From: Candidatus Tayloriibacteriota bacterium
GTDB taxonomy: Bacteria > Patescibacteriota > Minisyncoccia > Phycocordibacterales > UBA6065
Direction: 5' to 3'
DNA length: 64,000 bases
Assembly (NCBI GenBank): GCA_016215405.1
Contig: JACRJQ010000008.1
Coordinates: 124,898 to 188,897 of the forward strand
Shown here: positions 1-64,000 of the stretch, piece by piece
Numbering within the stretch: the stretch's first letter is position 1
Layout of the letters: every line of letters starts with the position of its first letter
Notes under the pieces: generated by a model
Databases searched by the model: none
What the model saw: only the letters and a program-made list of their open reading frames with translations
Told to the model about the DNA's origin: nothing
Position numbers and translations under genes: made by a program

Positions 1-954
1 CTTCGCGGTCGCTTCTTCCGCCTCTATATCGCCCGAGAGGTCTTGGCCGAGAGCGTTCTTGAGGCGTACGGTCATGGTCCTGAATTCGAGGTCCGAAAAG
101 AGCTTTGAAGCCTTGTCGATGTCGATGCCGTCCCTCCAAGTCTTCTTTGGAAGGGCCCAGTCGATAGGCGCGTCGCGGCGTATGGTCGCGAGGACTTTAG
201 AGAATTCGGCGTCTTCCTTGCCCTGCTCCAAAAGCTCGATCGTGCGAGGGGTGATCCCCGCTTCCTCGAACTTCGATTTACCTTTTTTGAGCTCTTTGTA
301 TATATCCTCGACCGAGCCGAAGGTCGTGATGAGGATCGTCGCGGTCTTCTCGCCTATGCCCTTTATGCCGATGATGTTATCAGACGGGTCGCCGCGCAGG
401 CCTTTGTAGTCGGGAAGGAGCTCTGGGCCGAATCCGAACCTCTCGCGCACGCCCTTCTCGTCGTATATGACCGTATCTTTGATGCCTTTCTTGAGCGTGT
501 AGACGCGCACGCACTCGCCTGAGATCAATTGGAGCGTGTCCATGTCGCCCGAGGCGATGATCACTTCGAGGTCGCCTTTGGCGCATTCCTTCTTGACCTT
601 CTCGACGATGGTGCCGAGGATGTCGTCGGCCTCGAAGCCTTCCTTGTCGTATATCGGGATGCCCAACGCGTCGAATATGTCGCGCGAGCGGATGATCTGA
701 GCGACGAGCTCATCGTCAGTCTTGGCGCGGCCGGCTTTATAGTCTTTATATGCCTCGTGCCTGTGAGTAGGCTTTGGCAGGTCGTATGCCGCGACGATGT
801 AGTCCGGCTTCAATTTCTCGACCGCTGAAAAGATCATCGTACAAAGGCCATAGAGCGCGCCGGTCGCCTCGCCTTTCGACGTCGCGAAATCGGGCAGGGC
901 GTGATACGCCCTATGGAGGATGGCGTGAGAGTCGAGGAGGATGAGGCGTTTCAT
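1..954 (-). CDS. DNA polymerase I-type 5'-3' exonuclease (FEN domain), N-terminal part; gene runs off window start
   Basis: Minus-strand ATG at 954..952, no stop to position 1. Translation MKRLILLDSHAILHRAYHALPDF...GIKGIGEKTA is the classic PolA N-terminal 5'-3' exo signature. Not in the ORF track because it has no stop in the window. Confidence 0.75.
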   Translation of the reverse strand, partial: MKRLILLDSHAILHRAYHALPDFATSKGEATGALYGLCTMIFSAVEKLKPDYIVAAYDLPKPTHRHEAYKDYKAGRAKTDDELVAQIIRSRDIFDALGIPIYDKEGFEADDILGTIVEKVKKECAKGDLEVIIASGDMDTLQLISGECVRVYTLKKGIKDTVIYDEKGVRERFGFGPELLPDYKGLRGDPSDNIIGIKGIGEKTATILITTFGSVEDIYKELKKGKSKFEEAGITPRTIELLEQGKEDAEFSKVLATIRRDAPIDWALPKKTWRDGIDIDKASKLFSDLEFRTMTVRLKNALGQDLSGDIEAEEATAK

Positions 955-1079
955 ATTCTTATTATAGCTATTTTACGATGTCGCGCCTCGGCAAATAAAA
1001 AGGGCCACGCTATCGATTGATCTAGAATTAACTGATCGACAACGTGGCCCAGATAGGCGCAAGCATTGGACCAACAACC

Positions 1080-1300
1080 GTCTTTCGGCCGGCCGTATCT
1101 CAGGTCGGCTACCCGTCATAGCCTTGGTGGGCCATTACCCTGCTTGAGTGAACTCAAGCCAACGGAATCTTCCCTCGCCGGTACTTATCCGTTCGCCAAC
1201 TAGCTGATAGGCCGCGAACCCGCTCTATGAATTCAAGCGGTATCCGCGTGTTACTTCGCACCAGCTTGTCCTCCTGTGATGACCATAAATCGTCTGGGAA
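1080..1300 (-). other. 16S rRNA-derived fragment (homolog of the helix ~8-12 region), not a full rRNA gene
   Basis: Minus strand reads ...TAACACGCGGATACCGC...ATCAGCTAGTTGG...GGTAATGGCCCACCAAGGCTATGACGGGTAGCCGACCTGAGA, matching conserved 16S segments (GGTAAYGGCYCACCAAGGC...GTAGCCGACCTGAGAGG). Only ~200 nt, with a ~55-nt insertion. Sits in an ORF-free 415-bp gap. Confidence 0.4.
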
Positions 1301-1374
1301 CGACCACGTCTATCACGAGAACCTCGCCTGACGGCAGGTGAGCGCCTGGATAAGAAGCTATCAGATCGTCTCGA

Positions 1375-1809
1375 TTAGTCAAAGTAAATTTCCCTTGTCA
1401 CCTCATCCACAAATTTGAATCTGATCGTCGTTGCTTCTTTAGGCAGGGCACCGCCTATATTCTCTGGCCATTCGATGAGAACGAGATTCCCAGGATCACC
1501 GATCGTCTCCTTCCACCCGAGCCTCTCGACCTCCTCTGCCCTTTCGAGCCGGTATGCGTCTATGTGTATGAATTTTTTAAAATGATTCCGATTATGGAGG
1601 TCGTAGGATTTCATGATGACGAAGGTCGGGGACGAGACTTCGGATTCATGGATGCCGAGAGCGGCAGCGAACGCCTTGGAGAATGTGGTCTTTCCCGAGC
1701 CGAGATCGCCGGAAAGGGCGAGGACGGCCGCACGCGAAGCGTGCGGCCGTATCTTATCCGCCAATCCCTTCGCGATCTTAGCGGTCTCTTCGAGGCTCTT
1801 CGATATCAT
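1375..1809 (-). CDS. tsaE: tRNA threonylcarbamoyladenosine biosynthesis ATPase TsaE (YjeE)
   Basis: 144 aa; Walker A LSGDLGSGKTTFSKAF and an SPTF motif, typical TsaE size. Confidence 0.8.
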   Translation of the reverse strand: MISKSLEETAKIAKGLADKIRPHASRAAVLALSGDLGSGKTTFSKAFAAALGIHESEVSSPTFVIMKSYDLHNRNHFKKFIHIDAYRLERAEEVERLGWKETIGDPGNLVLIEWPENIGGALPKEATTIRFKFVDEVTREIYFD

Positions 1810-1891
1810 GCCTAGATTCTACAGCCTATCCGAGAATAAAAAAGGAGGCCCCGCTTTCGCAAGGGCCTCCGGAAACAGTCTTGTCGTTGTC

Positions 1892-2350
1892 TTAACGAGC
1901 CGCGTAGGACGGATACGGGAAGATCTCCCGATACCAGTGGTCTCTGCCGTCGACATAGTGAGTCTCGACAGAGGTTCCTGTCTCGCGGCCGGAGGCGTCC
2001 ACAAAAGTCACGAAGACCTTCATGAACTCCCGTTCGCCCGTGATCCGAGGAGAGGCGATGAACGCGTCCTTTCCGACCGATCCCGTGCCGTAGTCGTATG
2101 ACCCGGTGGGAAGCGGTTCGGAGAGGGACGGCCTCCAGAGGAATATACCGACTCGCACTTTGAGGGCGCGATCGGCATAGGGATTCTTCACGAGGAAGCC
2201 GGCGCGGTCGGGAGCGCTGCTCTCAGGACACGGGTTAGCGTATCCAAAGGTGCCAAGGACCGGAATCGTGTATGTGCCCATCCCGTTGGATTGGCACCCG
2301 CACAAGGCGACAGACAAGCTTACGATGAGCGAGCAGATCAGGATTTTCAT
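1892..2350 (-). CDS. putative lipoprotein (unknown function)
   Basis: Internal start MKILICSLIVSLSVALCGCQ gives a signal peptide with a lipobox-like Cys. The longer ORF start at 2398 overlaps the divergent promoter region. Confidence 0.5.
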   Translation of the reverse strand: MKILICSLIVSLSVALCGCQSNGMGTYTIPVLGTFGYANPCPESSAPDRAGFLVKNPYADRALKVRVGIFLWRPSLSEPLPTGSYDYGTGSVGKDAFIASPRITGEREFMKVFVTFVDASGRETGTSVETHYVDGRDHWYREIFPYPSYAAR

Positions 2351-2478
2351 GGAAAGACCGAAATTCGGAGGTTCAGGAATCTCACGGCGACGTGCCATGA
2401 TATTAATATTATACTCCTATTTTCGCTAAAAGTCAATATGTAGTTTCGATAGGTAAAACGACGAAGTGACGCTAAAAT

Positions 2479-4161
2479 ATGGCCATGACAGTATCTTTCG
2501 ACGAGGACAGGCAGGATAAAAAGCTCGAGGAGTGGAAGAGACGCGAAGAGGAGGACGTCGCCCAGATCCTCGCCTCCCGATACGGGCTCGAATACGCGGA
2601 CCTCGGTCCGGTGCCTATCAATATGGACGCCCTCAGGCTCCTTACCGTCGACGAGGCGAAGGAGGCGCGGCTCGCTCCTTTCTCTCTCGTGGGAAAGCGG
2701 GTAAAGATCGCCGTGATCTCTCCGGCGAACGAAAAGACCGTCCTCGCCCTCGACAAGATAAAGGCCAAGGGATACGAGGTGACCCTCGCCGTAGTCTCTC
2801 CCCTCTCTTTGGAAAAGGCATGGTCGCGCTACGCCGACCTCTCGTTCTCGACCGAGACCAAGGCCGGCGCGCTCGATATATCGAGCGAGGATATAAAGAA
2901 CTTCATCGGCCGGATAAAGACCATCGACGACGTGCGCGAGCAGATAAACGAGATACTCAAGCTCAAGAAAGGCTTCCGCATCTCGAAGATACTCGAGATC
3001 GTGCTCTCCGGCGCGCTCGCGACCAAAGCGTCCGACATCCATATCGAGCCGGAAGAGGTCTATGTGCGGCTGCGCTACCGCCTCGACGGCGTGCTCACCG
3101 ACATCCTGACGTTCGACCTCGAGACGTTCGGGCTCCTCCTCTCGCGCCTCAAGCTCCTCTCGGGCCTTAAGCTCAATATCAAATCCGAGGCTCAAGACGG
3201 CCGTTTTTCGGTCAAGATAGGCGAAGACGACATCGAGATCCGCACGTCTGTCCTCCCCGGCGCCTACAACGAGTCAGTGGTCCTCAGGCTCCTCAACCCG
3301 AAATCGATCCAAGTGCCCCTCGAGTCTTTGGGCATCCCGAAGAAGCTCCTCTCCGTCATCATGAAGGAGATCGCGAAGCCCAACGGCATGATCCTCACGA
3401 CGGGACCGACGGGATCGGGAAAGACGACAACCCTCTATGCGTTCCTCCGAAAGATCCACACGCCCGACGTGAAGATCATCACGATCGAAGACCCTATCGA
3501 ATACCATCTCCCGGGCATCGTGCAGACCCAGGTGAATTCGGACAAAGGCTACACCTTCGACCTCGGCCTCCGCTCCGCCCTGCGCCAAGACCCTGACGTG
3601 ATCATGGTGGGCGAGATCCGCGATCCCGAGACCGCGCAGACCGCAGTGAACTCGGCCCTCACGGGGCACCTCGTCTTCTCGACCCTCCACACGAATTCGG
3701 CGGCAGGCTCCTTTCCCCGCCTCATCGACCTCGGAGTCAACCCGCGCACGATCTCGTCGGCTATAAACCTGGCTCTGGCGCAGCGCCTCGTCCGAACGCT
3801 CTGTAGCGCCTGCAAAAAGGAAGAGAAGCTCGAAGGCGCCGACAAGGCGACGGTCGAAAGGGTCCTCGCGACCATCGTCGACAGGTCGGAGATACCGGCA
3901 AAAGCTGATTCTCATTTTCGACCGGTAGGGTGCCCCCAGTGTAACGGCTCCGGATACAAGGGCCGCATCGGCCTCTACGAGGGAATCCTCCTCACCGAAG
4001 AGATCAACAAGGCGATCGAATTCTCGACGTCGGCAGCGGAGGTCGAGAAAGTCGCGGCCGCGCAAGGCATCCTCACGATGCTCCAAGACGGGGTCATAAA
4101 ATCCATCACTGGCGTGACGTCTCTCGAGGAGCTGCAGAGAGTTATAAACATAGAACAATAG
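2479..4161 (+). CDS. pilB: type II/IV secretion-family assembly ATPase (GspE/PilB)
   Basis: 560 aa; Walker A TGPTGSGKTTTL, Asp/His boxes (GEIRDPETA, LVFSTLHTNSAAG), tetra-Cys CSAC...CPQC, GspE-N-like N-terminus. Confidence 0.85.
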   Translation: MAMTVSFDEDRQDKKLEEWKRREEEDVAQILASRYGLEYADLGPVPINMDALRLLTVDEAKEARLAPFSLVGKRVKIAVISPANEKTVLALDKIKAKGYEVTLAVVSPLSLEKAWSRYADLSFSTETKAGALDISSEDIKNFIGRIKTIDDVREQINEILKLKKGFRISKILEIVLSGALATKASDIHIEPEEVYVRLRYRLDGVLTDILTFDLETFGLLLSRLKLLSGLKLNIKSEAQDGRFSVKIGEDDIEIRTSVLPGAYNESVVLRLLNPKSIQVPLESLGIPKKLLSVIMKEIAKPNGMILTTGPTGSGKTTTLYAFLRKIHTPDVKIITIEDPIEYHLPGIVQTQVNSDKGYTFDLGLRSALRQDPDVIMVGEIRDPETAQTAVNSALTGHLVFSTLHTNSAAGSFPRLIDLGVNPRTISSAINLALAQRLVRTLCSACKKEEKLEGADKATVERVLATIVDRSEIPAKADSHFRPVGCPQCNGSGYKGRIGLYEGILLTEEINKAIEFSTSAAEVEKVAAAQGILTMLQDGVIKSITGVTSLEELQRVINIEQ

Positions 4162-4164
4162 ACC

Positions 4165-4572
4165 ATGGTATACGCGAACGGCACAGGAGATATAAGCACG
4201 AAGGTCCGAGAGCTCGAAGCGGAGATGGACAAAAGCGCCCTCGAATTCCAAGGCCACGAGAAGAAGGTCCAGGAATTAAAGCTCGGCATACAAAAAGCGC
4301 AGGCAGACGCGAAAGCGAAAGATTCCGTAGTCCATCAGAAGGAGAACGAGATAACGAGGACCCGCGAAGAGAAGCGCGAGCTCGAAAGGACGGCTATAAA
4401 GCTGGAATCCGAGCTTCGAAGGGCCGAAACGGACCTCGCCAACTTCAGGCGCGAATACGACAAGCATAAAATGGAGCTCCAGAGGCTCCAACAGGCCCTT
4501 CAGAGCGTCCAAGCCGCCGAAAGAGACTCCTCGAGGATGCGCGGCCAGCATGGCGGATCGATACGCCGATAG
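4165..4572 (+). CDS. coiled-coil hypothetical protein
   Basis: 135 aa, charged heptad-like sequence. Starts 3 nt after the pilB stop, so likely co-transcribed. Confidence 0.4.
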   Translation: MVYANGTGDISTKVRELEAEMDKSALEFQGHEKKVQELKLGIQKAQADAKAKDSVVHQKENEITRTREEKRELERTAIKLESELRRAETDLANFRREYDKHKMELQRLQQALQSVQAAERDSSRMRGQHGGSIRR

Positions 4573-4683
4573 CCCTCTGTCGATGGACGATTTGCCTCCC
4601 GCTCCATCTCGTGTCGTTTTGCTTATCCTCTGTTGCAGGAGCAGATAGGAAGAGTACTATGGCAAAAGATGGCAAAAGAAAAA

Positions 4684-4706
4684 CCCGCCCCTGCGGGCGG
4701 ATCGTT
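4684..4706. terminator. GC hairpin (CCGCCC-CTGC-GGGCGG) with a T-tract on the minus strand; intrinsic terminator, more convincing for a leftward transcript
   Basis: aaaaacccgcccctgcgggcgg; minus strand reads ...GGGCGGGTTTTTCTTTT. Confidence 0.45.
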
Positions 4707-4716
4707 CCAGAACATA

Positions 4717-4857
4717 AATCTCTAAGCAATACATAATGGTGTGCACCAAATGTTAAGCAGAGTTCTTAGGATGGCACCAGTAGGAAGACCGGAGTCTAAC
4801 CAGAACGTCCCGAGAATATCAACTAGTAAACCGTAAAGGTTTAATTGCTTAGAGATT
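4717..4857. repeat. AT-rich island bounded by a 14-bp perfect inverted repeat (AATCTCTAAGCAAT / ATTGCTTAGAGATT); candidate structured ncRNA or MITE-like element
   Basis: Inverted repeat at 4717-4730 and 4844-4857 encloses ~113 bp of low-GC sequence in a high-GC genome. Sits between an intrinsic terminator and ruvB. Confidence 0.4.
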
Positions 4858-4916
4858 CATGGCCTGGAATCCCTTGTTTCAATCTTTCATAACTAGCTTA
4901 GCATACTCGATTCAAA

Positions 4917-5966
4917 ATGTCAAGTACCCGTAACACCCCCTCTTCCGGCGGCAAAGATACGGCCTCGAACAAGGCTGGTTTGGGAGGCGACGAGCTTTTC
5001 CTCGATACGACCCTCCGACCGTCGTCATGGGACGAATATGTCGGCCAAAAAACCATTAAAGAGAACCTGCGGGTCCTTTTGCGCGCCGCGGCCGAGCGAA
5101 AGCACCCTCCGGAGCACATACTCTTCTACGGCCCCCCGGGCCTCGGCAAGACCACCCTCGCCCACCTCATCGCCAAAGAGACCGCGTCGCAGCTCAAGGC
5201 GACCTCGGGCCCCGCGATAGAGAAGGTAGGAGACCTCGCGTCGATACTCACCAACCTCTCTCCGGGCGACATGCTCTTCATCGACGAGATCCACCGCCTC
5301 AACAAGGCGATCGAAGAGGTCCTCTATCCGGCGATGGAGTCTGGCTCGCTCGACATCATCATAGGCAAAGGGCCGTCCGCGCGCACGATCCAGCTCGAGC
5401 TCCCTCCGTTCACTCTCATAGCCGCCACGACGAGGATCGCCCTCCTCTCCTCTCCTTTGCGATCGAGGTTCTCCGGCGGCACGTTCCGGCTCGAATTCTA
5501 TACCGACGCTGAGATACAAAGGATAATCCATCGCTCGGCCAAGCTTTTGGGCCTTGAGATCGACGAGAAGTCGTCCGAAAAGATAGCTAAACGAAGCCGT
5601 TTTACGCCGCGAACCGCCAACTTCCTCCTCAAAAGGGTCCGCGACCTCGCTCAGGTCGAAAAGGCGCCGGTCTCCGTCGAGATCGTAGACAGGGCCCTCG
5701 CCATGCTCGGTATCGACGAGCTCGGCCTTTTGCAGAGCGACCGCGACCTTCTCTCGACCCTTATCGACAAATTCGGAGGCGGCCCCGTAGGCCTTAACAC
5801 CCTCGCTGCATCGCTTGCTGAAGAAGAGGCGACGATCGAAGAGGTCCACGAACCCTATCTCCTCCAGCTTGGCCTCATCGAGAGGACCCCGCGAGGAAGG
5901 AAGGTCACCGAGAAGGCGTACGGGCACATGAAGGTCGAGCCTTCCAAAAGAGGAAAGCTCTTGTAG
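4917..5966 (+). CDS. ruvB: Holliday junction branch-migration helicase RuvB
   Basis: 349 aa; LRP..WDEYVGQ, Walker A GPPGLGKTTLA, Walker B LFIDEIHRL. Confidence 0.9.
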   Translation: MSSTRNTPSSGGKDTASNKAGLGGDELFLDTTLRPSSWDEYVGQKTIKENLRVLLRAAAERKHPPEHILFYGPPGLGKTTLAHLIAKETASQLKATSGPAIEKVGDLASILTNLSPGDMLFIDEIHRLNKAIEEVLYPAMESGSLDIIIGKGPSARTIQLELPPFTLIAATTRIALLSSPLRSRFSGGTFRLEFYTDAEIQRIIHRSAKLLGLEIDEKSSEKIAKRSRFTPRTANFLLKRVRDLAQVEKAPVSVEIVDRALAMLGIDELGLLQSDRDLLSTLIDKFGGGPVGLNTLAASLAEEEATIEEVHEPYLLQLGLIERTPRGRKVTEKAYGHMKVEPSKRGKLL

Positions 5967-5995
5967 GATCTAGAACGCGTTAACCTGAAACCACT

Positions 5996-6523
5996 ATGGC
6001 AGGACATAACAAATGGAAGCAGATAAAGGACAAGAAGGCGAAGACCGACGGGGCGAAGTCGAAGCTCTATTCTAAATATTCGAAGCTTATCTCGGCAGAA
6101 GCGCAAAAGGTTAAAGGCGACAAGAGCGCCCCTTCCCTTCGAGCCCTCATCGAACGCGCGAAAACTGAAAACGTGACGAACGACGTCATCGACCGCGCCA
6201 TAAAGAAGGCCTCCGAGCCTGGATCCGCCCTCGAAGCGATAGTCTACGAGGCTTACGGCCCAGGAGGATGCGCCATGATGATAGAAGCGCTCACCACCAA
6301 CAAGAACAAGGCCGCTCAGGAAGTGAAGCATATCCTTTCGGATAATGGCTTCTCCCTCGCCACTCCCGGAAGCGCCTCGTGGGCGTTTAAGCGCGAAGGC
6401 ACGACATGGATCCCGACCATGACGGTCGCCCTCGAAGACGCGGACCTCGGCATCCTCGAAAAGCTCGTCGACGACTTGGAGAACAACGACGAGGTGCAAG
6501 ACGTCTTCACGAACGTGGAGTAA
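5996..6523 (+). CDS. yebC: YebC/PmpR-family probable transcriptional regulator (short form)
   Basis: Starts MAGHNKWKQIKDKKAK (YebC hallmark), ends ...VQDVFTNVE; 175 aa. Confidence 0.75.
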   Translation: MAGHNKWKQIKDKKAKTDGAKSKLYSKYSKLISAEAQKVKGDKSAPSLRALIERAKTENVTNDVIDRAIKKASEPGSALEAIVYEAYGPGGCAMMIEALTTNKNKAAQEVKHILSDNGFSLATPGSASWAFKREGTTWIPTMTVALEDADLGILEKLVDDLENNDEVQDVFTNVE

Positions 6524-6589
6524 ATAAAAGGCTGTTCTCTGATCTACTGGACCGGGCTCGAACTTTTCTTTTTGGCCTCTCTCGTTTCG

Positions 6590-6670
6590 TCGCTGCGGGG
6601 CGCAAGGCGTCCCTCGGCGGAATACCGCGCTCGGGCATGTCCTCGCTCCGAAGCCGAGAGGGGCGGGATT
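6590..6670 (-). repeat. copy of the terminator-linked repeat element (inverted orientation)
   Basis: Matches the reverse complement of the 51.2-kb copy (GCGCAAGGCGTCCCTCGGCGG...CTCGGGCATGTCCTCGCTCCGAAG). Confidence 0.5.
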
Positions 6671-6692
6671 GTTTACGAGAAGAGGGATGCTA

Positions 6693-6725
6693 GCCGCGCC
6701 GCAAGGCGCGGTTTTCCCTTTCTTA
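6693..6725 (+). terminator. intrinsic terminator after yebC, at the centre of the repeat-element pair
   Basis: GCCGCGCC-GCAA-GGCGCGG followed by TTTTCCCTTTCTT. Confidence 0.6.
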
Positions 6726-6835
6726 CCCTCCCGCCGAGTCCGCGTTCTTCTTTGCGAGGACTTACTCCGAAGGAGGCGCTTGCGTCTCGCAGCAAAGAAA
6801 ACGCGGACCGGCTTAAAAGAAATCTCTTCTGGAGA
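6713..6835 (+). repeat. copy of the terminator-linked repeat element (direct orientation)
   Basis: ~75% identical over ~140 nt to 51157-51300 (CCCTCC-GCCG-TCCGCG-TCTTC...CGAGGAC...CGCTTGCG-TC-CGCAG...GCGGA-CGGCT-AAAA...CTCTTC). Confidence 0.55.
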
Positions 6836-6856
6836 GAGAAATGGTAAAATCAATCC

Positions 6857-7333
6857 ATGCGAATCCTCGCCATCGATCCCGGATACGAACGCCTCGGCGT
6901 CGCCGTTCTCGAAAAGAACCCCCGCGAGAAGGAGACCCTCCTTTATTCTGACTGCTTCAAAACGTCGACAAAGCTTCCCCACGCCGAGAGGCTCGCCCTC
7001 ATCGGCGGCGAAGTCGCGCGCGTCATCGAGGAGTTCGAGCCGAAGGCGCTCTCGATAGAGACCTTGTTCTTCAGCACGAACACGAAGACCGCCATAGCCG
7101 TCGCGGAAGCGCGCGGGACGATACTCTACGAGGCGGCAAGACACGGATTAAAAGCCTATGAATATGGGCCTGGTCAGATAAAAGTAGCTGTCACCGGCTA
7201 CGGTAAAAGCGATAAAGAGCACATGATCGCGATGGTCCCTAAGCTTATAAAGATAGAAAAGGAGATAGGGCACGACGACGAGTACGATGCCATAGCCGTC
7301 GGCCTGACCTGCTTCGCAGTAGAGAGATTTTAA
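6857..7333 (+). CDS. ruvC: crossover junction endodeoxyribonuclease RuvC
   Basis: MRILAIDPGYERLGVAVLE...; 158 aa RNase H-fold resolvase. Confidence 0.85.
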   Translation: MRILAIDPGYERLGVAVLEKNPREKETLLYSDCFKTSTKLPHAERLALIGGEVARVIEEFEPKALSIETLFFSTNTKTAIAVAEARGTILYEAARHGLKAYEYGPGQIKVAVTGYGKSDKEHMIAMVPKLIKIEKEIGHDDEYDAIAVGLTCFAVERF

Positions 7334-7481
7334 AGGACTCGCCCTCTCGGTCTATGTCTCGCCAAGAAGCCCGCGCGACTCGTCTCGCTCTCGGCGGCTG
7401 CTTTAGACGGTTTTCCACACCGCCTGCTACTTGCAAAGAAAATCCTATTTGCTACAAATAGGGGCGTTACATTAAATTTGC

Positions 7482-7715
7482 ATGCCCCGAAAGAAGATCC
7501 AAAAAGAAGAGGTCCTCAAGGTAGAGGATGATCGTGAGAAGAAGGACGACGACAAGGAAGAGGAAGAAGACGATGATCCGAGCCCGAAGAAAGTGGCGTC
7601 GGACGACGATGAAGCCCTTCCCGATCCTGACGAAGACGATCCTCTCGACGAGGACGATGAGGACGAGGACGATCCTCTCGTCGATTTTATGACGGAAGAG
7701 GAGGAGAGCTGGTAG
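7482..7715 (+). CDS. small highly acidic protein (Asp/Glu-rich), unknown function
   Basis: 77 aa, more than 50% D/E. Followed directly by an intrinsic terminator. Confidence 0.45.
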   Translation: MPRKKIQKEEVLKVEDDREKKDDDKEEEEDDDPSPKKVASDDDEALPDPDEDDPLDEDDEDEDDPLVDFMTEEEESW

Positions 7716-7720
7716 CGAAA

Positions 7721-7754
7721 GAAAACCGCCTAACGGCGGTTTTCTTTTTATTTT
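7721..7754. terminator. bidirectional intrinsic terminator (acidic-protein gene / tyrS)
   Basis: GAAAACCGCC-TAAC-GGCGGTTTTCTTTTTATTTT. Confidence 0.6.
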
Positions 7755-8983
7755 ACGCGTATCTTTATGAAGCGGTGCTTTCCGACCTTCAGATCGAGAT
7801 CTGACTCGACCTTGGCGTCGAAAGCCTCGATGGGTTTGCCGGATTTAAGGTCCTTGATCGCCTTTTCTGCCACCAGCCGCTTGAACTCTGCCTTGGAGGA
7901 GACGATCTTGTTCTCTACGAGGACATCTGAGACGAGAGCTCCTTTCGAAGCTAGGGCCTCGGGAGCTTCCGACGACATGTCCCCTTTGGAGAAGGCGGCG
8001 AGGAAGGATCCCTTCGCCTTCTCGGCGCCCTCCTTTCCGTGGTAGATGGATACGAGAGCGAGGGCGAGACGCAGCTTCGAGTCGCGAGGATTGCCGCCTC
8101 GATCGAGGAAGGCCTTCTCTTTGGCGATGTCGTCCTCGGACGCCTCGGTGCAGAGCTCGAAGCCGGGGAGTATCATTCCGTCCGGCCAGCTCATGACCTT
8201 TCCGAACATCTCGGAGGCGGAATCGAGGAGGGTTATCATGTTGCCTTCGGTCTTGCCCATCTTCTTTCCCGATGGGTCGACGAGGAGCCTGGTCGCGACG
8301 ACGAACTTCTCTTTGTCCTTAAGCGATCGCAAGAGGTGCCTGCCGGCGAGCATATTGAAGGTCTGGTCGTTGCCGCCTATCTCCGCGTCCGTATCGAGAG
8401 ATACCGAATCGTACCCTTGCATGAGCGGATAGAGGAATTCGTGTACGAATATAGGCTTTTTCTCAGCCATCCTCTTTTCGAACATGTCCCTTTCGAGCAT
8501 CTGGCTCACCGTCATTGTCGATGCGAGCGAGACGACGTCGGAAAAAGTCATCTTGGAGAGCCATGTGCTGTTGAATACGAGCTTGGCTGGATTCTTTCCA
8601 CCGAAAGAGAGGAATTTCGAAGCCTGTTCTTTGTAGAGCCGGCAATTCGCGAGCACCTCTTCTCTCGTAAGCGCCTTGCGGGCGGCCATCTTGTCGGTCG
8701 GGTCGCCTATCATCGCGGTGAAATCGCCGATAAGGAGAGTGACCTTATGCCCCATCTTCTGGAGCTTTCCGATCTTCATGAGAGGGATCGCGTGGCCGAT
8801 ATGGAGCGTCGGACCCGTCGGGTCGATGCCGAAGTATATCGAGATGGGCTTTCCGGAGGAGAGCGCCTTCTTGAAAGCCTCTTTCGAGGGAAATACGGCC
8901 TCTACGCCGCGCGAGAGAAAAGCGTCTATCTCCTTCGTATTAACATCGATCGTCGCCGGTTTGCCGCTTCGCGAGAATATCAT
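7748..8983 (-). CDS. tyrS: tyrosyl-tRNA synthetase
   Basis: HIGH motif (GIDPTGPTLHIGH), KMSKS motif (KMGKT), C-terminal S4-like domain; 411 aa. Confidence 0.9.
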   Translation of the reverse strand: MIFSRSGKPATIDVNTKEIDAFLSRGVEAVFPSKEAFKKALSSGKPISIYFGIDPTGPTLHIGHAIPLMKIGKLQKMGHKVTLLIGDFTAMIGDPTDKMAARKALTREEVLANCRLYKEQASKFLSFGGKNPAKLVFNSTWLSKMTFSDVVSLASTMTVSQMLERDMFEKRMAEKKPIFVHEFLYPLMQGYDSVSLDTDAEIGGNDQTFNMLAGRHLLRSLKDKEKFVVATRLLVDPSGKKMGKTEGNMITLLDSASEMFGKVMSWPDGMILPGFELCTEASEDDIAKEKAFLDRGGNPRDSKLRLALALVSIYHGKEGAEKAKGSFLAAFSKGDMSSEAPEALASKGALVSDVLVENKIVSSKAEFKRLVAEKAIKDLKSGKPIEAFDAKVESDLDLKVGKHRFIKIRVK

Positions 8984-9043
8984 GACAACAATGTATCACA
9001 GGGCTATTTCGTTGTCTTGTAGAGCCATTCCTTTGGTGGTATC

Positions 9044-11605
9044 TTGAGTCTACTTCATATGAGAAAAAGCACCTTCCGGAGGGTTTTCGCGCATTTTAAG
9101 GCGCACACCCTGAAAGATATCGCCATCATCTTCGCGTCTTTCGCCGCCATCGCTTTGGGGGCAGCGGTACTCTGGGTATCTTCGTTCCGGCTTCCCGACC
9201 TCTCTTCCTTCGAGCAGCGAAAGGTGAGCGAGTCGACGAAGATATATGACAGGACAGGAAAGGTCCTCCTCTACGACCTTAATGAAGGGGTAAAAAGGAC
9301 CGTGGTCTCCTCGTCGGAGATCTCCGACCTCATAAAAAGGGCGACGGTCGCCATAGAGGACGCCGATTTCTACGACCATAACGGCATAAAGATATCCTCG
9401 TTCATCCGCGCGGTCCTCGCGAACCTCAAGACCGGCGAATTCAGCCAGGGCGGATCGACCATAACCCAACAGGTGGTCAAGAACACCCTCCTCACCCAAG
9501 AGAAGAAGATATCGAGGAAGCTCAAGGAGTGGGTCCTTGCCATCAAGCTCGATAAAGCCCTCACCAAAGACGAGATCCTCACGAGCTATCTCAACGAGAA
9601 TCCCTACGGCGGCGCCGTCTACGGCGTACAAGAAGCTTCGAGGAGATTTTTCGGGAAATCGGCGAAAGATGTCACTTTGGCCGAAGCGGCGTACCTCGCA
9701 GCCATCCCCCAGGCGACTACCTACTACTCGCCTTACGGCAAAAACGTGGAGAAGCTCGAGGATAGGAAGAACCTCGTCCTCCGCAAGATGGTCGAGGTCG
9801 GATACATAAGCGAGGAAGAGTACGAGGCCGCAAGAAAGGAGAAAGTGGCCTTCCAGGCCCAAGAAGAGTCGGGGATAAAAGCTCCTCATTTCGTATTCTT
9901 CGTCAAAGACTATCTCGAAGGGATCCTCGGGGAAGGCTTCCTCGAAGAGGCCGGCTACAAGGTCGTGACGACTCTCGATATCGACCTTCAGGAGAAGGCG
10001 CAGGACCTCGTAAAGGCGACCGCGCGCTCCAACCAGGAGAATTTCGATGCGGAGAACGCGGCGCTCGTAGCGCTCGACCCAAAGACCGGCGATATCCTCT
10101 CCATGGTCGGATCGCGCGACTATTTCGACAAGGAGATAGACGGGAAATTCAACGTGGCGACATCTCCCAACCGCCAGCCCGGCTCTACCATGAAGCCGAT
10201 AATATACGCGAGAGCTTTCGAAGAGGGGTACACGCCCGAAACGATCCTCTTCGACCTCGAAACCGAGTTCAGCTCGGAGTGCACGACGGAATTCAAGCCG
10301 AAGAACGAGGGGGCGGACCCGAAGACCTGCTACCACCCGAAGAACTACGACGATAGATTCCGCGGGCCTATAAGCCTCCGGGAGGCCCTGGCTCAATCTA
10401 TAAACGTCCCGTCTGTAAAGCTCCTCTATCTCGCCGGCGTGCGAGACTCTCTCTCCCTCGCCAAAGACATGGGCATAACGACCCTTACAAACGCCAACCA
10501 GTATGGGCTCACCCTCGTTCTTGGAGGCGGCGAGACGTCCCTCCTCGAGATGACCTCGGCGTACGGCACCTTCGCAGCCGAAGGGGTCCACGTCCCTTAT
10601 AAGCCGGTCATCGCTCTCTATGATGCCAAGGGCAAGGAGATAAGGCTCCCTTCGGAGAAGCCTCGCCAAGCCCTCTCCGCCGACTCTGCTCGCGCGATCT
10701 CCGACATCCTCTCCGATAACGCCGCGCGCACGCCGGCATATGGGGCGAATTCCGTCCTCTATTTTCCAGATCGCGACGTAGCGGTAAAGACGGGTACCAC
10801 GAACGATTCTAGAGACGCTTGGACGATCGGATACTCCCCCAACATCGTGGTCGGCGTCTGGGCGGGAAACAATGACAACGCCCCGATGGTAAAGAAGGTG
10901 GCCGGACAGATCGTGGCCCCTATGTGGAGCTCGTTCATGAAACAGGCGCTCCAGAGCGTTCCAGATGAGAGGTTCTCGCCTCCTTCGCCGAAGGATTCGG
11001 CCAAGCTTAAGCCGGTGATGAAAGGTATCTGGCAAGGAGGCACGACCTATACGATCGACACCATCTCGGGGAAGCTCGCAACAGAGTTCACTCCGGCAGA
11101 GACGAAAAAGGAAGTCGCGATCCAGTCCGTCCACTCCATATTGCATTGGCTCGATAAAGACGATCCCCTAGGCCCCGCCCCCCTCTATCCTCAGCGCGAC
11201 TCTCAATACGAGAAATGGGAGTTCGTAGTGAGGAAGTGGGCGCTCGAGAACGGCTACGCCGACCAGACCACCTCCTCGATGCCTACACAGTACGACGACG
11301 TCCATACGGCAGGGAACATGTTCACGATAAGCATCCAGAACATAGAGCAGTCGAAGCCTTATGGGCTAAACGACACCGTCTCCGTCTACGTGAACTCTAC
11401 AGGAAAGTACCAAATGGCTAAGGCGAGCCTCTACGTGAACGGCTCTTTCGTCGAAACGACGGAGAGGCAGCCGTTCATCTTTAGGTTCTCTCCTTCGTCT
11501 ATAGCGAACGTTAAGGACAAGAATATGGTGCGGATCGTCGGGCAAGACTCGGTATATAACCGCGCAGAGGCATCGGCGGAATTCAGCGTGGCTCTCGAGG
11601 GCTAA
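9044..11605 (+). CDS. class A penicillin-binding protein (transglycosylase + transpeptidase)
   Basis: GT51 motifs (EDADFYDHNGI, GGSTITQQVVKN); transpeptidase motifs STMKPI, SxN and KTGT; N-terminal TM anchor; 853 aa. Confidence 0.9.
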   Translation: MSLLHMRKSTFRRVFAHFKAHTLKDIAIIFASFAAIALGAAVLWVSSFRLPDLSSFEQRKVSESTKIYDRTGKVLLYDLNEGVKRTVVSSSEISDLIKRATVAIEDADFYDHNGIKISSFIRAVLANLKTGEFSQGGSTITQQVVKNTLLTQEKKISRKLKEWVLAIKLDKALTKDEILTSYLNENPYGGAVYGVQEASRRFFGKSAKDVTLAEAAYLAAIPQATTYYSPYGKNVEKLEDRKNLVLRKMVEVGYISEEEYEAARKEKVAFQAQEESGIKAPHFVFFVKDYLEGILGEGFLEEAGYKVVTTLDIDLQEKAQDLVKATARSNQENFDAENAALVALDPKTGDILSMVGSRDYFDKEIDGKFNVATSPNRQPGSTMKPIIYARAFEEGYTPETILFDLETEFSSECTTEFKPKNEGADPKTCYHPKNYDDRFRGPISLREALAQSINVPSVKLLYLAGVRDSLSLAKDMGITTLTNANQYGLTLVLGGGETSLLEMTSAYGTFAAEGVHVPYKPVIALYDAKGKEIRLPSEKPRQALSADSARAISDILSDNAARTPAYGANSVLYFPDRDVAVKTGTTNDSRDAWTIGYSPNIVVGVWAGNNDNAPMVKKVAGQIVAPMWSSFMKQALQSVPDERFSPPSPKDSAKLKPVMKGIWQGGTTYTIDTISGKLATEFTPAETKKEVAIQSVHSILHWLDKDDPLGPAPLYPQRDSQYEKWEFVVRKWALENGYADQTTSSMPTQYDDVHTAGNMFTISIQNIEQSKPYGLNDTVSVYVNSTGKYQMAKASLYVNGSFVETTERQPFIFRFSPSSIANVKDKNMVRIVGQDSVYNRAEASAEFSVALEG

Positions 11606-11853
11606 CGGATATCGTAAACCTTCGAACCCGGCGACTTGGAGCGAAGAGACGCGAGCACCGCGTCTTTTTTCGTATATACCGCGGACTTGAGCATCGACGA
11701 CCCCTTAACGTACAGGACGCCCTTCTTCACCTCGAATTCTGCCCCCTCGACGCCGCAAACCTCTCTAAGCGAGGAAAGTATCGCATCCCTCTCGTGAAGG
11801 GCGCTCTGGCCCAACGTAGCGAACTTCTTGAGGTAGTCGGAGATGTTGAACAT
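11602..11853 (-). CDS. DUF721/DciA-like small protein downstream of dnaN
   Basis: 83 aa. Conserved position after dnaN, and the pattern KKGVLYVKGSSMLKSAVY...VYDIR resembles DUF721. Confidence 0.45.
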   Translation of the reverse strand: MFNISDYLKKFATLGQSALHERDAILSSLREVCGVEGAEFEVKKGVLYVKGSSMLKSAVYTKKDAVLASLRSKSPGSKVYDIR

Positions 11854-11898
11854 AGGCTCTAAAGGCGAATCCCGGCTTTGACCGGGATTTCGAACCGA

Positions 11899-12999
11899 CT
11901 ATCGATTCATCGGCATCACCAGATAGGTGAACGATTTGTCCGAGACGCCTCGCATCACGAGAGGCTTATTCGACCCGCTGATGGAGAGAGATATCGAGTC
12001 GGAGTCGATCGATTGGAAGCAGTCCGAGATATATTTATGGTTGAAGTTTATCTCCACATCCTCGCCCGATACAGAAGAGTCGATAGCGTTGGTATACTCG
12101 CCCACATCGCTATTCTTTGTCGCGATGACGAAGTTCTTCTTCGAAGGCAGAGCCTTCACGTTGACCTGATTGAACTTATCGGAAAAGACGTGAGAGGTCT
12201 TGAGAGAATCGACGAGGTCCTGCTTGAGGACGACCACCTCCGTGACGAACGCCTTCGGGATGATCTGCCTGTAGTCGGGGAAGGTTGCGTCTATGACTCG
12301 CGACATGAGGTAGATATCCTTTCCTTCGAAGGCGATCTGATTCCTATCGAAATAGACCTTTATGTCCTCGGTGAGGCCGTCGAGGGTTCTTATGACGTCG
12401 CTTACGTTCTTTGCTGGGATAATGACCGAAGGAAAATCTACGGAATCTTTTATCTTGACCCTCTTCTCGGCGAGCCTAAACGAGTCCGTCGATACGAAAA
12501 CCAAGTCAGACCCCTCCTTGTAGACGTATACAGAGGAGAGCTCGGGCTTTACCGTCGATACAGAAGCGCTGTATACGACCGATTTGAACCCTTTGACGAG
12601 AAGGCGAGGATTGATCTCGATCGTCCTCTGGCTATCTATCTTCGGTATCGCTGGAAAATCATCGGGAGAATATGTCTTGATGAGAGTGGTGTTCGCCGAG
12701 GTAGAGACGAGGACGTTGCCCTCTTTCGATTCGAGGATTATATTCTTCTCTTTCGGAAGGCCGGAAAGAAGGGATGTGAGGACTGCGCCGTGAATCGCGA
12801 CCTCGCCCTCTGTATCCACCTTCGCCGGTATCTTTATCTCTATGCCGCAGTCGAGGTTCGTCGCCCGTACCGTAAGCGAATTCTTCGATGCGCGCAGATC
12901 GACGCACGAGAGTATCGGTAATGAGAGGTTTTTAGAGGTCAGCCTGTCTGCTTTCGTTATAGCGTCTATAAGCTTGTCTTTGATGCATTCGATTTTCAT
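11899..12999 (-). CDS. dnaN: DNA polymerase III beta sliding clamp
   Basis: 366 aa; MKIECIKDKLIDAI...LSLPILSCV... three-domain clamp; adjacent to dnaA. Confidence 0.9.
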   Translation of the reverse strand: MKIECIKDKLIDAITKADRLTSKNLSLPILSCVDLRASKNSLTVRATNLDCGIEIKIPAKVDTEGEVAIHGAVLTSLLSGLPKEKNIILESKEGNVLVSTSANTTLIKTYSPDDFPAIPKIDSQRTIEINPRLLVKGFKSVVYSASVSTVKPELSSVYVYKEGSDLVFVSTDSFRLAEKRVKIKDSVDFPSVIIPAKNVSDVIRTLDGLTEDIKVYFDRNQIAFEGKDIYLMSRVIDATFPDYRQIIPKAFVTEVVVLKQDLVDSLKTSHVFSDKFNQVNVKALPSKKNFVIATKNSDVGEYTNAIDSSVSGEDVEINFNHKYISDCFQSIDSDSISLSISGSNKPLVMRGVSDKSFTYLVMPMNR

Positions 13000-13243
13000 A
13001 GTCCCAGTATATCCTCTTAATTATCTATATATAAGACTATTACTATTAATATACCTGTGGATATGTGTATAAGTCGCGCTTGAGACTATAAACAAGGTTA
13101 TTTCGGATATTTCTCTTGCCGCTACGTGGGGATATCCGGTTTTGTTTCAGAACAACTTTTCGCTCTATGATCGAAAGCTCGAAGTTATCCAACAGCATCC
13201 CTCTCTTATCCACTCGAAATCTACACTTTTCCCCAGGCTTTTC
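13000..13243. other. putative oriC (dnaA-dnaN intergenic region): AT-rich unwinding element plus DnaA boxes
   Basis: Low-GC tract ttaattatctatatataagactattactattaatatacc. DnaA-box-like 9-mers TGTGGATAT (13056-13064), TTATCCAAC (13185-13193), TTATCCACT (13206-13214). Confidence 0.5.
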
Positions 13244-14587
13244 CTACGAGATGAGAGATCGTATGTGATTTACCTCTTGGAGAAGGATCTGGTTTGATTT
13301 TATATCCTCCTTTATCTTCTCGCATGAGTGGATCACGGTCGTATGGTCGCGGCCGCCGAGCTTCTCCCCTATCGAAGGGTATGAGATGTTCATGTCCTCG
13401 CGCAGAAGGTACATGATGACCTGGCGCGGCTTAACCACCTCCTTCTTTCGCGTTTTCTCGTAGATATGGGTCTCTTCGATGTTGTAGAAATCCGACACAA
13501 TCTTCACCACATCCTTGATCGATATCGATTTCTTGGGCTTCGAATTGTTCTTTATGAGGTTCTTTATCTCAAGGATATTGAGCTCTCGGCCTCGAAGCTG
13601 CGTCTGCATGGCGATCGAGTTGACGACGCCCTCGAGCTCGCGGATATTCCCGTCTATCGAAGATGCTAGGAATTCTAGATGCTCTTCTGGCAAAGGGATG
13701 CTCTGGCGCGAGAGCTTCGTCCTCAGTATGGATATCCTCGATTCGTAGTCGGGAGCCGATACGTCGACGATCATCCCCGACCCGAAGCGGGATTTGAGCC
13801 TGTCTTCGAGGTCCGGCATGTGGTTAGGGTGCTGATCGGACGAGCAGATGAGCTGTTTGTTCGACTCCTTGAGGGTGTTGAAGAGATGGAAGAACTCCTC
13901 CTGGGATTTTTCCTTCGAAGAGAAGAACTGTACGTCGTCCATGATGAGAACGTCGTATTTTCGGTAGCGCTCCTTGAATTGGTTGGCCTTTCCGAGCTGG
14001 ATCGAGTTCATGTAGTCGACGGCGAAGCGCTCGGAAGTCACGTAGAACACCCTTTTTGCCGGGTGATTCTGCTTTATGTGGTTTCCTACGGCTTGCATGA
14101 GATGGGTCTTGCCTCGGCCGGTGCCCCCATAGATGTAGAGCGGGTTGTACGCGATGCCGGGATTTTTCATGACGGCCTGAGCAGCCGCGTGGGCGAGCTC
14201 GTTGAAGGGCCCTACGACGAACGTCTCAAAGGTGTATTTAGGGTTGAGGTTGTCGTCCTTGCTTATGTAGAAGTCCTGAAGAGGCAATTCATAGGCGGGA
14301 AGGGCCCTCTTTGGCTCTTCGGAGACCTCCCTTCTCTCTTGGGACTTGGATATCACGTATTCGAGCGACCTCACGTCGTTGCCGAAATCCCTAAGGTATT
14401 TAAGGATGGTCTTGTGGAACTTCGAGGAGAGCCATTCTTTGGCGAATATAGAGGGGACGGCAAGATATACGACCCCATCGTCGAGCCTGTGGATATACGT
14501 ATCCCTAAACCACATATTGAAGTTAGCCTTCGAGACTTGAAGCTCGATTACCCCCAGAACGTTCTCCCAAAGCTTTTTATTATCCAT
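13244..14587 (-). CDS. dnaA: chromosomal replication initiator DnaA
   Basis: 447 aa; AAA+ Walker [11 protein letters not shown] and a C-terminal DNA-binding domain. Confidence 0.95.
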
Positions 14588-14644
14588 GATGCAAGGTTTA
14601 GCGAGCGACCTAAAGTATAGTCGGCCTCAGGGAATTGTAGTACT

Positions 14645-14653
14645 TGTGGATAG
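14645..14653. promoter_or_regulatory. DnaA-box-like site (TGTGGATAG) in the dnaA upstream region
   Basis: One mismatch from TGTGGATAA. A second site, TGTGAACAA, is nearby. Confidence 0.35.
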
Positions 14654-14742
14654 GATGTAAATGTGTTAATAATATGTGAACAAACTGTTGAGAGCGGAGT
14701 TTCCCAAATCTCCGGTTTCGGTTTACACTTTATTCCCTACTT

Positions 14743-14880
14743 ATGGCAATCGTATACAAGACAAAGAATAGGAAACGAGCTCGCGCTCACGGCTTCCTCG
14801 CGAGGAAGGCCACAAAGAACGGCAGGAACGTCATGAAGCGCCGAAGGCAGAAGGGCCGAAAGCGCGTAGTGAAGGTATAA
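14743..14880 (+). CDS. rpmH: 50S ribosomal protein L34
   Basis: 45 aa: [45 protein letters not shown]. Missing from the ORF track because it is under 60 aa. Confidence 0.8.
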
Positions 14881-14891
14881 TCCCATACCCC

Positions 14892-15215
14892 ATGCTCCCG
14901 AAGGCGAAACGCCTCACGACGGAGGATGTCGGTTCGCTCGATACTGGAAGAAGCGTCTTCGGGACGCTTCTTTCTTTGAGGCTGAGGCCGTCTAAGGCCC
15001 TTAAATGCTCGGTTTCGGTATCGAAGAAGGTGGCGCCGAAGGCGGTAGACAGGAATCGCGCTCGACGAAGGGCGTACGCGGCGGCAGAGAAGGCCCTCAG
15101 CGCCGTGAAGTCGCCAGCTTTCATGCTCATCATGCTCAAAAAGGAAGCGCTTGCCGCGTCCGTCGAAGATATCGCCGCTGAGATCTCTTCCTTGCTCGAA
15201 AGGGCCGGTTTGTAG
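14892..15215 (+). CDS. rnpA: RNase P protein component
   Basis: 107 aa; LPKAKRLT... and the basic motif KKVAPKAVDRNRARR; sits in the canonical rpmH-rnpA-yidC order. Confidence 0.8.
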   Translation: MLPKAKRLTTEDVGSLDTGRSVFGTLLSLRLRPSKALKCSVSVSKKVAPKAVDRNRARRRAYAAAEKALSAVKSPAFMLIMLKKEALAASVEDIAAEISSLLERAGL

Positions 15216-15245
15216 GCTTTCTCACCCTCGCTTATACTTATCCCT

Positions 15246-16007
15246 ATGCGTTACATCTACAATAGCTTCATTTACGAGCCCCTCTATAACGGCCTTATAA
15301 TCCTCGTCGACCTCCTCAAAAGCCTCTCGTGGGTCGATGCCGGCATCATAATCATCCTTTTCACGATCATCGTTAAGCTCGTCCTCTTCCCTCTTTCGAA
15401 GAAGGCCGTCCGTACCCAGGCTGTAATGAAGCTCGTCGAGCCGGAGCTCGCCGCTCTTAAAGAGAAGTATAAGGGGGACAAGCAGGCCCAGGCGGTCCAT
15501 ATCATGAATTTCTACAAGGAGAAGGGCATAAACCCCTTCTCGAGCATCTTCCTCCTCTTTATCCAGCTCCCGATAATATTCGCGCTCTATAAGGTCTTCT
15601 ACGCCACAGGCTTCACTTCGATCCATACAGAGCTCCTCTATTCGTTCGTCTCCGTTCCTCCCCTCCCGTCGCCTCTATTCCTCGGTATTCTCGATGTCAC
15701 GGAGAAGAGCGCCGTCCTCGCCGTCCTCGCGGCGGTCTCTCAGTATTTTCAGATAAAGCTCTCCGTTCCGGTATTGCCAAAGAAAACAGGAGGAGAAAGG
15801 AACTTCCAAGAGGATTTCGCGCGCAACATGCAGGTCCAGATGAAATACGTTCTGCCTGTGATGATCCTTTTCATCTCCTATCACGTTGCCGGCGCGCTCG
15901 CCCTCTACTGGATAACCTCGAACCTATTCACCATTGGCCAAGAGCTGGTGATCCGCAGGCAGCTCGAGCGAGAAAGGGTCGCGGCGAAGGCAGTCGTTAA
16001 GGCCTAA
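15246..16007 (+). CDS. yidC: membrane protein insertase YidC (short form)
   Basis: 253 aa polytopic protein; conserved YidC core ...FPLSKKAVRTQAVMKLVEPELAALKEKY... and ...FISYHVAGALALYWITSNLF. Confidence 0.85.
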   Translation: MRYIYNSFIYEPLYNGLIILVDLLKSLSWVDAGIIIILFTIIVKLVLFPLSKKAVRTQAVMKLVEPELAALKEKYKGDKQAQAVHIMNFYKEKGINPFSSIFLLFIQLPIIFALYKVFYATGFTSIHTELLYSFVSVPPLPSPLFLGILDVTEKSAVLAVLAAVSQYFQIKLSVPVLPKKTGGERNFQEDFARNMQVQMKYVLPVMILFISYHVAGALALYWITSNLFTIGQELVIRRQLERERVAAKAVVKA

Positions 16008-16035
16008 GCGCTTTTACCGAGGCGAAACCTCGGTA

Positions 16036-16067
16036 AGAAAAGCCCCGCGAGAGCGGGGCTTTTCTTA
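16036..16067. terminator. bidirectional intrinsic terminator
   Basis: AAAAGCCCCGC-GAGA-GCGGGGCTTTTCTT. Confidence 0.6.
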
Positions 16068-16076
16068 GGATGCGGG

Positions 16077-17309
16077 TTACGGCACCAGGGCGTATGCCCA
16101 CGGAGTCATATCCCTTTTGTTCCTGAATACGAGCATGGTCTCCTTCTCGTCGAGGCTCAGATCGAATATGTCCATCGAGACGCCAGCTTCGGAGAGAGGG
16201 TTGAATATTTCCTCGGTTACTCCTGTCGAAACATTTATTTTCCAGAAGCTGTCCTCAAAGGAGATCCTTCCTTTATACCAGTCATCCGGGTAGAGGCCTG
16301 ATTCGATGAATCGAGGGACGGCGCAGTAGATCGAGACTTTTTCTTTCGCGCTCCAGACGCATTTATCAGAGAGAGTGGAGACCCCTACGCCGAAGCTGTT
16401 TTCCTCTTTGACGTCTGCGACCGCAGAGGCGAGGCCGTCTGCCCCGTCTGAGCCTGAATAGAATACGAAGCTGCCATCGACGTTTCCGAGAGGCCTTAGA
16501 CCGAGGGTGCCGCCTATGACTTTGGTATATGCGCCGGTCGCGCTATCGAGGAGATATGCGCTGCCTCCGGATTTTCCGCTCGGCCGAGAATAGAGGGTGA
16601 TTGCCTTTGGCGATGACCATACAGCATCCCAATCTCCGAAGGTGGAGGAGAACACGACGGTCTTCTTCGAGCCGTTCATCTCAGACACTATGCCTTGCGC
16701 GCCAGCACCGGTCTCGTCGAGGTAGAAGGCTCGGTTCCCCTGTACGGACACGCTGGAAATGCCGTCCTGGAGGAAAAGCCCTTCAAGCGCAGCTTCTGGG
16801 GATGAGGTCGAGAGCTGGGCATAGAAGGTCCTCACTATCCCGTCTTTCAGATATCGGATAAGGAGCTTCGATCCGTCCTTGCTCCAGAGCGCCTCGTGTA
16901 TCTTCGGGAGAGTGGTGTTGGATATCTTGGTCGAGGAAGTCGTCTCGTCCGAGGTCTCGTAGATGTGGCCGGTCGCGCGTTCTACGTATCTCATGAACAC
17001 CGTCTCTCCCTTATCGAACGCGACGACGCCCGCCGAAGGAGAGGTCGAGAGCTGCCGAAGGCGAGGCTTTTCGGAGGAGCTTCCGCCACCAAGGTCGATG
17101 ACCAACCCTTCATCCCCTTCTTCGCCCTCGCCCGTACCGCCCGTCGCACCTCCCTGGCTTCCTGTCCCGCCCGGGAATAGCCCCCCCTGGACGTTCTCGC
17201 CCGTTTCTTCCGGTATGTTCGAGCTAGACCTGTTCCAGATGTACCAACCGACTATCGCGAATATGGCGAGGACCGCAATGACGAGTATTGTAAAGGTTTT
17301 CTTCGACAT
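16077..17309 (-). CDS. membrane-anchored hypothetical protein, possibly beta-propeller
   Basis: 410 aa; N-terminal TM helix, Gly-rich linker, then a repetitive beta-rich domain. Confidence 0.5.
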   Translation of the reverse strand: MSKKTFTILVIAVLAIFAIVGWYIWNRSSSNIPEETGENVQGGLFPGGTGSQGGATGGTGEGEEGDEGLVIDLGGGSSSEKPRLRQLSTSPSAGVVAFDKGETVFMRYVERATGHIYETSDETTSSTKISNTTLPKIHEALWSKDGSKLLIRYLKDGIVRTFYAQLSTSSPEAALEGLFLQDGISSVSVQGNRAFYLDETGAGAQGIVSEMNGSKKTVVFSSTFGDWDAVWSSPKAITLYSRPSGKSGGSAYLLDSATGAYTKVIGGTLGLRPLGNVDGSFVFYSGSDGADGLASAVADVKEENSFGVGVSTLSDKCVWSAKEKVSIYCAVPRFIESGLYPDDWYKGRISFEDSFWKINVSTGVTEEIFNPLSEAGVSMDIFDLSLDEKETMLVFRNKRDMTPWAYALVP

Positions 17310-17315
17310 ATAGGA

Positions 17316-18332
17316 TTAATTGTTACATCCGTTCTCGACTGTATAGCCGCGAGGGCATTTTTTGAGATTTTCGAGCCACTTATCATCCATTACTTTTAGT
17401 TGAGCGAGAGCGTATTGCCTGTATATTTCCGCAGCCGCGCTATCTGTGTTTCTTAACTCGGCATAATCTCGGCTCATCGTGGAAAGGAAATCGCCCCTTG
17501 TCTCTTGAAAAAGCCTCGGTCCGCTGTCTGATGCGACGGGATATTTTCCACTTTCTAAGCCTGATATTATTGCGGTTGTTCCAAGCGTGACGTTGGTCTT
17601 TGCCACGTTAAACTTAACAAGCACCTGCGCCTCTTTCGCGGCCAGGGGGTCCGTTATCTGGGAAGCAACGTTCTGCTGACTTTGGATTGTGTCCTGGGCG
17701 ATCTTCTGGGCCGCCGCGGTGTCGCCATTTTGTATGGCCTCGACGATCTTTTTGTCGATTTGCGCTTGCGAAGCGGCGATAGCAGCGACTTTCGGATCGC
17801 CCGTCGTCGAGCTGAGAGAGACTTTCTGTGCATTATTTAGAGCACTCTCATAGGCTTTGCCGAGAACGTTACTACCTGCCAACTCCCCTGCTTTTGGCGC
17901 CCCCAAGTCGAGATTGATATTCACGAGATCGGAGTTGATCGTCCGCAGTATGAGATACGAGGCGAGGAGAAGGAGGAGCCCCCAGAGAGCGCCTGTCCAT
18001 TTCTCCTTAGCGGCCGACTTTCCGGTTATCGCCTCCGTAGTCGCGTATTCTATGCCCGCCCAGATGATCATGCCCACAGCGAGCACCGCTGCGAGCCCTA
18101 TGGATACGCCGTATATGTTGGTTATCACCTTGATGGGGTCCACCGCCTTGGTCGGCTCGAACGCTCCAGGAAGGGTCGTGAGGGAGCAATATTTTCCGGA
18201 GCCGTCGGCCGCTTTGCCGTTCACGCAGGCTACTTGCGCCTCTGCGTATGCGAAACCTCCGAATATGGAGAGCGCGATGAGCGAGAGAGCGCTTGCCGCG
18301 AGAGCCTTCCTTAGGATGCGAGCGTATCTCAT
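17316..18332 (-). CDS. membrane protein of the T4SS-like operon (signal peptide + two hydrophobic helices; possible pilin-like component)
   Basis: 338 aa; N-terminal signal, hydrophobic segments IGLAAVLAVGMIIWAGIEY and WGLLLLLASYLIL, then a long low-complexity region. Confidence 0.45.
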   Translation of the reverse strand: MRYARILRKALAASALSLIALSIFGGFAYAEAQVACVNGKAADGSGKYCSLTTLPGAFEPTKAVDPIKVITNIYGVSIGLAAVLAVGMIIWAGIEYATTEAITGKSAAKEKWTGALWGLLLLLASYLILRTINSDLVNINLDLGAPKAGELAGSNVLGKAYESALNNAQKVSLSSTTGDPKVAAIAASQAQIDKKIVEAIQNGDTAAAQKIAQDTIQSQQNVASQITDPLAAKEAQVLVKFNVAKTNVTLGTTAIISGLESGKYPVASDSGPRLFQETRGDFLSTMSRDYAELRNTDSAAAEIYRQYALAQLKVMDDKWLENLKKCPRGYTVENGCNN

Positions 18333-19336
18333 TGATTTATAGTTATAGATCCCTGCGCGCCCTGGAGGAGCTTCGCGCGGTGCTGTACCACGAGGTTTAT
18401 GTCAGACCTGCCGCCCGTCCCTGATTTGCGCAAGACGATCTCGTTCCTGTCCTTAAAATCGGCGATGCTGCCGCCGTTCATCTTCCAATCGAAGCTCAGG
18501 AATCCGTCGAGCGGGTCGAGACCGGAGATATAGAAAGGCTCGGCGCGGAGCGTTATCTCTTCGGAGAGGAGATCGAACGAGTTTCGGAGAGCCTTCTCGT
18601 ACATAAGCCCATAGAGAGGGCTGTTCTCGTAGAAGACGATCTCAGGAAGGCTCGGTACCACTGTGGTGAACGCCGATCCGGCGAGGTTCTCTTTAGGCGA
18701 GGACACCTCGACCGTTATCTCCTCCCCTTCCCTCATGTAGCTCGTCTGGGAGGTGGTGAAAGAATCCCTCCCGAAGCCAGACGCGCTCCCCTGGACGGTA
18801 CCGTTCTTCTTCCAGGTGTATATAAGGTCTTTCGGGTTTATCCTTTTGCCGGACTGGTCGAAGAATTCGGGGATGGCGGTCACCTTAAAGGCGCCGTTAT
18901 AGGAATGCAGAGCTTTCCCTTCGTAGAAGGGCGGCACATACGTATCCGATTGCCAGAGTAAGGTGACGTCGGCGGGACGGAATAGCATGCCGTTCCTTAT
19001 CACTCCGAAGTCTGGAGTGCTCACCTCGATCGAGATCGAGGTCGCCGTGCCCGTCTTGCCGAGCTTGAGGCTTATCTCTTTGAGGCCTACCCCTTCGGCG
19101 TAGATCTCCCCGTTGACCGACCATTTAAATATCGCCTTGTTGAGGTCTGTGCTGTAGCTCTGCGCGGAAACGTAGATGGTCTGGTTCGGCCGAGGATATT
19201 CTGGCACGACGCTAAAGACGATGGGCTCGCTGATGCCCGGTATCGTCTGCGCGGAGACGCCGCTCGAGAGGGCCGAGGCGACCAAAAGAAGGGCTGCGAA
19301 AAGGGAGAGGATTGTGCCTTTTATGAAGCGCAACAT
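18329..19336 (-). CDS. secreted hypothetical protein of the T4SS-like operon
   Basis: 335 aa with an N-terminal signal peptide; 4-nt overlap with the downstream gene. Confidence 0.5.
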   Translation of the reverse strand: MLRFIKGTILSLFAALLLVASALSSGVSAQTIPGISEPIVFSVVPEYPRPNQTIYVSAQSYSTDLNKAIFKWSVNGEIYAEGVGLKEISLKLGKTGTATSISIEVSTPDFGVIRNGMLFRPADVTLLWQSDTYVPPFYEGKALHSYNGAFKVTAIPEFFDQSGKRINPKDLIYTWKKNGTVQGSASGFGRDSFTTSQTSYMREGEEITVEVSSPKENLAGSAFTTVVPSLPEIVFYENSPLYGLMYEKALRNSFDLLSEEITLRAEPFYISGLDPLDGFLSFDWKMNGGSIADFKDRNEIVLRKSGTGGRSDINLVVQHRAKLLQGAQGSITINQ

Positions 19337-19379
19337 GGATATATTGTATCACAAGGAAAAGCCGCGCAGGATGCGCGGC

Positions 19380-21185
19380 TTACTGCATATCTGCCTTCGC
19401 CTGCTTCATGGCGAGGACTTGGGAAGGGTCGGACGTTATTATCTGGTCTTCCGTATACGAGGCTATGATCTTGATCGCCACATGTTTGAGGCCCACGAAG
19501 AATATGCCTTCCCCGACATCGGATTCGAGAAGGAGGTATTTCTCTTCGTCTGTGAGGTTGAATACCTGCTGGAGCCTGTCGATCGACGAGGGCGACTGCT
19601 TGAGGAGGACTTGGATAGACGAGTTCGTGATGATAGGCAGGCCGTAGGGCGATTTGAGGAAGTCGTCGACGTCCTGGGTGATAGTCGCGACGCCGAGGTA
19701 GTATTTTCTCCCTCGCTTGGCGAGGCCGAGGAGGAACGACGCCGTGTCGTCCGATTTCATCATCCACCACGCCTCGTCGATGACGAGGAGGCGTTTCTTG
19801 AGGTTCTTCCTGATAGCGTTCCAGATATAGTGGGTGACGATATACATCGCGACCGGTTTGAGCTCTTCCTCCATGTCGCGTAGGGAGAACACGATGAACT
19901 TCGCGCCGATATCGACGTTCGTCGGCCTGTTGATGAAGCCCGACCACGTGCCTTTCGTATATTTCGTGAGGCGCTGGACGAGAGACTCCCCTCCTTCCAT
20001 GCCGGCGAGGACGAGCTCGAAATCGGAGAGGAGCGGCGGCTCTATCGCAGAGAAGTCCGAGTCTGGCGTGATGTCTTTGAGGGCGTACGTCTCGCTTATC
20101 GCCTTGTCGATGATGGCATCCTCCTCGGGGGTTAGGCCTCCCATCATGATCCTGAAGAGCCCTACGAGGTTTATGATGTTCGAGCGCAGCACGTCTGCTC
20201 CCGACTCGTCTTCGCGCGGGATAGGCAGATCGAACGGATTGATGTGGTGCTCCGAGTTGAGCGATATGTTGAAGTATTTTCCGCCGGTCGCCTCCGCGAG
20301 GAATTCGTATTCCCTCTCAGGGTCGATGACGATGACGTCGGTGTCGAACATGAGTGTTCGGAGTATCTCGAGCTTCGTGGTATAGGACTTTCCCGCGCCG
20401 GATTTGGCGAACGTGATCGAATTGTAGTTCTCGAGAGAGAAGCGGTCGAAGAGGACCAAAGACGAGTTATGGCGGTTGATGCCGTAGAGGATGCCCTTGT
20501 CGGAAGTGAGGTCGAACGAGATGAATGGGAAGAGCGACGAGAGGGGCGACGAGTTGAGCTTGGAATGCACCCCGAGCTCGTCGGAAGCGGTAGGAAGGTT
20601 AGATTTGTAGCCCTGTTCCTGCTGGAAGAGCGCCGGCTTTACATAGACAAGCTTTGATTCGAGGATGGATTTTATCTCCGATTCGGTCTTGTCGAGCTCC
20701 TGCTCGTTCTCGCCGTAGATGGAAAGGTATACCCCGACGTCGAAGAGCTTCTCTTGGGCCTGCTGGAGCTGATCGCGCAGCTGCTCGAGGTCCTGATACG
20801 CCGTGTCGAGCATCGGGTCGCGGACGAGGCCCTTCTGCTCGCGTATCGATATCTGGCTCTGCACCTCCGCCACTTTCTTTTGGAATTGCCTGAGGACCTT
20901 CGCGGTCTCTATCGGGTGGATGAATATCGAGATGTTGAATACCTTGTCGAGGTTTATGATGGGCGCGAACCAGCTCTCGGAGAGGAAGCGCGGATATGAG
21001 ATGACGAAGAACGATCGAACGATCTTATCGCCGAGGGAGAGCTCTCGCGGGGATATCTTGAGTGCGGACGGAGCGATCACGTCTTTGAGCTCGAGGACGC
21101 CGGCTTCGTATATCTCCTGCGGGAGGATAGGCGCTATTGATGCCCTGTTCCCGTCCTTTTTCTTCATAAAGTCGAAAAGTCCCAT
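19380..21185 (-). CDS. virB4: VirB4/TrbE-family conjugative/type IV secretion ATPase
   Basis: 601 aa; Walker A FAKSGAGKS and Walker B LLVIDEAWWM, characteristic of VirB4. Confidence 0.85.
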   Translation of the reverse strand: MGLFDFMKKKDGNRASIAPILPQEIYEAGVLELKDVIAPSALKISPRELSLGDKIVRSFFVISYPRFLSESWFAPIINLDKVFNISIFIHPIETAKVLRQFQKKVAEVQSQISIREQKGLVRDPMLDTAYQDLEQLRDQLQQAQEKLFDVGVYLSIYGENEQELDKTESEIKSILESKLVYVKPALFQQEQGYKSNLPTASDELGVHSKLNSSPLSSLFPFISFDLTSDKGILYGINRHNSSLVLFDRFSLENYNSITFAKSGAGKSYTTKLEILRTLMFDTDVIVIDPEREYEFLAEATGGKYFNISLNSEHHINPFDLPIPREDESGADVLRSNIINLVGLFRIMMGGLTPEEDAIIDKAISETYALKDITPDSDFSAIEPPLLSDFELVLAGMEGGESLVQRLTKYTKGTWSGFINRPTNVDIGAKFIVFSLRDMEEELKPVAMYIVTHYIWNAIRKNLKKRLLVIDEAWWMMKSDDTASFLLGLAKRGRKYYLGVATITQDVDDFLKSPYGLPIITNSSIQVLLKQSPSSIDRLQQVFNLTDEEKYLLLESDVGEGIFFVGLKHVAIKIIASYTEDQIITSDPSQVLAMKQAKADMQ

Positions 21186-21189
21186 AGGT

Positions 21190-21825
21190 TTAATTTAGAG
21201 GGATAGGCTTCTCCGTGTCTCCGGGATTGAATATCTTGTAGAAGAGCTCGACGATCTCTTCGGTTCCGAGCTCGACCGACCTGATGCCGCAGCGGACGAG
21301 GCCTTGAGTGACCACCCCCACCCTCTGCTCGAGCTGGCTTCTGTGCTCTTCGAAGAGCTCGATCCTCTTTTCGGCAGATTGAGCGTCGGTCCTTTTCGAG
21401 AAGACGTCGGTCACGCTCGATTTGTTGAGGGTCGCGGGAGAGTAGGGCACGACCACGAAGAACGTCTTGGTCATGATGTTGGAGTTCTCCGTGAAATTCT
21501 TGATGAATCCGATGTACTCGCGGGTCTGGATCTTGAGGAGGTCGGAGACCTGCTCTTTGAGCCTGTTCTCGAGGAGGGCGATGTAGGGCCTGATGTCGAG
21601 CTTTCTAGACTGTATGAATATCTGGATCGAGAAGTCGAGAGAGTTCACGAAATTCTGGAACTGCATGAGGATCGACTGCTGTTCGTCGGCTGATTTGAGC
21701 GCGAAGTTGAGCGAGGACGCCATGATGACGGCGCGAAGCGATCCGTCTTTGAGGACGACGATGCCTTGGCGTATCTCCTTTATAGGGACGAACTCCTGCG
21801 TCGTCTTGGCGTTAACGGCTGGCAT
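21190..21825 (-). CDS. hypothetical protein (T4SS-like operon)
   Basis: 211 aa, tightly packed between virB4 and the VirB3-like gene. Confidence 0.45.
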   Translation of the reverse strand: MPAVNAKTTQEFVPIKEIRQGIVVLKDGSLRAVIMASSLNFALKSADEQQSILMQFQNFVNSLDFSIQIFIQSRKLDIRPYIALLENRLKEQVSDLLKIQTREYIGFIKNFTENSNIMTKTFFVVVPYSPATLNKSSVTDVFSKRTDAQSAEKRIELFEEHRSQLEQRVGVVTQGLVRCGIRSVELGTEEIVELFYKIFNPGDTEKPIPLN

Positions 21826-21842
21826 GGATGAAGTATATCAGA

Positions 21843-22298
21843 TTAGATATTCGACCTGCCCTTCTGGCTCTGGACGGGATTCTGCGCCTGCTTGATGTCG
21901 AGAGACCACGTGAGATCCTTGAGCTTGGAGTCCGAGAGCTTCGGGACGTAGAAATCGTTAGTCGTCGCCTCTGCGGCCTGTTTCGCGATCACCTGCTTGT
22001 CGACCTTCTTCCAGATGTAGAGCTTGTTACCTATGTAATATCCCCAGGCGGCCTCGACGACGTTTATGAACGGCTTGTTGTTTATCTTGTAGAACGCCAG
22101 AGCGAGGGTGAATCCTACGATAGGAAGGATGAGGATGGCGCTTAGGAAGAGGTTGCCCGCAAAGGAATACACGAGGAACGAGAGCCCGGCGCCGCCGAGG
22201 AGGTATATGAACTGCCTGAGGGTGAGGGGGCCGAATATCTTGTCTTCAACCTCTATGAACTGGGGCACCTGGAATCGCATAGCGATATTATAGCGCAA
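21843..22298 (-). CDS. VirB3/PrgI-like small membrane protein
   Basis: 151 aa with two adjacent TM helices (LGGAGLSFLVYSFAGNLFLSAILILPIVGFTLALAF), directly upstream of virB4 as in Gram-positive T4SS. Confidence 0.5.
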   Translation of the reverse strand: MRYNIAMRFQVPQFIEVEDKIFGPLTLRQFIYLLGGAGLSFLVYSFAGNLFLSAILILPIVGFTLALAFYKINNKPFINVVEAAWGYYIGNKLYIWKKVDKQVIAKQAAEATTNDFYVPKLSDSKLKDLTWSLDIKQAQNPVQSQKGRSNI

Positions 22299-22324
22299 AA
22301 AACATCGCCCTTGCGGGCGATGTT

Positions 22325-22954
22325 CTAGGCGATAGGCTCTCTGTAAGGGTCCGCGGAGTATTTTGGCTTTGGCGGTTCGGGGACTGGGTGCTGTAGCGTC
22401 GGTTCGGGCTTTATCTGGGCCCTTTGGGCCGGGAGATTGACCGTTTCCGTGAGTTTCCCTGCTATGAATTCGTTGGCCACCGTCTTTTTCGATTCCTCGA
22501 GGACCTCTTTTGGTACCGCCGGGCCTCCGGTATCGACGGTTATAGGAGGCGTGGAAGGAGTCGGATTCTCGATTTCGGCGAGGAGGCTCTCTCGTTCGAG
22601 GTTCTCGAGTTTTGATTCTTGTGGCGTAGCCGACGCTTCGACCGGAGTACCTGCAGCGATATTTCGGAAAGGGAGGAATACGCTCTGATTGAGCTCATTC
22701 ACCACTCCGTTGAGGTCTTTTACCGACCCTCCGAGAGCCTTGCCTAATTCCCGCGGGAAGTCTGAGGTGTTCAGGAGGCCCGTGAGAGCGAGAAAGACAA
22801 GATCACCCATCTTCCCTATCCCATCGAGGAGGAGGCCGTGCCGGGTTCCGATGTCACGGAGAGAGGATGTGAAATCCACAGACGCGAGGAACTCCTTTTC
22901 CCTTTCAGAGAGCCTTTTGTACGAATATATTTTTTGTTCGTTGGTGAAATCCAT
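22325..22954 (-). CDS. hypothetical protein (T4SS-like operon)
   Basis: 209 aa soluble protein with a Pro-rich C-terminus. Confidence 0.45.
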   Translation of the reverse strand: MDFTNEQKIYSYKRLSEREKEFLASVDFTSSLRDIGTRHGLLLDGIGKMGDLVFLALTGLLNTSDFPRELGKALGGSVKDLNGVVNELNQSVFLPFRNIAAGTPVEASATPQESKLENLERESLLAEIENPTPSTPPITVDTGGPAVPKEVLEESKKTVANEFIAGKLTETVNLPAQRAQIKPEPTLQHPVPEPPKPKYSADPYREPIA

Positions 22955-22956
22955 CT

Positions 22957-25392
22957 CTAGAATGTTTTACCTACGGGATTGTCGCGGAACCACTCGATGA
23001 CCTTATCGACATTCTCTCTTACGTCTGGAGGTAGGGTCGCGGGAGCGTTCTGGATTCTGGTCTTGATCTCAGTCCTTTCGGCAGAGCCGAGCTCGTCGAG
23101 CACTTTTCCGAGGGTCTTCGGAGTGAGGCGGTAGATGACCTCGGAGTGACTGAGCCTCTTATCTGGACCTCCTGGATCTCTCCAGCCGAGCTTTGCGATC
23201 TCGTTCTCCTCGAGCTCCTTGAGCTCGTCGCGAATCACAGCGACGTTTCCTAGAGATATCGCGTCATCGAGCTTCTTATAGCGGGCATCCTTCATCTTTT
23301 TCTTGGTCGTGCCGGTGAGCCTCGAGCTCTTCATGAGCTTGTCGAACTTGTCGTAATCCATGACATGAGGATTGACGAAGGATTCTTCGATGAGGGTGTC
23401 AGGAGTGAGATTCTCGAGCTCTTTGTCGGAGTGGCTCTTGATAGCCTTTTTGACCTCTTCTGCCGATGCTCTGTTCTTGACCGCGCCCGATACGTCAGCG
23501 AGCCGAGCGCCCCAGATCTTCGCTTTGTCCTCGTCGTTTTCCGCCTTATCGGCGAGATGCTCTGCCTGGCTCTGCGATATGACCTGGACGAATTGCTCGT
23601 TCTTCGTCGCTTTCTTGTCGAGCTTCTCGAGCTGCTTGTTGCCGAGCTTCTGCGCCTCTTCGGCGATCTTCGCTTTGGCATCTTTTACCGCATTGTTCGA
23701 GTTGTACCCTTGGAGCGCCGTCATGTATTGGGTCTGAGCGGTGCGGTATGCGGCCTCGCTCGCCGCTGTCGGATTCGCTTTCCATGCACTTTCCGCTTGA
23801 TCGAGGCCGACTTTAAGGGCCTTTGTGTTGTAGTGTCCAGGGCCTGCCATGACTTCGAGGACGCTTTCGATCTGTTTGAGTATCGCCTGATTCGCCTTTT
23901 CGATCTTGCGCTCCTCTGCCCACTCGGCGGTATCGGCCTTGATCGCTTTCGCGTCCTTGCCCTTGAGGTCGATTCCCTTGTCTCCGGTGGCGCCGCCTAC
24001 GATATTGGTCATCAGGTTGCCCACCTTGTTGTCCCCGATGCCGATGTTTCGTACGTCCCATGTCCCCGACTTCATCTTGTTCGTCGTCGCCTCCCCTGCA
24101 TCCTTGAGGGCCTTTCGAGGGTCTTTGACATACTTCATAACCTTAGGATCGGTCATCCATGGAGCGAGGTTCTCTTTTCCTGTCTTCTTGAAAGCGTCCC
24201 AACCCTGACCTTTTTCTGCGGTAAGGGCCGCGCCGAGGCCTCGGCCTCCGGCTCGCAAGCCCATCATAAGGCCGCCCGTCGCGTACGTTCCTACGGCTCC
24301 TACAGCGAGCTTGCCGAGAGAGGACGCGAGGCCACCAAGGGCCGTCCCCATCTCGCCCGAGTTCTTCTTTGCGATGTTAAGCGTCGCTTTGAGGAGAAAG
24401 ATGATGAGGAAGTACTGGAAGTACTGCGATACGCTGATGCCCATGCTGTCGATCGCCTTGTCCTGGAGCATCTCGAGGCTGAGGTCTTGCAGGCTATTTA
24501 TGAATTGGAGCGATATATAGAGCATGAGAAGGAACGCGACCGGGAATATTGCGGCGCTCGAGAGCTCCTTCCACCACTTTTTCGAGTACTCGCTTATCTG
24601 AGGCAAGACGCTGCCCATGAATCCTATAGGCGAGAAGACCATGAGGAAGAGTATCGTCACGCTTCGGGCGATGAAGAGCACGGCGCAGTACATGAATATG
24701 TATGTCGCGATGGAGACGACGGTGAGGCGCAGTATCCCGGCTATGAAGCCCTTGCTCGGATCGGTAAGGTCTGCGGGATTCTTTCCCACCCCGTTCGCGT
24801 TCTCTTTGGCGTTTCCGAGCCAGAACTGCATGACGCCGAGCCTCGTCGCGATGAGGCCCGAGAGGCTCGTCGGCTTGTTCTGATCCTGGCTATTGACGAC
24901 GAGGGTCTTCTGGATGCCTCCGTAGAGCCAGTTGCCGAAGACGTTCGAGACATCGACGAGGGTCTTGGTGAAGAAGAGGCTGAAGTTTATGAGAAGGGCG
25001 GCGATGACGACGTTCTTGAGCATGTTCATCGTGCCAAACCTCGTGCCGTTCACTATAGTGCCGAGGCTTATCCAGATGAGGATGAATATGAAGAATATGT
25101 TCGCGATGTCGCGGATGATGACCCAGCCGAGGTTTATCGCCGGAGAGAGGCTGAATATGTAAGCCGTGTGGAGACCGAACTGGATCGAGGTGTCCATGAT
25201 CATGCCTGCGAGGTACATGAAGAAGGACGAGAGCGGGAGTATGAGGATCTCGACCGGCCATATGAAGAATCGGCCTATCGCGCTCGTCGCGATATCTATG
25301 AACTGCGCATGCGCGATCTGCGGCACTACGAAGACCAGCCCTGCGAGGGCGATGAGAGGGAGCGCCGGTCTAAGGTTTATGGATCGCCGCAT
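22957..25392 (-). CDS. VirB6/TrbL-like polytopic membrane protein with a large hydrophilic C-terminal domain
   Basis: 811 aa; signal peptide, at least 6 TM helices in the N-terminal half, long charged coiled-coil-like tail. Confidence 0.6.
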   Translation of the reverse strand: MRRSINLRPALPLIALAGLVFVVPQIAHAQFIDIATSAIGRFFIWPVEILILPLSSFFMYLAGMIMDTSIQFGLHTAYIFSLSPAINLGWVIIRDIANIFFIFILIWISLGTIVNGTRFGTMNMLKNVVIAALLINFSLFFTKTLVDVSNVFGNWLYGGIQKTLVVNSQDQNKPTSLSGLIATRLGVMQFWLGNAKENANGVGKNPADLTDPSKGFIAGILRLTVVSIATYIFMYCAVLFIARSVTILFLMVFSPIGFMGSVLPQISEYSKKWWKELSSAAIFPVAFLLMLYISLQFINSLQDLSLEMLQDKAIDSMGISVSQYFQYFLIIFLLKATLNIAKKNSGEMGTALGGLASSLGKLAVGAVGTYATGGLMMGLRAGGRGLGAALTAEKGQGWDAFKKTGKENLAPWMTDPKVMKYVKDPRKALKDAGEATTNKMKSGTWDVRNIGIGDNKVGNLMTNIVGGATGDKGIDLKGKDAKAIKADTAEWAEERKIEKANQAILKQIESVLEVMAGPGHYNTKALKVGLDQAESAWKANPTAASEAAYRTAQTQYMTALQGYNSNNAVKDAKAKIAEEAQKLGNKQLEKLDKKATKNEQFVQVISQSQAEHLADKAENDEDKAKIWGARLADVSGAVKNRASAEEVKKAIKSHSDKELENLTPDTLIEESFVNPHVMDYDKFDKLMKSSRLTGTTKKKMKDARYKKLDDAISLGNVAVIRDELKELEENEIAKLGWRDPGGPDKRLSHSEVIYRLTPKTLGKVLDELGSAERTEIKTRIQNAPATLPPDVRENVDKVIEWFRDNPVGKTF

Positions 25393-25399
25393 TTAGTAT

Positions 25400-27799
25400 C
25401 TATTGTACTACGAAGTTGCCCGTCGCGGTCTTAAGGACGGTGCCGAACTTATCCTCAACCGTGGTTTCGATGGTATAGGTCCCAGCCGGAGCGCCGACCT
25501 TTATGCTCTGGGCCTTTTGCCTGAAGAGATAGTATTTGGCCGGATTGCTCTGGGTTACCCGCGAGAGCTCGAAGGAGCCCGAATCGTTCTCCGGCGATAT
25601 CGCGAATATCGAGATCTGCTCGCCTTCCCTACCGTACGCGAAGTCCATGGTCGAGAATACCGATAGGTACGATACCCTAGAGCCGTTTCGCTTGATGTTC
25701 GATTTTATGGTGAGCTCGTTACCAGAAGATATCGGCTTTTCTGCCGTAAGGCGGAGCTCGTAGCCCTGAGAAGAGCCGTTCGCTATCGAAGACGTCGGCG
25801 AGGAAGTAAGCCATGCGAGAGTGCTCGTCGCTGTTCGGCCATCGTCTTGTACGGTCGACGAGGATCCGGATGAAGACGACCCCGACCCGCCCGAGATAGG
25901 GGTAGTCGAGCCGACGGAGACGTTACCGATCACTTCGACCTCGATGAGCTCGAGAGGGTGATAGCAGCTCTCGTACTCTCGCTCGCCTCGGAATTCGAAG
26001 GTGACGCGGCATTGGTCGTCGAGCTGGCCCTGCTTCTCTATCCTCACATACCTCCTCGTCTGCCCGACCGGTACGATCGTCGGATTAGGGCTCGAATCTG
26101 CCGGCGAGAGCGAGTCGGATGCCCATGCGTTCTGAGAGGCTCCGTCGGACGCGACGACGCGGATAGATCCCAAGGTCTCTGAGGCGGGCTTGTTCGCGAC
26201 GCGCCAGATGCGCACTTCTTTTATGGCTTTGGCCGCGCCGAGGTCTACTTCCCACCATGGGTTCTCTTCCTCTGCGCTTATCGCCGGTTGATTATATTGG
26301 GTGACGTTACCGTCTTTGTTCCCGTTCACGGCGTTGTTCGCAGAACCGCCTCCGAAGCTCGATTGGGATGCGGGCTTGAGGAGAGCGTAATTCTGCTCGG
26401 TCGCCTCTTCTGATGAGAAATTATCGCTGATGAGCTCTTGCTGGGCCTGCTGCTGGGCGACCGCCTTGTTAGTCGCTATATCGGTCGCCTTATAGATGTC
26501 TTGGACCCCGGCGTCGTTCTGGACGAGGTCGGCGGCCGCATCGAAGTCTCGTACTTGGTAGTCTTCGGCCGGAGACGTCGCTCCGGTCGCTGTTGTCCCT
26601 CCGGCGCCGTAGTATTGGTTCTGGTATTTATTGTAATAGCTCTGGCTCGCCGAGCTCTTCTTGCTCATGCCGAGGAGGCCGTATGCGCCTTGAATCGCCT
26701 TTTGAGCGAGCTGGTTCATCGTCGCTGCGATGACGTCGTCGATCTCCTGCGCGACTGCGGCCTGGATGTCCCCTTGGGCCAAGGTGCTGTTGAGCTTCGA
26801 GGCGATGACGTATCCCGGAGTCTGGGTCACTTGCTTCTTGCAGATAGGCTTTTCGGAGGTCGAGAATATCGTCTGAGTCTTCGTGGCCGAGGTCGGCGCG
26901 GAGGTCTGTTTGCCGTCTAAGCTGTATGTCCCGAACGCGTCGGCGTTGAGGTTGGTCTTTTGGACCTGTACCCCTCCCTCCTTTCCGCCACTTTTCTTTA
27001 CAGCCTCCACTCTCGCTTTAGCTTCTGCTTCCGTCTCGAGGTCTTCCGCCGCGCACTTCCTCGGGATATCGAGGAAGCCTTGGCCCAAAGCGAGCTTGTT
27101 CTGCTTGATCCCCGCGGCGCGCGCAGCCCTCTCCGCAAGCTCGCCGTCGGCTATGACATAGGCGCCGTAGACGTTGTTCTGGGGCTCGGTCGTAAGGGAG
27201 AGCCAGTTGTCCCAGCCTTGTCCGCCGTTCGTCGCTATGTTGTTGCCGATCTGCGATGCCGTACATCGAGCTCTCTCTCGAAACGGCCTACTATATTTGA
27301 GGGCGAGGGCGATTCGGATCTGGAATCCGAAGTCGTTACAGAGGAATCCGAGCTCCGTGCCTTCGATGAAGGTGCCTACTGCCTGGTCGGCCGCGTCGAG
27401 GAGCGTTCCTTCGAAGTCGGTCACGAACGTAGGGCTGCCTTCGAAACCGGAATTCACCCAGTTGACTATGCTCGAGCCGATATTTCGGATGAGCGAAACG
27501 ATCATTATCTTTGCGAGAGGCTGGAGGATGCAGCTGTTGAAGGACGCCGAGTGGACGGCTGCGTTGGTCGACGTGTCCTGGAGCGTGTCGCCGCTGCCGT
27601 CAGAGACGCCGATGATCTCTTTCACCCATGCAGGCGTGCTCACTCCAATAGCGGTGAGGAGGCCGACGATACAGGCTCCGGCTTTGCCTTGACCTTGGGC
27701 ATATACAGGCTTAGGCGGCAGAGCGGCGAGGCTTGCGGGGATGACGAAAGAGAGAGCGAGTATCGATGCTGTTATCTTTGTGAGGACGCTCTTCTTCAT
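25400..27799 (-). CDS. large secreted protein with a discoidin (F5/8 type C)-like domain
   Basis: 799 aa; signal peptide. ...NAVNGNKDGNVTQYNQPAISAEEENPWWEVDLGAAKAIKEVRIWRV resembles a galactose-binding-like fold. C-terminal Ser/Gly-rich linker plus a beta domain. Confidence 0.55.
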   Translation of the reverse strand: MKKSVLTKITASILALSFVIPASLAALPPKPVYAQGQGKAGACIVGLLTAIGVSTPAWVKEIIGVSDGSGDTLQDTSTNAAVHSASFNSCILQPLAKIMIVSLIRNIGSSIVNWVNSGFEGSPTFVTDFEGTLLDAADQAVGTFIEGTELGFLCNDFGFQIRIALALKYSRPFRERARCTASQIGNNIATNGGQGWDNWLSLTTEPQNNVYGAYVIADGELAERAARAAGIKQNKLALGQGFLDIPRKCAAEDLETEAEAKARVEAVKKSGGKEGGVQVQKTNLNADAFGTYSLDGKQTSAPTSATKTQTIFSTSEKPICKKQVTQTPGYVIASKLNSTLAQGDIQAAVAQEIDDVIAATMNQLAQKAIQGAYGLLGMSKKSSASQSYYNKYQNQYYGAGGTTATGATSPAEDYQVRDFDAAADLVQNDAGVQDIYKATDIATNKAVAQQQAQQELISDNFSSEEATEQNYALLKPASQSSFGGGSANNAVNGNKDGNVTQYNQPAISAEEENPWWEVDLGAAKAIKEVRIWRVANKPASETLGSIRVVASDGASQNAWASDSLSPADSSPNPTIVPVGQTRRYVRIEKQGQLDDQCRVTFEFRGEREYESCYHPLELIEVEVIGNVSVGSTTPISGGSGSSSSGSSSTVQDDGRTATSTLAWLTSSPTSSIANGSSQGYELRLTAEKPISSGNELTIKSNIKRNGSRVSYLSVFSTMDFAYGREGEQISIFAISPENDSGSFELSRVTQSNPAKYYLFRQKAQSIKVGAPAGTYTIETTVEDKFGTVLKTATGNFVVQ

Positions 27800-27828
27800 G
27801 TAGGAGGATTAGCGACTTTAATTATACC

Positions 27829-28716
27829 CTATCGCGTAAGGACATATCCCCTTTCGTCTGAGGAGAACGTCACGTTCTTAGAGATGAAATAGCTCCGAAG
27901 CCCGAGGCTACCGGCGGTGAGGAGGTCGATGCCATCCTCGTAGGTTCGTATCTTGGTGAGCGAGGCTATCGGGTCCACGTCCATAGAGAGGATGCCTTCG
28001 ACCGCCCTCGAGAGGTAGGATATGCCGTTTATAAGGTCGATGTGGATCGATGCGGCATCCTGCGGTACCACCACCGATCTAAGCGACTCGGCGATATCTT
28101 GGTAGCGCTTCAGTATGAGTATGAGGCTCTCGACGTCGCCTTTTTCGCTCTCGTCGTTCATTATCCTCTCGAGGATGATGAGCTCTTGGTCTCCCGGCAC
28201 AGGTGGGACGGAAAGAGCCTTTCCTACCGCGTTTCCATAGGATTTAACGCGCGCGCGGCTCGTATCTGTCGTGACGGATATGTCGCTTGCTGTGATAAGG
28301 GGCATTTGCCCAGAATAGTCGTTCGAGAGGGCGAGCTCAGCGATCTTTTCGGCGGTGGCCTCGTCGATCTTTTCCCCGTTCTGTTTCGCCTGAGCATAGA
28401 GGGTGAAAAGCTCGCGAGCGAACCGGTCTGTCGCCGTGAGCTCTGCAGGCGTAGATGAGGCGTAAGCGTCCGGGTCGCCCGCCGTGCTCGTCGCAGAATC
28501 GATCCCTCCGAGGAGCTGGAGGCTTTTCTCCCAATCTATCTCGCCGTTCTTTATCGCCTCTTTGACGCTCGCATCGGCCAAGAGCCCGACCTGCTGTCTG
28601 AGATCTTCCTTTGGAGCGTTCTTTTGCGCGACCTTCATCGCTCCCGCTGCTCCAATCAAAAGGAGCGCGATGACGAGAGAGGCTCCGATCTTCGTCTTGA
28701 GAAACGCAAGAGGCAT
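27829..28716 (-). CDS. secreted/membrane-anchored hypothetical protein (first gene of the T4SS-like operon)
   Basis: Start MPLAFLKTKIGASLVIALLLIGAAGA is a signal/anchor. A TATAAT box lies immediately upstream on the minus strand. The longer ORF start at 29070 was rejected because it would overlap the divergent gene. Confidence 0.5.
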   Translation of the reverse strand: MPLAFLKTKIGASLVIALLLIGAAGAMKVAQKNAPKEDLRQQVGLLADASVKEAIKNGEIDWEKSLQLLGGIDSATSTAGDPDAYASSTPAELTATDRFARELFTLYAQAKQNGEKIDEATAEKIAELALSNDYSGQMPLITASDISVTTDTSRARVKSYGNAVGKALSVPPVPGDQELIILERIMNDESEKGDVESLILILKRYQDIAESLRSVVVPQDAASIHIDLINGISYLSRAVEGILSMDVDPIASLTKIRTYEDGIDLLTAGSLGLRSYFISKNVTFSSDERGYVLTR

Positions 28717-28764
28717 TGCACAGAGATTATAGCAGGTATTCGAGAGGCGCGTTATACTTTTCTC

Positions 28765-29910
28765 ATGAATACTAGGCGCGCCCTGGCTCTTGTCGTCCTT
28801 CTCCTCGTCGCGATCGGCATATTTCTCTTTTTCTGGCTCTTTAAAAAAGACGCTTCTAACCCTGTCGCTCCTTTTCCAGATAGCGGCGCGCCGATATTCG
28901 GCGAATCGGGAGGATCCCTCCCGCCAGCCAACCCTCCGGCAGAAGGAGGCGCCTCGGAAGTGATCCTGCCTCCTACGCCTGAAGCCGCTCTTATCGCCTC
29001 CTGCGATTCGCCTGTATCTATAGAGAGGAACGATTGCGTGAAAAAGGCCGCAGTAAAGGCCCAGAATCAATCTCTGTGCGCGGCCATCCTCGGGACCTTA
29101 GGCCAGACCGATTGTAGGAACGCCGTTTTGCGCACCGAAGATAAGATCGCAGATATCTCTATGGATGCGACCGTACGTTATGATTTCGAGTTCGCCGAAC
29201 CTGTCGTCGCTCCGGCCGAACCTGTCGATACGATATCGACGAGGCTCGCAGAGGCGTTCGAAAAGGCCGCCGACGCGGTGCGGGAGGCGAGGCAGAACCC
29301 GGACCCGAGATATACCGCGGACGGCTTCATCGCCCGATTCAGCTCGTCGTCGCCAATGCTCTATTCGTTCTCGAGGTCTCAGGCTTTGCCTGGAACCGAG
29401 CTCGTCGCCCAAGGCCTCGGCTTCACGAAGACCGGCAATGAGATCCATATCGGAAACTATGCCGTGTCGGGACTCGCGAGCGCCGACGGCATGACGATCA
29501 GGTTCACCCTTCCCGGCAGCATGGAATACGGGACGTACGATACCTGGGTGACGAACGAGAGAGGCTCGAGTAGGAACATGAGCCAGCCGATACGGCTCAC
29601 GATCACCGATTCGCCGCTCTCGCCGCCTACGATAACAGGCATCTCCCCTAGCGTTCCGACACTCTCTGACACCGTCACTGTCTATGGCAGCAATCTACGG
29701 GGGGCGCTCGGCATCTATACCTCTCTCGGCGTGCTTGAGAATGTCTATGCAGGAGACTCGTCTTTGACTTTCAAGATAAGCGACTTCCCCATGATCGAGA
29801 AGATAAAGGATATAAAGGGAGTGAAGGGGAATCTTGTCGCCGTCACCCTCATCGTCGGCACGCCGCAGGGATACAACCAGGAACCTTTCTTATTTAATGT
29901 ACAATTCTGA
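28765..29910 (+). CDS. membrane-anchored surface protein with a C-terminal IPT/TIG-like domain
   Basis: Start MNTRRALALVVLLLVAIGIFLFFWLF is a TM anchor; C-terminal PPTITGISPSVPTLSDTVTVYGSNL looks like an IPT fold. Divergent from the T4SS-like operon. Confidence 0.5.
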   Translation: MNTRRALALVVLLLVAIGIFLFFWLFKKDASNPVAPFPDSGAPIFGESGGSLPPANPPAEGGASEVILPPTPEAALIASCDSPVSIERNDCVKKAAVKAQNQSLCAAILGTLGQTDCRNAVLRTEDKIADISMDATVRYDFEFAEPVVAPAEPVDTISTRLAEAFEKAADAVREARQNPDPRYTADGFIARFSSSSPMLYSFSRSQALPGTELVAQGLGFTKTGNEIHIGNYAVSGLASADGMTIRFTLPGSMEYGTYDTWVTNERGSSRNMSQPIRLTITDSPLSPPTITGISPSVPTLSDTVTVYGSNLRGALGIYTSLGVLENVYAGDSSLTFKISDFPMIEKIKDIKGVKGNLVAVTLIVGTPQGYNQEPFLFNVQF

Positions 29911-29911
29911 T

Positions 29912-30325
29912 ATGAAACCTTTCGCGCACAAGCTTCTTGCTGTATCTGTCGGGATCTCTATCATCGCGTTCTTCGCCTACCCTCTCAGAGCGAAGGCGGT
30001 GATCCCTCCTCTTTTAAGCTACGGCGGCGCGAACATATTCTCTATTCCCTGTACCTGCAGTTTCAGCTCATGGTCCTTTTACGCCCCCCTCTATCTCTCT
30101 TCGATTCCTATGGCAGGCCCTATAGCGTATGTTCCCGGAGCGAGCTGGCTTTTCGCGAATTTCATTCCGCCCTTTAACCTATACGCAGATTACGAAGGAG
30201 CATTTCTTCCGGGAGTCCAGGCTTGCTGGATGTATGCCGGATTCTTCTGCTTCCCTCTTCCGTCCTTAGGCGTCACCGCGTTTACCGGAACAGGACTTCC
30301 CGGAAGCGGCGCTCCCGGTATCTAG
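29912..30325 (+). CDS. small secreted Cys/aromatic-rich protein
   Basis: 138 aa; MKPFAHKLLAVSVGISIIAFFAYPLRAKA signal peptide; CTC and C...C motifs. Starts 1 nt after the upstream stop. Confidence 0.45.
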   Translation: MKPFAHKLLAVSVGISIIAFFAYPLRAKAVIPPLLSYGGANIFSIPCTCSFSSWSFYAPLYLSSIPMAGPIAYVPGASWLFANFIPPFNLYADYEGAFLPGVQACWMYAGFFCFPLPSLGVTAFTGTGLPGSGAPGI

Positions 30326-31104
30326 GCCCTCTTTGAGAGAGCGAGCCATTTGTCGAGCGGAAAGTCCTCGGCTCGAGCATTCTCTCCTATACCGAGCTCG
30401 GCGAACATCTCGCCGAGCTTTTCTTTAGGCGAGACGGACGAGAGGTTGGAGAGGAGCTTCTTCCTCTTTTGGGCGAAGCCTGCTTTCACGACCTCGAAGA
30501 ACCTCTCTTCTTCGCGTTTGTTGGCGAAAGGGCTTCGGATATCCGAGAGCTTGAGCACGGCTGAGTCCACGTTAGGTATGGGAAAGAAATTGCCGCGAGA
30601 GACGGACATGACGAGAGAGGGCTTCGCGTACGCTTTGATCGAAAGCGAGAGGATGCTCTCCTTTCCGTCTCGCGCGATGACGCGCTCCGCGACCTCTTTC
30701 TGGACCATGAGGACCATGAGAGCGGGCTTAGCCTCGGCCGAGAGGAAATTCCTCGCGATCGCTCCGGTGATGTAGTACGGGATGTTCGCTATGACCTTAT
30801 ATCCTTTCGCAAGGCCCAGGGAAGCCGCATCCTTATCCATGATGTCGCCGTGGACGATGCTGAGGGCGCCTCGGGAGACGTCCATGGAGAACGTCTCGTG
30901 CAGGATAGGGATAAGCCGGTCGTCTTTCTCGACGGCTACGACCCGAGCTCCCCTTTCGAGGAGAGCTTTCGTAAGGACCCCTTTTCCCGGTCCGATCTCA
31001 AGGACCGTCTCGCCCTCTCGTATATCGCCCGCGTCCGCGATGGCGCCTGTGACGCGCGGGGATATAAGGAAATTCTGTCCGAGGGACTTCTTTGCGAATG
31101 CCAT
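30322..31104 (-). CDS. rsmA: 16S rRNA (adenine1518/1519-N6) dimethyltransferase RsmA/KsgA
   Basis: MAFAKKSLGQNFLISPRV...LEIGPGKGVLT SAM motif; 260 aa from the internal start. The longer ORF would overlap pcrA. Confidence 0.85.
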   Translation of the reverse strand: MAFAKKSLGQNFLISPRVTGAIADAGDIREGETVLEIGPGKGVLTKALLERGARVVAVEKDDRLIPILHETFSMDVSRGALSIVHGDIMDKDAASLGLAKGYKVIANIPYYITGAIARNFLSAEAKPALMVLMVQKEVAERVIARDGKESILSLSIKAYAKPSLVMSVSRGNFFPIPNVDSAVLKLSDIRSPFANKREEERFFEVVKAGFAQKRKKLLSNLSSVSPKEKLGEMFAELGIGENARAEDFPLDKWLALSKRA

Positions 31105-31111
31105 ACCGGCA

Positions 31112-33052
31112 CTATATATCAAAATAGATGACTTTGCCTCCCGACGAATGCCTCTCTTCCTCTTCGAGATGCTTTTCTGGTATGTCGAAGACGAATTCCG
31201 ACGGGACCGCGACCTGTCTCGAGCCGAATATGGTGCGGATCGAGGCGTGTGACATGAATATCTTCTTTTTCGCCCGCGTGATCGCGACATAGAAGAGCCT
31301 GCGCTCCTCCTCGTCGTCGCGCTTCTCCCTTTTCGACTCCATGGCGCGATGGGGAAAGAGGTCTTGCTCGAGGCCGGTTATGAACACATATTGGAACTCT
31401 AGGCCCTTCGACGCGTGGACCGTCATGAGGCGCACTGCGGGCTTGTCTTCCTCCATCTCGTCCTGGTCGGTGGCGAGAGCGGCGTCCTCGAGGAGCTTGG
31501 AGAGGCCTTCTCCTGGGATCATGAAATCGTATTTTGTCGCGAGGGTCGCGAGCTCGTAGACGTTCTCGAGCCGCTCTAAATCCTCGTCGGCGCCGCTCTT
31601 GAAGAGGTCTTCGAGGCCTGTTCGCTTCACTACGAATCGGACGAGGTCCGAGGCCTTCTCGGCCTGAGATTTTTTCGCTATATCGTCGAGGATCTCATTG
31701 AACGACCTCCACTTCTCCGCATGCGAGGCGGAGAGGCTGTCTATCATCCCTGAGAAGATCTTCGCTATGGTGACCTTCCCTATCCCGCGAGCCGGGACGT
31801 TGATTATCCTCTGGAGGTCGGAGAGCGAATCGCGGTTGAGAGCCGCTCTTATATACGAGAGCACGTCTTTGACCTCCTTTCTCTCGAAGAATTTGACCCC
31901 AAGGACCTGATACGCGACGCCTCGCGAGAGCATCGCCTCTTCGAGCGCTCGCGATTGGAAGTTGGCGCGATAAAGCACGGCTATCTCGCTCGGGTCGACG
32001 CCCTTTTCTATGAGGCTTTGTGCCTTTTCCGCGACGAACCTAGCCTCGTCTCCCTCGTCGTAGGCCTGATAGAGGGCGATCTTCTCCCCCTCGCCCTTCC
32101 TTGTGAACAAGTTCTTCTCGAAGCGGTTCTTGTTCTTCTTGATTATATGGTTCGCGACCTCGAGTATCGTCTGGGTAGAGCGGTAATTCTCTTCGAGGAC
32201 GACCATGGTCGCTCCCGGGTAGTCCTTTTCGAAAGACAGGATATTCTTTATATCCGCCCCTCGCCAGCTGTAGATGTTCTGGTCGACGTCTCCCACGACG
32301 CAGATGTTCTTGTGGCCGCCCGATATGAGCCGCGCCATCTTGTATTGGACCTTGTTCGTATCCTGGTACTCGTCTATATGCACGTATCTCCATCTGTCCT
32401 GGTAGCGCGCTCGGATGTCCTCGTTCTTCTCGAGGAGCTCGGCGGCCTTCAATAAGAGGTCGTCGAAGTCGAGGGCCTTTTCTTTGCGCAAAGAAGCCTC
32501 GTATTTCTGCCAGACGCTGTGCACGACCTCCCTCATATAATCGTTTCCCACCGACTCGGCGAACCTGTGTATATCGGTCGAATTGCCCTTTTCTCGGGAG
32601 ATTATAGAGAGGATGGTGTTCGGCTCGTACTGCTTTGGGTCGAGGCCGAGCTCTACGATGGCGTCTTTTACGGCCCTGCGGCTATCCGATCTGTCGAAAA
32701 TGGTGAAGTGGCGGGTAAGCCCGAGCCTTTGGGCGTTCTCCTTTATGATATGGACGCCTAGGGAGTGAAACGTCGAAACGAACGGCCTTTCCTCGAATGA
32801 GATAGGGGCGTTAAGGCTCTTGTCCTCAGAGAGGAGTTTCCAGACCCTCTCTCGCATCTCTTTCGCTGCTTTGTTCGTAAAGGTGATCGCGAGGATGGAG
32901 TTTGGGGCGATTCCTTGCCGGATAAGGTGAAGGATGCGGTACGTTATGGTCTTTGTCTTGCCGGCTCCTGCTCCGGCGAGGATAAGGAGGGGTCCGTCGG
33001 TCTTAAGGACCGCTTGCCTCTGCTTTTCGTTAAGAGAGTCGAGATGATTCAC
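31112..33052 (-). CDS. pcrA: UvrD/PcrA-family ATP-dependent DNA helicase
   Basis: 646 aa; Walker A AGAGAGKTKTIT and the SF1 helicase motifs. Confidence 0.9.
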   Translation of the reverse strand: MNHLDSLNEKQRQAVLKTDGPLLILAGAGAGKTKTITYRILHLIRQGIAPNSILAITFTNKAAKEMRERVWKLLSEDKSLNAPISFEERPFVSTFHSLGVHIIKENAQRLGLTRHFTIFDRSDSRRAVKDAIVELGLDPKQYEPNTILSIISREKGNSTDIHRFAESVGNDYMREVVHSVWQKYEASLRKEKALDFDDLLLKAAELLEKNEDIRARYQDRWRYVHIDEYQDTNKVQYKMARLISGGHKNICVVGDVDQNIYSWRGADIKNILSFEKDYPGATMVVLEENYRSTQTILEVANHIIKKNKNRFEKNLFTRKGEGEKIALYQAYDEGDEARFVAEKAQSLIEKGVDPSEIAVLYRANFQSRALEEAMLSRGVAYQVLGVKFFERKEVKDVLSYIRAALNRDSLSDLQRIINVPARGIGKVTIAKIFSGMIDSLSASHAEKWRSFNEILDDIAKKSQAEKASDLVRFVVKRTGLEDLFKSGADEDLERLENVYELATLATKYDFMIPGEGLSKLLEDAALATDQDEMEEDKPAVRLMTVHASKGLEFQYVFITGLEQDLFPHRAMESKREKRDDEEERRLFYVAITRAKKKIFMSHASIRTIFGSRQVAVPSEFVFDIPEKHLEEEERHSSGGKVIYFDI

Positions 33053-33164
33053 CGAGACATCATAACATGTTTAGAGCAATTCTTATTAAAAGGCCTTGTT
33101 GAGCCGTATATTTGGCACTCTGCCCCTCTGTCAAGCGGTTGGGGATATCGAGTGGAAAAGAAAG

Positions 33165-33192
33165 TTGACGTAGGGTGGGCATCGGGTATAGT
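33165..33192 (+). promoter_or_regulatory. sigma70-like promoter (TTGACG-N16-TATAGT) for the LysM/M23 gene
   Basis: ttgacg at 33165-33170 and tatagt at 33187-33192. Confidence 0.3.
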
Positions 33193-33225
33193 TATGGGGC
33201 ACCGAAACGGCGGAACTCCCGAAAT

Positions 33226-34362
33226 ATGGCTCAACAGAGCCATAAATTCAGAAAAACGAGGCGAATTCAGGATAAAGCAAGCACTATTTCTAGGATTCTC
33301 ACAGAACTTTCAACCCAGTCGGTTCGTATTGTGGGTTCGAAAGCAAATATATGGCTTAACATCGGGCTTTGCACGGCAAAGCTTACTTTCTTTTATGCAG
33401 CCATAGTATCCCCGATAACCGCCTACGCAGGCGTGTTTTCGTTCTTGTCGAACGCCATACATAGCAAAGAGGCCGATGCCGGGGTAAGCCCTGTCACCTC
33501 TCAGACTATGGGAATCCTCGAAGCGAGGATCGGTCCTTCGGCCGTCGCTCCTACGGGCGGAGCCGAGATAGCCATGGTCGATGGAAGCGCTCTCATCCAG
33601 GAGGTGGGGGTAAACGGCACCCAAGCCGACCTTTCCGAGTCGCGTTCGACCCAGATCAGCCTCTATGTCGTGCGCCAGGGGGATTCGCTCTCCCAGATAG
33701 CGAAGATGTTCGGCGTTTCCGTAAATACCATAGTTTGGGCGAATAACGTAAAAGGGCCTATTCGAGAGGGCGACGAGCTCGTCATCTTGCCTATCTCGGG
33801 AGTCGCTCACACCGTCGCCAAGGGCGACACCATCCGCTCTATAGCCACGAAATACAAGGCGGATATCGACGAGATCCTTTCATATAACGACCTTAAGGCT
33901 TCCGACTCCCTCGCCGTAGGAGCCAAGCTCATCATCCCTGACGGCGAAGTAAAGGCCACACCGCTCGTATCCTCGTCGGCTACCTCGGCTGTAAGGAGCG
34001 CGGGAGGCCCTCTTTATAAGGACTATTACCTGAGGCCTATCTCGGGAGGGTCGAGAAGCCAGGGCCTTCACGGCCTTAACGCCGTCGACCTCGCCGCTCC
34101 TACCGGAACGCCTATCTATGCGGCCGCCGACGGTATCGTGATCGTGGCTCGATCTTCCGGCTATAACGGCGGATACGGCTCGTATGTCGTCATCTCGCAC
34201 GCGAACGGCACTCAGACCCTCTACGCCCACATGAGCAAGGTTTCCGTGTCGTCAGGCTCTCCTGTCGGCAAAGGAGAAGTCATCGGAAACGTCGGAAATA
34301 CCGGAAAATCGACCGGGCCGCACGTTCATTTCGAGATCCGCGGGGCAGCCAATCCTTTCTAA
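33226..34362 (+). CDS. LysM-domain M23 family metallopeptidase (cell-wall hydrolase)
   Basis: Two LysM motifs (YVVRQGDSLSQIAKMFGV; HTVAKGDTIRSIATKY) and an M23 catalytic core (HGLNAVDLAAP...GNTGKSTGPHVHFEIR). N-terminal TM anchor. Start ambiguous (33175 or 33226). Confidence 0.8.
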   Translation: MAQQSHKFRKTRRIQDKASTISRILTELSTQSVRIVGSKANIWLNIGLCTAKLTFFYAAIVSPITAYAGVFSFLSNAIHSKEADAGVSPVTSQTMGILEARIGPSAVAPTGGAEIAMVDGSALIQEVGVNGTQADLSESRSTQISLYVVRQGDSLSQIAKMFGVSVNTIVWANNVKGPIREGDELVILPISGVAHTVAKGDTIRSIATKYKADIDEILSYNDLKASDSLAVGAKLIIPDGEVKATPLVSSSATSAVRSAGGPLYKDYYLRPISGGSRSQGLHGLNAVDLAAPTGTPIYAAADGIVIVARSSGYNGGYGSYVVISHANGTQTLYAHMSKVSVSSGSPVGKGEVIGNVGNTGKSTGPHVHFEIRGAANPF

Positions 34363-34371
34363 GATACAGAC

Positions 34372-34403
34372 AAAAAGCCGCCGGCGGATGCCGGCGGCTT
34401 TTT
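34372..34403. terminator. bidirectional intrinsic terminator (M23 gene / comM)
   Basis: AAAAGCCGCCGGC-GGAT-GCCGGCGGCTTTTT. Confidence 0.6.
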
Positions 34404-35976
34404 AATCGAGCTTGAAATGCTTTTGCCTATACTGAAGCGCTTCGAGGACATGTTGGGGCTCTATCGAATCGGACCCTTCGATATCCGCTATGGTCCGGGC
34501 GAGCTTCACCGTCCTGTGATAGCCGCGGCCCGATAGGTCGTGCGCCTTGGCCGCCTTGTTGAGAGATTCCTCGGCCGCTTCCGATAGGTTCGCCGCTTTC
34601 GCGATGTCTCTGGCGTTGACCGAGGAGTTCGATACGGCGTCTATGCCGAGCTCTGCGAACCTCTTTATCTGCCTTTCTCGCGCTTTTGCCACTTTCGTTC
34701 GAGCGATTTCCGTCTCTTGAGAGCCGACACGCTTTCGCATGAGCTTGTCGTGATCTACCCTCGATACCTCTATCCACATATCGATACGGTCCATGATAGG
34801 TCCGGAGATCTTCCGTTCGTATCTCGCGATATCGCGCGGCGCGCAGGCGCAGGTCTTTCCCTTTATCCCCCTGTTGCCGCAAGGGCAGGGGTTGAGGGCG
34901 GCCACCAAGATGAAATGGGCAGGAAAGCGGGCCGTCCCCTTCGCCCTCGAAACGGTCACCACTCTGTCTTCGAGCGGTTGCCGCAGGGCCTCGATCACCC
35001 TTTTCTCGAATTCAGGGAATTCGTCGAGAAAGAGGATGCCTCTATGCGCGAGCGTTATCTCGCCGGGTTTGGGAACCGCTCCGCCGCCTACGAGCGATAC
35101 GTAAGAGGACGTATGATGGGGCGCCCGGACAGGAGCTCTCGTCACAAGGCTCTCTTCGAGGCAGCCTGCGACCGAATGTATCTCCGTCACCTCGAGCATC
35201 TCTTCGAAGGAGAGGGGCGGCAGTATGCTCTGGAGCGCGCGTGCGAGCATGGTCTTCCCTGTTCCGGGCGGACCGAAGAGCGCGATGTTGTGCCTGCCGG
35301 CCGCCGCGATGACGAGCCCTCGCTTCGCCGCTTCCTGTCCGATGACGTCGTCGAGTTCGGACCTCCTGTCGGCCTCGACGACGAGGCTCGAAGGGTCTAT
35401 CGTCGCGACGGGCGAGAGCGCGTCCTCGGAGGCTTTCTCTCCAGAGGGAGACGCTTTTGGGTCGAGATGGCTCAGGACGTCTTTGAGGCGCTTCGCGCCG
35501 TAGACCTCGATGCCATCTATGACCGCGGCTTCGGCGGCATTATCGGAAGGCAGGTACACCTCTTTTATCCCGAGGGACTTCGCGAGGCGCGCGTATGCGA
35601 GCGCTCCGTCTATGGGCCTGAGCGTTCCGTCGAGCGCGAGCTCGCCGATGAAGAGCTTGCCCTCCGGCTCGAATCTCGCCTCTCCCGACGCGAGCAGGTA
35701 CGAGAGGGCGATAGGCAGGTCGAAGGCAGGACCTTCTTTTTTGAGGTCCGCGGGCGCGAGTGATACGACGATCTTCGCGTTGGTCGATTTCGGAGACTTG
35801 AACCCAGAGTTCTTTATGGCCGCAGATACCCTGTCTCGAGACTCCTCGACCGCCTTGTCCGGCAGGCCTACGAGAGAGAACGAATGGAGGGCTCCGTTCG
35901 ATATGTCGGTCTCTACCGATATGAGATGCGCCTTGAGCAGATGGCTCTGGGCGCTCGATACTTTCGCGAAGCTCAT
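34402..35976 (-). CDS. comM: YifB/ComM-family Mg-chelatase-like AAA+ ATPase
   Basis: 524 aa; Lon-like N-terminal domain, Walker A GPPGTGKTMLA, ChlI-type core. Confidence 0.85.
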   Translation of the reverse strand: MSFAKVSSAQSHLLKAHLISVETDISNGALHSFSLVGLPDKAVEESRDRVSAAIKNSGFKSPKSTNAKIVVSLAPADLKKEGPAFDLPIALSYLLASGEARFEPEGKLFIGELALDGTLRPIDGALAYARLAKSLGIKEVYLPSDNAAEAAVIDGIEVYGAKRLKDVLSHLDPKASPSGEKASEDALSPVATIDPSSLVVEADRRSELDDVIGQEAAKRGLVIAAAGRHNIALFGPPGTGKTMLARALQSILPPLSFEEMLEVTEIHSVAGCLEESLVTRAPVRAPHHTSSYVSLVGGGAVPKPGEITLAHRGILFLDEFPEFEKRVIEALRQPLEDRVVTVSRAKGTARFPAHFILVAALNPCPCGNRGIKGKTCACAPRDIARYERKISGPIMDRIDMWIEVSRVDHDKLMRKRVGSQETEIARTKVAKARERQIKRFAELGIDAVSNSSVNARDIAKAANLSEAAEESLNKAAKAHDLSGRGYHRTVKLARTIADIEGSDSIEPQHVLEALQYRQKHFKLD

Positions 35977-36011
35977 GGAGAGAGCCTATCAGGAGAAGAT
36001 AAAGGAAAAAT

Positions 36012-36041
36012 AAAAGCCCGCGCCTTTGGCGCGGGCTTTTA
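36012..36041 (-). terminator. intrinsic terminator after the dksA-like gene
   Basis: AAAAGCCCGCGCC-TTTG-GCGCGGGCTTTT. Confidence 0.55.
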
Positions 36042-36049
36042 TCGCATGG

Positions 36050-36430
36050 CTAGAGCTGATGCTCCTTATGGGCGAGGCAGGTCCGAGCTGCCGGATTCGC
36101 TTCGAGCCTCTCTTTTTCGATAGGCTCGTTCCCTACTTCGCAGATCCCGTAAGCGCCTTTCTTTATCTTCTCTAAGGCGAGCTTAACGTCGTTGTATTGC
36201 TTCTCGAGGGGCTTCAATATAGCCGTGTTCGATTCATAGCTTCCTATATTGTCCGCTATGTCGGCGAGGTCGGATGCGTTTATGTCTACGACGCCCGAAG
36301 ACGGCTCCCAGTCCTTTGGGTTGTCGGGATTGACGTGGCCTACGCTTCTAAGCTCGGCCTCGAGCGTCTTAAGCTCCTTTTCGAGCTTGGTCTTGAAATA
36401 TCCGGCGTCTATGTTCGTCTGTTTCTTCAT
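36050..36430 (-). CDS. DksA/TraR-family protein
   Basis: 126 aa; coiled-coil N-terminus and a C-terminal C4-type zinc-finger remnant (GICEVGNEPI...ARTCLAHK). Confidence 0.55.
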   Translation of the reverse strand: MKKQTNIDAGYFKTKLEKELKTLEAELRSVGHVNPDNPKDWEPSSGVVDINASDLADIADNIGSYESNTAILKPLEKQYNDVKLALEKIKKGAYGICEVGNEPIEKERLEANPAARTCLAHKEHQL

Positions 36431-36471
36431 GGTTGTTTATGATGCTGGCCCTATGATAGCGGTAATCGGGG

Positions 36472-37740
36472 CTACTGTATAGTACGCACCGCGAGTATCC
36501 TGTCGAGCAGGTATTTGAGGCTGTTGACGCTCGTCGTGAGGGCGATGGTGTCTTTGTCCGCAAAGGCGTAGACGAGTATGACCTCCCCGTTCTTGTTCTT
36601 GAGGGCCCTGGCATCCACGTTCGAAACCACCATGTCTTCGAAGCGGTCGGTCTCCGGGGTTATCGTCTCTTCCGGCCTAGGTATCCGGATGAAGGAAAGG
36701 AGGTCGTTGCGCATCTCTTTCTCCCATTCGAGCATCCCAGCGAACGCGTTCTGGAAGAAGGTGTTCTTGAGGAGGATGAACGGGCTCTCAGAGTCGTAGA
36801 CATAGAGGCCGAGCATGTACTCGCCTCCGAGGGATCTCGCGAGCCTCGACGGCATCTTTGTCTGCGCGAACACGCTCGAGACGGGCGCTGCGGTCGCCGC
36901 TCCCGCAGACTCTACCGGTATGAGTGCGTAGACGTTTCCGAGGCCGGGATTCGATACCGCGAGCTTCGCCGATATGAGCGCGAGAGGGTCGCTCTCCGCC
37001 TCGAGCGTCACTACCGCCGCTTTAGAGTAGGGTATGAGGGTCCTTATCTGGATCGCGGTCGCGGCCTCTTGCGGCGCGCTTTCTTGCGAGGTGAGGAACC
37101 AGTAGTACCAACCCGCGCCGATGAGGGCGATGAGGGCGAAGGCGCCGAGTATGAACGCTTTCGGGGAGGAGCGCTTCTCTTCGTCGTATTCGATAGGCGT
37201 CGATTCTTGCCTCTTTTTCTCGGCGGCGACAGCGATATCTACGGTCGATACGTTCTGATATCGGATCGCTTCCTCGGCGTCGCTTTTGAAGGTGCGCAGT
37301 GGCTTTATGGAGGGGTCGTTCTTGCTGTCGGGCTTTCCATCGAACGTAGGCCTCGCGGTCTCGGTCTTGAGGATGCCTGCTATCTCTCCTTGGAGAGACG
37401 CCGAAGGGGCGCTTTGCGCCGGAGCCGGGCTTTGAAGGCTTCCCTCAGGACGTGCTGCGAATGGGTCTTTCGGCGCTGGAGCTTGCGGCCCTAAGGGTCG
37501 AGGCTCGGGCCTCGGGTACGGGCGGGGCGCCTCTGAAGGCTTTGAGAATCGGTTTTCTGGGCGCGAAGGAGCCGGCCGCGCCTGGGAGGGCGTCGGAGTT
37601 ATCTCTGCCGATATATAGCTGTCTACAGCCATGTCGGAACTCACGATGTCTATGCCTTCTGCGTGAAGGTCAGCCACCGCCGCTTTTTCCTGTTCTTTCG
37701 CCTTCGCGTCGTCCTGGACGCTGTTCTCGTTGGGTTCCAT
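36472..37740 (-). CDS. membrane protein with Pro-rich N-terminal region (hypothetical)
   Basis: 422 aa; single TM (AFILGAFALIALIGAGWYYWFL); low-complexity PAPS-rich N-terminal half. Confidence 0.5.
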   Translation of the reverse strand: MEPNENSVQDDAKAKEQEKAAVADLHAEGIDIVSSDMAVDSYISAEITPTPSQARPAPSRPENRFSKPSEAPRPYPRPEPRPLGPQAPAPKDPFAARPEGSLQSPAPAQSAPSASLQGEIAGILKTETARPTFDGKPDSKNDPSIKPLRTFKSDAEEAIRYQNVSTVDIAVAAEKKRQESTPIEYDEEKRSSPKAFILGAFALIALIGAGWYYWFLTSQESAPQEAATAIQIRTLIPYSKAAVVTLEAESDPLALISAKLAVSNPGLGNVYALIPVESAGAATAAPVSSVFAQTKMPSRLARSLGGEYMLGLYVYDSESPFILLKNTFFQNAFAGMLEWEKEMRNDLLSFIRIPRPEETITPETDRFEDMVVSNVDARALKNKNGEVILVYAFADKDTIALTTSVNSLKYLLDRILAVRTIQ

Positions 37741-37752
37741 GAGGCTATTATA

Positions 37753-39879
37753 CTATCTCGTCTCCGGTTTCTTGAAGAATATCGGGTCCGCCGATCTTAT
37801 GGAGAGATTCACCCTGCCTTTCTCGTCTATCTCTTTCACTACGACCGGGACCATCATTCCTGGCTTTACGAGGTCGGACGCCTTCTCTACGCGCCACGGC
37901 GCGAGCTCGGAGACATGCACGAGGCCTTCGGCAGTCTTCGAGATGCGAACGAACGCGCCGAAGTCGAGCACTCGGGTGACCTCGCCGTCGAGCCTGTCGC
38001 CAGGCTTATATTCCCGAGTCATGTCTTCGATGATTGCCCTCGCCTTATCCGAGCTGCCGTTCTTTCCCGTGATGAACACCGTGCCGTCGTCCTCGATGTC
38101 TATCTCGGCTTTGGTCGCGGCCTTTATCTCGTTTATGGTCTTTCCTCCGGATCCTATGACGAGCCCGATCTGATCGGGCTTTATCCTGATGACGAGTATC
38201 TCAGGCGCGTGAGAGGAGAGCTTCTCGCGAGGCTTAGAAATCTCCTTCTCTATGACGTCGAGGACCTTGAGCCTCGCGGCTCTAGCCTTTTCGAGTGCTT
38301 CTTCCAGGATATCGATCGGAACGCCCGCGACCTTAACGTCCATCTGCACCGCGGTGACTCCCGACCTCGAGCCTGCGACCTTGAAATCCATGTCTCCATG
38401 ATGGTCTTCGGGTCCCTGGATGTCGGTGAGTATCTCGTATTCGAGCTTTTTTCCGCCGAAGAGCTTCTTGCCCTCCCTCATCATGAGCCCCATCGCCATT
38501 CCCGCGACGGGCGCCTTGATGGGAACGCCCGCATCGAGAAGGGCGAGCGTCGATCCGCAGACGGACGCCATCGAGGTCGAGCCGTTCGAGGCCAGCGCCT
38601 CGGAGACTATCCGGATCGTATAAGGGAAATCCTCTTTCGGAGGGATGACCGGCAGGAGGGCTTTTTCGGCGAGGGCTCCGTGACCTATCATGCGGCGGTT
38701 CGTGGATCCTACGCGCCCTGTCTCGCCTGTCGAGAACGGCGGGAAGTTATAGTGGTGCATGTATCTCTTCTGCTCTTCGCCTTCCATGCCGTCGATAAGC
38801 TGCGTGTCCTGGGGGCCGCCGAGAGTGAGAGCCGAGAGGACGTGCGTCCCGCCGCGATAGAAGATGCCGGAGCCGTGGAGCATGTTCGAGACTCCGCCAG
38901 CCTGCGCGTAGAGAGGGCGTATCTCGTCCATCGCTCTGCCGTCGGAGCGGCGCTTGCCGTCGATTGCTTCATCGTGCACGAGGTCGCTTATCCTCGAGTC
39001 GAGATAGCCTGGCGCGAGCCTCTCTTTGCCGGGGAGCCTCTCTTTTACGAGCGCTTCCCATGTCCGGCCGAGCTCTTCGAGAGCGCCCTTGCCTCGCTTG
39101 CCCATCACCGCCTCCGCGAGCCTGGGCGCTATGTTCGCATCGAAGAGGGAGACAAGCTCCGCGGGCGTCTCTACGATGTCGACTGGCGCTTTTTCCTTTC
39201 CCCTCTCGGCGATTATCTTCTCTTGGAAGCTTTGTATCGCTTCGATCTCTTTCGACGCGGCCTTCAGGGCTTTCGAAAGGGTCTCTTCCTTCGCTTCGCG
39301 CGAAGCGACCTCTATCATGTTTATGAGCCCGTCTTTTCCGCACGCAAGCAGTTCGAGCTCGGCTTCGCCGTCCTCATCCCACGAAGGATTCACGGCTAAC
39401 CCCTTCTCGCCCTTCCTTATCCCTATCTTTACGGACGAGACCGGGCCGTTCCATGGAATCTGCGAAACTCCGAGCGCGAGGGATGCGGCGATGACTCCTA
39501 TCGAGTTAGGGTCGCCCTTTCCGAGGGATATCGCCGTGATGACGATCTGGACCTCATTGCGCATCCTCTGGTCGAAGAGCGGGCGGATCGTTCGGTCGAC
39601 GATGCGCCCTGAGAGGATCGCTTCGTCCGAGGGCCGGCCTTCCCTGCGCACGAATCTGGATCCGCCGATCTTGCCGCCGGCATAGAACCTCTCTTCGAAG
39701 TCCACGGTGAGCGGAAAGAAGTCTCCGTCCTTCTTGCCCTTCGACATGACAGCCGTCGCGAGGAGCGCGGTGTCGTCGTACGAGACGAGGACCGAGCCAT
39801 GGGCTTGGTCCGCGAGGTCGGAGAAGGTAGCCTTGAGAGCTCTGCCGCCGACGTCGATCGAATATTCCTTTTTCTGCAT
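37753..39879 (-). CDS. pnp: polynucleotide phosphorylase
   Basis: 708 aa; two RNase PH domains, KH and S1 at the C-terminus (...KPGDRLDGEVTRVLDFGAFVRI...). Confidence 0.95.
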   Translation of the reverse strand: MQKKEYSIDVGGRALKATFSDLADQAHGSVLVSYDDTALLATAVMSKGKKDGDFFPLTVDFEERFYAGGKIGGSRFVRREGRPSDEAILSGRIVDRTIRPLFDQRMRNEVQIVITAISLGKGDPNSIGVIAASLALGVSQIPWNGPVSSVKIGIRKGEKGLAVNPSWDEDGEAELELLACGKDGLINMIEVASREAKEETLSKALKAASKEIEAIQSFQEKIIAERGKEKAPVDIVETPAELVSLFDANIAPRLAEAVMGKRGKGALEELGRTWEALVKERLPGKERLAPGYLDSRISDLVHDEAIDGKRRSDGRAMDEIRPLYAQAGGVSNMLHGSGIFYRGGTHVLSALTLGGPQDTQLIDGMEGEEQKRYMHHYNFPPFSTGETGRVGSTNRRMIGHGALAEKALLPVIPPKEDFPYTIRIVSEALASNGSTSMASVCGSTLALLDAGVPIKAPVAGMAMGLMMREGKKLFGGKKLEYEILTDIQGPEDHHGDMDFKVAGSRSGVTAVQMDVKVAGVPIDILEEALEKARAARLKVLDVIEKEISKPREKLSSHAPEILVIRIKPDQIGLVIGSGGKTINEIKAATKAEIDIEDDGTVFITGKNGSSDKARAIIEDMTREYKPGDRLDGEVTRVLDFGAFVRISKTAEGLVHVSELAPWRVEKASDLVKPGMMVPVVVKEIDEKGRVNLSIRSADPIFFKKPETR

Positions 39880-39965
39880 AGTGCGAAAGACCGTAGGATT
39901 TTAGGCCTCAAATCTTTTTTGAGATCTACCTATCCGACGGCCTGATTAAGGCTGGTAACGGCTCT

Positions 39966-39971
39966 ATTGTA
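39966..39971 (-). promoter_or_regulatory. candidate -10 element (TACAAT) for pnp; the leader contains the CTCAAA-TCTT-TTTGAG hairpin
   Basis: Minus strand reads ...TTTGATACAATAGAGCC...; hairpin at 39921-39938. Confidence 0.25.
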
Positions 39972-40020
39972 TCAAATCCAGAGACGAAGAAGCGCCGGCC
40001 TTTCGGCCGGCGCTCCATTC

Positions 40021-40653
40021 TTATCTGAGCTTTCGGATGACCTTTCTCATGCCTCCGACCCTTCCGTCGTCCCCGCCCCTGTTCTGCTCTTGGGGATTCT
40101 GACCCTGAGGCTTGCGGCGCTCGGGCTGGTCTCTCCTGCCGCCCCCATAGGCGCCGAGGACGTATCGGCGGGGGTCTGAATCGAGGTCGATGAAATCGTC
40201 CGCGACCTCTTTGAGCTTACCTGACGCCGATTTGCCGAAGGTTATGACTTCGACCTGGCATCCCTGCATCTTGAGATACTCGACTAGGGGAATGAAATCG
40301 CCGTCGCCCGAGGCGAGGACGACCACGTCGAGCTTGGAGGCGAGCTTTACCGCGTCTATCGCGAGCCCTACGTCCCAGTCCGCCTTCTTTGATCCAGACG
40401 AGAATATCTGGAGGTCTTTGGTCTTGGTCTCGATGCCCATCTTGTTGAGGGCGTCGAAGAATCCCGATTCCTCGCCCGTCTCCGTCGTTATGACGTAGGC
40501 GATGGCGCGGACGAGCTGGCGCCCCGAGAGCGCGTCCGTAAGGACGTTCTCGAAATTGACGCGGCCGTGATGCAGGTTCTTTGCTGAATGATAGAGGTTC
40601 TGCGCGTCGAGGAATACTCCTACGCGCTGCTCCTTGTGTTTTATGACTGACAT
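40021..40653 (-). CDS. NYN/LabA-like domain protein with Gly/Arg-rich tail
   Basis: 210 aa; RVGVFLDAQNLYHSAKNL...VVVLASGDGDFIPLVEY matches the NYN (PF01936-like) nuclease fold. Inserted between rpsO and pnp. Confidence 0.65.
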   Translation of the reverse strand: MSVIKHKEQRVGVFLDAQNLYHSAKNLHHGRVNFENVLTDALSGRQLVRAIAYVITTETGEESGFFDALNKMGIETKTKDLQIFSSGSKKADWDVGLAIDAVKLASKLDVVVLASGDGDFIPLVEYLKMQGCQVEVITFGKSASGKLKEVADDFIDLDSDPRRYVLGAYGGGRRDQPERRKPQGQNPQEQNRGGDDGRVGGMRKVIRKLR

Positions 40654-40797
40654 ATGTGTTCTTGGCCGGAGGCGGGCGATCGATTCGCGGCTTCCGGCGT
40701 TTATTACGAAAATAATACCGACTCTTTATAAAATATCCCTTGAGTCAAGGATACCATGCGACAAACGAAGAGTCCGCCCTAAGGCGGACCATCGTGA

Positions 40798-41067
40798 CTA
40801 CTTCTTGAGCTCGAGCTTCTTCGTTATCTCGGAGTACCTCTTAGGGTGTTTCTTCTCGAGATACTTCAGATGGGTCTGCCTGTCGGCGACCATGGCGAGG
40901 AGTCCCCTGCGGGAATGCCTATCCTTGTCGTGCTTCTTGAGGTGCTTTGCGAGCTCCTCGATCTTAGAGGTGAGGAGAGCGATCTGGACCTCCGGAGAAC
41001 CGGTGTCGGTCGCATGAACGCCTACGCTCTTAATCACTTTGGTTTTCTTTGTCGTTGAAAGCATGGT
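40798..41067 (-). CDS. rpsO: 30S ribosomal protein S15
   Basis: 89 aa from the internal Met: MLSTTKKTKVIKSVGVHATDTGSPEVQIALLTSKIEELAKHLKKHDKDRHSRRGLLAMV... Confidence 0.9.
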   Translation of the reverse strand, partial: TMLSTTKKTKVIKSVGVHATDTGSPEVQIALLTSKIEELAKHLKKHDKDRHSRRGLLAMVADRQTHLKYLEKKHPKRYSEITKKLELKK

Positions 41068-41187
41068 CTTAGGAGGATAGCACATATATTTTAAAAATGC
41101 AAGGCTTTTAGCCCTCGTTTGGCGGCGAGGGCCTCTTTGAAGGGGTTTTGGTATAATATTGTGCGACACGCGCGGTCATATAGAACC

Positions 41188-42138
41188 ATGGCATCACTTA
41201 AAGAATTAAAGACCCGGTTCCTCGAATATACGGAGATAGAAAAGGGTCGCAGCCTCAATACCGTACAGAACTACGACCGCTATCTCACCCGTTTTCTAGG
41301 TTTTTTAAAGAAGGATTCCCCTTCTGACATCACCGACGCTTCGGTGCGCGATTTTCGCCTGTGGCTTAACCGCCAGTCGACCGGCAACAATAAAAAGACC
41401 GGCGAGACGTTAAAGAAAAAGACGCAGAACTACTACCTTATCGCTTTGCGCGCGTTCCTCAAGTACCTCGCGCGGCAGAATGTAAAATCACTCGCGCCCG
41501 AGCGTATCGAGCTCGCGAAAGTCGGCGAGCGGCACATCGAGTTTATGAACAACGACGAGCTTCATCGCCTCCTGGAGGCGCCGAAAGTCCTAGGGGAGGC
41601 CAAGGATAAGGGCTCTGGCCTTAAGGTCTTGCGCGATTACGCGATCTTGCAGCTCCTTTTCTCGACAGGGCTTCGCGTCTCCGAGCTCTGCTCCCTTTCG
41701 CGCGACATCGACCTTTCGGCGGAGGAAGTGTCTATCCGCGGCAAGGGTGACAAGGTTCGCGTCGTGTTCCTTTCAGACGAGGCGCGCTCGGCGGTCAAAG
41801 CCTATCTCGACAAGCGAGACGACATGGATGACGCTCTCTTTGTGAAAGTCGCGGTGGAGAAGCGCGCGAACGGCGGGTCGGCGCCCTTAACCCGCCGCTC
41901 GGTCGAGAGGATCGTCAAATTCTATGCGGGCAAGGCGGGCATCATGTCGAAGAAGGTAACGCCTCACGTCATACGGCATTCTTTCGCGACCGACCTCCTT
42001 TCAAACGGCGCCGACTTACGCTCGGTCCAGGCTCTGTTAGGCCATGCCAATATCGGCACCACCCAGATCTATACTCACGTGACAGACAAACACCTGCGTA
42101 ATATCCACAAGCAGTTTCACAATCGACGTAAAAATTGA
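41188..42138 (+). CDS. xerC: tyrosine recombinase XerC/XerD
   Basis: Core-binding N-domain plus catalytic HVIRHSFATDLL...LLGHANIGTTQIYTHV (R..H-R-Y). Confidence 0.85.
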   Translation: MASLKELKTRFLEYTEIEKGRSLNTVQNYDRYLTRFLGFLKKDSPSDITDASVRDFRLWLNRQSTGNNKKTGETLKKKTQNYYLIALRAFLKYLARQNVKSLAPERIELAKVGERHIEFMNNDELHRLLEAPKVLGEAKDKGSGLKVLRDYAILQLLFSTGLRVSELCSLSRDIDLSAEEVSIRGKGDKVRVVFLSDEARSAVKAYLDKRDDMDDALFVKVAVEKRANGGSAPLTRRSVERIVKFYAGKAGIMSKKVTPHVIRHSFATDLLSNGADLRSVQALLGHANIGTTQIYTHVTDKHLRNIHKQFHNRRKN

Positions 42139-42213
42139 TCCGTCCGAAGCGGACGATCTTTATCGTCCCGGACTACGATTCGGTGGTTGGTCGGGTGTGG
42201 TATCCTGGTTTTT

Positions 42214-43011
42214 ATGAAGATAATGTCGTGGAACGTGAACGGCATCCGCGCCGTCCTTAAAAAGGGCGAGCTTATGCCGTTCATAGAGAAGCACTCTCCC
42301 GATATCCTCTGTCTTCAAGAGACGAAGGCGTCGAGAGACCAAGTCGAGATCGACCTTGTAGGCTATGAGGAGTATTGGAACTCAGCCGAGAAGAAAGGCT
42401 ACTCAGGCACCGCGATATTCACCAAGACAAAGCCGCTATCGGTCATTCACGGCATCCCTGACGAGATAGCCGAAAAGCACGGCCTGGGATCGGATGATTA
42501 TGGCGATCCGAGGACCGAAGGCCGCGTTTTAACGGCCGAATATAAGGACTTTTACGTAGTCACGGTATATACCCCGAACGCCAAAGACGACCTCACCCGC
42601 ATACCTCTCCGTCACAAGCAGTGGGATCCGGCGTTCCTCGCTTATTTGAAAACGCTCGAAGAGAAAAAGCCCGTCATATTCTGCGGAGATCTAAACGTCG
42701 CTCACACTCCCGACGATCTCGCACGGCCGAAAGAGAACGTCGGATTGAAAGGGTTTACCGCCGAGGAGCGCGAAGGGTTCGAGAGCTTCATCAAAGCCGG
42801 ATTCGTCGACACGTTCCGGCTGTTCCATAAAGGGAATGGATTCTATACCTGGTGGTCACATTTCGCGAACGCTCGCGCGCGTAACGTCGGCTGGAGGATC
42901 GATTACGTTTTGGTATCTGAAAAGCTCGCGAATAAAGTAAAGAAAGCAGAGATCCATCCTGAGGTTACGGGCTCGGATCATTGCCCTGTCTCCATAGAGA
43001 TAAGCCTATAA
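42214..43011 (+). CDS. xth: exodeoxyribonuclease III (AP endonuclease)
   Basis: MKIMSWNVNGIRAV...LCLQETK...; C-terminal SDHCPV motif. Confidence 0.9.
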   Translation: MKIMSWNVNGIRAVLKKGELMPFIEKHSPDILCLQETKASRDQVEIDLVGYEEYWNSAEKKGYSGTAIFTKTKPLSVIHGIPDEIAEKHGLGSDDYGDPRTEGRVLTAEYKDFYVVTVYTPNAKDDLTRIPLRHKQWDPAFLAYLKTLEEKKPVIFCGDLNVAHTPDDLARPKENVGLKGFTAEEREGFESFIKAGFVDTFRLFHKGNGFYTWWSHFANARARNVGWRIDYVLVSEKLANKVKKAEIHPEVTGSDHCPVSIEISL

Positions 43012-43553
43012 ACGTAGAATACAATAGTCCCCATTATAGCGAGGCGAATCAGAGCCGTTTGACGATGTCCTTTATAAGAGATAGTTATCCCCACGTATGT
43101 CCTTTACATGTCCTTTAGTGCTGCTACAATATCTTACGTGAGTCGCCGAGATTAATTTTTCGGGAGGGCTCATGAAGTTCCTTCACATAGTCGGTAGTCG
43201 TAAGGTTTGGTCTAAATTGCTTTGTCGGTTCGGTTGATGCTCGGCAATGTGCGCTTGAAGATGTTTCGAACGCAGATTGTCGGGTGTCATTCGGATCTAT
43301 AAGCAACAATCTAGAGCTTGAGCAATTCTTTGCTCGCTCAAAATCTGAAATGACAGCTCCGACGAGCGCAGATGACGCCTCCATTCAAAAGGCGACATTA
43401 TACAATTTTGCGCGCTTCCCTTATGGAATCGCGCCCTCTGCACTCATCAAGCGGCCATTTTAGGAACCGCTAGGAAATCCCTGGCGGTTTTCTTATTCCT
43501 GGATGTCGGTTCAGAAAGTTAAAACATGGCTCAGTTGAGCCATGTTTTCTATC
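43012..43553. other. AT-rich non-coding island with three ATGTCCTTTA direct repeats
   Basis: ~540 bp of lower GC. Repeats at 43065-43074, 43097-43106 and 43108-43117. The only ORF (43124..43384, minus) has no recognisable features. Confidence 0.4.
43521..43548 (-). terminator. intrinsic terminator after cca
   Basis: AAAACATGGCTCA-GTT-GAGCCATGTTTT, a perfect 12-bp stem. Confidence 0.6.
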
Positions 43554-45047
43554 CTATTTCACCTTATGTTTGTTGCGTATCTTGGCGAGCTCCTCTTCTT
43601 CCGCTTTCATTTTCTTCTCTTTCCCTACCGCCGCGAGCTTGCTTAGCGTGGGCAGATCAAGCTCGTTGAGCTCCTTTGTCCTCGTCGAGAGATACTCGTC
43701 GGTGTTTTTCTTCGGATCGTCGAGCACTTCTTCCATAAGGGCGTTAAGGATGAGCCCGACCTTAGGTCCCGGCGCCATCTTCCCTATCTCCATGACCTTC
43801 TTGCCGTCGATCTTGAGCATGCCTACCGATATTGGGTCGCGCAGAGCCTCTTCGACCATGGCTTTGTACTTGCGGAGCCGATACGGATTCTCCTTAGGCC
43901 TTCCCGTGCCTATCCTGTCGCAGATTCTGACGTTCATGAGGTCCCAGATCCGCTCTTTTCCAACGTTCGCTATCATGCGGCGTACCGCAGAAAGGGTTAT
44001 CTGTTCGGTATCTGAGAAGAACATGTGCCAGCGGACCAGTTTTACCACATAGTCGACCGTTTCACGTGAAAAATTGAGGTTTTTGAGTATCTTTTCGGTC
44101 ATTTTCGCCCCCACGACTTCGTGGCCATAGAACGTATACTTCGTTTCACGGGAAACCCTCCTTGTACGTGGCTTGCCGATATCGTGAAAAAGAGCCGCGA
44201 TCCTTATCTCCAAAGGATATTTCTTGTCTGCTGCATGTTGTACCGTTCTTAGGAGATGTTCCCAGACGTCGTAGGCATGAGCCATATTTTGCTCAATATC
44301 GTAGGATTCCTCGAGCTCTTTCGCTATATAAGGAATAACTCCCAATTCCCTGCTCATTATCAAGGCGTTCATGGGCACATCTGACATAAGGATACGCACG
44401 AATTCCTCGCGGATGCGCTCTTTCGCTATATGGCCCAGGAGGTTTGCGTGCGTTTTGAGGGCTTCTAAGGTTCCCTTTTCTATCCCAAACCCGAGTTCAG
44501 CGGATATTCGAATGGCCCTCATTATGCGCAGGGCGTCTTCCGATAGGCGATCATGAGGGTTGCCGACAGTCCTAATAAGGCCATTTTTAAGGTCCTTTTG
44601 GCCATCGAACATATCGGTTATGCTTCCTGTGAAACTGTCGGTCTCCCCTTTCCTCTCGATTTTGAGGGCAAGGGCGTTTATTGTGAAATCCCGGCGTTTG
44701 AGGTCGTCTTCAAGCTTCTTGCTGAAAGTCACGCTATCGGGTCGTCTCTTGTCGGTATAGCCCGATTCAAGCCTAAAAGGCGTCACCTCGATGACTTTTA
44801 GCCTGGGACTTGAGGCGTCCTCAGAGACGACGCCTACTGTGCCGTAATCGTTCTCATAGAACGTATGTTCGAAGGTCTTTACGATCTCCTCCGGAGACGC
44901 GTCGGTCGCAACATCCCAATCTTTCGGTTCGCGGCCGATGAGTAGGTCTCGGACGCAGCCGCCAACGAGATATGCCTGAAATCCAGATTTCTCCAGACCC
45001 TCTGTTACGTGTGAAACCTCTTTCGGGATCTTAAATGAATTTTTCAT
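43554..45047 (-). CDS. cca: CCA-adding tRNA nucleotidyltransferase with HD domain
   Basis: GGCVRDLLIG...DWDVAT (pol-beta NT), RRDFTINALAL, HD motif LFHDIGKP. Internal start MKNSFKIPKEV with TATAAT upstream. The longer ORF would overlap the tRNA-Arg gene. Confidence 0.85.
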   Translation of the reverse strand: MKNSFKIPKEVSHVTEGLEKSGFQAYLVGGCVRDLLIGREPKDWDVATDASPEEIVKTFEHTFYENDYGTVGVVSEDASSPRLKVIEVTPFRLESGYTDKRRPDSVTFSKKLEDDLKRRDFTINALALKIERKGETDSFTGSITDMFDGQKDLKNGLIRTVGNPHDRLSEDALRIMRAIRISAELGFGIEKGTLEALKTHANLLGHIAKERIREEFVRILMSDVPMNALIMSRELGVIPYIAKELEESYDIEQNMAHAYDVWEHLLRTVQHAADKKYPLEIRIAALFHDIGKPRTRRVSRETKYTFYGHEVVGAKMTEKILKNLNFSRETVDYVVKLVRWHMFFSDTEQITLSAVRRMIANVGKERIWDLMNVRICDRIGTGRPKENPYRLRKYKAMVEEALRDPISVGMLKIDGKKVMEIGKMAPGPKVGLILNALMEEVLDDPKKNTDEYLSTRTKELNELDLPTLSKLAAVGKEKKMKAEEEELAKIRNKHKVK

Positions 45048-45087
45048 TTTACCCTTATTATATAAGCCTTTTAGAGTGCTTTGCTGT

Positions 45088-45158
45088 GCTCCCGGAGGGA
45101 TTCGAACCCCCAACAACGGTTCCGAAGACCGGTATGATATCCATTTCACTACGGGAGC
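45088..45158 (-). tRNA. tRNA-Arg (anticodon UCG)
   Basis: Cloverleaf folded by hand: acceptor GCTCCCG/CGGGAGC, D-stem GTGA/TCAT, anticodon loop CTTCGGA (U33, UCG, G37), T-arm GGGGG-TTCGAAT-CCCTC. One C:U mismatch at 27:43. Confidence 0.7.
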
Positions 45159-45248
45159 AACAGGGTAATCATACGCGAAAAGGGCGATAAATCAAAAATA
45201 TCTGGGATATTTTGAATTTTCGATGGCTTGGTGTATATTGTTTTCATC

Positions 45249-45319
45249 GCGGGTATCGTTTAGTGGTAGGACACGTCCTTGCCAAGGATGAGGTGAGAGT
45301 TCGATTCTCTCTACCCGCA
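45249..45319 (+). tRNA. tRNA-Gly (anticodon GCC)
   Basis: Acceptor GCGGGTA/TACCCGC, anticodon stem CGTCC/GGATG with loop TTGCCAA, T-arm GAGAG-TTCGATT-CTCTC. Confidence 0.85.
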
Positions 45320-45361
45320 CAAATGAAAAGGCGCCTCAGGGCGCCTTTTCATTTGTGCGGG
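45314..45361 (+). terminator. 22-bp perfect hairpin that uses the tRNA-Gly 3' acceptor strand (CCCGCACAAATGAAAAGGCGCC-TCAG-GGCGCCTTTTCATTTGTGCGGG)
   Basis: The stem includes the last 6 nt of the tRNA; likely terminator or processing structure. Confidence 0.5.
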
Positions 45362-45810
45362 TAAGCCCTGCCTTTGACAGGACGTGGAAGAATCGAAGCC
45401 ACTCTCCTATGTTTCTGAGGATGTATCCATCCCGAGAAACAGGAGACGGGTACTGCCCACGTGAGGAACGATTCTCCCCATCTCAACAAAATCTTAAATG
45501 TCCTTTACGCTTTGAAACAATTTTCCCCTCCCTCTCGTATAAAGCATTTTCTAAAAAACGACTATATTTAAGGGTATTTTGCAAAACTGTGGATAACTCT
45601 GTGGATTGTGTTTAAAAGACATGGTCTACGACCGAGTTGAGGGCCCTGTCTTTTGTCCTTGGTAGCGCTTCATAGAGCCTTATATTGACAGATTCTCGAT
45701 ATTAATCCAGAAGATAGGTGCTATGTTACATATGTAACATAATTTACTGTTTCATGTGAAATTTTAGTCGTTTTTATATTTATTTTAGGGTTATCAGGCA
45801 TACTTTCAGT

Positions 45811-46206
45811 GTGAAAATATTTACATCAGCAAATCAAAAGAGGGGTGAATTAGGCGAAAGTGTCGCGTGTAGGTTTCTGCTCGATCGAGGCTTTTCAGTC
45901 ATCGAGAGAAATTATACCCGTAAATGGGGAGAGATCGACATTATCGCTCTTCGTGGAGGAATGCTCCATTTTATAGAGGTAAAGAGCGTTTCACGTGAAA
46001 ATATCGATGATATTTCACATGAAACGGCTGGTTTAAGGCCAGAGGATCAAATGCATAGCCACAAACAAGGGAGACTGAAGAGGATGATAGAGACTTATAT
46101 CGCCGAACACAAAACGAACGCCTGGCAGTTCGATCTTTTGTGCGTCTATATAGACGAGAAATGCAAAAAGGCCAGAGTAAAGGTGATGGGGGACTTGGTG
46201 CTGTAG
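45811..46206 (+). CDS. yraN: YraN/UPF0102-family endonuclease
   Basis: RGELGESVACRFLLDRGFSVIERNY...GEIDIIAL...HFIEVKS is the YraN signature. Confidence 0.75.
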   Translation: MKIFTSANQKRGELGESVACRFLLDRGFSVIERNYTRKWGEIDIIALRGGMLHFIEVKSVSRENIDDISHETAGLRPEDQMHSHKQGRLKRMIETYIAEHKTNAWQFDLLCVYIDEKCKKARVKVMGDLVL

Positions 46207-46240
46207 CGACGTCGGGCCTAGCCTGTCTGTTTTCAGGTGA

Positions 46241-46275
46241 TCTTTTAAATATATGAAAAACCGCCTTAAGGCGGT
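46241..46275. terminator. bidirectional hairpin terminator (ATATGAAAAACCGCC-TTAA-GGCGGTTTTTCATAT)
   Basis: Immediately 3' of tRNA-Pro (minus strand) and downstream of yraN (plus strand). Confidence 0.55.
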
Positions 46276-46286
46276 TTTTCATATTG

Positions 46287-46359
46287 TCGGGGCGCTGGGA
46301 TTCGAACCCAGAGTCACTTGATCCCAAGTCAAGCATGTTAGCCGTTACACCACGCCCCG
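46287..46359 (-). tRNA. tRNA-Pro (anticodon UGG)
   Basis: Acceptor CGGGGCG/CGCCCCG, anticodon stem CTTGA/TCAAG with loop CTTGGGA, T-arm CTGGG-TTCGAAT-CCCAG. Confidence 0.85.
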
Positions 46360-46413
46360 TCTCGAAGTTTTGTCATGGTATCATGGCGCGGATATTTTTG
46401 CTATATTCTCCGC

Positions 46414-46725
46414 ATGTCTAAGAGATTCATCCGTACGATAGAGGACTTCGTCTGCGAGCGTTGCGGCAAGAAGGTTGAGGGAACTGGCTATACGAACCAC
46501 TGTCCAGCATGTCTGTGGTCGAAGCATGTAGACAAGAACCCGGGAGATAGACTCGAGGCCTGCGGGGGAATGATGGAGCCTTTTAGGGCGGAGAGAGAAG
46601 GGAAGAGGGACCTCATAGTATTTAAGTGCCTTAAATGCGGATTTCAAAGGAGGAACGAGCTATCGGCCAAAGACGATTTCGAAGCCTTCATCGCTATCAT
46701 GAAAAAGGCGTCCGCCGAAAGATAG
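46414..46725 (+). CDS. RNHCP-domain-like zinc-ribbon protein
   Basis: MSKRFIRT...CERCGKK...NHCPACLWSKHVD...CLKCGF Cys clusters; ~103 aa. Confidence 0.55.
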   Translation: MSKRFIRTIEDFVCERCGKKVEGTGYTNHCPACLWSKHVDKNPGDRLEACGGMMEPFRAEREGKRDLIVFKCLKCGFQRRNELSAKDDFEAFIAIMKKASAER

Positions 46726-47131
46726 TCAAGATGGGTTTCCTTGCGGCCCAAGAGAGCTGTTTGACAAAATTTATATAAGTTATGGAATACGGTTTCGCTT
46801 GAAAGAAAGCCGCTCTCGGACTCCTCGGCGAACGGCCTTGTCGGGAGAGGTATTACAAAAAACATCGATAATCGATCTGTGTCAACATGCCGAGGGCCCT
46901 TTGACAGGAGCTTTACGGATATTGCTCCTTTGAATGAATCTCTCTTTTGGGGCGTATAGTAGATGCGAAGGGCGGGAGACCGGCCTTCGAGAAAGGTCGT
47001 CGGTTTATACGCGAAGTTAAACGACAACGTTAAATACCATGGCAGATACCAATCGAGATCAGAAGAAGAACCCTAACAATAAGGAGAACCAGGAAGGCGG
47101 AAACAACCAGCAGTAAGCTATCTCCGCGATG

Positions 47132-47168
47132 AAAGCCTCCAGACACCCGTCTGGAGGCTTTTGTTTTT
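47132..47168 (+). terminator. intrinsic terminator
   Basis: AAAGCCTCCAGAC-ACCC-GTCTGGAGGCTTTTGTTTTT. Confidence 0.55.
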
Positions 47169-47198
47169 ACCGCTTCTTTGATAGCATGGATTTCGCTC

Positions 47199-47269
47199 GC
47201 GGGCGTAATTTAGTGGTAGAATGACTGCCTTCCAAGCAGTAAGTCCGGGTTCGATTCCCGGCGCCCGCA
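47199..47269 (+). tRNA. tRNA-Gly (anticodon UCC)
   Basis: Acceptor GCGGGCG/CGCCCGC, anticodon stem ACTGC/GCAGT with loop CTTCCAA, T-arm CCGGG-TTCGATT-CCCGG. Confidence 0.85.
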
Positions 47270-47311
47270 CAAATGAAAAATCCCTTCAGGGGGATTTTTC
47301 ATTTGTGCGGG
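47264..47311 (+). terminator. 21-bp hairpin using the tRNA-Gly 3' strand (CCCGCACAAATGAAAAATCCC-TTCAG-GGGATTTTTCATTTGTGCGGG)
   Basis: Same architecture as at 45314-45361, with compensatory changes in the distal stem. Confidence 0.5.
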
Positions 47312-47460
47312 CGAGAACGTCTGGTAGACGTTCGTCCAGTGATCGAAAAGGTTCTGCTATGTTTTCGAGGATTTCCATCCGAAAAAACGGGAGATCTGTA
47401 CTGCGGCTGTAAGCCGAGATATTCCGGCGCCCGAGACTAGAAGTGATTATAGATAAAGTG

Positions 47461-47483
47461 AAAGCCCCGCTATGCGGGGCTTT
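47461..47483 (-). terminator. intrinsic terminator after hup
   Basis: AAAGCCCCGC-TAT-GCGGGGCTTT. Confidence 0.55.
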
Positions 47484-47496
47484 TACGAGAGGAAGC

Positions 47497-47769
47497 TTAC
47501 TTAACAGCGTCCTTGAGAGCCTTTGCTGCGCGGAACTTCGGAACCTTCATAGCAGGGACGGAGATCGTCTCGCCCGTGCGTGGGTTTCGTGCCTGGCGAG
47601 CCTTTCGGGTCTTTACAGAGAAGATGCCGAGGCCTGCGATCGATACCTCGTCGCCCTTCTTGAGGCCAGCGACGATAGAATCGAATACCTTGTCGACGAC
47701 CTGCTCTGCCTGGACCTTCGTGGTGTTGAGGACACCGTGTACCGCTTCTACGATTGCTGCTTTGTTCAT
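47497..47769 (-). CDS. hup: HU-family DNA-binding protein
   Basis: 90 aa; MNKAAIVEAV...GLGIFSVKTRKARQARNPRTGETI is the HU arm motif. Confidence 0.9.
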   Translation of the reverse strand: MNKAAIVEAVHGVLNTTKVQAEQVVDKVFDSIVAGLKKGDEVSIAGLGIFSVKTRKARQARNPRTGETISVPAMKVPKFRAAKALKDAVK

Positions 47770-48015
47770 GACTTGCGAAAAATAACCTGCTTATAATAAT
47801 TTCCGCGCATTGTTACGTGCGCTAACTAAACACATCCCGTGTAACCGAGAGGTTATGGTCTGTATAAAGTATATATGAAGCCATATTTTCGGCAACACGC
47901 TCGAAATACGGCTTTATTGCGAACTTTACAGAAATCCCTTCGATAACGTTAAAACGGCCTTGTAGGGCCGTTTTAAACGCTAGGCTCGCTATCGATCCGA
48001 AATCGTCCCTGTGGA

Positions 48016-49545
48016 TTATCGTGCGAATTCGACGACGCGCGACTCTCGGATCACCGTTACCTTGATCTCGCCCGGATATTTAAGGTCTTTCTCTATCCTG
48101 TCGGCTATCGACCTCGCCATATTATGTGCTTCGATGTCGGTCACCGCTTCGGGTTTTACGAATACGCGTATCTCGCGGCCGGCTTGGAGGGCGTAAGCTT
48201 TTTCCACGCCCGGCTGCGCAGTAGCGATAGCCTCGAGCTCTTGGAGGCGCTTGAGATAGTTCTCGACCGAGTCGTGGCGGGCGCCAGGTCGAGCTCCAGA
48301 GATGGCGTCGGCCACCTGGACGATGATGGATTCTACCGTCTCGTAAGGATATTCCTCGTGATGGGCCTGCATAGCCTTCACGACGGCTTCGTCCGCGCCG
48401 AATTTTTGGAGGATCCTCCGCCCTATCTCTACGTGGGTCCCTTGGACCTCGTGGTCGAGGGCCTTGCCTATGTCGTGGACGAGGGCACCCGCTTTTGCTA
48501 TCTGGACGTTCGCTCCGAGCTCTTCGGCTATCATCCCCGCGATGTGAGCCATCTCGACCGAATGCTGCAGGACGTTCTGGCCGTAAGAGGTCCTGAAGTA
48601 GAGCCTTCCTAATATCGACACGATCCGCGGGTCGAGGTTCATGACGCCGGTCTCGAAGACCGCCTGCTCTCCCTTCTCCTTTATGACCTTGGCGATATCT
48701 TCCTTCGCCTTTTCGACGAGCTTCTCTATCTTCGCCGGCTGGATGCGCCCGTCTTTGATGAGCTCTTCGAGGGCCATGCGAGCGACCTGCCTGCGGATAG
48801 GGTCGAACGAAGAGAGGATGATGGCGCCGGGAGTGTCGTCGATGATGACCTCTACCCCTGTCATCCGCTCGAAGCTCTTTATGTTCCTGCCCTCTTTTCC
48901 GATGATCTTTCCTTTTATCTCTTCGGAAGGGATCGCCACCGTGGTCGAGAAGAGGTCGGCTGGGACTGAATTGCCGAGCCTGTGGATCGCGGTCGCGAGG
49001 ATGTCCTTCGCTCTGGCCTCGAGCTTGTCCTGGTTTCCCATCTCGAGCTTTTGCATGCGGACGAGGAGGTCGGCTTCGTACTTCTTCTCGATCGATCGGG
49101 CGAGCTCCTCTTTCGCCTCAGCCTCAGAGAGTCTGGCGATTCTCTCGAGAGAAGACTGCCTCTCTACGAGGAGCTTGTCCGCCCTCTCTTTTATCTCTTT
49201 GATCTCAGAGACCTTCGCCTTTACTGCTTCGACTTCCGAATCGAGGTCCGCTTGTTTCTTGTCGACCGCATCCTCTTTTTTGATGAGGCGGTCTTCGGCA
49301 GACTTTATCTTATCTTCTCGCTCCTTCGCTTCTTCGCGCGACTGCTTGAGCGTCTCCGCCGCTTTATGCTCCGCTTCGAGGACGATCTTCTTCGCTTCCT
49401 CCTGAGCGGAGAGCTCCATCTTCTTTATCTCGATCTCCATGGAGCCCTTCTTGCCGAGGGAGATGACGAGCCGCAGGTAATAGCCCAAAGCGATCCCGAC
49501 AAGCCCTGCGACGCTTGCGAGGAAGATGACTATCTTGATTGACAT
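48016..49545 (-). CDS. rny: ribonuclease Y
   Basis: N-terminal TM, coiled-coil, KH domain, HD domain (HSVEMAHIAGMIAEELG...LVHDIGKA); 509 aa. Confidence 0.9.
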   Translation of the reverse strand: MSIKIVIFLASVAGLVGIALGYYLRLVISLGKKGSMEIEIKKMELSAQEEAKKIVLEAEHKAAETLKQSREEAKEREDKIKSAEDRLIKKEDAVDKKQADLDSEVEAVKAKVSEIKEIKERADKLLVERQSSLERIARLSEAEAKEELARSIEKKYEADLLVRMQKLEMGNQDKLEARAKDILATAIHRLGNSVPADLFSTTVAIPSEEIKGKIIGKEGRNIKSFERMTGVEVIIDDTPGAIILSSFDPIRRQVARMALEELIKDGRIQPAKIEKLVEKAKEDIAKVIKEKGEQAVFETGVMNLDPRIVSILGRLYFRTSYGQNVLQHSVEMAHIAGMIAEELGANVQIAKAGALVHDIGKALDHEVQGTHVEIGRRILQKFGADEAVVKAMQAHHEEYPYETVESIIVQVADAISGARPGARHDSVENYLKRLQELEAIATAQPGVEKAYALQAGREIRVFVKPEAVTDIEAHNMARSIADRIEKDLKYPGEIKVTVIRESRVVEFAR

Positions 49546-49715
49546 GACTAATGGTCGGCCGTCTGCTTTTTAGGTCTGTATGAATATCGAGGGTCGCGGT
49601 CAGAGAGGGGAGTGGGTAGGCTATTTCAAGAGATCCAAAGGCCCTACGGCCGGTGATTTAAAAGTAGTAACGATTTCATACTACAACATGTCTCATGGAT
49701 AGCAAGGAAGGCGGG

Positions 49716-49746
49716 AACGAAAAAGCCGCGCGATCTCGCGCGGCCT
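49716..49746 (-). terminator. intrinsic terminator after clpP
   Basis: GCCGCGCGA-TC-TCGCGCGGC, with a T-tract on the minus strand. Confidence 0.55.
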
Positions 49747-49754
49747 CCTTCTCG

Positions 49755-50378
49755 CTAGATCTTCGTGGTCGGCTTGTCGAGGATCTTGTCGACGATCCCG
49801 TACTTCTTCGATTCCTCGGCGTCCATAAAGAAATCGCGTTCGACGTCTTTGTCTATTTGAGAGACCGGCTTGCCGGTGTTCTCCGCCATCATCTTGTTGA
49901 GCCTCTCGCGCATCTTGAGGATGTGCTTCGCGGTTATGGCGATGTCGGACGCCTGGCCCTCGGCCCCGCCGAGCGGCTGATGGATCATGACCTCGGCGTT
50001 CGGTAGTATGTATCGCTTGCCCTTCGCTCCGGAGGAGAGCACCCATGCTGCTCCAGATGCCGCCATGCCGATGCAGACCGTGGCGACGTCGTTTCTTACA
50101 TGCCTCATCGTGTCGATGATGGCGAGGGTCGCCGTGACGGACCCGCCGGGGGAGTTCACATAGAGCCAGATGTCCTTCTTTGCGTCTTCGGATTGCAGGA
50201 AGAGCAGTTGCGCGATGATCGTGTTCGCCATATGGTCCTCGATCTGTCCGGAGAGGAATATGATGTTCTCCTTGAGGAGGCGCGAGTAGATGTCGTAAGC
50301 TCTCTCGCCGAGATTCGTCTTCTCTATGACCGTCGGGATGAGTATGGACATGGTTTTGATGGGGTTAGGTAAGAACAC
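49755..50378 (-). CDS. clpP: ATP-dependent Clp protease proteolytic subunit
   Basis: 207 aa; catalytic Ser region [14 protein letters not shown] and His in MIHQPLGG. Confidence 0.95.
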
Positions 50379-50443
50379 GATATCAAAACGAGGAAGAAGC
50401 GCAATACATTCCCTTTTTCGTGAAACTGGGTAGACTGTTACAC

Positions 50444-51142
50444 ATGCGACTTCACCGCTTCTACGTCACATCAAATATTTCTAAAGAAAAGATAAATTCT
50501 TTCTCAAATCCTGGTTTGGTCCATCAGTTGAGGCGCGTTTTCAGGTTGCACGCTGGGGACAAGGCTATATTCTTCGACGGAACCGGCGACGACCATGTCT
50601 CTGAGATCGTTTCGATGACGGATGAGAAACTCGAGTTTCGCGTGCTCGAAACATCGCCCGTGAAACCTCATTCGTCCCTGAGGCTCTCGCTCGCCGTCTC
50701 TCTTATAAAGAAGGATCATTTCGAATGGGTGATCGAGAAGGGCACCGAGATAGGAGTCTCCGAGTTCATTCCCGTCATGTCCGAGCGCAGCGAGAAGAAG
50801 GGTTTCAATATGGAGCGAGCGCGAAAGATCATGGTCGAAGCGGTCGAGCAGTCGGGGCGGACATTCGTCCCAGAGATCCGGGAGCCTATGACCCTCGAAG
50901 AGTTTCTCGCGGGAGAGAAAAGAGAGGTCGTCGCGTTTCACACGGAAGGAGCGGACCTTGCAGACGAAGACATTGTAAAGACGGGCGAACTCGTCGCATG
51001 TGTCGGTCCTGAGGGAGGGTGGTCGGAGAGGGAGGTGGAGATGTTTCGCGAGAAGGGGGCAGCGATCGTGAAACTGAATTCTCCGGTTCTCCGCGCCGAG
51101 ACTGCGGCGATCGCGGTCGCGACGCTTCTCCTTGTAAAATAG
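50444..51142 (+). CDS. rsmE: 16S rRNA (uracil1498-N3)-methyltransferase RsmE
   Basis: MRLHRFYV... PUA-like N-terminus and SPOUT C-terminus (...[15 protein letters not shown]...). Confidence 0.8.
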
Positions 51143-51154
51143 TTTCCAAAAAAG

Positions 51155-51190
51155 AAAGCCGCGCACTTCGTGCGCGGCTTTCTTTTTCTC
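51155..51190 (+). terminator. intrinsic terminator after rsmE; 5' end of the repeat element copy
   Basis: AGCCGCGCAC-TTCG-GTGCGCGGCTTTCTTTTTCT. Confidence 0.6.
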
Positions 51191-51300
51191 TTCAACCCTC
51201 CGCCGGATCCGCGCTCTTCCGAACGAGGACATGCCCGAGGAGTAGCCTTCGAGGGACGCTTGCGCTCCGCAGTGAGGAAAGTGCGGATCGGCTAAAAAAC
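51182..51300 (+). repeat. copy of the terminator-linked repeat element
   Basis: See alignment with 6693-6835 (~75% identity over ~140 nt including the terminator). Confidence 0.55.
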
Positions 51301-51320
51301 TCTTCAGCCTTTGTCTAGAT

Positions 51321-51350
51321 GCAAAAAATCCCCAATCGGGGATTTTTTAT
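51321..51350. terminator. bidirectional intrinsic terminator after tig
   Basis: GCAAAAAATCCCC-AATC-GGGGATTTTTTAT. Confidence 0.6.
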
Positions 51351-51356
51351 CGAGTC

Positions 51357-52403
51357 TTATTTCTGCTTCTCGAGGAATTCGAACACCGCCTGATTGAGGA
51401 GGATCTGCGAGAAATAATTTCTCGCGTTCTCCTCGGGGATATCCTTGTGATGCTCGAGGGCATGCTTCACCTCTGTCTCTACCCTCGCCTTGTCCGCCGT
51501 TATCTTCTCGACGCTCGCGACGTGGTCGAGGATGAGATCGAGCTTCACGCGCTTTATCGCATCCGGCCTCCACTCCTTCTTGAGGTCGTCCTCGGTCTTC
51601 TTGAGAGCCTTGAGGTAGTCGTCGAACTTCATACCCATTCTCTCGATGTCGTGAGACATCTGTCCCTTCATGCGCGAGAGCTCGGATGCGACCAGCACCT
51701 CGGGGATCGCCACTTCGAGCTCCTTCGAGAGGGCGTCGACAAGCTCTATGCGCCTCTTCTCGACGAGCCTCTGTTTCTTCTCGGCCTCGAGGTTCTTTCG
51801 AAGCTGGGATTTGAAATCCGCGACGTCTTTGAATTCGCCCCAAGTCTTTACGAGCTCATCCGTAAGCTCGATAGGCGCTTTTTCTTTCTCGTCCGTGCCC
51901 TTCGACTTTCCGATGCGTGCGTAGTTCTTCTTTATGTCCTCGACGGCTTTCTCGACGTCTGCGTCAGTGACCTCTGCAGGCTCTGTTTTTTTCGCATTCT
52001 CTCTTTTCGCGATCGCCTTATAGTCGAATTTCGCTATCTTCGGGACGACCGCGGTTCTTACCGTGAATTCGAGGGGGTTGCCCGACGCGATCTTGGTGAT
52101 GGAGACCTGAGGCTGGCCGATAGCGTCGATCTTCTCCGCTTCGAGTATGTGACCGTATGCGTGCGAGATCGCGTGCTCGGCAGCCTCGGCGAGAAGAGCC
52201 GCTTCTCCTATCTTCTCTCTGACGACCTTCTCTGGCGCCATGCCTTTTCTGAAGCCAGGGAGAGATACCTCCTTCTTGAGGTCGGAGAGCGTGTCTTTGA
52301 CCGCGGCTTCGAATTCCTCGGCCGGGATAGAGCTTTTTATCTCGACCTCGCAGGTGTCCGCGAGCTCCTTTACCGTCGCTTTGTATGAATGATGTGATGC
52401 CAT
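51357..52403 (-). CDS. tig: trigger factor (N-terminal ribosome-binding + C-terminal chaperone domains; PPIase domain apparently absent)
   Basis: GFRKGMAPEKVV signature. ~348 aa from the internal Met (52403). The N-domain runs straight into the C-domain-like region. Confidence 0.8.
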   Translation of the reverse strand: MASHHSYKATVKELADTCEVEIKSSIPAEEFEAAVKDTLSDLKKEVSLPGFRKGMAPEKVVREKIGEAALLAEAAEHAISHAYGHILEAEKIDAIGQPQVSITKIASGNPLEFTVRTAVVPKIAKFDYKAIAKRENAKKTEPAEVTDADVEKAVEDIKKNYARIGKSKGTDEKEKAPIELTDELVKTWGEFKDVADFKSQLRKNLEAEKKQRLVEKRRIELVDALSKELEVAIPEVLVASELSRMKGQMSHDIERMGMKFDDYLKALKKTEDDLKKEWRPDAIKRVKLDLILDHVASVEKITADKARVETEVKHALEHHKDIPEENARNYFSQILLNQAVFEFLEKQK

Positions 52404-52456
52404 GTTTCTATATATATGAGAATTGCAGTCTATCCGCAAAGGACCGATTTGTCTAC

Positions 52457-52489
52457 AAAAAGCCGCCTGCCCGGAGCAGGCGGCTTTTT
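52457..52489. terminator. bidirectional intrinsic terminator
   Basis: AAAAGCCGCCTGC-CCGGA-GCAGGCGGCTTTTTG. Confidence 0.6.
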
Positions 52490-52496
52490 GCTTGAC

Positions 52497-52733
52497 CTAT
52501 TCGATCGTGTCGAGCCCAGAGAGGTCTATCTGGGTGTCCGTCCCGGAGAGGTCTGCCTCGATCGAGCTTACATCGTCCGCACCTGCAGGAGCCTTCTCCT
52601 CAGATAGCTTTCCGCCCCAGACGTAGAATGCGCCGATGATAAGGAGTATGACGATGACGATGATGCCGATCGCCGGACCGAAGGATCTCTTCGGAGCTTC
52701 GCCTGCCGGAACAGGATTCTGATTAGGTTCCAT
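52497..52733 (-). CDS. small single-pass membrane protein
   Basis: 78 aa; TM IGIIVIVILLIIGAFYVW; terminator downstream. Confidence 0.45.
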   Translation of the reverse strand: MEPNQNPVPAGEAPKRSFGPAIGIIVIVILLIIGAFYVWGGKLSEEKAPAGADDVSSIEADLSGTDTQIDLSGLDTIE

Positions 52734-52762
52734 GTATTATATTTTAATGCTTATAAACGATG

Positions 52763-53545
52763 TTAGGGGGTCGTGGTGGTCGCCTTTCCCGAAGCTCGCG
52801 CCGTGGCTTCGAATCCTTTCATCTGAGGGATCGATCCCTGGAGCGTCTTGTGGGCATCTTGGACTGCCGTCTGGGCGCTCTTGATAGCGGCCTTGAGAGC
52901 CTCTACGCTCTCCTTCGGGTTCTCTGTAGAGATCGAGACGCTCGCGATCGCGGATATCGCCGTCTTCGCCGCGGCCACTTGGGTCCCGACGAGAGAGAGC
53001 GTCGCGCGCACCTCGGATACGGCTACGCCGCGAGCCTCGAATTCCGAGAGCTTCGCTTCGATCTTAGCCTTTATCTCCTCGATCTTGGAGACTGCTTTGC
53101 CGAGGCGCTCGGCGGATTCCGTCGCGAGCCTCTGCATCCTCTCCGAAGCGTTCTCTTTGACCTCGGCCCTCGTGGTCGACGCTTTTGCTCGAAGCTCTGC
53201 CTTCGTCGTGGAGGCATTCGTCTTTCGCTCGTCTATATTAGCCTTGATCTCGGCGCGTATCTCGACCTTCTTGTCTTTGAGCTCAGCCTTTCTCGTCTCT
53301 ATTTCGCTCTTGATAGCGTTCCTCTTCGCCTCCATCTCCGCCTTGGTCGTCGAAGCAGCCGCCCTGACCTCGATGCGCTTCGCCTCGACCGCGCCCCTTA
53401 TGTCAGCCTTTACGCCTCGAACCTCCACGCGAGCGTCCGCTCTCGCAGGATCTGGCATCACGACCTCGAGCTCAGCCTCCTCGGCGAAAGCCGCGGGTGC
53501 CGCTGCGAAAAGAGCCGCTATACCTAAGATAAGTAGTTTTTTCAT
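52763..53545 (-). CDS. secreted coiled-coil protein (Ala/Lys/Glu-rich)
   Basis: Internal start MKKLLILGIAALFAAAPAAFA signal peptide, then repetitive EIRAEIKA-type heptads. Confidence 0.5.
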   Translation of the reverse strand: MKKLLILGIAALFAAAPAAFAEEAELEVVMPDPARADARVEVRGVKADIRGAVEAKRIEVRAAASTTKAEMEAKRNAIKSEIETRKAELKDKKVEIRAEIKANIDERKTNASTTKAELRAKASTTRAEVKENASERMQRLATESAERLGKAVSKIEEIKAKIEAKLSEFEARGVAVSEVRATLSLVGTQVAAAKTAISAIASVSISTENPKESVEALKAAIKSAQTAVQDAHKTLQGSIPQMKGFEATARASGKATTTTP

Positions 53546-53643
53546 ATGTATGGTTATCCCGCAGCCGTCTTTAAGGGGCCGCCGCGAGTCTCTACTAGTA
53601 TATACCAAAGGAAAAGAGAGGCTTTCGCCTCCCTTTCCCCAGA

Positions 53644-54231
53644 TTAGGCCTCGAACTTCGGCCTATATACGTTGTCGTATCTTTCCTGGCTCTCTCTTAT
53701 TATCTCCATGCCTTCGTCGGCATCGAGGAACTCTCCTACGGCTCCCGTTCCCGGCTTCTTGAGGGCTTTATAGTTCTCCCAATAGTACTTCGTCTCCATC
53801 TGGAAGTGCTCTCCGAGGTCTTTGTAGGACTTGATGTGCTCGACGCGCTTGTCGTTCGCGAGGACCGCTATGATCTTGTCGTCTACCTCTCCGCCGTCCA
53901 TGAATTTCATGGCGCCTATGATGCGTGCCTCTACGAGGGACCCAGGCACTAGAGGTTCGGTGACGCTCAGTATCTCGACGTCAAGGGGATCGTTATCGAG
54001 GTCCCACGTCGTAGGGATCGCTCCATAGGTGAAGGGGTACGCCATGGACGAATATCCGACTCGGTCGAGCTTGAGCTGTCCGGATTCGGTAATGATCTCG
54101 TATTTGTTAAGGGAGCCGGTCGACACCTCGACGATCACGTTTATGATCTTATTCTCCTCGTTCGCGAACGCCGGAAGGACGTGCAGGAGGTTGAGCATGT
54201 ACTTCGAAGGCTTGTGGTTTATGTTAGCCAT
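53644..54231 (-). CDS. ppa: inorganic pyrophosphatase (family I)
   Basis: ...NDPLDVEILSV...IGAMKFMDGGEVDDKIIAV... matches the family I PPase core. Confidence 0.9.
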   Translation of the reverse strand: MANINHKPSKYMLNLLHVLPAFANEENKIINVIVEVSTGSLNKYEIITESGQLKLDRVGYSSMAYPFTYGAIPTTWDLDNDPLDVEILSVTEPLVPGSLVEARIIGAMKFMDGGEVDDKIIAVLANDKRVEHIKSYKDLGEHFQMETKYYWENYKALKKPGTGAVGEFLDADEGMEIIRESQERYDNVYRPKFEA

Positions 54232-54251
54232 GATTCGTTTCTCTTAAGAGG

Positions 54252-55394
54252 CTATTCAGAGGAGACTTCGTCCAGAGAGGCTTCTTTGACGCCGCCGACA
54301 GGGCGGATGTCTATCTTCCAGCCAGTGAGCTTTGCGGCGAGGCGGACGTTCTGCCCCCCCTTTCCGATAGCGAGAGACTGCTGGTCCTCAGAGACCTCGA
54401 CGGTCGCGGTCTTCGCGGATTCGTCGAGCTTTATCGAAGACACCTTCGCCGGAGAGAGCGCGTCTTCGATGAACTTCTTCTGGTCTGCCGACCATTCGAT
54501 GATGTCGATCTTCTCGCCGCCGAGCTCCGAGGTCACGGTCGATACGCGGACGCCGCGCTGGCCGACGAGCGACCCGATAGGGTCTATATGAGCGTCGTTC
54601 GAGATGACCGCGATCTTGGACCTCGATCCCGCTTCGCGGGCGACAGCCTTCACTTCGACGGTCTTGTTAGCGATCTCAGGGGCCTCGATCTCGAAGAGCT
54701 TCTCGAGGAATTTAGGATGGGAGCGGGAGAGCTTGAGGAATACGCCTCGAGGAGACTCCTCTACCCGGAAGAGGAACGCGCGGATCCTCTCGCCTGGCCT
54801 GAAATGCTCGGAGCGTATCTGCTCTTCGAACGGCAAGACGCCGACGGCTCGGCCCATATCCACGAATATAGTCCCTCGCTCGATGCGCTGGACGGTGCCC
54901 GATACGATGTCGCCCTCTCTCTTGCCGTACTCGCCCAGGACGGATACCTTCTCGGCTTCGCGTATCTTTTGGATGATCACCTGCTTCGCGGTCTGAGCAG
55001 CTATCCTTCCGAAGTCGTCCTTAGGCTCGAGAGGGAAGAGCATCTCTTCGTCGAGCTCCGCCGACTTCTTTATCATGCGGGCCTCGTCCATCCAGATGTG
55101 ATGCTCCGGATTGTAGCGGACGCGCTCGTCGTCCGGGGAGAGCTCCGGCAGCTCTTCGCCTTCGGGGATGTCGATCACCCTCGATTCGTCGACTACTATC
55201 TTTACCTGGAAGAATTCGGTGGCGCCAGTATTTACGTCGAACGTGGCGCGCACGATCTGACCGCGCTTTCCATATTCCTTCTTGTATGCGGTCGCGAGGG
55301 CCGCTTCGATAGCCTCGATTATCCTCTCTCTCGGTATGCCGCGTTCCTCTTCGAGCTGGCTGAGGACCGAATGTATCACTTTTAGGTCGAACAT
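54252..55394 (-). CDS. nusA: transcription termination/antitermination factor NusA
   Basis: MFDLKVIHSVLSQLEEERGIPRE... N-terminal, S1 and two KH domains; ~380 aa from the internal Met. Confidence 0.9.
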   Translation of the reverse strand: MFDLKVIHSVLSQLEEERGIPRERIIEAIEAALATAYKKEYGKRGQIVRATFDVNTGATEFFQVKIVVDESRVIDIPEGEELPELSPDDERVRYNPEHHIWMDEARMIKKSAELDEEMLFPLEPKDDFGRIAAQTAKQVIIQKIREAEKVSVLGEYGKREGDIVSGTVQRIERGTIFVDMGRAVGVLPFEEQIRSEHFRPGERIRAFLFRVEESPRGVFLKLSRSHPKFLEKLFEIEAPEIANKTVEVKAVAREAGSRSKIAVISNDAHIDPIGSLVGQRGVRVSTVTSELGGEKIDIIEWSADQKKFIEDALSPAKVSSIKLDESAKTATVEVSEDQQSLAIGKGGQNVRLAAKLTGWKIDIRPVGGVKEASLDEVSSE

Positions 55395-55559
55395 TGTGCT
55401 GTATTGATTTTTTCTAAAAAAACGAGTCCGCCGCGAGGCGAACTTTCGATTCATATATGTTATCACGGTCAGAGGCTTCGGTCAACGCCCTTGTTCCGCG
55501 GCCTCGTATCGACCGCTACCGTGATATCATTTATCCCATAATCGATACACATACAATAT

Positions 55560-58500
55560 ATGTCACATGTAGCACGCAGGTTCGGTATCGCGATGTTGTC
55601 GGTCATGACGCTCGTTCTGCCGATCGTCGCGTCTGCCCAGGCGTTCGAGCCGCAAAAGGCGGTCGTCCTAGCTCGGATAGCGGTCCTCGACGGCGTCATA
55701 CAGGGCCAGGAAGGGAACGCGCTCTCGCTCTCGTTCAGGCTCAAGAATGACGGCGAGCCGACCGCGGCCATACGCTATAGCGCGGTCCTCTACGACGAGT
55801 CGATGTCGGCCCAAGCCCATGAGTATGTCGCTCCCGAGGAATTGTCCCTCGGCGGCCGCGAAGTCCGCGAGATATCTTTCACGTATAAGGTTCCGGACGC
55901 CCTCTCGGGGACGTACAAGCTCGCTCTTCGCGCCCAGCTCTCGTCGGGCATGCCTCTTTCTCTTTTCGTCTTTCCGCAGACGGTGACCTTCGAATCGAAG
56001 GGCGGAGGGCTTGTCGTCGACCAAGGCTCGTGCCTCCTCCGGGTCGAGGGCGAGGACGAATCGAAATTCTATACGACGAGGCAGGGGGTCGATATCCTCC
56101 CCTCTGAGAGCCTTGTCGGCTCCTGCTTCGTGAGGAACACAGGGACGGAGGAGGTCTCCGCGAGGGCCGCGTTCGATACCTATCAACGATCGAGGAGCGG
56201 CCCGCGCGTAGGCGATCAGGCCCTCTCGTCGGAGCTTTACGCGTTCGCATCGGGCGAGGAGAAGAGGGTCGACTTAAGGATCCCCTCGCCGCAAGAGGCT
56301 CAGGCGTACGACGCGGTCGCTTACTTCGTCTCGGAAGGAAAGGCTGTCTCGAACGACGTAGACTTCCATTATGTCGTAAGGGGAGCGAGCGCTACTATCC
56401 AGACTTTCTCTCTCGATAAGGTCTCCTACGCGGTAGGGGAAGAGGCTCGCGCAAGGCTCGTCTGGTCCCGCTCGGCCGATTCTTTTCCGGATTCGAGGCT
56501 GGGATCGGGGTCGCCCCTCGCCTCGCCGATGGCTACTGTCTCCTTGTTTTCAGGCAAAGACAGATGCGCTTCGGACCAGACCGTGCCGCTCGATCGCGAC
56601 GGCGTCCCGACGGAATTCTCCATAGCGATCGAAGAAAAGTGCCCGGATGTCCGCGCCCTCGTGTCGATATCGGATGAAGGGAGGCCTCTCGCCTCTTTCG
56701 ACTACAAGGTCGAGCTTCCGCGCGCGGCTTTGCCTTGGAAGACCGTCGCTTATGGGGCGTTCGGAGCAGTTCTTTTGGCCGCGCTCGTCGCTTTCAAGCT
56801 TCGGTCTAAGGATAGGTCGGGCGCCATACCGCTCGCGATGCTCCTTCTCGCCGGCGCCTTACTCTCTCCTCAGCTCGCCCGCGCGGGCGCGCAGACCGTC
56901 ACATGGACGGACCGCGGCAATAACAATCTGAGCGGCACGATAACCGTCGCCGATAGCTTTAACGAAGGAAGCGACGTGACTTTCACGGCCGATTTCAGCA
57001 AGAGATATCAATGGTGCACGAACGGCGCCACGAGGGACCTTACTTTCGGCTATAAGATACTCAATAGCCAGGACGAGGTCGTCGCCCATAGAGGCGCGAT
57101 AAGGACAGAGGTCGTCTCCGAGAACGTGGGCCAGCTCGCCGTCGGATCATATCGTCTCATCGCTTCGTTCGGCGAAGGGAACGGCACCATCACAGGCTAT
57201 ACGGATTCGACGTGCACCACGTATGTCGACTACGACGGCGATGGCTATGACGACGACAGCTATGAAGTGCAGTGTCGGATACCTATATATGGAGACCTGG
57301 CGAACGCAGAGCTTCCGTTTACGGTGAATGCGGTCGCTAAATCTCCGGACGGCTGGGTGGATAGCGCGGATTGCAACGCTATCAACGGCTGGACGTTCGA
57401 CGCCGACTCGGAAGCGACCTCGATCCAAGTCCATTTCTATAACGGCCCTGCTGGATCGGGCCAGTGGATAGGCGCGATCACGGCCGATTCGGGCCGTCCC
57501 GACGTGAACCAGGCTTACGGCATCTCCGGTAATCATGGATTTAGCTTCACTCCGCCTGCGAGCCTAAAGACAGGAGCCGAGATAAACGTATACGCATACG
57601 GCATCGGAGTGAATTCCTCGGGAGGGAACGACGGCCTCAATAGCCAGCTCTCGGGAACTCCGAAGACGTTTAGGTGCGCCGTCCCTGACGTCTGCGCCAA
57701 TATCGCTGGCGATCAAGCGAGCGTGCCCGGCGACCGCGTCCAGAGCGGACCGAATTGCGTCTGCCCTGCGGATAAGGTCGAGAACGGCTCAGGGCAGTGC
57801 GTTGCTCCCGACCTCGGCACGCCGACCGTGAACGTGTCCGCGAGCCCTCGGTCGATCTCTCCCGGCGGATCCGTGACCGTCTCGTCGGTGGCGGAAGGTT
57901 CGGGTCTCACCCATCACGGCTTCGAGGAGAGGTATAACGGAGGCGCTTGGCAGAACATCGGAGGCTTCTCTCCGATAAGCGGGCAGGCGCGGTCGGTGTC
58001 GAGGAATCCGTCGTTCGAAGGCACGTATGAATATCGAGCATACGCGAGCAACACGAACGGAGCGTCGTATGTATATGCGTCCCCGGTATCCGTATCCGTC
58101 ACTTCCGCTCCTCAGCCTTCGCAATGCTCGAACGGGCTCGACGACGACAACGACGGTCTCATCGACTATCCGAGCGATCCGGGCTGTACGGGATCTTCGG
58201 ATAACGACGAGTACAACACGGTCGTCATAAATCCGATCAACGGCATCTCCTATATCTCGGTCCCTTCTCCCGTCGCCGCGGGCACCGATTTCTCCGTGCG
58301 AGCGAGGAATAGCGGGACAAAGCCTTGGGGAAGCTCTCACGACCTTCTTTTGGCCACGGCGGACCTGTCTTCGAACATAGCCCTCGCTGACCTCGATCCT
58401 ACGATATCCGGAGGCGACAAAGTCGTGACGTTCAGGGCGCCTTCCATTCCGGGGACCTATGCGCTCCGGGCGGTCGAGCAGAACGTCGAATATTTCGGGC

Positions 58501-59111
58501 AGAACCAGTCGTTTCAAGTGACCGCGAATTCTTGTGACGATTGCGGCACGACCGATGTCTGTCCGAATATCGCCGGCACCCAGTCGAGCGTTCCGAACGG
58601 AATGACGGTCGACGGGAGCGGCAACTGCGTGACGAGCGGCTCGGGCACGGGAGGCAACGGCACCAATCCTGGCGGCGGAACCAATAATCCGCCCGGGTCC
58701 GGATTCACGGTTTCCGGCACATCGATCGTTCCTATACAGTTCATCGCCGACCTGCCGGCAAAATCCCAGAACGCTTCGATCTCGATCAACCCGGTCTCGT
58801 TCAGCGCGCCAGTCGTGCTCTCCGTCCAATCGATAGCTTCGGCTCAAGGGGCGGCGCTTCCTCAGGGCGTCACACCTACGTATTATTTCGGCGACAGAGA
58901 GGTCTCGTCGATGCTCCTTACCTTCGATCCGAACATCGGCACCTATCGCGATTCGAACGGGGCGATAGGCACGACCTTCTCGGTCAAGCTCTCGAAGAAG
59001 GTCGCCGAAAGCTATTTCGTCACCCTTATCGGCTCCTCCGGGACGAGGCAGGCCACGATGAGGATAGAGGTCGATCCGAACAATCTTAATCCTGAGTTCA
59101 GAGAATTCTAG
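55560..59111 (+). CDS. very large cell-surface protein (1183 aa) with signal peptide, mid-protein TM segment, Cys-rich repeats and the conserved C-terminal ~130-aa module
   Basis: Signal MSHVARRFGIAMLSVMTLVLPIVASAQA; duplicated VC(A/P)NIAG(D/T)Q(A/S)SVP motif; C-terminus ...VKLSKKVAESYFVTLIGSSG...NNLNPEFREF. Confidence 0.7.
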   Translation: MSHVARRFGIAMLSVMTLVLPIVASAQAFEPQKAVVLARIAVLDGVIQGQEGNALSLSFRLKNDGEPTAAIRYSAVLYDESMSAQAHEYVAPEELSLGGREVREISFTYKVPDALSGTYKLALRAQLSSGMPLSLFVFPQTVTFESKGGGLVVDQGSCLLRVEGEDESKFYTTRQGVDILPSESLVGSCFVRNTGTEEVSARAAFDTYQRSRSGPRVGDQALSSELYAFASGEEKRVDLRIPSPQEAQAYDAVAYFVSEGKAVSNDVDFHYVVRGASATIQTFSLDKVSYAVGEEARARLVWSRSADSFPDSRLGSGSPLASPMATVSLFSGKDRCASDQTVPLDRDGVPTEFSIAIEEKCPDVRALVSISDEGRPLASFDYKVELPRAALPWKTVAYGAFGAVLLAALVAFKLRSKDRSGAIPLAMLLLAGALLSPQLARAGAQTVTWTDRGNNNLSGTITVADSFNEGSDVTFTADFSKRYQWCTNGATRDLTFGYKILNSQDEVVAHRGAIRTEVVSENVGQLAVGSYRLIASFGEGNGTITGYTDSTCTTYVDYDGDGYDDDSYEVQCRIPIYGDLANAELPFTVNAVAKSPDGWVDSADCNAINGWTFDADSEATSIQVHFYNGPAGSGQWIGAITADSGRPDVNQAYGISGNHGFSFTPPASLKTGAEINVYAYGIGVNSSGGNDGLNSQLSGTPKTFRCAVPDVCANIAGDQASVPGDRVQSGPNCVCPADKVENGSGQCVAPDLGTPTVNVSASPRSISPGGSVTVSSVAEGSGLTHHGFEERYNGGAWQNIGGFSPISGQARSVSRNPSFEGTYEYRAYASNTNGASYVYASPVSVSVTSAPQPSQCSNGLDDDNDGLIDYPSDPGCTGSSDNDEYNTVVINPINGISYISVPSPVAAGTDFSVRARNSGTKPWGSSHDLLLATADLSSNIALADLDPTISGGDKVVTFRAPSIPGTYALRAVEQNVEYFGQNQSFQVTANSCDDCGTTDVCPNIAGTQSSVPNGMTVDGSGNCVTSGSGTGGNGTNPGGGTNNPPGSGFTVSGTSIVPIQFIADLPAKSQNASISINPVSFSAPVVLSVQSIASAQGAALPQGVTPTYYFGDREVSSMLLTFDPNIGTYRDSNGAIGTTFSVKLSKKVAESYFVTLIGSSGTRQATMRIEVDPNNLNPEFREF

Positions 59112-59119
59112 AAGATACG

Positions 59120-59149
59120 AAAAACCCCGCTATTGGCGGGGTTTTTCGT
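59120..59149 (+). terminator. intrinsic terminator
   Basis: AAAAACCCCGC-TATTG-GCGGGGTTTTTCG. Confidence 0.6.
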
Positions 59150-59245
59150 ATATCTGCGGAGCCTTCGCGGAGATAGCTTTCGCACGCCGCGGGCGATGGG
59201 GAAAACGAGGGGCATCATCGAAGGGTTTTCTCTGGTATCATCTTC

Positions 59246-60538
59246 TTGATGCGAATAAAGCTAGGAAACGCCGTTTTCGATAGAAATCCTGCGGCTTTAG
59301 CTTTCTTTGTTTGGTTCACGCTCGCTTTCGTCCTCGTATTCGCTTTTGGCCATGCCGTGCATGCCCAAGGAGTGTGGACGCAGACGAGCGGTCCCACGAA
59401 TATCGCGGGCCCGACCGGTTGCCATTATGAAGAAGAGTGCACCGACCAATCTGGCTGGTCGAATGCTTTTAGGGCAGGACAGTCTTGCTCGAGCGTAGGA
59501 TCTTCTGTCACATGCTATTTTAACGACAGCGCTTCGGGTTGCGGTACGGATAAGGTGCAAGGTTTCTTTAGGACGAGGTATCAGTATTCCTGCCAGGCTA
59601 TCCAGTCTTGTCCCTCCCCGATCGATCTCTGCGGGTCGCCCTCAGGCGGACAGCCGTCCGTCCCTTCGAGCTTCAGTTCGGCGTGCTCAGCGAACGGCGG
59701 ATCGACGAGCGTCACGTTCGACGGGACGATCGGGTGCAATCCGTCTCAGTATCCGCCAGAAGGAGGCAGGGATTGGACCGCGACCTGCAGCGCGTGCGCG
59801 CCCGCCTATTCCCAAGGCTATTATTACGGGCAGGGATATTATGAAGGCTACTACTACGGCCAGGGATACTATTATTCCCAGGGATATTACCAAGGCTACT
59901 ACTACGGACAAGGCTACTATTACAGCCAAGGAACCTATCAGGGAGCTTATTATGCGCAGGGATATTACCAAGGCTACTACTACGGACAAGGCTACTATTA
60001 CAGCCAAGGGACGTATCAGGGATACTACTATACTCAGGGCTACTACTACGGCCAGGGATACTATTATTCTCAAGGATATTATCAGGGCTATTATTACGGG
60101 CAGGGGTATTACTACGGCCAGGGATACTATTATTCTCAATCTTCGTATCTTCCTCCTCCCGGCTTCACTCTCGGCGGGACAGAGGCTATAAAGATACGAT
60201 TCCTCGAGGCGGGCGCGTCAGATTCGGAGCCAAAGGCGATCCCGGTGAACGCGGTGAGCGGATTTACGGGCAACGTCTCGGTGTCGATAACATCGAGCCC
60301 GGCTTTGCCGAACGGCGCGGCTATCAGATACTCGTGGAACGGAGGCGAGTGGTCATCGAATCCGAGCCCGATACTCATACCTTACGAAGGGTCCGCCACG
60401 CTAAGAGTCCAGGTATCGAAGAAGGTCTCTGGCACCTATGTGATCACCCTTACGGGCACCTCTCCTGGATATTCGAGCGTGACCAAAGACCTCATACTCA
60501 CTCCGACGACGCTCACCCCCGTATTTCAGGAGACCTAA
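59246..60538 (+). CDS. secreted Cys-rich protein with long (Q/S)GYYYG Tyr-Gly-Gln-rich tandem repeats and the conserved C-terminal module
   Basis: Signal/TM ALAFFVWFTLAFVLVFAFGHAVHA; Cys-rich domain; ~110 aa of QGYYYGQGYYYSQGYY repeats; C-terminus ...VSKKVSGTYVITLTGTSPG...LTPVFQET. Confidence 0.7.
   Translation: MMRIKLGNAVFDRNPAALAFFVWFTLAFVLVFAFGHAVHAQGVWTQTSGPTNIAGPTGCHYEEECTDQSGWSNAFRAGQSCSSVGSSVTCYFNDSASGCGTDKVQGFFRTRYQYSCQAIQSCPSPIDLCGSPSGGQPSVPSSFSSACSANGGSTSVTFDGTIGCNPSQYPPEGGRDWTATCSACAPAYSQGYYYGQGYYEGYYYGQGYYYSQGYYQGYYYGQGYYYSQGTYQGAYYAQGYYQGYYYGQGYYYSQGTYQGYYYTQGYYYGQGYYYSQGYYQGYYYGQGYYYGQGYYYSQSSYLPPPGFTLGGTEAIKIRFLEAGASDSEPKAIPVNAVSGFTGNVSVSITSSPALPNGAAIRYSWNGGEWSSNPSPILIPYEGSATLRVQVSKKVSGTYVITLTGTSPGYSSVTKDLILTPTTLTPVFQET
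59806..60140 (+). repeat. in-frame tandem repeat (78-nt unit, 24-nt sub-period) encoding the YYYGQG-type low-complexity region
   Basis: A near-identical 54-nt block cagggatattaccaaggctactactacggacaaggctactattacagccaagg starts at 59879 and again at 59957. Confidence 0.7.
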
Positions 60539-60571
60539 GAGCCTCTCGCCTCTTTTATCCTTTGAGGCATC

Positions 60572-60611
60572 GCGCTTCGCCTGATATGATTATCAGGCGA
60601 AGCGTTTTTTG
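60572..60611 (+). terminator. intrinsic terminator
   Basis: GCGCTTCGCCTGATA-TGAT-TATCAGGCGAAGCGTTTTTTG. Confidence 0.6.
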
Positions 60612-60640
60612 CCGCGCCGCGGCTCCTAATAAAAATCGAT

Positions 60641-61816
60641 TTGATGAAAAAGAAAATCCTCTCGGGCATGATCGTTCTTGCAGCGGTCTTGCTTTCGCCG
60701 GCAGGGGTCGACGCCCAATGGTCTGCCCCTACGCAGGCGCCTCCGGGAGGGAACGTGTCCGCTCCGATCAATGTCGGGTCTACGGCCCAGGTAAAGAACG
60801 GAGGGCTCTCGGTAAACGCTTTTACCGCCTGGCTCGATTCATATTTCGCAGGCAATGTTGGGGTGGGGGTCCTAAGCCCGACTCAAAAGCTCGACGTCGC
60901 GGGAGGTTTTCGGGTGGGCAACGGCAATGTGATCCACAACGTCGCGCACGGCAACTATGGCGTGCAGATGCTCAGGGCTGCCGATAACGGGGGAGGGGCC
61001 GGAGATGCCGGCCTCTATTACTGGATAAGCGAGCCGAGCGCGACATGGACGGGGGCTGGGATCGCGAGGAATATGAGGAACAGCAGCGCCGCGTTTCCTC
61101 GCGTGAACGCTTCTCTTTCCGGTCAGATGATCAGGTTCGACGAGGGGACAGGGATAAATTTCACCGTGGAGACGTCGGGAGGATCGAGGACGACGCCTCT
61201 CTCGGTGAGCGCCGGACAGACGGCGATGACGGGCAATCTCTGCCTTAACGGCACCTGCTATAGCAGCTGGCAATCCGGACCTCAAGGCCCTCAGGGTCCC
61301 GCTGGAAGCACTGGCGCCACTGGACCTCAAGGCCCGCAAGGCCCCGCAGGAAATACCGGAGCTACCGGACCTCAAGGCCCGCAAGGCCCGACCGGTCTTA
61401 CGGGAGCAACGGGTCCGCAAGGCCCTTCTGGACCTCAGGGTCCTGCGGGTCCGACCGGTAACACGGGTGCTACGGGAGCTCAAGGCCCGCAAGGCCCCGC
61501 AGGAAATACCGGAGCTACCGGACCTCAAGGCCCGCAAGGTCCACAGGGCCCGCAAGGGCCGACCGGAAGCACCGGAGCTACCGGCCCTCAAGGCCCTCAG
61601 GGTCCTGCCGGACCAGGCACGACTAAATTTAACGTTTCTGTATGGAGCATCTCTGCGGCGAGCGGCTGCTATCCTCCGAACGGCTCCCCGTGCGGAAACT
61701 GGAATCTTACCGCTGGGCATCGATACTGCTACCCCATGGGCTATGCGACCGGTATGATCGTAGAACAGACGGGCAATAACTCATGGGACTCCGCCGAAGT
61801 CGCCTGCTGGTACTAA
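60641..61816 (+). CDS. secreted collagen-like triple-helix repeat protein with tail-fibre-like N-terminal domain
   Basis: Signal peptide ending ...[22 protein letters not shown]; [18 protein letters not shown] motif; ~39 G-X-Y triplets ([18 protein letters not shown]...); Cys-containing C-terminal globular domain. Confidence 0.75.
61264..61617 (+). repeat. collagen-like G-X-Y coding repeat (9-nt period; 45-153-nt higher-order units)
   Basis: An exact ~50-nt block caaggccccgcaggaaataccggagctaccggacctcaaggcccgcaagg is duplicated 153 nt apart. Confidence 0.7.
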
Positions 61817-61912
61817 ACAGCGAGGAAATCGTATCGCGTTCCCAGCTCTGTGCCTCCTTTGCACGTTTCTTGTCCTTTGAGCCTTGACCCCCTGCCTGAT
61901 ATGATAGTAGGG

Positions 61913-63124
61913 ATGAGATTCTCATTTTTTCTTAAGATAGCCTTTGCGATCGTCCTCCTTTCGTCTCCCCTTTTCTCGCATGCGGGGACCGAGCATAATA
62001 TGACCGGCTATGCGTGGTCCTCGAATATCGGCTGGATAAGCTTCAACTGCACGAACGAATCTACCTGCGGGACCGTGAACTACGGAGTGAACAAGGCTGC
62101 TGATGGGACGATGACGGGATATGCGTGGTCTTCGGCGATCGGGTGGATACAGTTCGGCGGTCTCTCGGGTTTCCCTTCGGGGTCCGGAACCACCGCGGTA
62201 AACGCACAGGTCGTAGGGTCGAACGTGCAAGGGTGGGCGCGAGCACTCTCATATAGCGGGACATGGGACGGCTGGATATCCCTCGCCGGCACGTCTCCAA
62301 GTTACGGAGTCACTCACTCCGGAGGGTCTTTTGCGGGCTACGCCTGGGGAGGCGAGGTCGTGGGCTGGGTCCTCTTTGACGTTCAGGGCGTCTATCCCGC
62401 GATCTGTAGCGACTGCGGCGTCACGATCGAAGGTGATGCGTCCCTCGACATAAAATCGGGAGGGGTCAGCATCGTGGGTAACGGAGCGGTCCCTTACGGC
62501 ACGATTCCCGTATTCGAATGGACTCTCGTCAACATGCCTGTCGGCACGACATGCAGTGTTTCCAAGACCTCGGCTGGCGGCACCTCTTTCACGACCATAA
62601 CAAACATCGGCGCGTCGGGGACCTATACCGGAAGCGCACTTACGAACACTTCCTATACCTATCAGATAAGCTGCACGAACGGAGTCCTCAAGACGGCGAG
62701 CTTCACGGTCGCGCCTCAGCCTCCGGGATTCTCGCTCGGCTCTAGCGAGACGGTCGCTATCCAATTCGTGTCTCCAGGGTCGGCGGTCTCTGAGGAGAAA
62801 TCTGTGTTCGTGAACGCTATCGGAGGATACTCTAATCCGGTGACGATCTCGATAACCGGCTTTCCGCCCGCGATCGCTTCGACGACGTTCTCATACTCGT
62901 TCAATGGAGGCTCATCCTATTCCTCCTCGCCGACAGCAAATATAACGAGCCCTTATTCTTCCGGCATCGGATTTAAGGTTCGAGTGACGAGGCTCTCCGG
63001 AGCGCCTGCGTTCACCGGACCTTACACCATAACTCTCACAGGCACCGGATCCGGCGCGCCGAACGCAACCAAGAGCATGATCATAAATCCGACTTCTTTC
63101 ATCCCGAAGTTCGAAGAGTTCTAA
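61913..63124 (+). CDS. secreted protein with Trp-rich GYAWSxxIGWIxF repeats and the conserved C-terminal module
   Basis: Start MRFSFFLKIAFAIVLLSSPLFSHAG; three copies of (M/A)TGYAW(S/G)..(I/V)GW(I/V).F; C-terminus ...ITLTGTGSGAPNATKSMIINPTSFIPKFEEF. Confidence 0.65.
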   Translation: MRFSFFLKIAFAIVLLSSPLFSHAGTEHNMTGYAWSSNIGWISFNCTNESTCGTVNYGVNKAADGTMTGYAWSSAIGWIQFGGLSGFPSGSGTTAVNAQVVGSNVQGWARALSYSGTWDGWISLAGTSPSYGVTHSGGSFAGYAWGGEVVGWVLFDVQGVYPAICSDCGVTIEGDASLDIKSGGVSIVGNGAVPYGTIPVFEWTLVNMPVGTTCSVSKTSAGGTSFTTITNIGASGTYTGSALTNTSYTYQISCTNGVLKTASFTVAPQPPGFSLGSSETVAIQFVSPGSAVSEEKSVFVNAIGGYSNPVTISITGFPPAIASTTFSYSFNGGSSYSSSPTANITSPYSSGIGFKVRVTRLSGAPAFTGPYTITLTGTGSGAPNATKSMIINPTSFIPKFEEF

Positions 63125-63134
63125 TCAATACATC

Positions 63135-63428
63135 ATGAAGAAAACAGCATATATAGCATTGGCGGCAGTATTGGCAGGAGGATTCGTGTGGTATCTCACG
63201 AACGGAGAGGTGGGAGTCCCTCAAGGCGGCGATGCGTCGGTGCCGCTTACTGAAGAGGAGAGGATAGCCGAGCTCGATAGGCTCTCCTCTTCGTCCGTGC
63301 CGGTCGAGGAAGAGGAAGAGGAGAGGGTAGAGGCTCTCGAAAAGCTCTCTGCCTCGAGTACCCCTGTCGACGCCTCTATCGAGGAGAGGTTAAGAGCTCT
63401 CGACGCCCTTGAGAGATCGAGCCGTTAA
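63135..63428 (+). CDS. small membrane-anchored acidic protein
   Basis: 97 aa; TM AYIALAAVLAGGFVWYL; Glu-rich repeats. Confidence 0.4.
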   Translation: MKKTAYIALAAVLAGGFVWYLTNGEVGVPQGGDASVPLTEEERIAELDRLSSSSVPVEEEEEERVEALEKLSASSTPVDASIEERLRALDALERSSR

Positions 63429-63464
63429 ACAATAGCCTTTTATTAAGAATCGCTTATCAAGCCT

Positions 63465-64000
63465 ATGAACTATCGAACCATCGCATCGGCCCTCGCCATC
63501 GCTTCGCTCGCCCTGCCGTTTTCGGCATCGGCGCAATGGTCTGCTCCGACCCAGTCGCCTCCGAACGGGAACGTATCGGCGCCGATAAACACCGGAACCG
63601 GCACCCAGGCTAAGAATGGCAACCTGTCGGTGAATGCCTTTAGCGCGGTCCTGAACTCCTATTTCTCTCAGAACCTCGGCGTCGGAAATTCGAACCCGAG
63701 CGAGAAGCTCGTCGTGGGAGACGATTTTGGCGTCCTTACAGGAGCGCCGTCAAAAGGCGTCGTGTTCGGAAACACGGGGGGAAGCTTCTATTTTTACACA
63801 GGCCAGAGCTCAACGAGGAACATCTCCTTCGCTTGGCTTTACAACGCTACCCCAGCGAGCGCTTACGGCCAAATACAGACGTTCAGCCGGTCGAACCCTC
63901 TCTACATAGACGGTTCCCAACTCTATCTCAACGCGCAGTCTGCTGCGGGAAATGTCGGCGTGGGAAATACGATCCCTGGATACAAGCTCGACGTCACCGG
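63465..64000 (+). CDS. paralog of the collagen-like/tail-fibre-like protein N-terminal domain (partial; runs off window end)
   Basis: [67 protein letters not shown]...NVGVGNTIPGYKLDVT, open to the last base. About 60% identical to the 60641 protein N-terminus. Confidence 0.65.
   Translation, partial: MNYRTIASALAIASLALPFSASAQWSAPTQSPPNGNVSAPINTGTGTQAKNGNLSVNAFSAVLNSYFSQNLGVGNSNPSEKLVVGDDFGVLTGAPSKGVVFGNTGGSFYFYTGQSSTRNISFAWLYNATPASAYGQIQTFSRSNPLYIDGSQLYLNAQSAAGNVGVGNTIPGYKLDVT

Follow-up and report, generated by a model that had tools for sequence, protein, structure and literature searches.

Within the window, by which we mean the whole 64-kb stretch of Candidatus Tayloriibacteriota DNA that was analysed, ruvB (4917-5966) is followed by a short yebC (5996-6523) and, behind a spacer of 333 nt, by ruvC (6857-7333). 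As the first-pass annotation had described it, this spacer consists of two inverted copies of one repeat around a single bidirectional, GC-rich hairpin, AGCCGCGCC-GCAA-GGCGCGGTT (6692-6713; 9 pairs, 7 of them G-C). Copy C, a full hairpin element on the minus strand (6550-6690), has its tip at 6593-6645, stem arms at about 6574-6592 and 6646-6664, and an A-rich 3' tail towards 6550. Copy A, likewise a full hairpin element, on the plus strand (6715-6835) and with a shortened apical hairpin, carries the conserved tip at 6755-6792 between a pyrimidine-rich 5' flank and an A-rich 3' tail, and folds with -65.8 kcal/mol (z = -4.9). The second site lies between rsmE (50420-51142, plus strand) and the convergent trigger factor gene tig (51357-52439, minus strand; named by synteny). 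Here the native bidirectional terminator of rsmE (51149-51187), an 18-bp perfect inverted repeat formed by the hairpin 51157-51179 together with A and T tracts, and a second bidirectional terminator, AAAAATCCCCAATCGGGGATTTTTT (51324-51350; repeat family D9), which closes tig, enclose copy B, a full hairpin element on the plus strand (51183-51300; tip 51224-51272).

All three copies were recovered at the places where they had originally been noticed. R1, a covariance model partly trained on the window copies, was run over the entire 64 kb with filters off and gave exactly three matches of 41-49 bits (C, 6577-6662, 40.8 bits; A, 6738-6808, 48.8 bits; B, 51207-51288, 47.2 bits); the fourth-best score in the window, 17.6 bits, belongs to an ordinary terminator. 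Because of this partial training on the window copies, leave-one-out nhmmer profiles were also run, and each left-out copy was found again with E = 5e-12 to 7e-20 (A, 4.8e-12; C, 1.6e-12; B, 7.3e-20). In a multiple alignment the three copies are 57-66% identical; the initial estimate of about 75% identity between A and B has to be replaced by 82% of aligned pairs and 63% of columns over the ranges then compared. A fourth, weaker copy had been suspected at 7340-7400, and in a local alignment this minus-strand segment (relic D, 7336-7400, ending at the ruvC stop codon) indeed shares 40/48 identities with copy A, a result as high as which was not obtained in any of 300 shuffles. Its alignment to copies B and C is not significant, the region gives neither an R1 covariance-model match nor an nhmmer match, and it has no stable fold (z = -0.25 versus shuffles); judged by its sequence, a truncated 5' arm with the 5' half of the tip, D reads as the remnant of an element's 5' half.

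Scanning one genome per species with the pattern CGAGGAC N15-40 CTTGCGYYYCGCAG yielded at least 116 loci, of which at least 29 (30 copies), all in CPR MAGs, show the whole architecture, the long arms directly adjoining the motif. Among the matches listed, these carry the labels Saccharibacteria/Saccharimonadales (21), Kaiserbacteria (2), Paceibacterota (2) or simply 'bacterium' (4 MAGs), while the other 87 listed are bare motifs in GC-rich coding DNA of unrelated phyla, which R1 scores at 22-29 bits compared with 57-97 bits for the copies of Kaiserbacteria/Paceibacterota type. Several MAGs contribute two or three loci (three being the maximum per MAG among the matches listed), and one fragment (L082) holds four copies in 8 kb. 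A stricter pattern, applied to metagenome contigs, added 12 loci, so that relatives of the same architecture number at least about 40, all in Patescibacteria MAGs or metagenome contigs. Under working names, subtype W comprises the window copies and one of these contigs (L128); subtype K has the form CGAGGACCGAACCCGCAG - 5-bp hairpin - CGUGAGGGCGCUUGCGUYCCGCAG; and subtype S, that of Saccharibacteria, is longer, with a GAGUCAU bulge, a U-tract and further hairpins downstream, and only its copies have a TGTAGC box upstream. The core is conserved across CPR classes, and between the orthologues L022 and L025 conservation is higher in the element than in the flanking DNA.

Searches of existing collections gave no counterpart. 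At gathering thresholds, Rfam 15 recognises only 4 tRNAs in the whole window; permissive E-value scans of 6400-7500, of seven related loci and of L119 returned spurious long-hairpin matches only (miRNA precursors and TwoAYGGAY are among them), and scans of short stretches with E <= 10 brought up no known ribozyme class. Viral contigs gave 4 chance matches only, BLASTN against phages and plasmids gave no match, and literature searches by topic and by the literal core sequence retrieved no description of the element, CPR terms never being combined with MITE, REP or palindromic-element terms. Likenesses to twister-sister, to the 5S loop C 'CCGAAC', to the Ro site of Y-RNA and to a canonical K-turn count as no more than leads, as neither an Rfam model nor the strand order of the G.A pairs lent them support. 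On sequence grounds, the element appears to be a new palindromic intergenic repeat with an unusually conserved structured core, uncatalogued in the collections searched.

In all these genomes the element is a long hairpin of 110-170 nt. Its stem P1, about 20 bp in the window and 25-45 bp in relatives, has a sequence specific to each copy with its pairing kept, and is joined directly to CGAGGAC at its 5' arm and to CUUGCG-YYY-CGCAG at its 3' arm; the pyrimidine-rich 5' flank and the A-rich 3' tail may extend it. The interior of the tip is formed by a short CCC/GGG helix and a small hairpin of variable sequence, which in the window copies is flanked by a symmetric GA/GA loop. Copies B and C and the relative L128 contain another tandem G.A, which belongs to P1 and is 1-3 bp away from the junction. 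Covariation is strong in two subtype alignments, as had been asked for when compensatory substitutions were proposed as a check. In the K/W alignment 79.4% of cells are paired versus 56.0% when shuffled (0/500), both sides have changed in 21/24 pairs, and pairing falls to 36-55% when the partners are slid; in the S alignment the corresponding values are 89.0% versus 65.1% (0/500), with both sides changed in 34/47 pairs. RNAalifold predicted a GGAC/GUYC helix, which would contain an A.C mismatch in 3/4 W copies; the core of the tip may instead pair as CGAG/CUUG or as a GCG-YYY-CGC hairpin. It should also be noted that CGAGGAC and CTTGCGYYYCGCAG are invariant in part because the search pattern required them, and that the conserved positions are tested independently only by five copies found by the model alone (L099, L027, L082). 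CGAGGAC is present in 5/5 of these and G(U/C)(U/C)CC(G/A)CAG likewise in 5/5; CUUGCG is variable (a U inserted, an expansion to CUCGAAGAGCG, or complete replacement). The universal module is thus P1 - C-GA-GGAC ... GUYC-CGCA-G - P1'.

The two strands were told apart by their mismatches, with the arms aligned and all non-Watson-Crick pairs scored equally. In subtype K, A.G, G.A, A.A and G.G mismatches number 48 as against 5 of the kinds C.U, U.C, U.U and C.C, and in subtypes K and S together 43 G.U-type pairs stand against 22 of A.C type; this excess of purine-purine and G.U pairs identifies the CGAGGAC strand as the folded one. It is the plus strand in copies A and B and the minus strand in C and D, from which it follows that A and C are arranged head-to-head and not convergently. 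With oriC at about 13-15 kb of the window, the folded strand is on the lagging-strand template in 3/4 copies, a number too small to mean anything. Whether RNA or DNA is folded is a different matter, on which the evidence points both ways. Of the apical loops in K and W, about half are C-G-closed GNA triloops and several others read AUA or AAA; no GNRA or UNCG loop is found among them. GNA triloops and tandem sheared G.A pairs are classic motifs of stable DNA hairpins, and GNA/ANA apical triloops are atypical of RNA. In Saccharibacteria copies, on the other hand, a U-tract is conserved on the CGAGGAC strand immediately behind the big hairpin, and this speaks for RNA.

The terminators beside the copies have been considered part of the element, a view that we reject because in a relative (L138) rsmE is followed by the orthologous hairpin with the element absent. 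The 5' hairpins of A and B appear homologous because the terminators of the window genome have AAAGCCGCGC-like stems in common. Hairpin 6692-6713, too, is probably the native terminator of yebC and lies outside the repeat; two relatives without elements (L135, L136) also have a terminator-like hairpin after yebC. Nor does the element itself resemble an intrinsic terminator, i.e. a GC hairpin with an immediate U-tract: in the window this arrangement is found only in the separate hairpins 6692-6713, 51157-51179 and 51324-51350, the element hairpins ending in A-rich tails (GGCUUAAAAG, GGCUAAAAAA, GGCCAAAAAG), and Kaiserbacteria-type copies are also without a U-tract, which Saccharibacteria copies possess. 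The impression that copies always abut terminators is correct for GC-rich lineages, in which 14-25 nt separate the element from a bidirectional terminator hairpin in 5/5 cases (window A, B and C; L050; L110), three of them (C, L050, L110) antisense between the stop codon of the host gene and the terminator. It fails in compact genomes, where the hairpin occupies the entire spacer of 108-141 nt and no separate terminator is present. Copies either sit in dispensable DNA next to a native terminator or take up a short spacer.

Both window loci are empty in close relatives, which is a presence/absence polymorphism at orthologous spacers. Between yebC and ruvC, where the window has 333 nt, L133 has 5 nt, L135 has 45 nt and L136 has 148 nt, while L134 has an unrelated gene without Pfam match inserted there; between rsmE and tig, where the window has 214 nt, the distances are 33 nt (L139), 106 nt (L137) and 320 nt (L138), the last of these spacers containing a small ORF. 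R1 detected no copy over about 104 kb of these relatives. Decayed versions of C and A, seemingly visible by eye in the L136 spacer, were supported neither by MAFFT nor by nhmmer. Head-to-head doublets such as C(-)/A(+) recur in L082 (7485-7591(-)/7692-7783(+)) and L027 (3411-3501(-)/3631-3716(+)). Where the genes on both sides are co-directional, antisense copies outnumber sense copies by about 15 to 5, and all 4 further non-redundant loci with one callable neighbour are antisense, both counts being based on crude ORF calls. The neighbours are unrelated housekeeping genes, among them ruvB/yebC/ruvC, rsmE/tig, an ABC-F ATPase, glycosyltransferases and AddA; this is equally so next to the Saccharibacteria copies, whose adjacent ORFs had been considered, and were dropped, as candidates for a partner protein. 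No transposase, HUH/RAYT or reverse-transcriptase gene lies beside any copy in the 64-kb window or in the fragments of 8-20 kb available elsewhere. The feet of the hairpins in 23 copies show no direct repeats that would represent target-site duplications, and there are no shared termini, the outer arm ends being unrelated between copies; on both counts the element fits no known transposition chemistry.

That copies never overlap coding sequences is true in the window, but not in the family as a whole. In a relative (L118) an intact copy, with 27/31 Watson-Crick pairs in its arms, lies antisense within the frame of infB: the IF2 ORF of 526 aa is uninterrupted, and the element makes up aa 283-323, between the Pfam domains EF-G_D2 (198-274) and IF-2 (315-417). 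The linker of the L113 IF2 is 16 aa shorter at the same place and, given its partial nucleotide similarity, is possibly a decayed copy. Two other cases, at the C-terminus of a PIF1 helicase (L120, sense) and in a C-terminal extension of COX1 (L124), are ambiguous, long ORFs arising readily by chance in GC-rich DNA, and L118 is left as the one secure in-gene case among about 45 copies; a peptide search for other in-frame insertions gave no match. In the core of subtype K all three antisense frames are open and one sense frame contains a UGA.

How does this element compare with known repeats? With the REPs, BIMEs and REPINs of proteobacteria it has in common that they are dispersed extragenic palindromes in many copies, located after genes and beside terminators, in which strand-specific folding of a single strand is implied, and the inverted doublets that define REPINs are found here as well. 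REPs, however, are 20-40 nt long with a 5' GTAG and a family-wide stem, whereas the CPR element has 110-170 nt, a copy-specific stem and a conserved tip, and GTAG is absent from the foot in the window and in Kaiserbacteria-type flanks. REPs are moreover mobilised by RAYT, a Y1 HUH transposase, of which there is none beside the CPR copies examined, and REP families are species-specific, while the core of this element spans CPR classes. Rickettsia palindromic elements (RPE) are closer in several respects: they are palindromes of 100-150 bp in a host-dependent bacterium with a reduced genome, occurring in intergenic DNA as well as in-frame in genes, and the mechanism of their mobility is likewise unestablished (PMC10969869). 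Insertion in-frame without breaking the gene is what is seen in L118. Every RPE encodes a conserved peptide, and of the 44 copies in R. conorii almost half are situated in genomic ORFs (PMC10969869), compared with the one secure case in about 45 copies here; a covarying structured core, as in the CPR element, has not been described for RPE.

ERIC, Correia, RUP, SPRITE and QMITE sequences, about 100-200 bp long, are imperfect palindromes as well; they occupy spacers and 3' UTRs and differ in presence from strain to strain, and ERIC, like the CPR element, is conserved beyond one genus (PMC10969869). Dispersed copies with presence/absence polymorphism, as expected of MITEs and other selfish repeats, were found, but MITEs have conserved terminal inverted repeats and target-site duplications, of which the CPR element has neither, and the pattern of conservation is reversed, its centre being fixed and its ends free. 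Small self-cleaving ribozymes (hammerhead, twister, twister-sister, pistol, hatchet) resemble it in their conserved junction core, covarying stems and many dispersed copies without a fixed gene neighbourhood; they differ in that it has no Rfam match and a very long closing stem. 6S RNA is a long irregular hairpin with a conserved asymmetric internal loop as well, yet it is about 180 nt long and has one or two syntenic copies, as opposed to a multi-copy, polymorphic element with three copies in 64 kb, empty syntenic loci in relatives and no match to Rfam 6S. Integron attC sites have conserved base boxes (R''/R') and a variable tip, the opposite of what is seen here, and the reverse-transcriptase gene that would accompany a retron msr/msd is missing among the neighbours.

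Taken together, we consider it an even bet that the repeat in the window is one lineage of a structured, non-autonomous repeat comparable to REP, ERIC and RPE, the tip of which is recognised in the form of a folded single strand. That copies are dispersed, polymorphic and in some cases paired in doublets, that they lie in dispensable DNA and that one is inserted in-frame suggests, by analogy, that the element behaves like selfish palindromic repeats, the Rickettsia palindromic elements in particular, without being a member of any of these families; that it is mobile is suggested by this distribution only. The conserved module would then be a cis-acting handle, folded on the CGAGGAC strand as RNA or single-stranded DNA; a putative trans-acting factor would recognise the tip and copy or move the element; and the long stem might owe its perfection to selection for pairing, to templated correction within the strand, or to the two together. 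For yebC, ruvC and rsmE, the window copies probably do nothing useful. Conservation of a core across CPR classes is unusual for junk repeats, and together with the conservation in L022/L025 and the orientation bias it keeps functional readings alive; these overlap with one another and with the selfish-repeat reading.

The first-pass annotation had weighed convergent ncRNA genes sharing bidirectional terminators against a REP/MITE-like mobile repeat, and it is the latter that comes closer, although it is supported only in part: dispersal, copy number, polymorphism and, in GC-rich cases, proximity to terminators agree with it, but the terminator is native, and terminal repeats and target-site duplications are absent. 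Convergent genes do not agree with a folded strand that runs away from the central hairpin, nor with the 14-24 nt between hairpin and element, which leave no room for a promoter. In a modified form, as a true family of small ncRNA genes in which transcripts come from the CGAGGAC strand, the stem is a stalk for processing (e.g. by RNase III), the internal-loop module binds a conserved CPR protein and paralogues are kept by host selection, the idea is improbable but has to be taken seriously. The strong strand-specific covariation with its G.U and tandem G.A pairs, the CPR-wide core, the Saccharibacteria U-tract and the better-than-flank conservation in L022/L025 all speak for such a family, and the antisense orientation suits independent transcription units. 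The same lack of promoter room behind an upstream same-strand terminator argues against it, as do the compact genomes in which the hairpin takes the whole spacer, the two loci empty in close relatives, the intact antisense copy inside infB, and apical loops of the GNA/ANA instead of the GNRA/UNCG type.

Apical loops of this kind would be at home in single-stranded DNA, and C(GNA)G triloops with tandem sheared G.A pairs indeed dominate the apical hairpin and the junction. The element might accordingly act as a Y- or T-shaped ssDNA hairpin read by an HUH/Y1-type enzyme, or as an msDNA-like cDNA, and the REPIN-like doublets, as well as a folded strand that usually complements the host mRNA, as a cDNA would, are in keeping with this. 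We nevertheless regard it as unlikely, since no gene for an HUH transposase or reverse transcriptase lies beside any copy examined, the element has 3-5 times the length of a REP and no GTAG in the window and Kaiserbacteria subtypes, and the U-tract of the Saccharibacteria copies has no obvious role in DNA.

Another doubtful possibility is a mobile structured RNA, found throughout CPR and itself active, either as a new self-cleaving or otherwise catalytic class or as a hairpin precursor whose perfect, copy-specific stem is processed into small RNAs by an enzyme that docks at the tip. If this were true, the active CGAGGAC strand would be counter-selected in host mRNAs, giving rise to the antisense bias; this bias is what one would expect if RNA of this strand were active and harmful inside them. 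Somewhat less probable still is the narrower version in which the tip is an RNA-active module on a selfish repeat, be it a self-cleaving ribozyme of a new kind or a strong signal for RNase or termination, and sense insertions in transcription units are purged, since the mRNA would be cleaved or made less stable by them. A core of about 55 nt with a conserved junction and covarying stems, dispersed without gene association, is a ribozyme-like profile; the antisense excess of about 15:5 between co-directional genes is as this version would have it, and in the window the sense copies A and B are behind terminators, with C antisense in the yebC 3' region. Against it stand the failure to match any known ribozyme class even at E <= 10 on short stretches, a closing stem of 20-45 bp that is foreign to ribozymes, the lack of an inferable cleavage site, and L120 as a possible sense copy inside an ORF. 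That no family exists at all, the likeness being due to local terminator duplication (which the first-pass annotation named as the finding that would undo its proposal) or to chance among GC-rich terminators with their common AAAGCCGCGC-like stems, is practically out of the question, given that the element proper is outside the terminators, that leave-one-out E-values are 1e-12 to 1e-20 and that about 40 loci in other CPR genomes show compensatory changes.

Patescibacteria represent a large share of bacterial diversity, and to our knowledge almost no non-coding elements have been described in them. For TM7x, a transcriptome preprint states that there are no currently validated small RNAs (10.1101/2022.03.25.485537). 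The recurrence of the element in Saccharibacteria, Kaiserbacteria, Paceibacterota and Taylorbacteria provides a concrete motif for genome annotation, the more useful as spacer-filling hairpins are open to being mis-called as ORFs, and it offers a marker of strain-level insertion polymorphism as well as a starting point in the search for a protein or enzyme by which the tip would be read. The copy in infB of L118 is a case of repeat insertion in an essential gene of a minimal genome. Should the tip turn out to be catalytic or a processing signal, the element would represent a new RNA class from a little-explored lineage.

The window has, upstream of ruvB (4700-4872), a hairpin some 165 nt long, with arms at 4705-4730 and 4844-4869. 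Its conservation in three relatives (loci L136, L133 and L135) is far above that of the flanking spacer, with changes that appear to be compensatory. A comparison with Rfam at E <= 1 gave spurious RNAI/ctRNA matches only. Because this hairpin is syntenic and single-copy, we regard it as a candidate housekeeping ncRNA, possibly a 6S-like one.

Each of the two tRNA-Gly genes (GCC and UCC) is followed by a perfect hairpin of 23-24 bp, whose 5' arm already starts within the 3' end of the tRNA (CCCGCACAAATGAAAA...). Over 115 nt, these units (45249-45363 and 47199-47313) share 73% identity. Degenerate tandem repeats were observed in two blocks, with start-to-start spacings of 18/30/48 nt at 59812-60130 and of 9/36/45/63 nt at 61229-61605; the periods are multiples of 3 and both blocks apparently lie within long ORFs. 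The region 11899-16007, carrying dnaN(-), dnaA(-), rnpA(+) and yidC(+), all named via synteny to relatives having recorded Pfam hits, probably includes the replication origin, and the AT-skew changes sign at about 10-13 kb.

The Saccharibacteria subtype, the longer variant of the hairpin repeat element, is a portion of a longer conserved unit at four loci (L082, L027, L073, L111). A TGTAGC box lies upstream, and the big hairpin and then a U-tract come after it; two further hairpins follow, of which the first covaries and is rich in A/U and the last is a GC hairpin. This unit occurs up to 4 times within 8 kb, sometimes in the form of partial tandem or inverted copies.

The surroundings of ruvC were compared with those in relatives. 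A small acidic ORF (7482-7715 in the window) comes after ruvC in all of them; 5' of it stands the conserved block TTGCAAAGAAAATCCTATTTGCTACAAATAGGGGCG (7430-7481), also found in L136, L135 and L133, which includes the hairpin CCTATTTG-CTA-CAAATAGG, perhaps a promoter or an operator. On the other side of ruvC, the spacer to yebC, where the window carries a pair of element copies (C and A), is in L134 the site of a gene encoding 382 aa (L134:8810-9958), inserted exactly within the spacer, whose product has no Pfam match. Downstream of ruvC, L135 contains a different long perfect hairpin (L135:10496-10590; fold z = -6.1) with 19-bp arms and two small apical hairpins, which matches neither an Rfam family nor R1, the covariance model of the hairpin repeat element. 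It lies where the window carries relic D, a truncated remnant of the element (7336-7400, minus strand) ending at the ruvC stop codon; the spacer downstream of ruvC seems to collect hairpin elements.

Follow-up and report, generated by a model that had tools for sequence, protein, structure and literature searches.

T4SS of the kind encoded by the locus analysed here were already described between 2023 and 2025 (Wang et al. 2023; Quinonero-Coronel et al. 2025). In the Saccharibacterium Southlakia epibionticum ML1, the genes SEML1_0006-0019, pilin array included, are essential for epibiotic growth; the evidence for essentiality comes from this one organism, and the system presented below is known from its genes (Wang et al. 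2023, Cell, PMC10633639). In cultured Paceibacterales, T4SS pilins and a galactose-binding-fold protein ranked with the most strongly expressed unknown genes (PMC10936435). The Paceibacteria arrangement of the Patescibacteria-clade T4SS, as reported by Quinonero-Coronel and colleagues in 2025 (Microb Genom, PMC12102498), comprises a VirB4 of approximately 600 aa, a TrsD-like gene next to it, a PrgI/VirB3 protein, a VirB6-like protein and a PF18895 pilin, located in a dnaA/dnaN/rnpA/ksgA neighbourhood with neither relaxase nor T4CP nearby.

These features, with the VirB6-like protein a weak assignment, recur in the window, a 64-kb stretch of DNA (64,000 nucleotides) from a Candidatus Taylorbacteria/Paceibacterota MAG (class Paceibacteria, CPR), which contains a chromosomal, non-conjugative T4SS/pilus operon typical of ultra-small Patescibacteria. 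Even the LysM/M23 peptidase gene situated some eight genes upstream, scored as VirB1 in PMC12102498, has its counterpart at 33175-34362, and the locus shows no essential difference from the system set out there. That paper leaves the genes matching g295, the N-domain of disc_799, g209, g335 and g410 unannotated, and its accessible part does not discuss the C-terminal extension of the pilin or the internal terminator/promoter.

The Southlakia core is collinear with that of the window (VirB6-like, PrgI, a TrsD-like protein of approximately 290 aa and a 612-aa VirB4), and is likewise located at the chromosome start, with PF18895 pilins and no associated relaxase or T4CP (PMC10633639). Southlakia, however, carries a six-gene pilin array where the window has one extended pilin, and it alone has two VirB6-like proteins and an NTF2-like (VirB8-fold) protein. 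Downstream of VirB4 it encodes lysozyme-like and PEGA-domain proteins, whereas in the window g335, the pilin and a putative propeller protein lie downstream, and g295 and a lectin-like protein upstream. A more distant relative is the monoderm MPF-FATA system of the CD1110/CD1112/CD1115 type, for example on Clostridium botulinum plasmid pCDC3875 (locus L082), where the VirB4 core is 33% identical and the order VirB6-PrgI-x-VirB4 is the same. On the plasmid, VirB4 is full-length (797 aa) and is accompanied by a coupling protein (VirD4) and an SLT transglycosylase; the plasmid is typed as MOBP for its relaxase and has no pilin. In the window, VirB4 is split, a VirB2-like pilin is present, the chromosomal position is fixed and the parts for DNA transfer are lacking. 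With the Gram-negative VirB/VirD4 systems (MPF-T), in which VirB4 is the motor of pilus biogenesis, the operon shares VirB2-, VirB3-, VirB4- and possibly VirB6-type components, its VirB4 matching TrwK in the PDB with an E-value of 7e-8. Unlike MPF-T, it serves a monoderm envelope and lacks VirB11, VirD4 and the outer-membrane core of VirB7/9/10, and no VirB5-, VirB8- or VirB1-like protein was recognisable inside it.

Position and conservation of the operon

The preliminary description had counted nine genes with tiny or overlapping gaps. All nine open reading frames were positioned as claimed, with gaps of 29, 7, 2, 26, 17, 4, 43 and -4 nt from 28716 down to 17316, but a tenth gene had been overlooked, and the ORF list and synteny together define ten densely packed minus-strand genes spanning 16077-28716, all of them intact (Table 1).

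Table 1. Features of the operon, in the direction of transcription (positions refer to the window)
Feature	Position	Strand	Length	Remarks
g295	27829-28716	-	295 aa	First operon gene; ATG at 28716
disc_799	25400-27799	-	799 aa	Exported multidomain protein
VirB6-like	22957-25392	-	811 aa	Putative "extended" VirB6-like polytopic protein
g209	22325-22954	-	209 aa	Acidic, Pro-rich
PrgI/VirB3-like	21843-22298	-	151 aa	Small membrane protein; probable start ATG 22280
TrsD-like	21190-21825	-	211 aa	Detached VirB4 N-terminal domain
virB4	19380-21185	-	601 aa	ATPase core; N-terminal domain missing
Hairpin	19359-19381	-		Terminator-like, GC; directly 3' of virB4 stop codon
g335	18329-19336	-	335 aa	Secreted three-repeat protein
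g338	17316-18332	-	338 aa	VirB2-like T4SS pilin
g410	16077-17309	-	410 aa	Last operon gene; 6-nt gap to g338

Within the window the operon lies beside dnaA, dnaN, rnpA, yidC and ksgA, and thus close to the genes of the replication origin; the order uvrD-ksgA-(operon)-yidC-rnpA-dnaA-dnaN-pbp1 was nearly invariant in 42 other Paceibacteria species. In total, 586 related genome loci were found; in 42 full-length related loci the position of the operon was fixed, and the nearest proteins all came from Patescibacteria/Paceibacterota. Over these 42 loci the median identity of VirB4 was 83%, compared with 61% for DnaA and 50% for DnaN from the same genomes, VirB4 being under strong constraint and better conserved than DnaA across species. 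The exported parts, in contrast, were only 27-36% identical across related loci, as expected for host-facing surfaces. The divergent IPT/TIG gene at 28765-29910, initially put forward as a candidate adhesin, was present in only 10 of the 42 loci and is therefore not a conserved part of the operon.

The hairpin behind virB4 is followed by an extended -10-like element, TGATACAAT, which ends 6 nt before the ATG of g335. L001 and L002, the closest relatives, likewise have the hairpin and, behind it, a TGnTACAAT, while a TGnTACAAT/TATAAT element occurred without the hairpin in three further loci (L004, L005 and L029). The two elements likely mark the boundary of two transcription units.

The VirB4 motor, its putative membrane partners and the pilin

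Both Walker motifs, A (KSGAGKS) and B (LLVIDEAWWMM), were found in the 601-aa protein, and the VirB4 assignment held in profile searches, with the NCBIfam model conju_CD1110 scoring 370.9 bits (cut-off 325). Further matches were obtained to Pfam P-loop_TraG (E 2e-25) and to the VirB4 C-terminal domain in PDB entry 4AG5 (E 8e-41). CedB, a protein of DNA import, was matched weakly in NCBIfam over a stretch of 70 residues (E 9e-9). The 601-aa protein, however, spans only positions 185-733 of the 752 in conju_CD1110. The missing part is supplied by the preceding 211-aa ORF, first listed as hypothetical, which turned out to be TrsD-like and homologous to the N-terminal domain of VirB4: it matched positions 101-281 of VirB4_plasma (E 1.6e-11), TrsD (E 1.8e-6) and positions 2-119 of CD1110 in NCBIfam, and aligned by BLASTP with residues 23-197 of the clostridial VirB4, a full-length protein of 797 aa (E 4e-9). 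The VirB4 motor is thus made up of two genes, the TrsD-like N-domain and the 601-aa core, in separate reading frames with a 4-nt gap. The TrsD-like gene was present in all 42 loci with a length of approximately 213 aa and a median identity of 66%. The top 120 homologues of the core were 84-100% identical to it, those from Paceibacterota being approximately 600 aa long, and all named ones came from Patescibacteria, bar one mislabelled record. The nearest plasmid-borne VirB4s, from Firmicutes and Actinobacteria, belong to the CD1110 family at 28-36% identity, and the similarity searches indicate that the closest relatives of the protein are patescibacterial and that it is related to the VirB4 of monoderm MPF-FATA systems.

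The small PrgI/VirB3 protein was recovered as such (Pfam PrgI, E 3.8e-11; 43.8 bits, cut-off 27); it has a single strong TM segment and was present in 42/42 loci with a median identity of 56%. The proposed VirB6/TrbL-like protein was less straightforward. Its topology, a signal/anchor segment and 5-6 or so TM segments (aa ~34-298) followed by a variable hydrophilic tail of approximately 500 aa, agrees with the call, and so does its position upstream of PrgI, the same as that of the CD1112 VirB6 on pCDC3875. The match to Pfam TrbL, on the other hand, was below cut-off (E 2.2e-3), with only 4 of 23 orthologues matching at E<0.01 (best 1.6e-4), and comparison with the CD1112 VirB6 by hhalign gave a probability of 0.4%. 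A tblastn search against plasmids returned a single match (E 0.2), and matches in the PDB profile search were confined to the coiled tail. The protein was conserved over aa ~50-375 only, and its identity as VirB6 remains a weak assignment. Between it and PrgI lies g209, which matched no family in Pfam or NCBIfam, was detected by tblastn in only 9 of the 42 loci and, having no TM segment in a TM scan, is probably cytoplasmic.

The membrane protein noted early on for its pilin-like two-helix topology, g338, overlaps g335 by 4 nt and displays a signal peptide, a Y.LL.PLP motif and two TM helices (aa ~45-135). The window copy matched Pfam T4SS_pilin below the threshold (E 1.3e-3), but PF18895 was found in 22 of 23 orthologues, several above cut-off (best E 2.6e-9), and the pilin assignment stands. 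Conservation was restricted to aa ~50-150 and the C-terminal extension of approximately 200 aa was hypervariable across species. With such a long tail, unlike known polymerising VirB2 proteins, g338 might be a membrane anchor and not form part of a pilus.

Exported accessory proteins

Five parts of the operon have no T4SS assignment: g295, the N-domain of disc_799, g209, g335 and g410. The first gene, g295, encodes a protein anchored in the membrane at its N-terminus, with an all-alpha domain outside the cell (aa ~90-295); AF2 modelled the protein with a mean pLDDT of 87.8 (96-98 over aa 90-295). It had no match in Pfam or NCBIfam, and a Foldseek search of the model against the PDB gave nothing better than E 0.47. 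The family is nevertheless widespread, comprising 2064 clusters at 50% identity (E<=1e-3), and on one contig with a distant homologue (L083) the next gene again encodes a homologue of the disc_799 N-domain. A VirB8/PrgL identity for g295 was considered and rejected, as the model is all-alpha and Foldseek found no NTF2 or VirB8 match in the PDB.

The second gene product, disc_799, is composed of a Cys-rich N-domain (aa ~75-375), an F-type-lectin/discoidin-like domain (aa ~470-630) and, at the C-terminus, an Ig-like beta-sandwich (aa ~650-799). The discoidin domain, reported at the outset, was confirmed above cut-off by Pfam F5_F8_type_C_2 (PF22633, E 6e-9). Lectin and Ig-like domains were modelled by AF2 with pLDDT above 90, compared with 35-68 for the N-domain, and Foldseek retrieved fucolectin, the lectin domain of lectinolysin and the fucose-binding modules of SpX, with E-values from 5e-10 to 1e-7 and a TM-score, normalised to the target, of ~0.8. 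The predicted fold of aa 470-630 is that of an F-type lectin/F5/8-C beta-sandwich, with putative sugar binding; the canonical His/Arg/Arg fucose triad is, judging by eye, presumably not conserved. Across loci, only aa ~75-375 were conserved, including four Cys residues invariant in an alignment of 59 sequences (A7). Short distant homologues showed weak DUF4141 matches at the N-terminus in 5 of 10 cases, and no homologues were found in plasmids.

Of the proteins encoded downstream of virB4, g335 was present in 42/42 loci and consists of a hydrophobic, signal-like N-terminal segment and three homologous repeats of approximately 100 aa each (hhalign probability 86-96%, E 1e-9 to 5e-6); the protein gave no match in Pfam, NCBIfam or PDB searches. 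The overlooked last gene, g410, occupies the identical position in all 42 full-length loci and encodes an N-terminal TM anchor followed by a Gly-rich linker. A profile search of the PDB listed many TolB chains at E-values of 0.1-1.4, and hhalign against E. coli TolB gave a probability of 65% (E 6e-5, 188 columns), on which basis g410 is tentatively regarded as a TolB/PD40-like beta-propeller.

Possible roles of the apparatus

By sequence relationship, the operon derives from monoderm conjugation machinery of the MPF-FATA, CD1110-like type, and this descent of the core genes could point to an integrated conjugative element (ICE) or a decaying remnant of one, with relaxase, T4CP and integrase located outside the operon or lost. 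A tyrosine recombinase gene at 41119-42138 could be cited in its favour, as could the report that VirD4 homologues exist elsewhere in many Patescibacteria genomes (PMC12102498). In most genomes the same survey placed them far from virB4, and a T4CP could be encoded beyond the window. The recombinase, however, is XerC/D-like, the only one in 64 kb, and is separated from the operon by 12 kb containing uvrD, comM, pnp and further housekeeping genes. Neither att-like direct repeats flanking the operon nor a compositional island at it was found, and a Pfam/NCBIfam scan of ORFs across the window bore out the reported absence of relaxase, VirD4/T4CP and lytic transglycosylase in the 64 kb. Relaxases were found only 109 times in 3035 genomes (PMC12102498). 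The genes are moreover intact, the core is conserved more strongly than DnaA, and 42 species belonging to several candidate lineages have the operon at the same place, between ksgA and yidC/dnaA; since the gene order is almost invariant among these Paceibacteria, the operon is not an ICE. This reading is largely refuted and must be regarded as highly improbable.

Less remote, yet still unlikely, is an import conduit, in which a pilus or tube would pierce the host envelope and VirB4 would drive the uptake of host RNA, nucleotides and possibly DNA, in the manner of the T4SS-like systems that import DNA in archaea (Ced) or Helicobacter (ComB). A 2026 preprint describes a cultivated patescibacterium which takes up host RNA and whose tubular structures, possibly T4SS pili, pierce the host, but by its own statement leaves the mechanism of uptake unsettled (10.64898/2026.06.21.733656). 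An importer could likewise do without T4CP and relaxase, and the housekeeping-level conservation of VirB4 would suit it; the CedB match, however, is limited to the generic P-loop region, and PNPase, RNase Y and an NYN nuclease, although encoded in the same window, are ordinary housekeeping genes. To our knowledge, import of RNA has never been shown for any T4SS. DNA uptake, one of the roles suggested in the preliminary description, is the least favoured by published genetics: in Southlakia it depends on type IV pili together with ComEC and can be dispensed with (PMC12857230), deletion of comEC abolishing competence and not viability, whereas the T4SS is essential (PMC12857230; PMC10633639). 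Rather improbable, too, is an organelle solely for adhesion, in which VirB4, VirB3 and VirB6 would build a VirB2-type pilus carrying lectin and variable domains without translocating anything. The pilin gene, the lectin module and the hypervariable surface parts would fit such a role, as would the absence from the window of a T4CP, the usual substrate receptor, and VirB4 alone drives pilus biogenesis in Gram-negative systems; the Ptl and Brucella VirB systems, however, secrete proteins without a T4CP (both PMC12102498). Furthermore, Patescibacteria already adhere by type IV pili, which have been described in Saccharibacteria (PMC12206443) and for which a PilB gene is present in the window, and essentiality together with the extreme conservation of VirB4 seem too much for a redundant adhesin.

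The explanation we consider probable is a non-conjugative, monoderm-derived T4SS serving as a host-interaction organelle for epibiotic life. The suggestion of a stripped-down T4SS-like apparatus of small-genome episymbionts is borne out by the taxon, the dnaA-side location, the lack of mobility genes, the fixed order and the match to the literature. To the known system, the present analysis adds the conservation of VirB4, the accessory genes, the hypervariable pilin extension and a likely internal terminator/promoter. Judging from T4SS biology and the literature, PrgI/VirB3 would tether the VirB4 motor to the membrane, where the motor would partner the large VirB6-like polytopic protein and extract the pilin, which may polymerise into a pilus or tube spanning the monoderm envelope. 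The extracellular, host-facing part would be formed by g295, disc_799, g335 and the membrane-anchored putative propeller g410, and the host surface may be recognised by the lectin module and the variable pilin tail. Such an apparatus would move macromolecules between host and symbiont, and would represent a housekeeping-level organelle for host interaction rather than for conjugation.

The ten-gene operon and its chromosomal position

The T4SS genes are separated, in transcription order, by gaps of 29, 7, 2, 26, 17, 4, 43, -4 and 6 nt. Nine of them had been delineated correctly in the preliminary description, which missed the tenth, g410 (like g295, g209, g335 and g338, named by the length of its product), found at the same position in 42/42 loci. 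These 42 loci, with full 10-kb flanks, form the synteny set from a one-genome-per-species scan that gave at least 586 related loci. Their gene order was near-invariant: uvrD-ksgA-[g295-disc-VirB6-(g209)-PrgI-TrsD-VirB4-g335-pilin-g410]-yidC-(rnpA)-dnaA-dnaN-pbp1, with g335, VirB4, TrsD and PrgI likewise each present in every locus.

In agreement with what had been read from the sequence alone, Pfam scans covering ORFs throughout the 64-kb window gave no coupling protein (T4CP, VirD4), relaxase or lytic transglycosylase. The sole recombinase found is XerC/D-like (41119-42138) and lies beyond uvrD, comM, pnp and other genes, no att-like repeats flank the operon, and GC content shows no compositional island. 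An integrative conjugative element was rejected because the recombinase is remote, att-like repeats are missing and the order is near-invariant in the 42 loci; the window does not hold the flanking att sites with integrase, relaxase and VirD4 of an ordinary ICE. The window holds no DNA-processing genes, and the operon has a fixed housekeeping position in the chromosome.

On the g295 side the neighbours are an IPT/TIG gene, ksgA, uvrD/pcrA, a LysM-M23 peptidase gene and comM. The supplementary table of Quinonero-Coronel et al. 2025 (PMC12102498) places a LysM 'VirB1' gene upstream of VirB3-TrsD-VirB4 at a distance of 8 genes, and the spacing in the window is the same. The LysM-M23 peptidase is the counterpart of this Paceibacteria 'VirB1'; equally, it could be an ordinary cell-division hydrolase.

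GC and AT skews reverse sign near 12-16 kb of the window, consistent with an origin at dnaA. The skews suggest an oriC between dnaA and rnpA; if it lies there, transcription of the 12.6-kb operon runs origin-ward (window 14588-28716) and thus head-on to the replication fork, and this orientation is kept in related loci. An Rfam search returned four tRNAs and nothing else. Elsewhere in the window, a 429-aa minus-strand ORF (5855-7144) is spurious, the plus strand there carrying RuvB (4917-5966), YebC (5996-6523) and RuvC (6857-7333), while four successive large plus-strand ORFs at 55560-63124 (1183, 430, 391 and 424 aa), with no Pfam match except collagen-like repeats in the third, are possibly surface proteins.

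Directly 3' of the virB4 stop codon lies a 10-bp GC hairpin with a T-rich tail (19336-19382, minus strand), followed by TGATACAAT, whose end is 6 nt from the g335 ATG. The same hairpin and TGnTACAAT occur in L001 and L002, the closest relatives, and a TGnTACAAT/TATAAT element without the hairpin was found in L004, L005 and L029. The predicted terminator and promoter suggest that g335, the pilin gene and g410 are on their own, possibly leaderless, transcript.

Features of the operon, its surroundings and related loci (L-numbers, own coordinates). Identities are medians against the window proteins in the same 42 genomes; as loci were picked by VirB4 similarity, the VirB4 value is somewhat inflated
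Feature	Position	Strand	Median identity	Remarks
g295	27829-28716	-	27%	295 aa; 1st in transcription order
disc_799	25400-27799	-	31%	799 aa; 2nd; alignable aa ~75-375 only
VirB6-like	22957-25392	-	29%	811 aa; 3rd; alignable aa ~50-375 only
g209	22325-22954	-		209 aa; 4th
PrgI-like	21843-22298	-	56%	151 aa; 5th
TrsD-like	21190-21825	-	66%	211 aa; 6th
VirB4 (core)	19380-21185	-	83%	601 aa; 7th
g335	18329-19336	-	32%	335 aa; 8th
g338 (pilin)	17316-18332	-	36%	338 aa; 9th; alignable aa ~50-150 only
g410	16077-17309	-	31%	410 aa; 10th
yidC	15246-16007		47%	g410 side
rnpA	14892-15215			g410 side
dnaA	13244-14587		61%	g410 side
dnaN	11899-12999		50%	g410 side
uvrD			57%	
IPT/TIG protein gene	28765-29910			g295 side
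LysM-M23 peptidase gene	33175-34362			opposite strand to operon; ksgA and uvrD in between
PilB-like ATPase	2479-4161			
PNPase	37753-39879			
NYN-domain protein	40021-40653			
RNase Y	48016-49545			
Pilin with Cys-containing tail domain	L020:13029-13979			
Same	L032:13190-14104			
Same	L036:10534-11400			
Same	L044:12286-13131			
Same	L048:12922-13770			
Same	L057:13287-14162			
Same	L071:13287-14174			
Same	L073:12891-13733			

Split motor, VirB6-like protein and pilin

The VirB4 call was upheld by profile search, the core scoring 370.9 bits against NCBIfam conju_CD1110 (cut-off 325; model positions 185-733 of 752), E 2e-25 against Pfam P-loop_TraG, E 8e-41 against the VirB4 C-terminal domain in PDB 4AG5 and E 7e-8 against TrwK, and its Walker A and B motifs read as previously given. 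The protein is 100% identical to one encoded on a 189-kb contig of a Candidatus Taylorbacteria MAG, and its best 120 homologues are ~600 aa long, 84-96% identical and from Paceibacterota, Parcubacteria and other Patescibacteria. The 601-aa ORF lacks ~180 residues at the N-terminus relative to a normal VirB4. The TrsD-like ORF, 4 nt away in a different reading frame, matches CD1110 positions 2-119, VirB4_plasma positions 101-281 (E 1.6e-11) and TrsD (E 1.8e-6) in NCBIfam, and is collinear with a clostridial full-length VirB4 of 797 aa over residues 23-197 of the latter (E 4e-9); VirB4 is therefore split into two genes. A frameshift or sequencing error was rejected, since the pair of ~213 and ~604 aa is universal among relatives. 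The PrgI/VirB3-like protein scores above the Pfam cut-off. The operon encodes a VirB4 motor in two pieces, a VirB3 partner for it and a VirB2-type pilin. In one related locus, L065 (JBBTSQ010000032.1), trsD, virB4 and prgI, in that order, lie on the opposite strand to the remaining operon, reflecting a local rearrangement or else an artefact of assembly.

The weakest of the component calls is the VirB6-like assignment of the 811-aa protein. The window copy matches TrbL at E 2.2e-3 and 4/23 orthologues do so at E<0.01; direct profile comparison (hhalign) of the family with a clostridial CD1112 VirB6 gave no similarity, and a tblastn search of plasmids gave a single match (E 0.2, 'plasmid transfer protein'). 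The protein is polytopic with a long hydrophilic tail and its gene lies upstream of PrgI, the order VirB6-PrgI-x-VirB4 being the same in the Clostridium botulinum plasmid pCDC3875; topology and gene position agree with a VirB6 identity.

The pilin g338 carries a signal peptide, a Y.LL.PLP motif and two TM helices in the alignment, and PF18895 is matched by 22/23 orthologues (best E 2.6e-9), the window copy being sub-threshold (E 1.3e-3). Past the second TM helix, the C-terminal ~200 aa (17316-17930) are hypervariable between species, in sequence as well as in length. A Cys-containing domain in which H, D, E and HW are invariant (TGGTE..H ... D ... HWH) makes up the tail of 8/65 orthologues, and by this motif and one weak Pfam match (E 2.6e-3) it resembles M15/LAS zinc cell-wall peptidases; a profile search of the PDB with the tail domain gave no match.

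Exported accessory proteins and conservation

The g295 family comprises 2064 50%-identity clusters at E<=1e-3, and in many relatives DxDxDG calcium-binding-type repeats precede the conserved domain. Its AF2 model is an all-alpha extracellular domain (pLDDT 96-98 over aa 90-295), for which Foldseek gave a best E of 0.47 against the PDB and no NTF2 match; g295 as the missing VirB8 was rejected on these grounds. A g295 homologue of ~28% identity is likewise followed on its contig by a gene related to the disc_799 N-domain, linking the pair.

The lectin module of disc_799, the 799-aa discoidin/lectin protein, matches F-type lectins, lectinolysin and SpX modules; this module and the C-terminal Ig-like domain have confident AF2 models and are limited to the closest relatives. 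Conservation is confined to the N-terminal domain, in which four cysteines are invariant; its AF2 confidence is low, and it had no PDB profile match and no homologue in plasmids. It might be VirB5- or VirB1-like, the one signal being weak DUF4141 matches in distant homologues. Of the other products, g335 consists of three homologous ~100-aa repeats, g410 is tentatively read as a membrane-anchored and probably TolB-like propeller, and the barely conserved g209 is probably cytoplasmic as it has no TM segment.

Between Paceibacteria species the VirB4 core is better conserved than DnaA, UvrD or DnaN, and its gap in identity to DnaA is large. The cytoplasmic motor is under housekeeping-level constraint and the exported parts (27-36% identical) are fast-evolving, a pattern expected for host-facing surfaces.

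Relation to known systems and possible function

The T4SS is already known and is no new kind of system. Quinonero-Coronel et al. 2025 (PMC12102498) describe the same system: its VirB4 proteins form a monophyletic Patescibacteria clade within MPF-FATA, found in 2407/3035 genomes, with TrsD, VirB3/PrgI, VirB6 and VirB2-like pilins adjacent to virB4, relaxases rare and T4CPs seldom nearby, and, in Paceibacteria, dnaA, dnaN, rnpA and ksgA adjoining. For Southlakia, Wang et al. 2023 (PMC10633639) showed a homologous cluster, pilins included, to be essential to epibiotic growth, with no relaxase or T4CP associated. The operon first noticed is real, and together with the near-invariant order and the lack of DNA-processing genes in the window, the match to these two studies supports the earlier interpretation of a stripped-down, non-conjugative T4SS-like apparatus.

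The motor and VirB6-like platform would build a pilus or channel across the monoderm envelope, exported accessory proteins would make up its host-contact end, and the machine would move macromolecules between symbiont and host. Most of the probability falls on translocation at the host interface by export or with the direction left open. Import by the T4SS is unlikely. A 2026 preprint (10.64898/2026.06.21.733656) reports host-RNA feeding and tubes that are maybe T4SS pili, leaving the mechanism unresolved, and the PilB-like ATPase of type IV pili (with T2SSE and MshEN domains) and the RNA-degrading enzymes in the window may be relevant to such feeding. DNA uptake does not account for T4SS essentiality, because comEC is dispensable (2025 review, PMC12857230). 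An organelle serving adhesion only is quite improbable. The highest-expressed unknown genes of cultured Paceibacterales include those for T4SS pilins and for a protein with a galactose-binding fold (Kuroda et al. 2024, PMC10936435).

A doubtful reading is that in Paceibacteria the conserved but unassigned exported proteins form a new extracellular module replacing the missing VirB5, VirB8, VirB1 and outer-membrane parts, making the conjugation-derived motor a host-piercing conduit that draws host macromolecules, e.g. RNA. Its members may be g295, whose all-alpha domain has no PDB relative, the Cys-rich disc_799 N-domain, g335 with its three repeats, the anchored propeller g410 and the pilin, whose tail is variable or bears an enzyme. 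If true, this would explain why VirB4 is conserved above DnaA.

The locus is a clean, typical Paceibacteria example, giving a ten-gene parts list in which firm and weak assignments are separated, and what interest it retains comes from the unannotated but conserved genes for extracellular proteins and from the unusually strong VirB4 conservation. Four or five conserved extracellular proteins with no assigned fold or role are the obvious candidates for the part that touches the host. Patescibacteria, which live on other microbes, account for a very large part of bacterial diversity, and theirs is the first T4SS shown to be essential for its own carrier bacterium.

Follow-up and report, generated by a model that had tools for sequence, protein, structure and literature searches.

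Worn copies of a family of small folded modules carrying tRNA-derived segments follow two tRNA-Gly genes of a Candidatus Tayloriibacteriota bacterium

The trailers of the two tRNA-Gly genes found in the window, the whole stretch of 64,000 nucleotides of Candidatus Tayloriibacteriota DNA analysed here, belong, as worn copies, to a hitherto undescribed family of small non-coding modules with a folded structure. These modules measure approximately 100-200 nt, and no ORF fits inside them. They were explored in a comparison set of 80 related metagenomic loci of uncultured bacteria, probably of a CPR/Patescibacteria-like lineage and including three loci from Hainich groundwater (L010, L020 and L065), and a covariance model of their conserved block (R1), run over 892 kb of related loci and the window, revealed 42 copies, solely the two known ones being in the window. 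Thirty-nine of these copies were placed 18-400 nt downstream of a tRNA-Gly, tRNA-Arg or tRNA-Pro gene of the same strand. The best reading of these findings, with a probability of roughly 45%, is that of a duplicative, tRNA-mimicking RNA module riding on tRNA transcription.

Both tRNA-Gly genes were borne out by ARAGORN and Rfam on the plus strand, where all module features given below also lie: tRNA-Gly(GCC) at 45249-45319/20 (64.4 bits with the Rfam tRNA model) and tRNA-Gly(UCC) at 47199-47269/70 (74.6 bits), neither of them encoding CCA. In tRNA-Gly(GCC), the T-loop occupies 45300-45306, the T-stem 3′ strand 45307-45311, and the acceptor 3′ strand with the discriminator 45312-45319. Behind each gene, RNAfold recovered a hairpin that uses the tRNA 3′ end (hairpin 1), as had been described in the original prediction, with 22 consecutive pairs and a 4-nt loop (45314-45361, loop TCAG, in module 1; 47264-47311 in module 2). 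Its arm, CCCGCACAAATGAAAA, has exactly four occurrences in the window, against ~0.03 expected by chance, and these are the two arms of the two hairpins (45314-45329/45346-45361 and 47264-47279/47296-47311). The distal 5-6 pairs presented the reported compensatory changes, GGCGCC/GGCGCC versus AUCCC(U)/(G)GGGAU, and in both copies the inner stem is terminator-like, the GGCGCC stem of module 1 being followed by TTTT and the ATCCC(T)/(G)GGGAT stem of module 2 by TTTTT. In the outer 6 bp of the first hairpin, TGCGGG is paired with the tRNA 3′ end. A terminator hairpin was also observed for the tRNA-Pro gene (46246-46283), and long A/U-extended terminator hairpins are usual behind tRNAs in this lineage.

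In module 1, hairpin 1 overlaps the segment X′acc, TGCGGGTA (45356-45363), which was read from the sequence, equals the tRNA 5′ acceptor strand and complements the tRNA 3′ strand. It is followed by a second hairpin (hp2; CCTG-CCTTTGA-CAGG, 45367-45381) and by X′T, GGAAGAATCGAA (45386-45397), the complement of the T-loop and the T-stem 3′ strand, which forms the 5′ strand of helix P1 and pairs with 45469-45478 at -10.6 kcal/mol. The core helix P2, corresponding to the conserved block folded as a stacked hairpin, spans 45398-45450, and 45451-45468 hold the junction (G)TACTG and, after it, a P3 hairpin that is eroded, its loop being GTGA-like versus TGTAA in the family. The module is closed by X2, CGATTCTCCCCATCTCAACA (45469-45488), which repeats, in direct orientation and in degenerate form, the tRNA segment running from the T-loop to the 3′ end; its T-part is retained and its acceptor part eroded, and its placement agrees with the family architecture. 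The covariance-model match covers 45386-45482 with 59.6 bits.

Module 2 preserves the same order: X′acc, TGCGGGCG (47306-47313), again read from the sequence and equal to the tRNA 5′ acceptor strand; hp2, GAACGTC-TGGTA-GACGTTC (47315-47333); X′T, CCAGTGATCGAA (47336-47347), an eroded T-loop/T-stem complement with three mismatches to CCGGGAATCGAA; a core at 47348-47416, with P2 at 47350-47396, the junction TGTACTG at 47397-47403 and P3, CGGCT-GTA-AGCCG, at 47404-47416; and X2, AGATATTCCGGCGCCCGAGA (47417-47436), a direct repeat of the tRNA 3′ end, which reads CGATTCCCGGCGCCCGCACA in the tRNA itself. Its covariance-model match covers 47336-47430 with 73.3 bits, and its P1 duplex reaches just -2.9 kcal/mol. 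Each window copy retains one clear tRNA-derived element, the other one being eroded: P1 was kept and the acceptor part lost in copy 1, and the acceptor part was kept and P1 lost in copy 2. Shuffle tests gave p ~0.0005 for the inverted element and p ~0.05 for the direct repeat alone in copy 1, and p ~0.0005 for the direct repeat and p ~0.09 for the inverted element in copy 2. Both window copies are probably in decay.

The second short hairpins and the conserved block claimed at the outset proved to be real. The two copies of the block align at ~45398-45458 and ~47348-47406 and fold as a stacked hairpin with a compensatory swap, GUUUCU/AGAAAC versus GUUUUC/GAAAAC. Conservation does not extend to the reading frame, as had been proposed, since a 2-nt indel in the block shifts the frame on both strands, and a protein-coding small ORF was rejected for this lack of a frame conserved between copies. 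The T-loop/T-stem complement before the block and the terminal direct repeat of each module had been overlooked. The original view that the shared sequence is no att-site repeat also needs revision: a direct repeat of the tRNA 3′ end closes every module, and it escaped notice because it is degenerate in the window.

Comparison with the related loci demonstrated that the trailers are homologous, structured and conserved in relatives, and they are more than generic terminators, because the covariance model of the block finds 42 strongly covarying copies. The proposal that the resemblance reflects chance, or generic terminators sharing a tRNA 3′ end, could appeal to the long A/U-extended hairpins that are normal after tRNAs in this lineage, such as that of tRNA-Pro. 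It is already refuted, its probability being virtually nil, by the pattern and shuffle statistics, by the E-values of the 42 matches (down to 6e-21, with the weakest few near 1) and by the covariation of the helices.

The relation of the modules to the tRNA that precedes them was verified across the related loci. In 33 of 185 distinct tRNA contexts, the complement of a tRNA's own T-loop and T-stem lay no more than 220 nt downstream, versus 1 of 185 in the upstream control, and the inverted copy preceded the direct one in all 11 cases where both were found. Where the final 20 nt of the tRNA were repeated almost perfectly, the repeat was always on the same strand, 42-403 nt downstream. The direct repeat reaches 24-27 identical bases in the fresh copies of relatives and is degenerate in the window; at times such repeats run 15-17 nt beyond the mature tRNA end, into the trailer. 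In relatives, the family was also found behind tRNA-Arg(TCG) and tRNA-Pro(TGG), matched to the T-arm and acceptor of each tRNA, and some modules are located between same-strand tRNA-Arg and tRNA-Gly genes with a weak hairpin alone intervening. Several core types occur, of which A/C, B and D were named, and one core type was present at three tRNA species, matched in each case to the local tRNA.

On the tRNA strand, a module starts with the terminator-like hairpin, an optional copy of the acceptor 5′ strand and a small hairpin in a slot of 19-25 nt, continues with a T-stem 5′ strand joined to the complement of the T-loop, a segment that always ends in TCGAA, and with a three-way-junction core, and ends with the direct tRNA repeat, from the T-loop to the discriminator. 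Helix P1 is composed of the inverted and the direct tRNA-derived segments, an acceptor-like stem being added where the 5′ strand copy exists; P3 is stacked directly on P1, and P2 branches from the junction. Fourteen of 34 modules had a recognisable X′acc, whose distance to the following X′T was constant at 19-25 nt, and this slot corresponds to the junction of tRNA positions 7 and 49. The inverted segment X′ is the exact complement of X and not a copy of the tRNA's own T-stem 5′ strand; for example, a tRNA-Arg has GUGGG where its module has GCAGG. The small hairpin of copy 1 is similar to the anticodon arm read as its reverse complement (p ~0.004 before correction for four tests), and that of copy 2 has TGGTAGA in common with the D-loop (p ~0.04), both probably by chance. 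A tandem tRNA duplicate with hp2 as the relic of the D or the anticodon arm was rejected, the similarity to the tRNA body in 30 long-spacer modules being at shuffle level.

The fold is conserved on the tRNA-sense strand. P1 duplexes were more stable with their own partner (mean -11.2 kcal/mol) than across partners (-7.4 kcal/mol), 92.5% of the P2/P3 cells were paired versus 53% in shuffles, and the covariation score was 0.78 versus 0.195, with slid controls at or below 0.143 and double changes at 12 of 12 pairs. In the type D helix GGUCGCG/UGUGACC, G.U pairs were kept in 5/5 and 4/5 copies; in the type A/C helices, the window's own type, 20 G.U against 15 A.C combinations represent a slim excess that leaves the strand undecided there. 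Moreover, in three orthologous loci with 89-90% identity (L027, L029 and L037), two stems were replaced wholesale with pairing retained, and the junctions, P3, P1 and the 3′ repeat were near-invariant; these parts are, judging from this alignment, under purifying selection. A pseudoknot of the P3 loop (UGUAA) with the junction (GUACUG) was discarded for absence of covariation.

The original prediction had explained the two units by an ancient duplication of a tRNA-Gly gene with its trailer, possibly conserved as a termination or 3′-processing structure serving the tRNA in cis. This proposal is improbable. The two units do align across tRNA and trailer, hairpin 1 is terminator-like, and full-length folds of tRNA plus trailer confirmed the suspected competition between hairpin 1 and the acceptor stem. 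In copy 1, hairpin 1 grows to 24 bp and takes the acceptor 3′ strand, and in copy 2 the downstream repeat X2 pairs with the tRNA 5′ acceptor strand, displacing the tRNA's own 3′ strand, so that the trailer could affect the maturation of read-through transcripts. However, tRNA-Arg and tRNA-Pro genes carry the same modules, and the window copies, 61% identical to each other and 64-67% identical to modules behind other tRNAs elsewhere, are no nearer each other than to the latter. Besides, tRNA-Gly(GCC) and tRNA-Gly(UCC) are separate isoacceptors conserved across all loci, and in the closest relatives most orthologous tRNA-Gly genes have an ordinary terminator behind them, with no module, which indicates that tRNA-Gly can mature without it. 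The duplication was accordingly abandoned, and the tRNA-linked small RNA also suggested at the outset is still the leading reading.

Close relatives differ by gain, loss and amplification of modules, intact ones being found, among others, in L053, L067, L075, L017 and L038. For example, two loci 99.7% identical (L063 and L064) are yet two modules apart, another (L053) carries two perfect 117-nt units, the tRNA-Arg gene of L004 is filled versus the window's tRNA-Arg gene, which is empty, with no module behind it, and tandem arrays present different cores within one slot. A clean comparison of empty and filled sites (L008 versus L012/L015) was discarded because the divergence was too large for exact boundaries. 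Direct repeats of a tRNA 3′ end are the classic signature of integration, and the modules could in principle be scars of integrase-driven prophages or islands whose internal deletion left the att-proximal arms. This is very improbable: independent deletions would not give the same architecture of 100-200 nt at many tRNAs and genomes, helices that covary as single-stranded folds are unexpected for double-stranded att arms, the junctions are under purifying selection, and neither integrase remnants nor phage matches were seen.

According to the leading reading, the module RNA would be produced by read-through or co-transcription from the tRNA promoter, the tRNA-derived helices would constitute an acceptor/T-stem handle through which the module could be released and completed by RNase P, RNase Z and the CCA-adding enzyme, and the functional part would be the three-way-junction core, acting with a putative partner. 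New copies would originate in a duplication at the DNA level, located at the 3′ end of the tRNA, which would restore an intact tRNA with its terminator and shift the old 3′ end downstream; the insertion would be harmless because of this regeneration. The tRNA-like layout, with X′acc at constant spacing from the T-stem copy, the sense-strand G.U pairs conserved in type D and the modules located between same-strand tRNA genes all favor an RNA. Against tRNA mimicry, the module T-loop is paired and not free, so that the elbow used as a ruler by RNase P, RNase Z and the CCA-adding enzyme is missing, and more than half of the modules have no recognisable acceptor 5′ strand. Also, hairpin 1 appears, in the window, to be competent as an intrinsic terminator, and most tRNA transcripts may therefore end before the module, while the repeats reaching 15-17 nt past the tRNA end point to a DNA-level event rather than to selection for mimicry. 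The patchy distribution, the truncated copies and the eroded window copies would fit a purely selfish element equally well.

Phage CTX attP(+) and integron attC are folded single-strand sites recombined by strand exchange. By analogy, the modules might be mobile DNA mini-elements whose folded single strand is a recombination site, conserved for mobility and not for RNA function, a possibility that is unlikely, although it is the main rival reading. The inverted and direct segments would form a hairpin copying the tRNA-gene duplex from the T-loop to the 3′ end, with the junction as its unpaired centre, and a tyrosine recombinase acting in trans, possibly the host Xer, would swap one strand with the tRNA gene. 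This would account for an X′ that exactly complements X instead of copying the T-stem 5′ strand, for the direct repeats that extend past the tRNA end into the trailer, for the tandem arrays with different cores per slot and for presence or absence varying among close relatives. Likewise, an inverted copy, ~80-100 nt and a direct copy at one end, with a regenerated target at the other, is the arrangement that an integrated hairpin attP leaves behind, as is established for CTX phage and integrons. The Xer-type gene mentioned in the original prediction does exist ~3 kb from the modules (41119-42138), although the tie between the two that its presence might suggest did not emerge: the protein scores as an ordinary XerC/D/A type, and its 118 bits with the integron integrase model are below the cut-off of 265 bits. 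Among the scanned window proteins, there was no integron-type integrase, transposase or reverse transcriptase, no autonomous gene-carrying version and no long-range tRNA repeats were detected within 10 kb, and viral contigs and phage genomes gave no matches. Moreover, conservation of G.U (G.T) pairs and of loop sequences is more usual in RNA, the small hairpin kept at constant spacing at the acceptor/T-stem junction has no role in a duplex mimic, and recombination alone leaves unexplained the retargeting between tRNA species with a functional tRNA. A replication origin at the locus was also discarded, since the GC skew has no switch there and dnaA and dnaN are 30 kb away.

Searches for known counterparts were performed at several levels. 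In the window and nine module-rich loci, Rfam at gathering and permissive E-values (up to 10) revealed true tRNAs only, four of them in the window; the weak matches to SpF41, permuted tmRNA and STnc370 cover the tRNA or the terminator. The block pattern had three matches in 185,579 species genomes, all by chance and inside coding sequence, pattern scans of viral contigs and phage BLAST found no modules, and such modules were not described in the texts covered by a full-text literature search. Hammerhead and other ribozymes were rejected by inspection, since the order of the junction strands is wrong and the candidate core bases belong to covarying helices; for the hammerhead, the GAA junction is compatible, but the CUGA-like string is misplaced with respect to P3, on its opposite side and in a covarying helix. 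None of the Rfam families of known self-cleaving ribozymes and riboswitches had a match.

Tentatively, and with doubt, the modules may form a novel class of small non-coding genetic elements copying the 3′ third of the adjacent tRNA gene, the inverted and direct copies forming a helix that mimics the tRNA or its gene. Such a helix would be a handle for propagation, either as an RNA matured by the tRNA machinery or as a folded single-stranded recombination site, and the interchangeable cores, of at least two fold types (three-way junction and pseudoknotted), might include novel ribozymes or protein-binding RNAs. If real, this would be a so far uncatalogued family of structured nucleic-acid modules, borne by a bacterial lineage about which little is known, and unusual in having closing helices copied from the adjacent tRNA, in tolerating several unrelated structured cores in the same socket and in its fast turnover between strains. 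The modules would offer concrete candidates for new RNA folds for catalysis or for ligand or protein binding, and may reveal a novel strategy by which tRNA genes are exploited by a selfish or accessory element that lacks its own integrase. Besides, partial tRNA repeats of this kind can pass for prophage att sites in annotation.

In the context of known systems, the modules resemble tRNA-targeting integrative elements and their CIME- or MITE-like derivatives in occupying the 3′ side of a tRNA gene, in leaving the tRNA intact with a partial copy of its 3′ end in direct orientation downstream (up to 24-27 identical bases in relatives), and in their variable presence among relatives and tandem accretion. 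Unlike these elements, they comprise just 100-200 nt with no integrase or other ORF, the inverted copy of the target pairs with the direct one, the interior is a covarying three-way-junction fold, and one core type occurs at three tRNA species, matched locally to each. No genes enclosed by tRNA 3′ repeats were found in the 10-kb flanks, and the scanned window proteins included no tyrosine or serine integrase other than the Xer-type protein. A MITE was rejected, since the inverted copy lies inside the module, behind the terminator hairpin, instead of at its end, and the duplication involves at least 20-27 nt of specific tRNA sequence.

With integron attC and CTX attP(+) sites, the modules have in common an imperfect hairpin of ~60-140 nt whose structure is conserved over its sequence, with P1, junction and P3 present and covarying helices, an inverted repeat, spacer and direct repeat at one junction, an arrangement in hairpin arrays, and a GTT in the T-loop, GTT being the triplet where integron sites recombine. 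They differ from these sites in that the target is the T-arm/acceptor segment of a tRNA and not attI or dif, IntI was not found, the modules have no cargo gene, the AAC partner triplet is present in type B cores alone, and the junction and loop sequences and G.U pairs are conserved.

The tRNA-like RNAs, represented by mascRNA of MALAT1, plant mitochondrial t-elements, the tRNA-like domain of tmRNA and YrlA, have an acceptor-like stem and T-stem followed by a discriminator, with CCA not encoded, as in the modules, which would similarly lie within a transcript beside other RNA genes and have one hairpin replacing the D and anticodon arms. In contrast to these RNAs, the module T-loop is paired with its complement and replaced by a three-way junction, the stems are exact copies of those of the neighbouring tRNA, and the acceptor 5′ strand is absent from over half of the copies; the Rfam tRNA, tmRNA and mascRNA models and ARAGORN did not detect the modules. 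Finally, hairpin 1 corresponds to an intrinsic (bidirectional) terminator, having an inner GC stem between an A-tract and a U-tract, similar to those behind module-free tRNAs in related loci: copy 1 presents GGCGCC-TCAG-GGCGCC and then TTTTCATTT, read directly from the sequence, and copy 2, the sole one listed by the terminator scan, presents TCCCTTCAGGGGG and then ATTTTTCATT. It departs from such terminators in that its stem reaches 6 bp into the mature tRNA and is followed by ~120 nt of conserved structure.

The tRNA cluster comprised four genes, assigned concordantly by ARAGORN and Rfam: tRNA-Arg(TCG) (45086-45158, – strand), tRNA-Gly(GCC) (45249-45319, +), tRNA-Pro(TGG) (46286-46359, –) and tRNA-Gly(UCC) (47199-47269, +), all lacking an encoded CCA in both analyses. 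The gene of the CCA-adding enzyme (43554-45047, –) lay directly beside the cluster (window 43554-45320), with tRNA-Arg on the same strand 38 nt upstream of its start, an arrangement retained in most related loci. The original prediction, that hairpins are built on both tRNA-Gly 3′ ends, was borne out: the 16-mer CCCGCACAAATGAAAA occurred four times in the window, as both arms of two hairpins (about 0.03 expected by chance), each folding into 22 consecutive pairs with distal stems that differ by compensatory changes. Both second hairpins and the block of conserved sequence were likewise present as described; the block took the fold of a stacked hairpin, in which a compensatory swap distinguishes the module behind tRNA-Gly(GCC) (copy 1) from that behind tRNA-Gly(UCC) (copy 2), and a 2-nt indel within it excluded a shared reading frame, as had been proposed. 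What did not hold was the ancient duplication of a single tRNA-Gly-plus-trailer unit, since modules were found behind other tRNAs and the window copies, 61% identical to each other, were 64-67% identical to such modules in other genomes.

Inspection of the sequence 3′ of every tRNA in related loci revealed that the module was limited neither to this window nor to tRNA-Gly. On the tRNA strand, it begins with a terminator-like hairpin (S; A-tract, GC stem and U-tract), often followed by X′acc, complementary to the acceptor 3′ strand and equivalent to the tRNA's own 5′ strand, then by a small hairpin (hp2), by X′_T, which consists of the T-stem 5′ strand and T-loop complement and always ends in TCGAA, by a core of 70-100 nt, and finally by X2, which repeats in direct orientation the tRNA segment that runs from T-loop to discriminator. 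X′_T pairs with X2 to form helix P1. In the window, X′_T was GGAAGAATCGAA (45386-45397) in copy 1 and CCAGTGATCGAA (47336-47347) in copy 2, and X2 was CGATTCTCCCCATCTCAACA (45469-45488) and AGATATTCCGGCGCCCGAGA (47417-47436), respectively. In shuffle tests, copy 1 had a clear X′_T (p about 0.0005) and a weak X2 (p about 0.05), and copy 2 a clear X2 (p about 0.0005) and a weak X′_T (p about 0.09); helix P1 has survived in copy 1 (-10.6 kcal/mol), whereas copy 2 has lost it (-2.9 kcal/mol), so both window copies look eroded. When full-length tRNA and module were folded together thermodynamically, the suspected competition with the acceptor stem also appeared, hairpin 1 growing to 24 bp by taking the acceptor 3′ strand and, in copy 2, the tRNA 5′ strand then pairing with X2; in this model, the competing arm would be missing from transcripts that end at the U-tract. 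The hp2 of copy 1 (45367-45386, CCTTTGACAGGACGTG) resembled the reverse complement of the tRNA-Gly(GCC) anticodon arm (45273-45291, CCTTGGCAAGGACGTG; 7 of 2000 shuffles, before correction for four tests), a likeness not met in other loci and, as a relic of that arm, set aside as probably due to chance.

The extent of the family was assessed in 80 metagenomic loci gathered via the neighbouring CCA-adding enzyme gene (relatives 58-79% identical in protein), the survey covering the tRNA cluster beside this gene only, whose Arg/Gly/Pro/Gly set was retained in most loci. Of 185 distinct tRNA contexts, 33 had a sequence complementary to the T-loop/T-stem of the tRNA itself (up to 2 mismatches in 12) in the first 220 nt downstream, and one had it upstream. 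The inverted copy preceded the direct one in 11/11 cases with both elements detected; that the resemblance arose by chance has a low probability. Where the 3′-terminal 20 nt of a tRNA recurred near-perfectly, the repeat was without exception on the tRNA's strand, at 42-403 nt downstream, and enclosed no genes in the related loci, and conventional prophage scars were likewise rated of low probability. When 892 kb were scanned with R1, a covariance model for the block trained on 18 sequences, 42 copies emerged; the window contributed only the two already known, and 39 of the 42 lay 18-400 nt behind a same-strand tRNA-Gly, -Arg or -Pro. Moreover, P1 was partner-specific (-11.2 kcal/mol with its own partner vs -7.4 kcal/mol across partners). 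One locus, L060, in which ARAGORN detected no tRNA, carried two short solo fragments of the junction-P3 part of the core (2078-2138, –; 336-398, +), reading …AAAGGTGTAC(T/A)G plus the P3 hairpin with its TGTAA loop, and ATCGAA in 2078-2138 only; they may be relics after tRNA loss or rearrangement.

The block proved to be a three-way junction, in which GAA joins P1 to P2, whose distal hairpin varies, (Y)UGUACUG joins P2 to P3, capped by a UGUAA loop, and P3 and P1 abut with zero nucleotides between. Covariation of P2 and P3 was strong, with 92.5% paired cells vs 53% in shuffles, 154 double-change cells vs 52, and a score of 0.78 vs 0.195 shuffled and at most 0.143 in slid controls. Further cores occupied the same socket, namely the short variant type E, type F, and the pseudoknotted types B and D, which have a common UGAGCGACGGCGAG loop. 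In the type D helix GGUCGCG/UGUGACC, G.U pairs were kept in 5/5 and 4/5 copies and would be A.C mismatches on the opposite strand, which identifies the tRNA-sense strand as the folding one; for the window's own core type, the count was too even (20 G.U vs 15 A.C) to be decisive. Types B and D also have conserved YAGYAR hexaloops in common, and one subfamily (L048, L051, L062-L064, L074, L082) conserved an hp2 CUGC tetraloop on variable stems (e.g., CAAACUGCUUUG, CCAACUGCUUGG, GCGACUGCUCGC). The conserved CUGC, YAGYAR and UGAGCGACGGCGAG loops may mediate protein or tertiary contacts.

Module distribution was patchy. Most orthologous tRNA-Gly genes of the closest relatives carried the terminator only, while tRNA-Arg, empty in the window, bore a module in L004; that the module is a trailer serving the tRNA itself was given a low probability. 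Turnover was rapid: L063 and L064 were 99.7% identical, yet differed by 227 nt corresponding to two modules between X′_T repeats; L053 contained two perfect 117-nt units, and L074 an additional unit with a different core. In three loci 89-90% identical (L027 690-954, L029 9640-9905, L037 530-796), the tRNA, S, X′_T, P2 base, junction, P3 and X2 were almost invariant, as expected of inherited modules under purifying selection, and hp2 and the distal P2 stems were wholly exchanged with perfect pairing. Such exchange outpaces point mutation, which suggests swapping by recombination or template-directed repair of the hairpins. In all three, X2 differed from the tRNA in the same private way (GATTCGAATGTCC vs GGTTCGAGTCC), which rules out gene conversion by the tRNA as the cause of X2 conservation. 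In some loci, the direct repeat overshot the tRNA end by 15-17 nt into the trailer, which points to DNA-level duplication.

Several features surrounded the modules. Terminators of tRNA genes in this lineage, which gene content and sample types suggest to be CPR/Patescibacteria-like, were unusually long hairpins with A/U-rich extensions (window 46246-46283 and many loci), apparently bidirectional, such as ATATGAAAAACCGCC-TTAA-GGCGGTTTTTCATAT after tRNA-Pro. Behind this tRNA, a cysteine-rich ORF with two CxxC pairs (46375-46725), without NCBIfam match, seems to reappear after tRNA-Pro in three or more of the related loci (L015, L031, L082), and a highly charged 25-codon mini-ORF (MADTNRDQKKNPNNKENQEGGNNQQ; 47040-47116) with its own terminator lay upstream of tRNA-Gly(UCC). 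Between tRNA-Gly(GCC) and the yraN-like gene, a motif of about AAACTGTGGATAACTCTG(T/G)GGAT..TGTTTAAAAGACA (45583-45625), containing one perfect and one near DnaA-box-like 9-mer, was placed identically in most of L007-L083; its retention at 58-79% protein identity makes a role as operator or promoter of yraN probable. Some 30 kb away from the cluster, dnaN (11899-12999, –) and dnaA (13244-14587, –), with DnaA-box clusters at 13056-13214 and 14488-14653, likely mark the replication origin (11899-14700), and no clear GC-skew switch was visible there. A block of large ORFs, mostly without Pfam match (16077-29070), included a TraG/VirB4-like ATPase (19380-21185, –) and may encode a secretion or conjugation-type apparatus.

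The family is tRNA-linked, strand-specific, structured and polymorphic, and is built around copies, inverted as well as direct, of the tRNA 3′ end. The best reading, to which we assign a probability of roughly 0.45, is a duplicative, tRNA-mimicking RNA module that would be transcribed together with the tRNA or by read-through, in which the tRNA-derived helices might offer tRNA-processing enzymes a handle and the core might be the working part. RNA is favored by the conservation of G.U pairs and of sequences in loops and junctions, the location of some modules between same-strand tRNAs, and the constant spacing of hp2, exactly at the acceptor/T-stem junction (19-25 nt in 14/34 modules). The main rival, a folded single-stranded DNA recombination site like CTX attP(+) or integron attC, accounts neatly for an inverted copy followed by spacer and direct copy, as well as for the exact complementarity of X′ to X, but no cognate enzyme was found among the window proteins scanned, no autonomous relative within the 10-kb flanks and no link to the viral and phage collections searched, and it is considered unlikely.

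No Rfam match to the modules was obtained, and full-text literature searches yielded no description of them. In genomic footprint they resemble att duplications at tRNA genes, and in fold logic both tRNA-like processing handles (mascRNA, t-elements) and attC hairpins. However, they differ from integrative elements at tRNA genes in having no integrase, from inverted-repeat mini-elements in having no terminal inverted repeats, from tRNA-like RNAs in that their T-loop is not free, and from integron attC in that no IntI was found. The modules thus appear to fall outside each known family compared by its own defining tests, and it is conceivable, if rather doubtful, that they represent something more distinct than att duplications, tRNA-like handles or attC hairpins.
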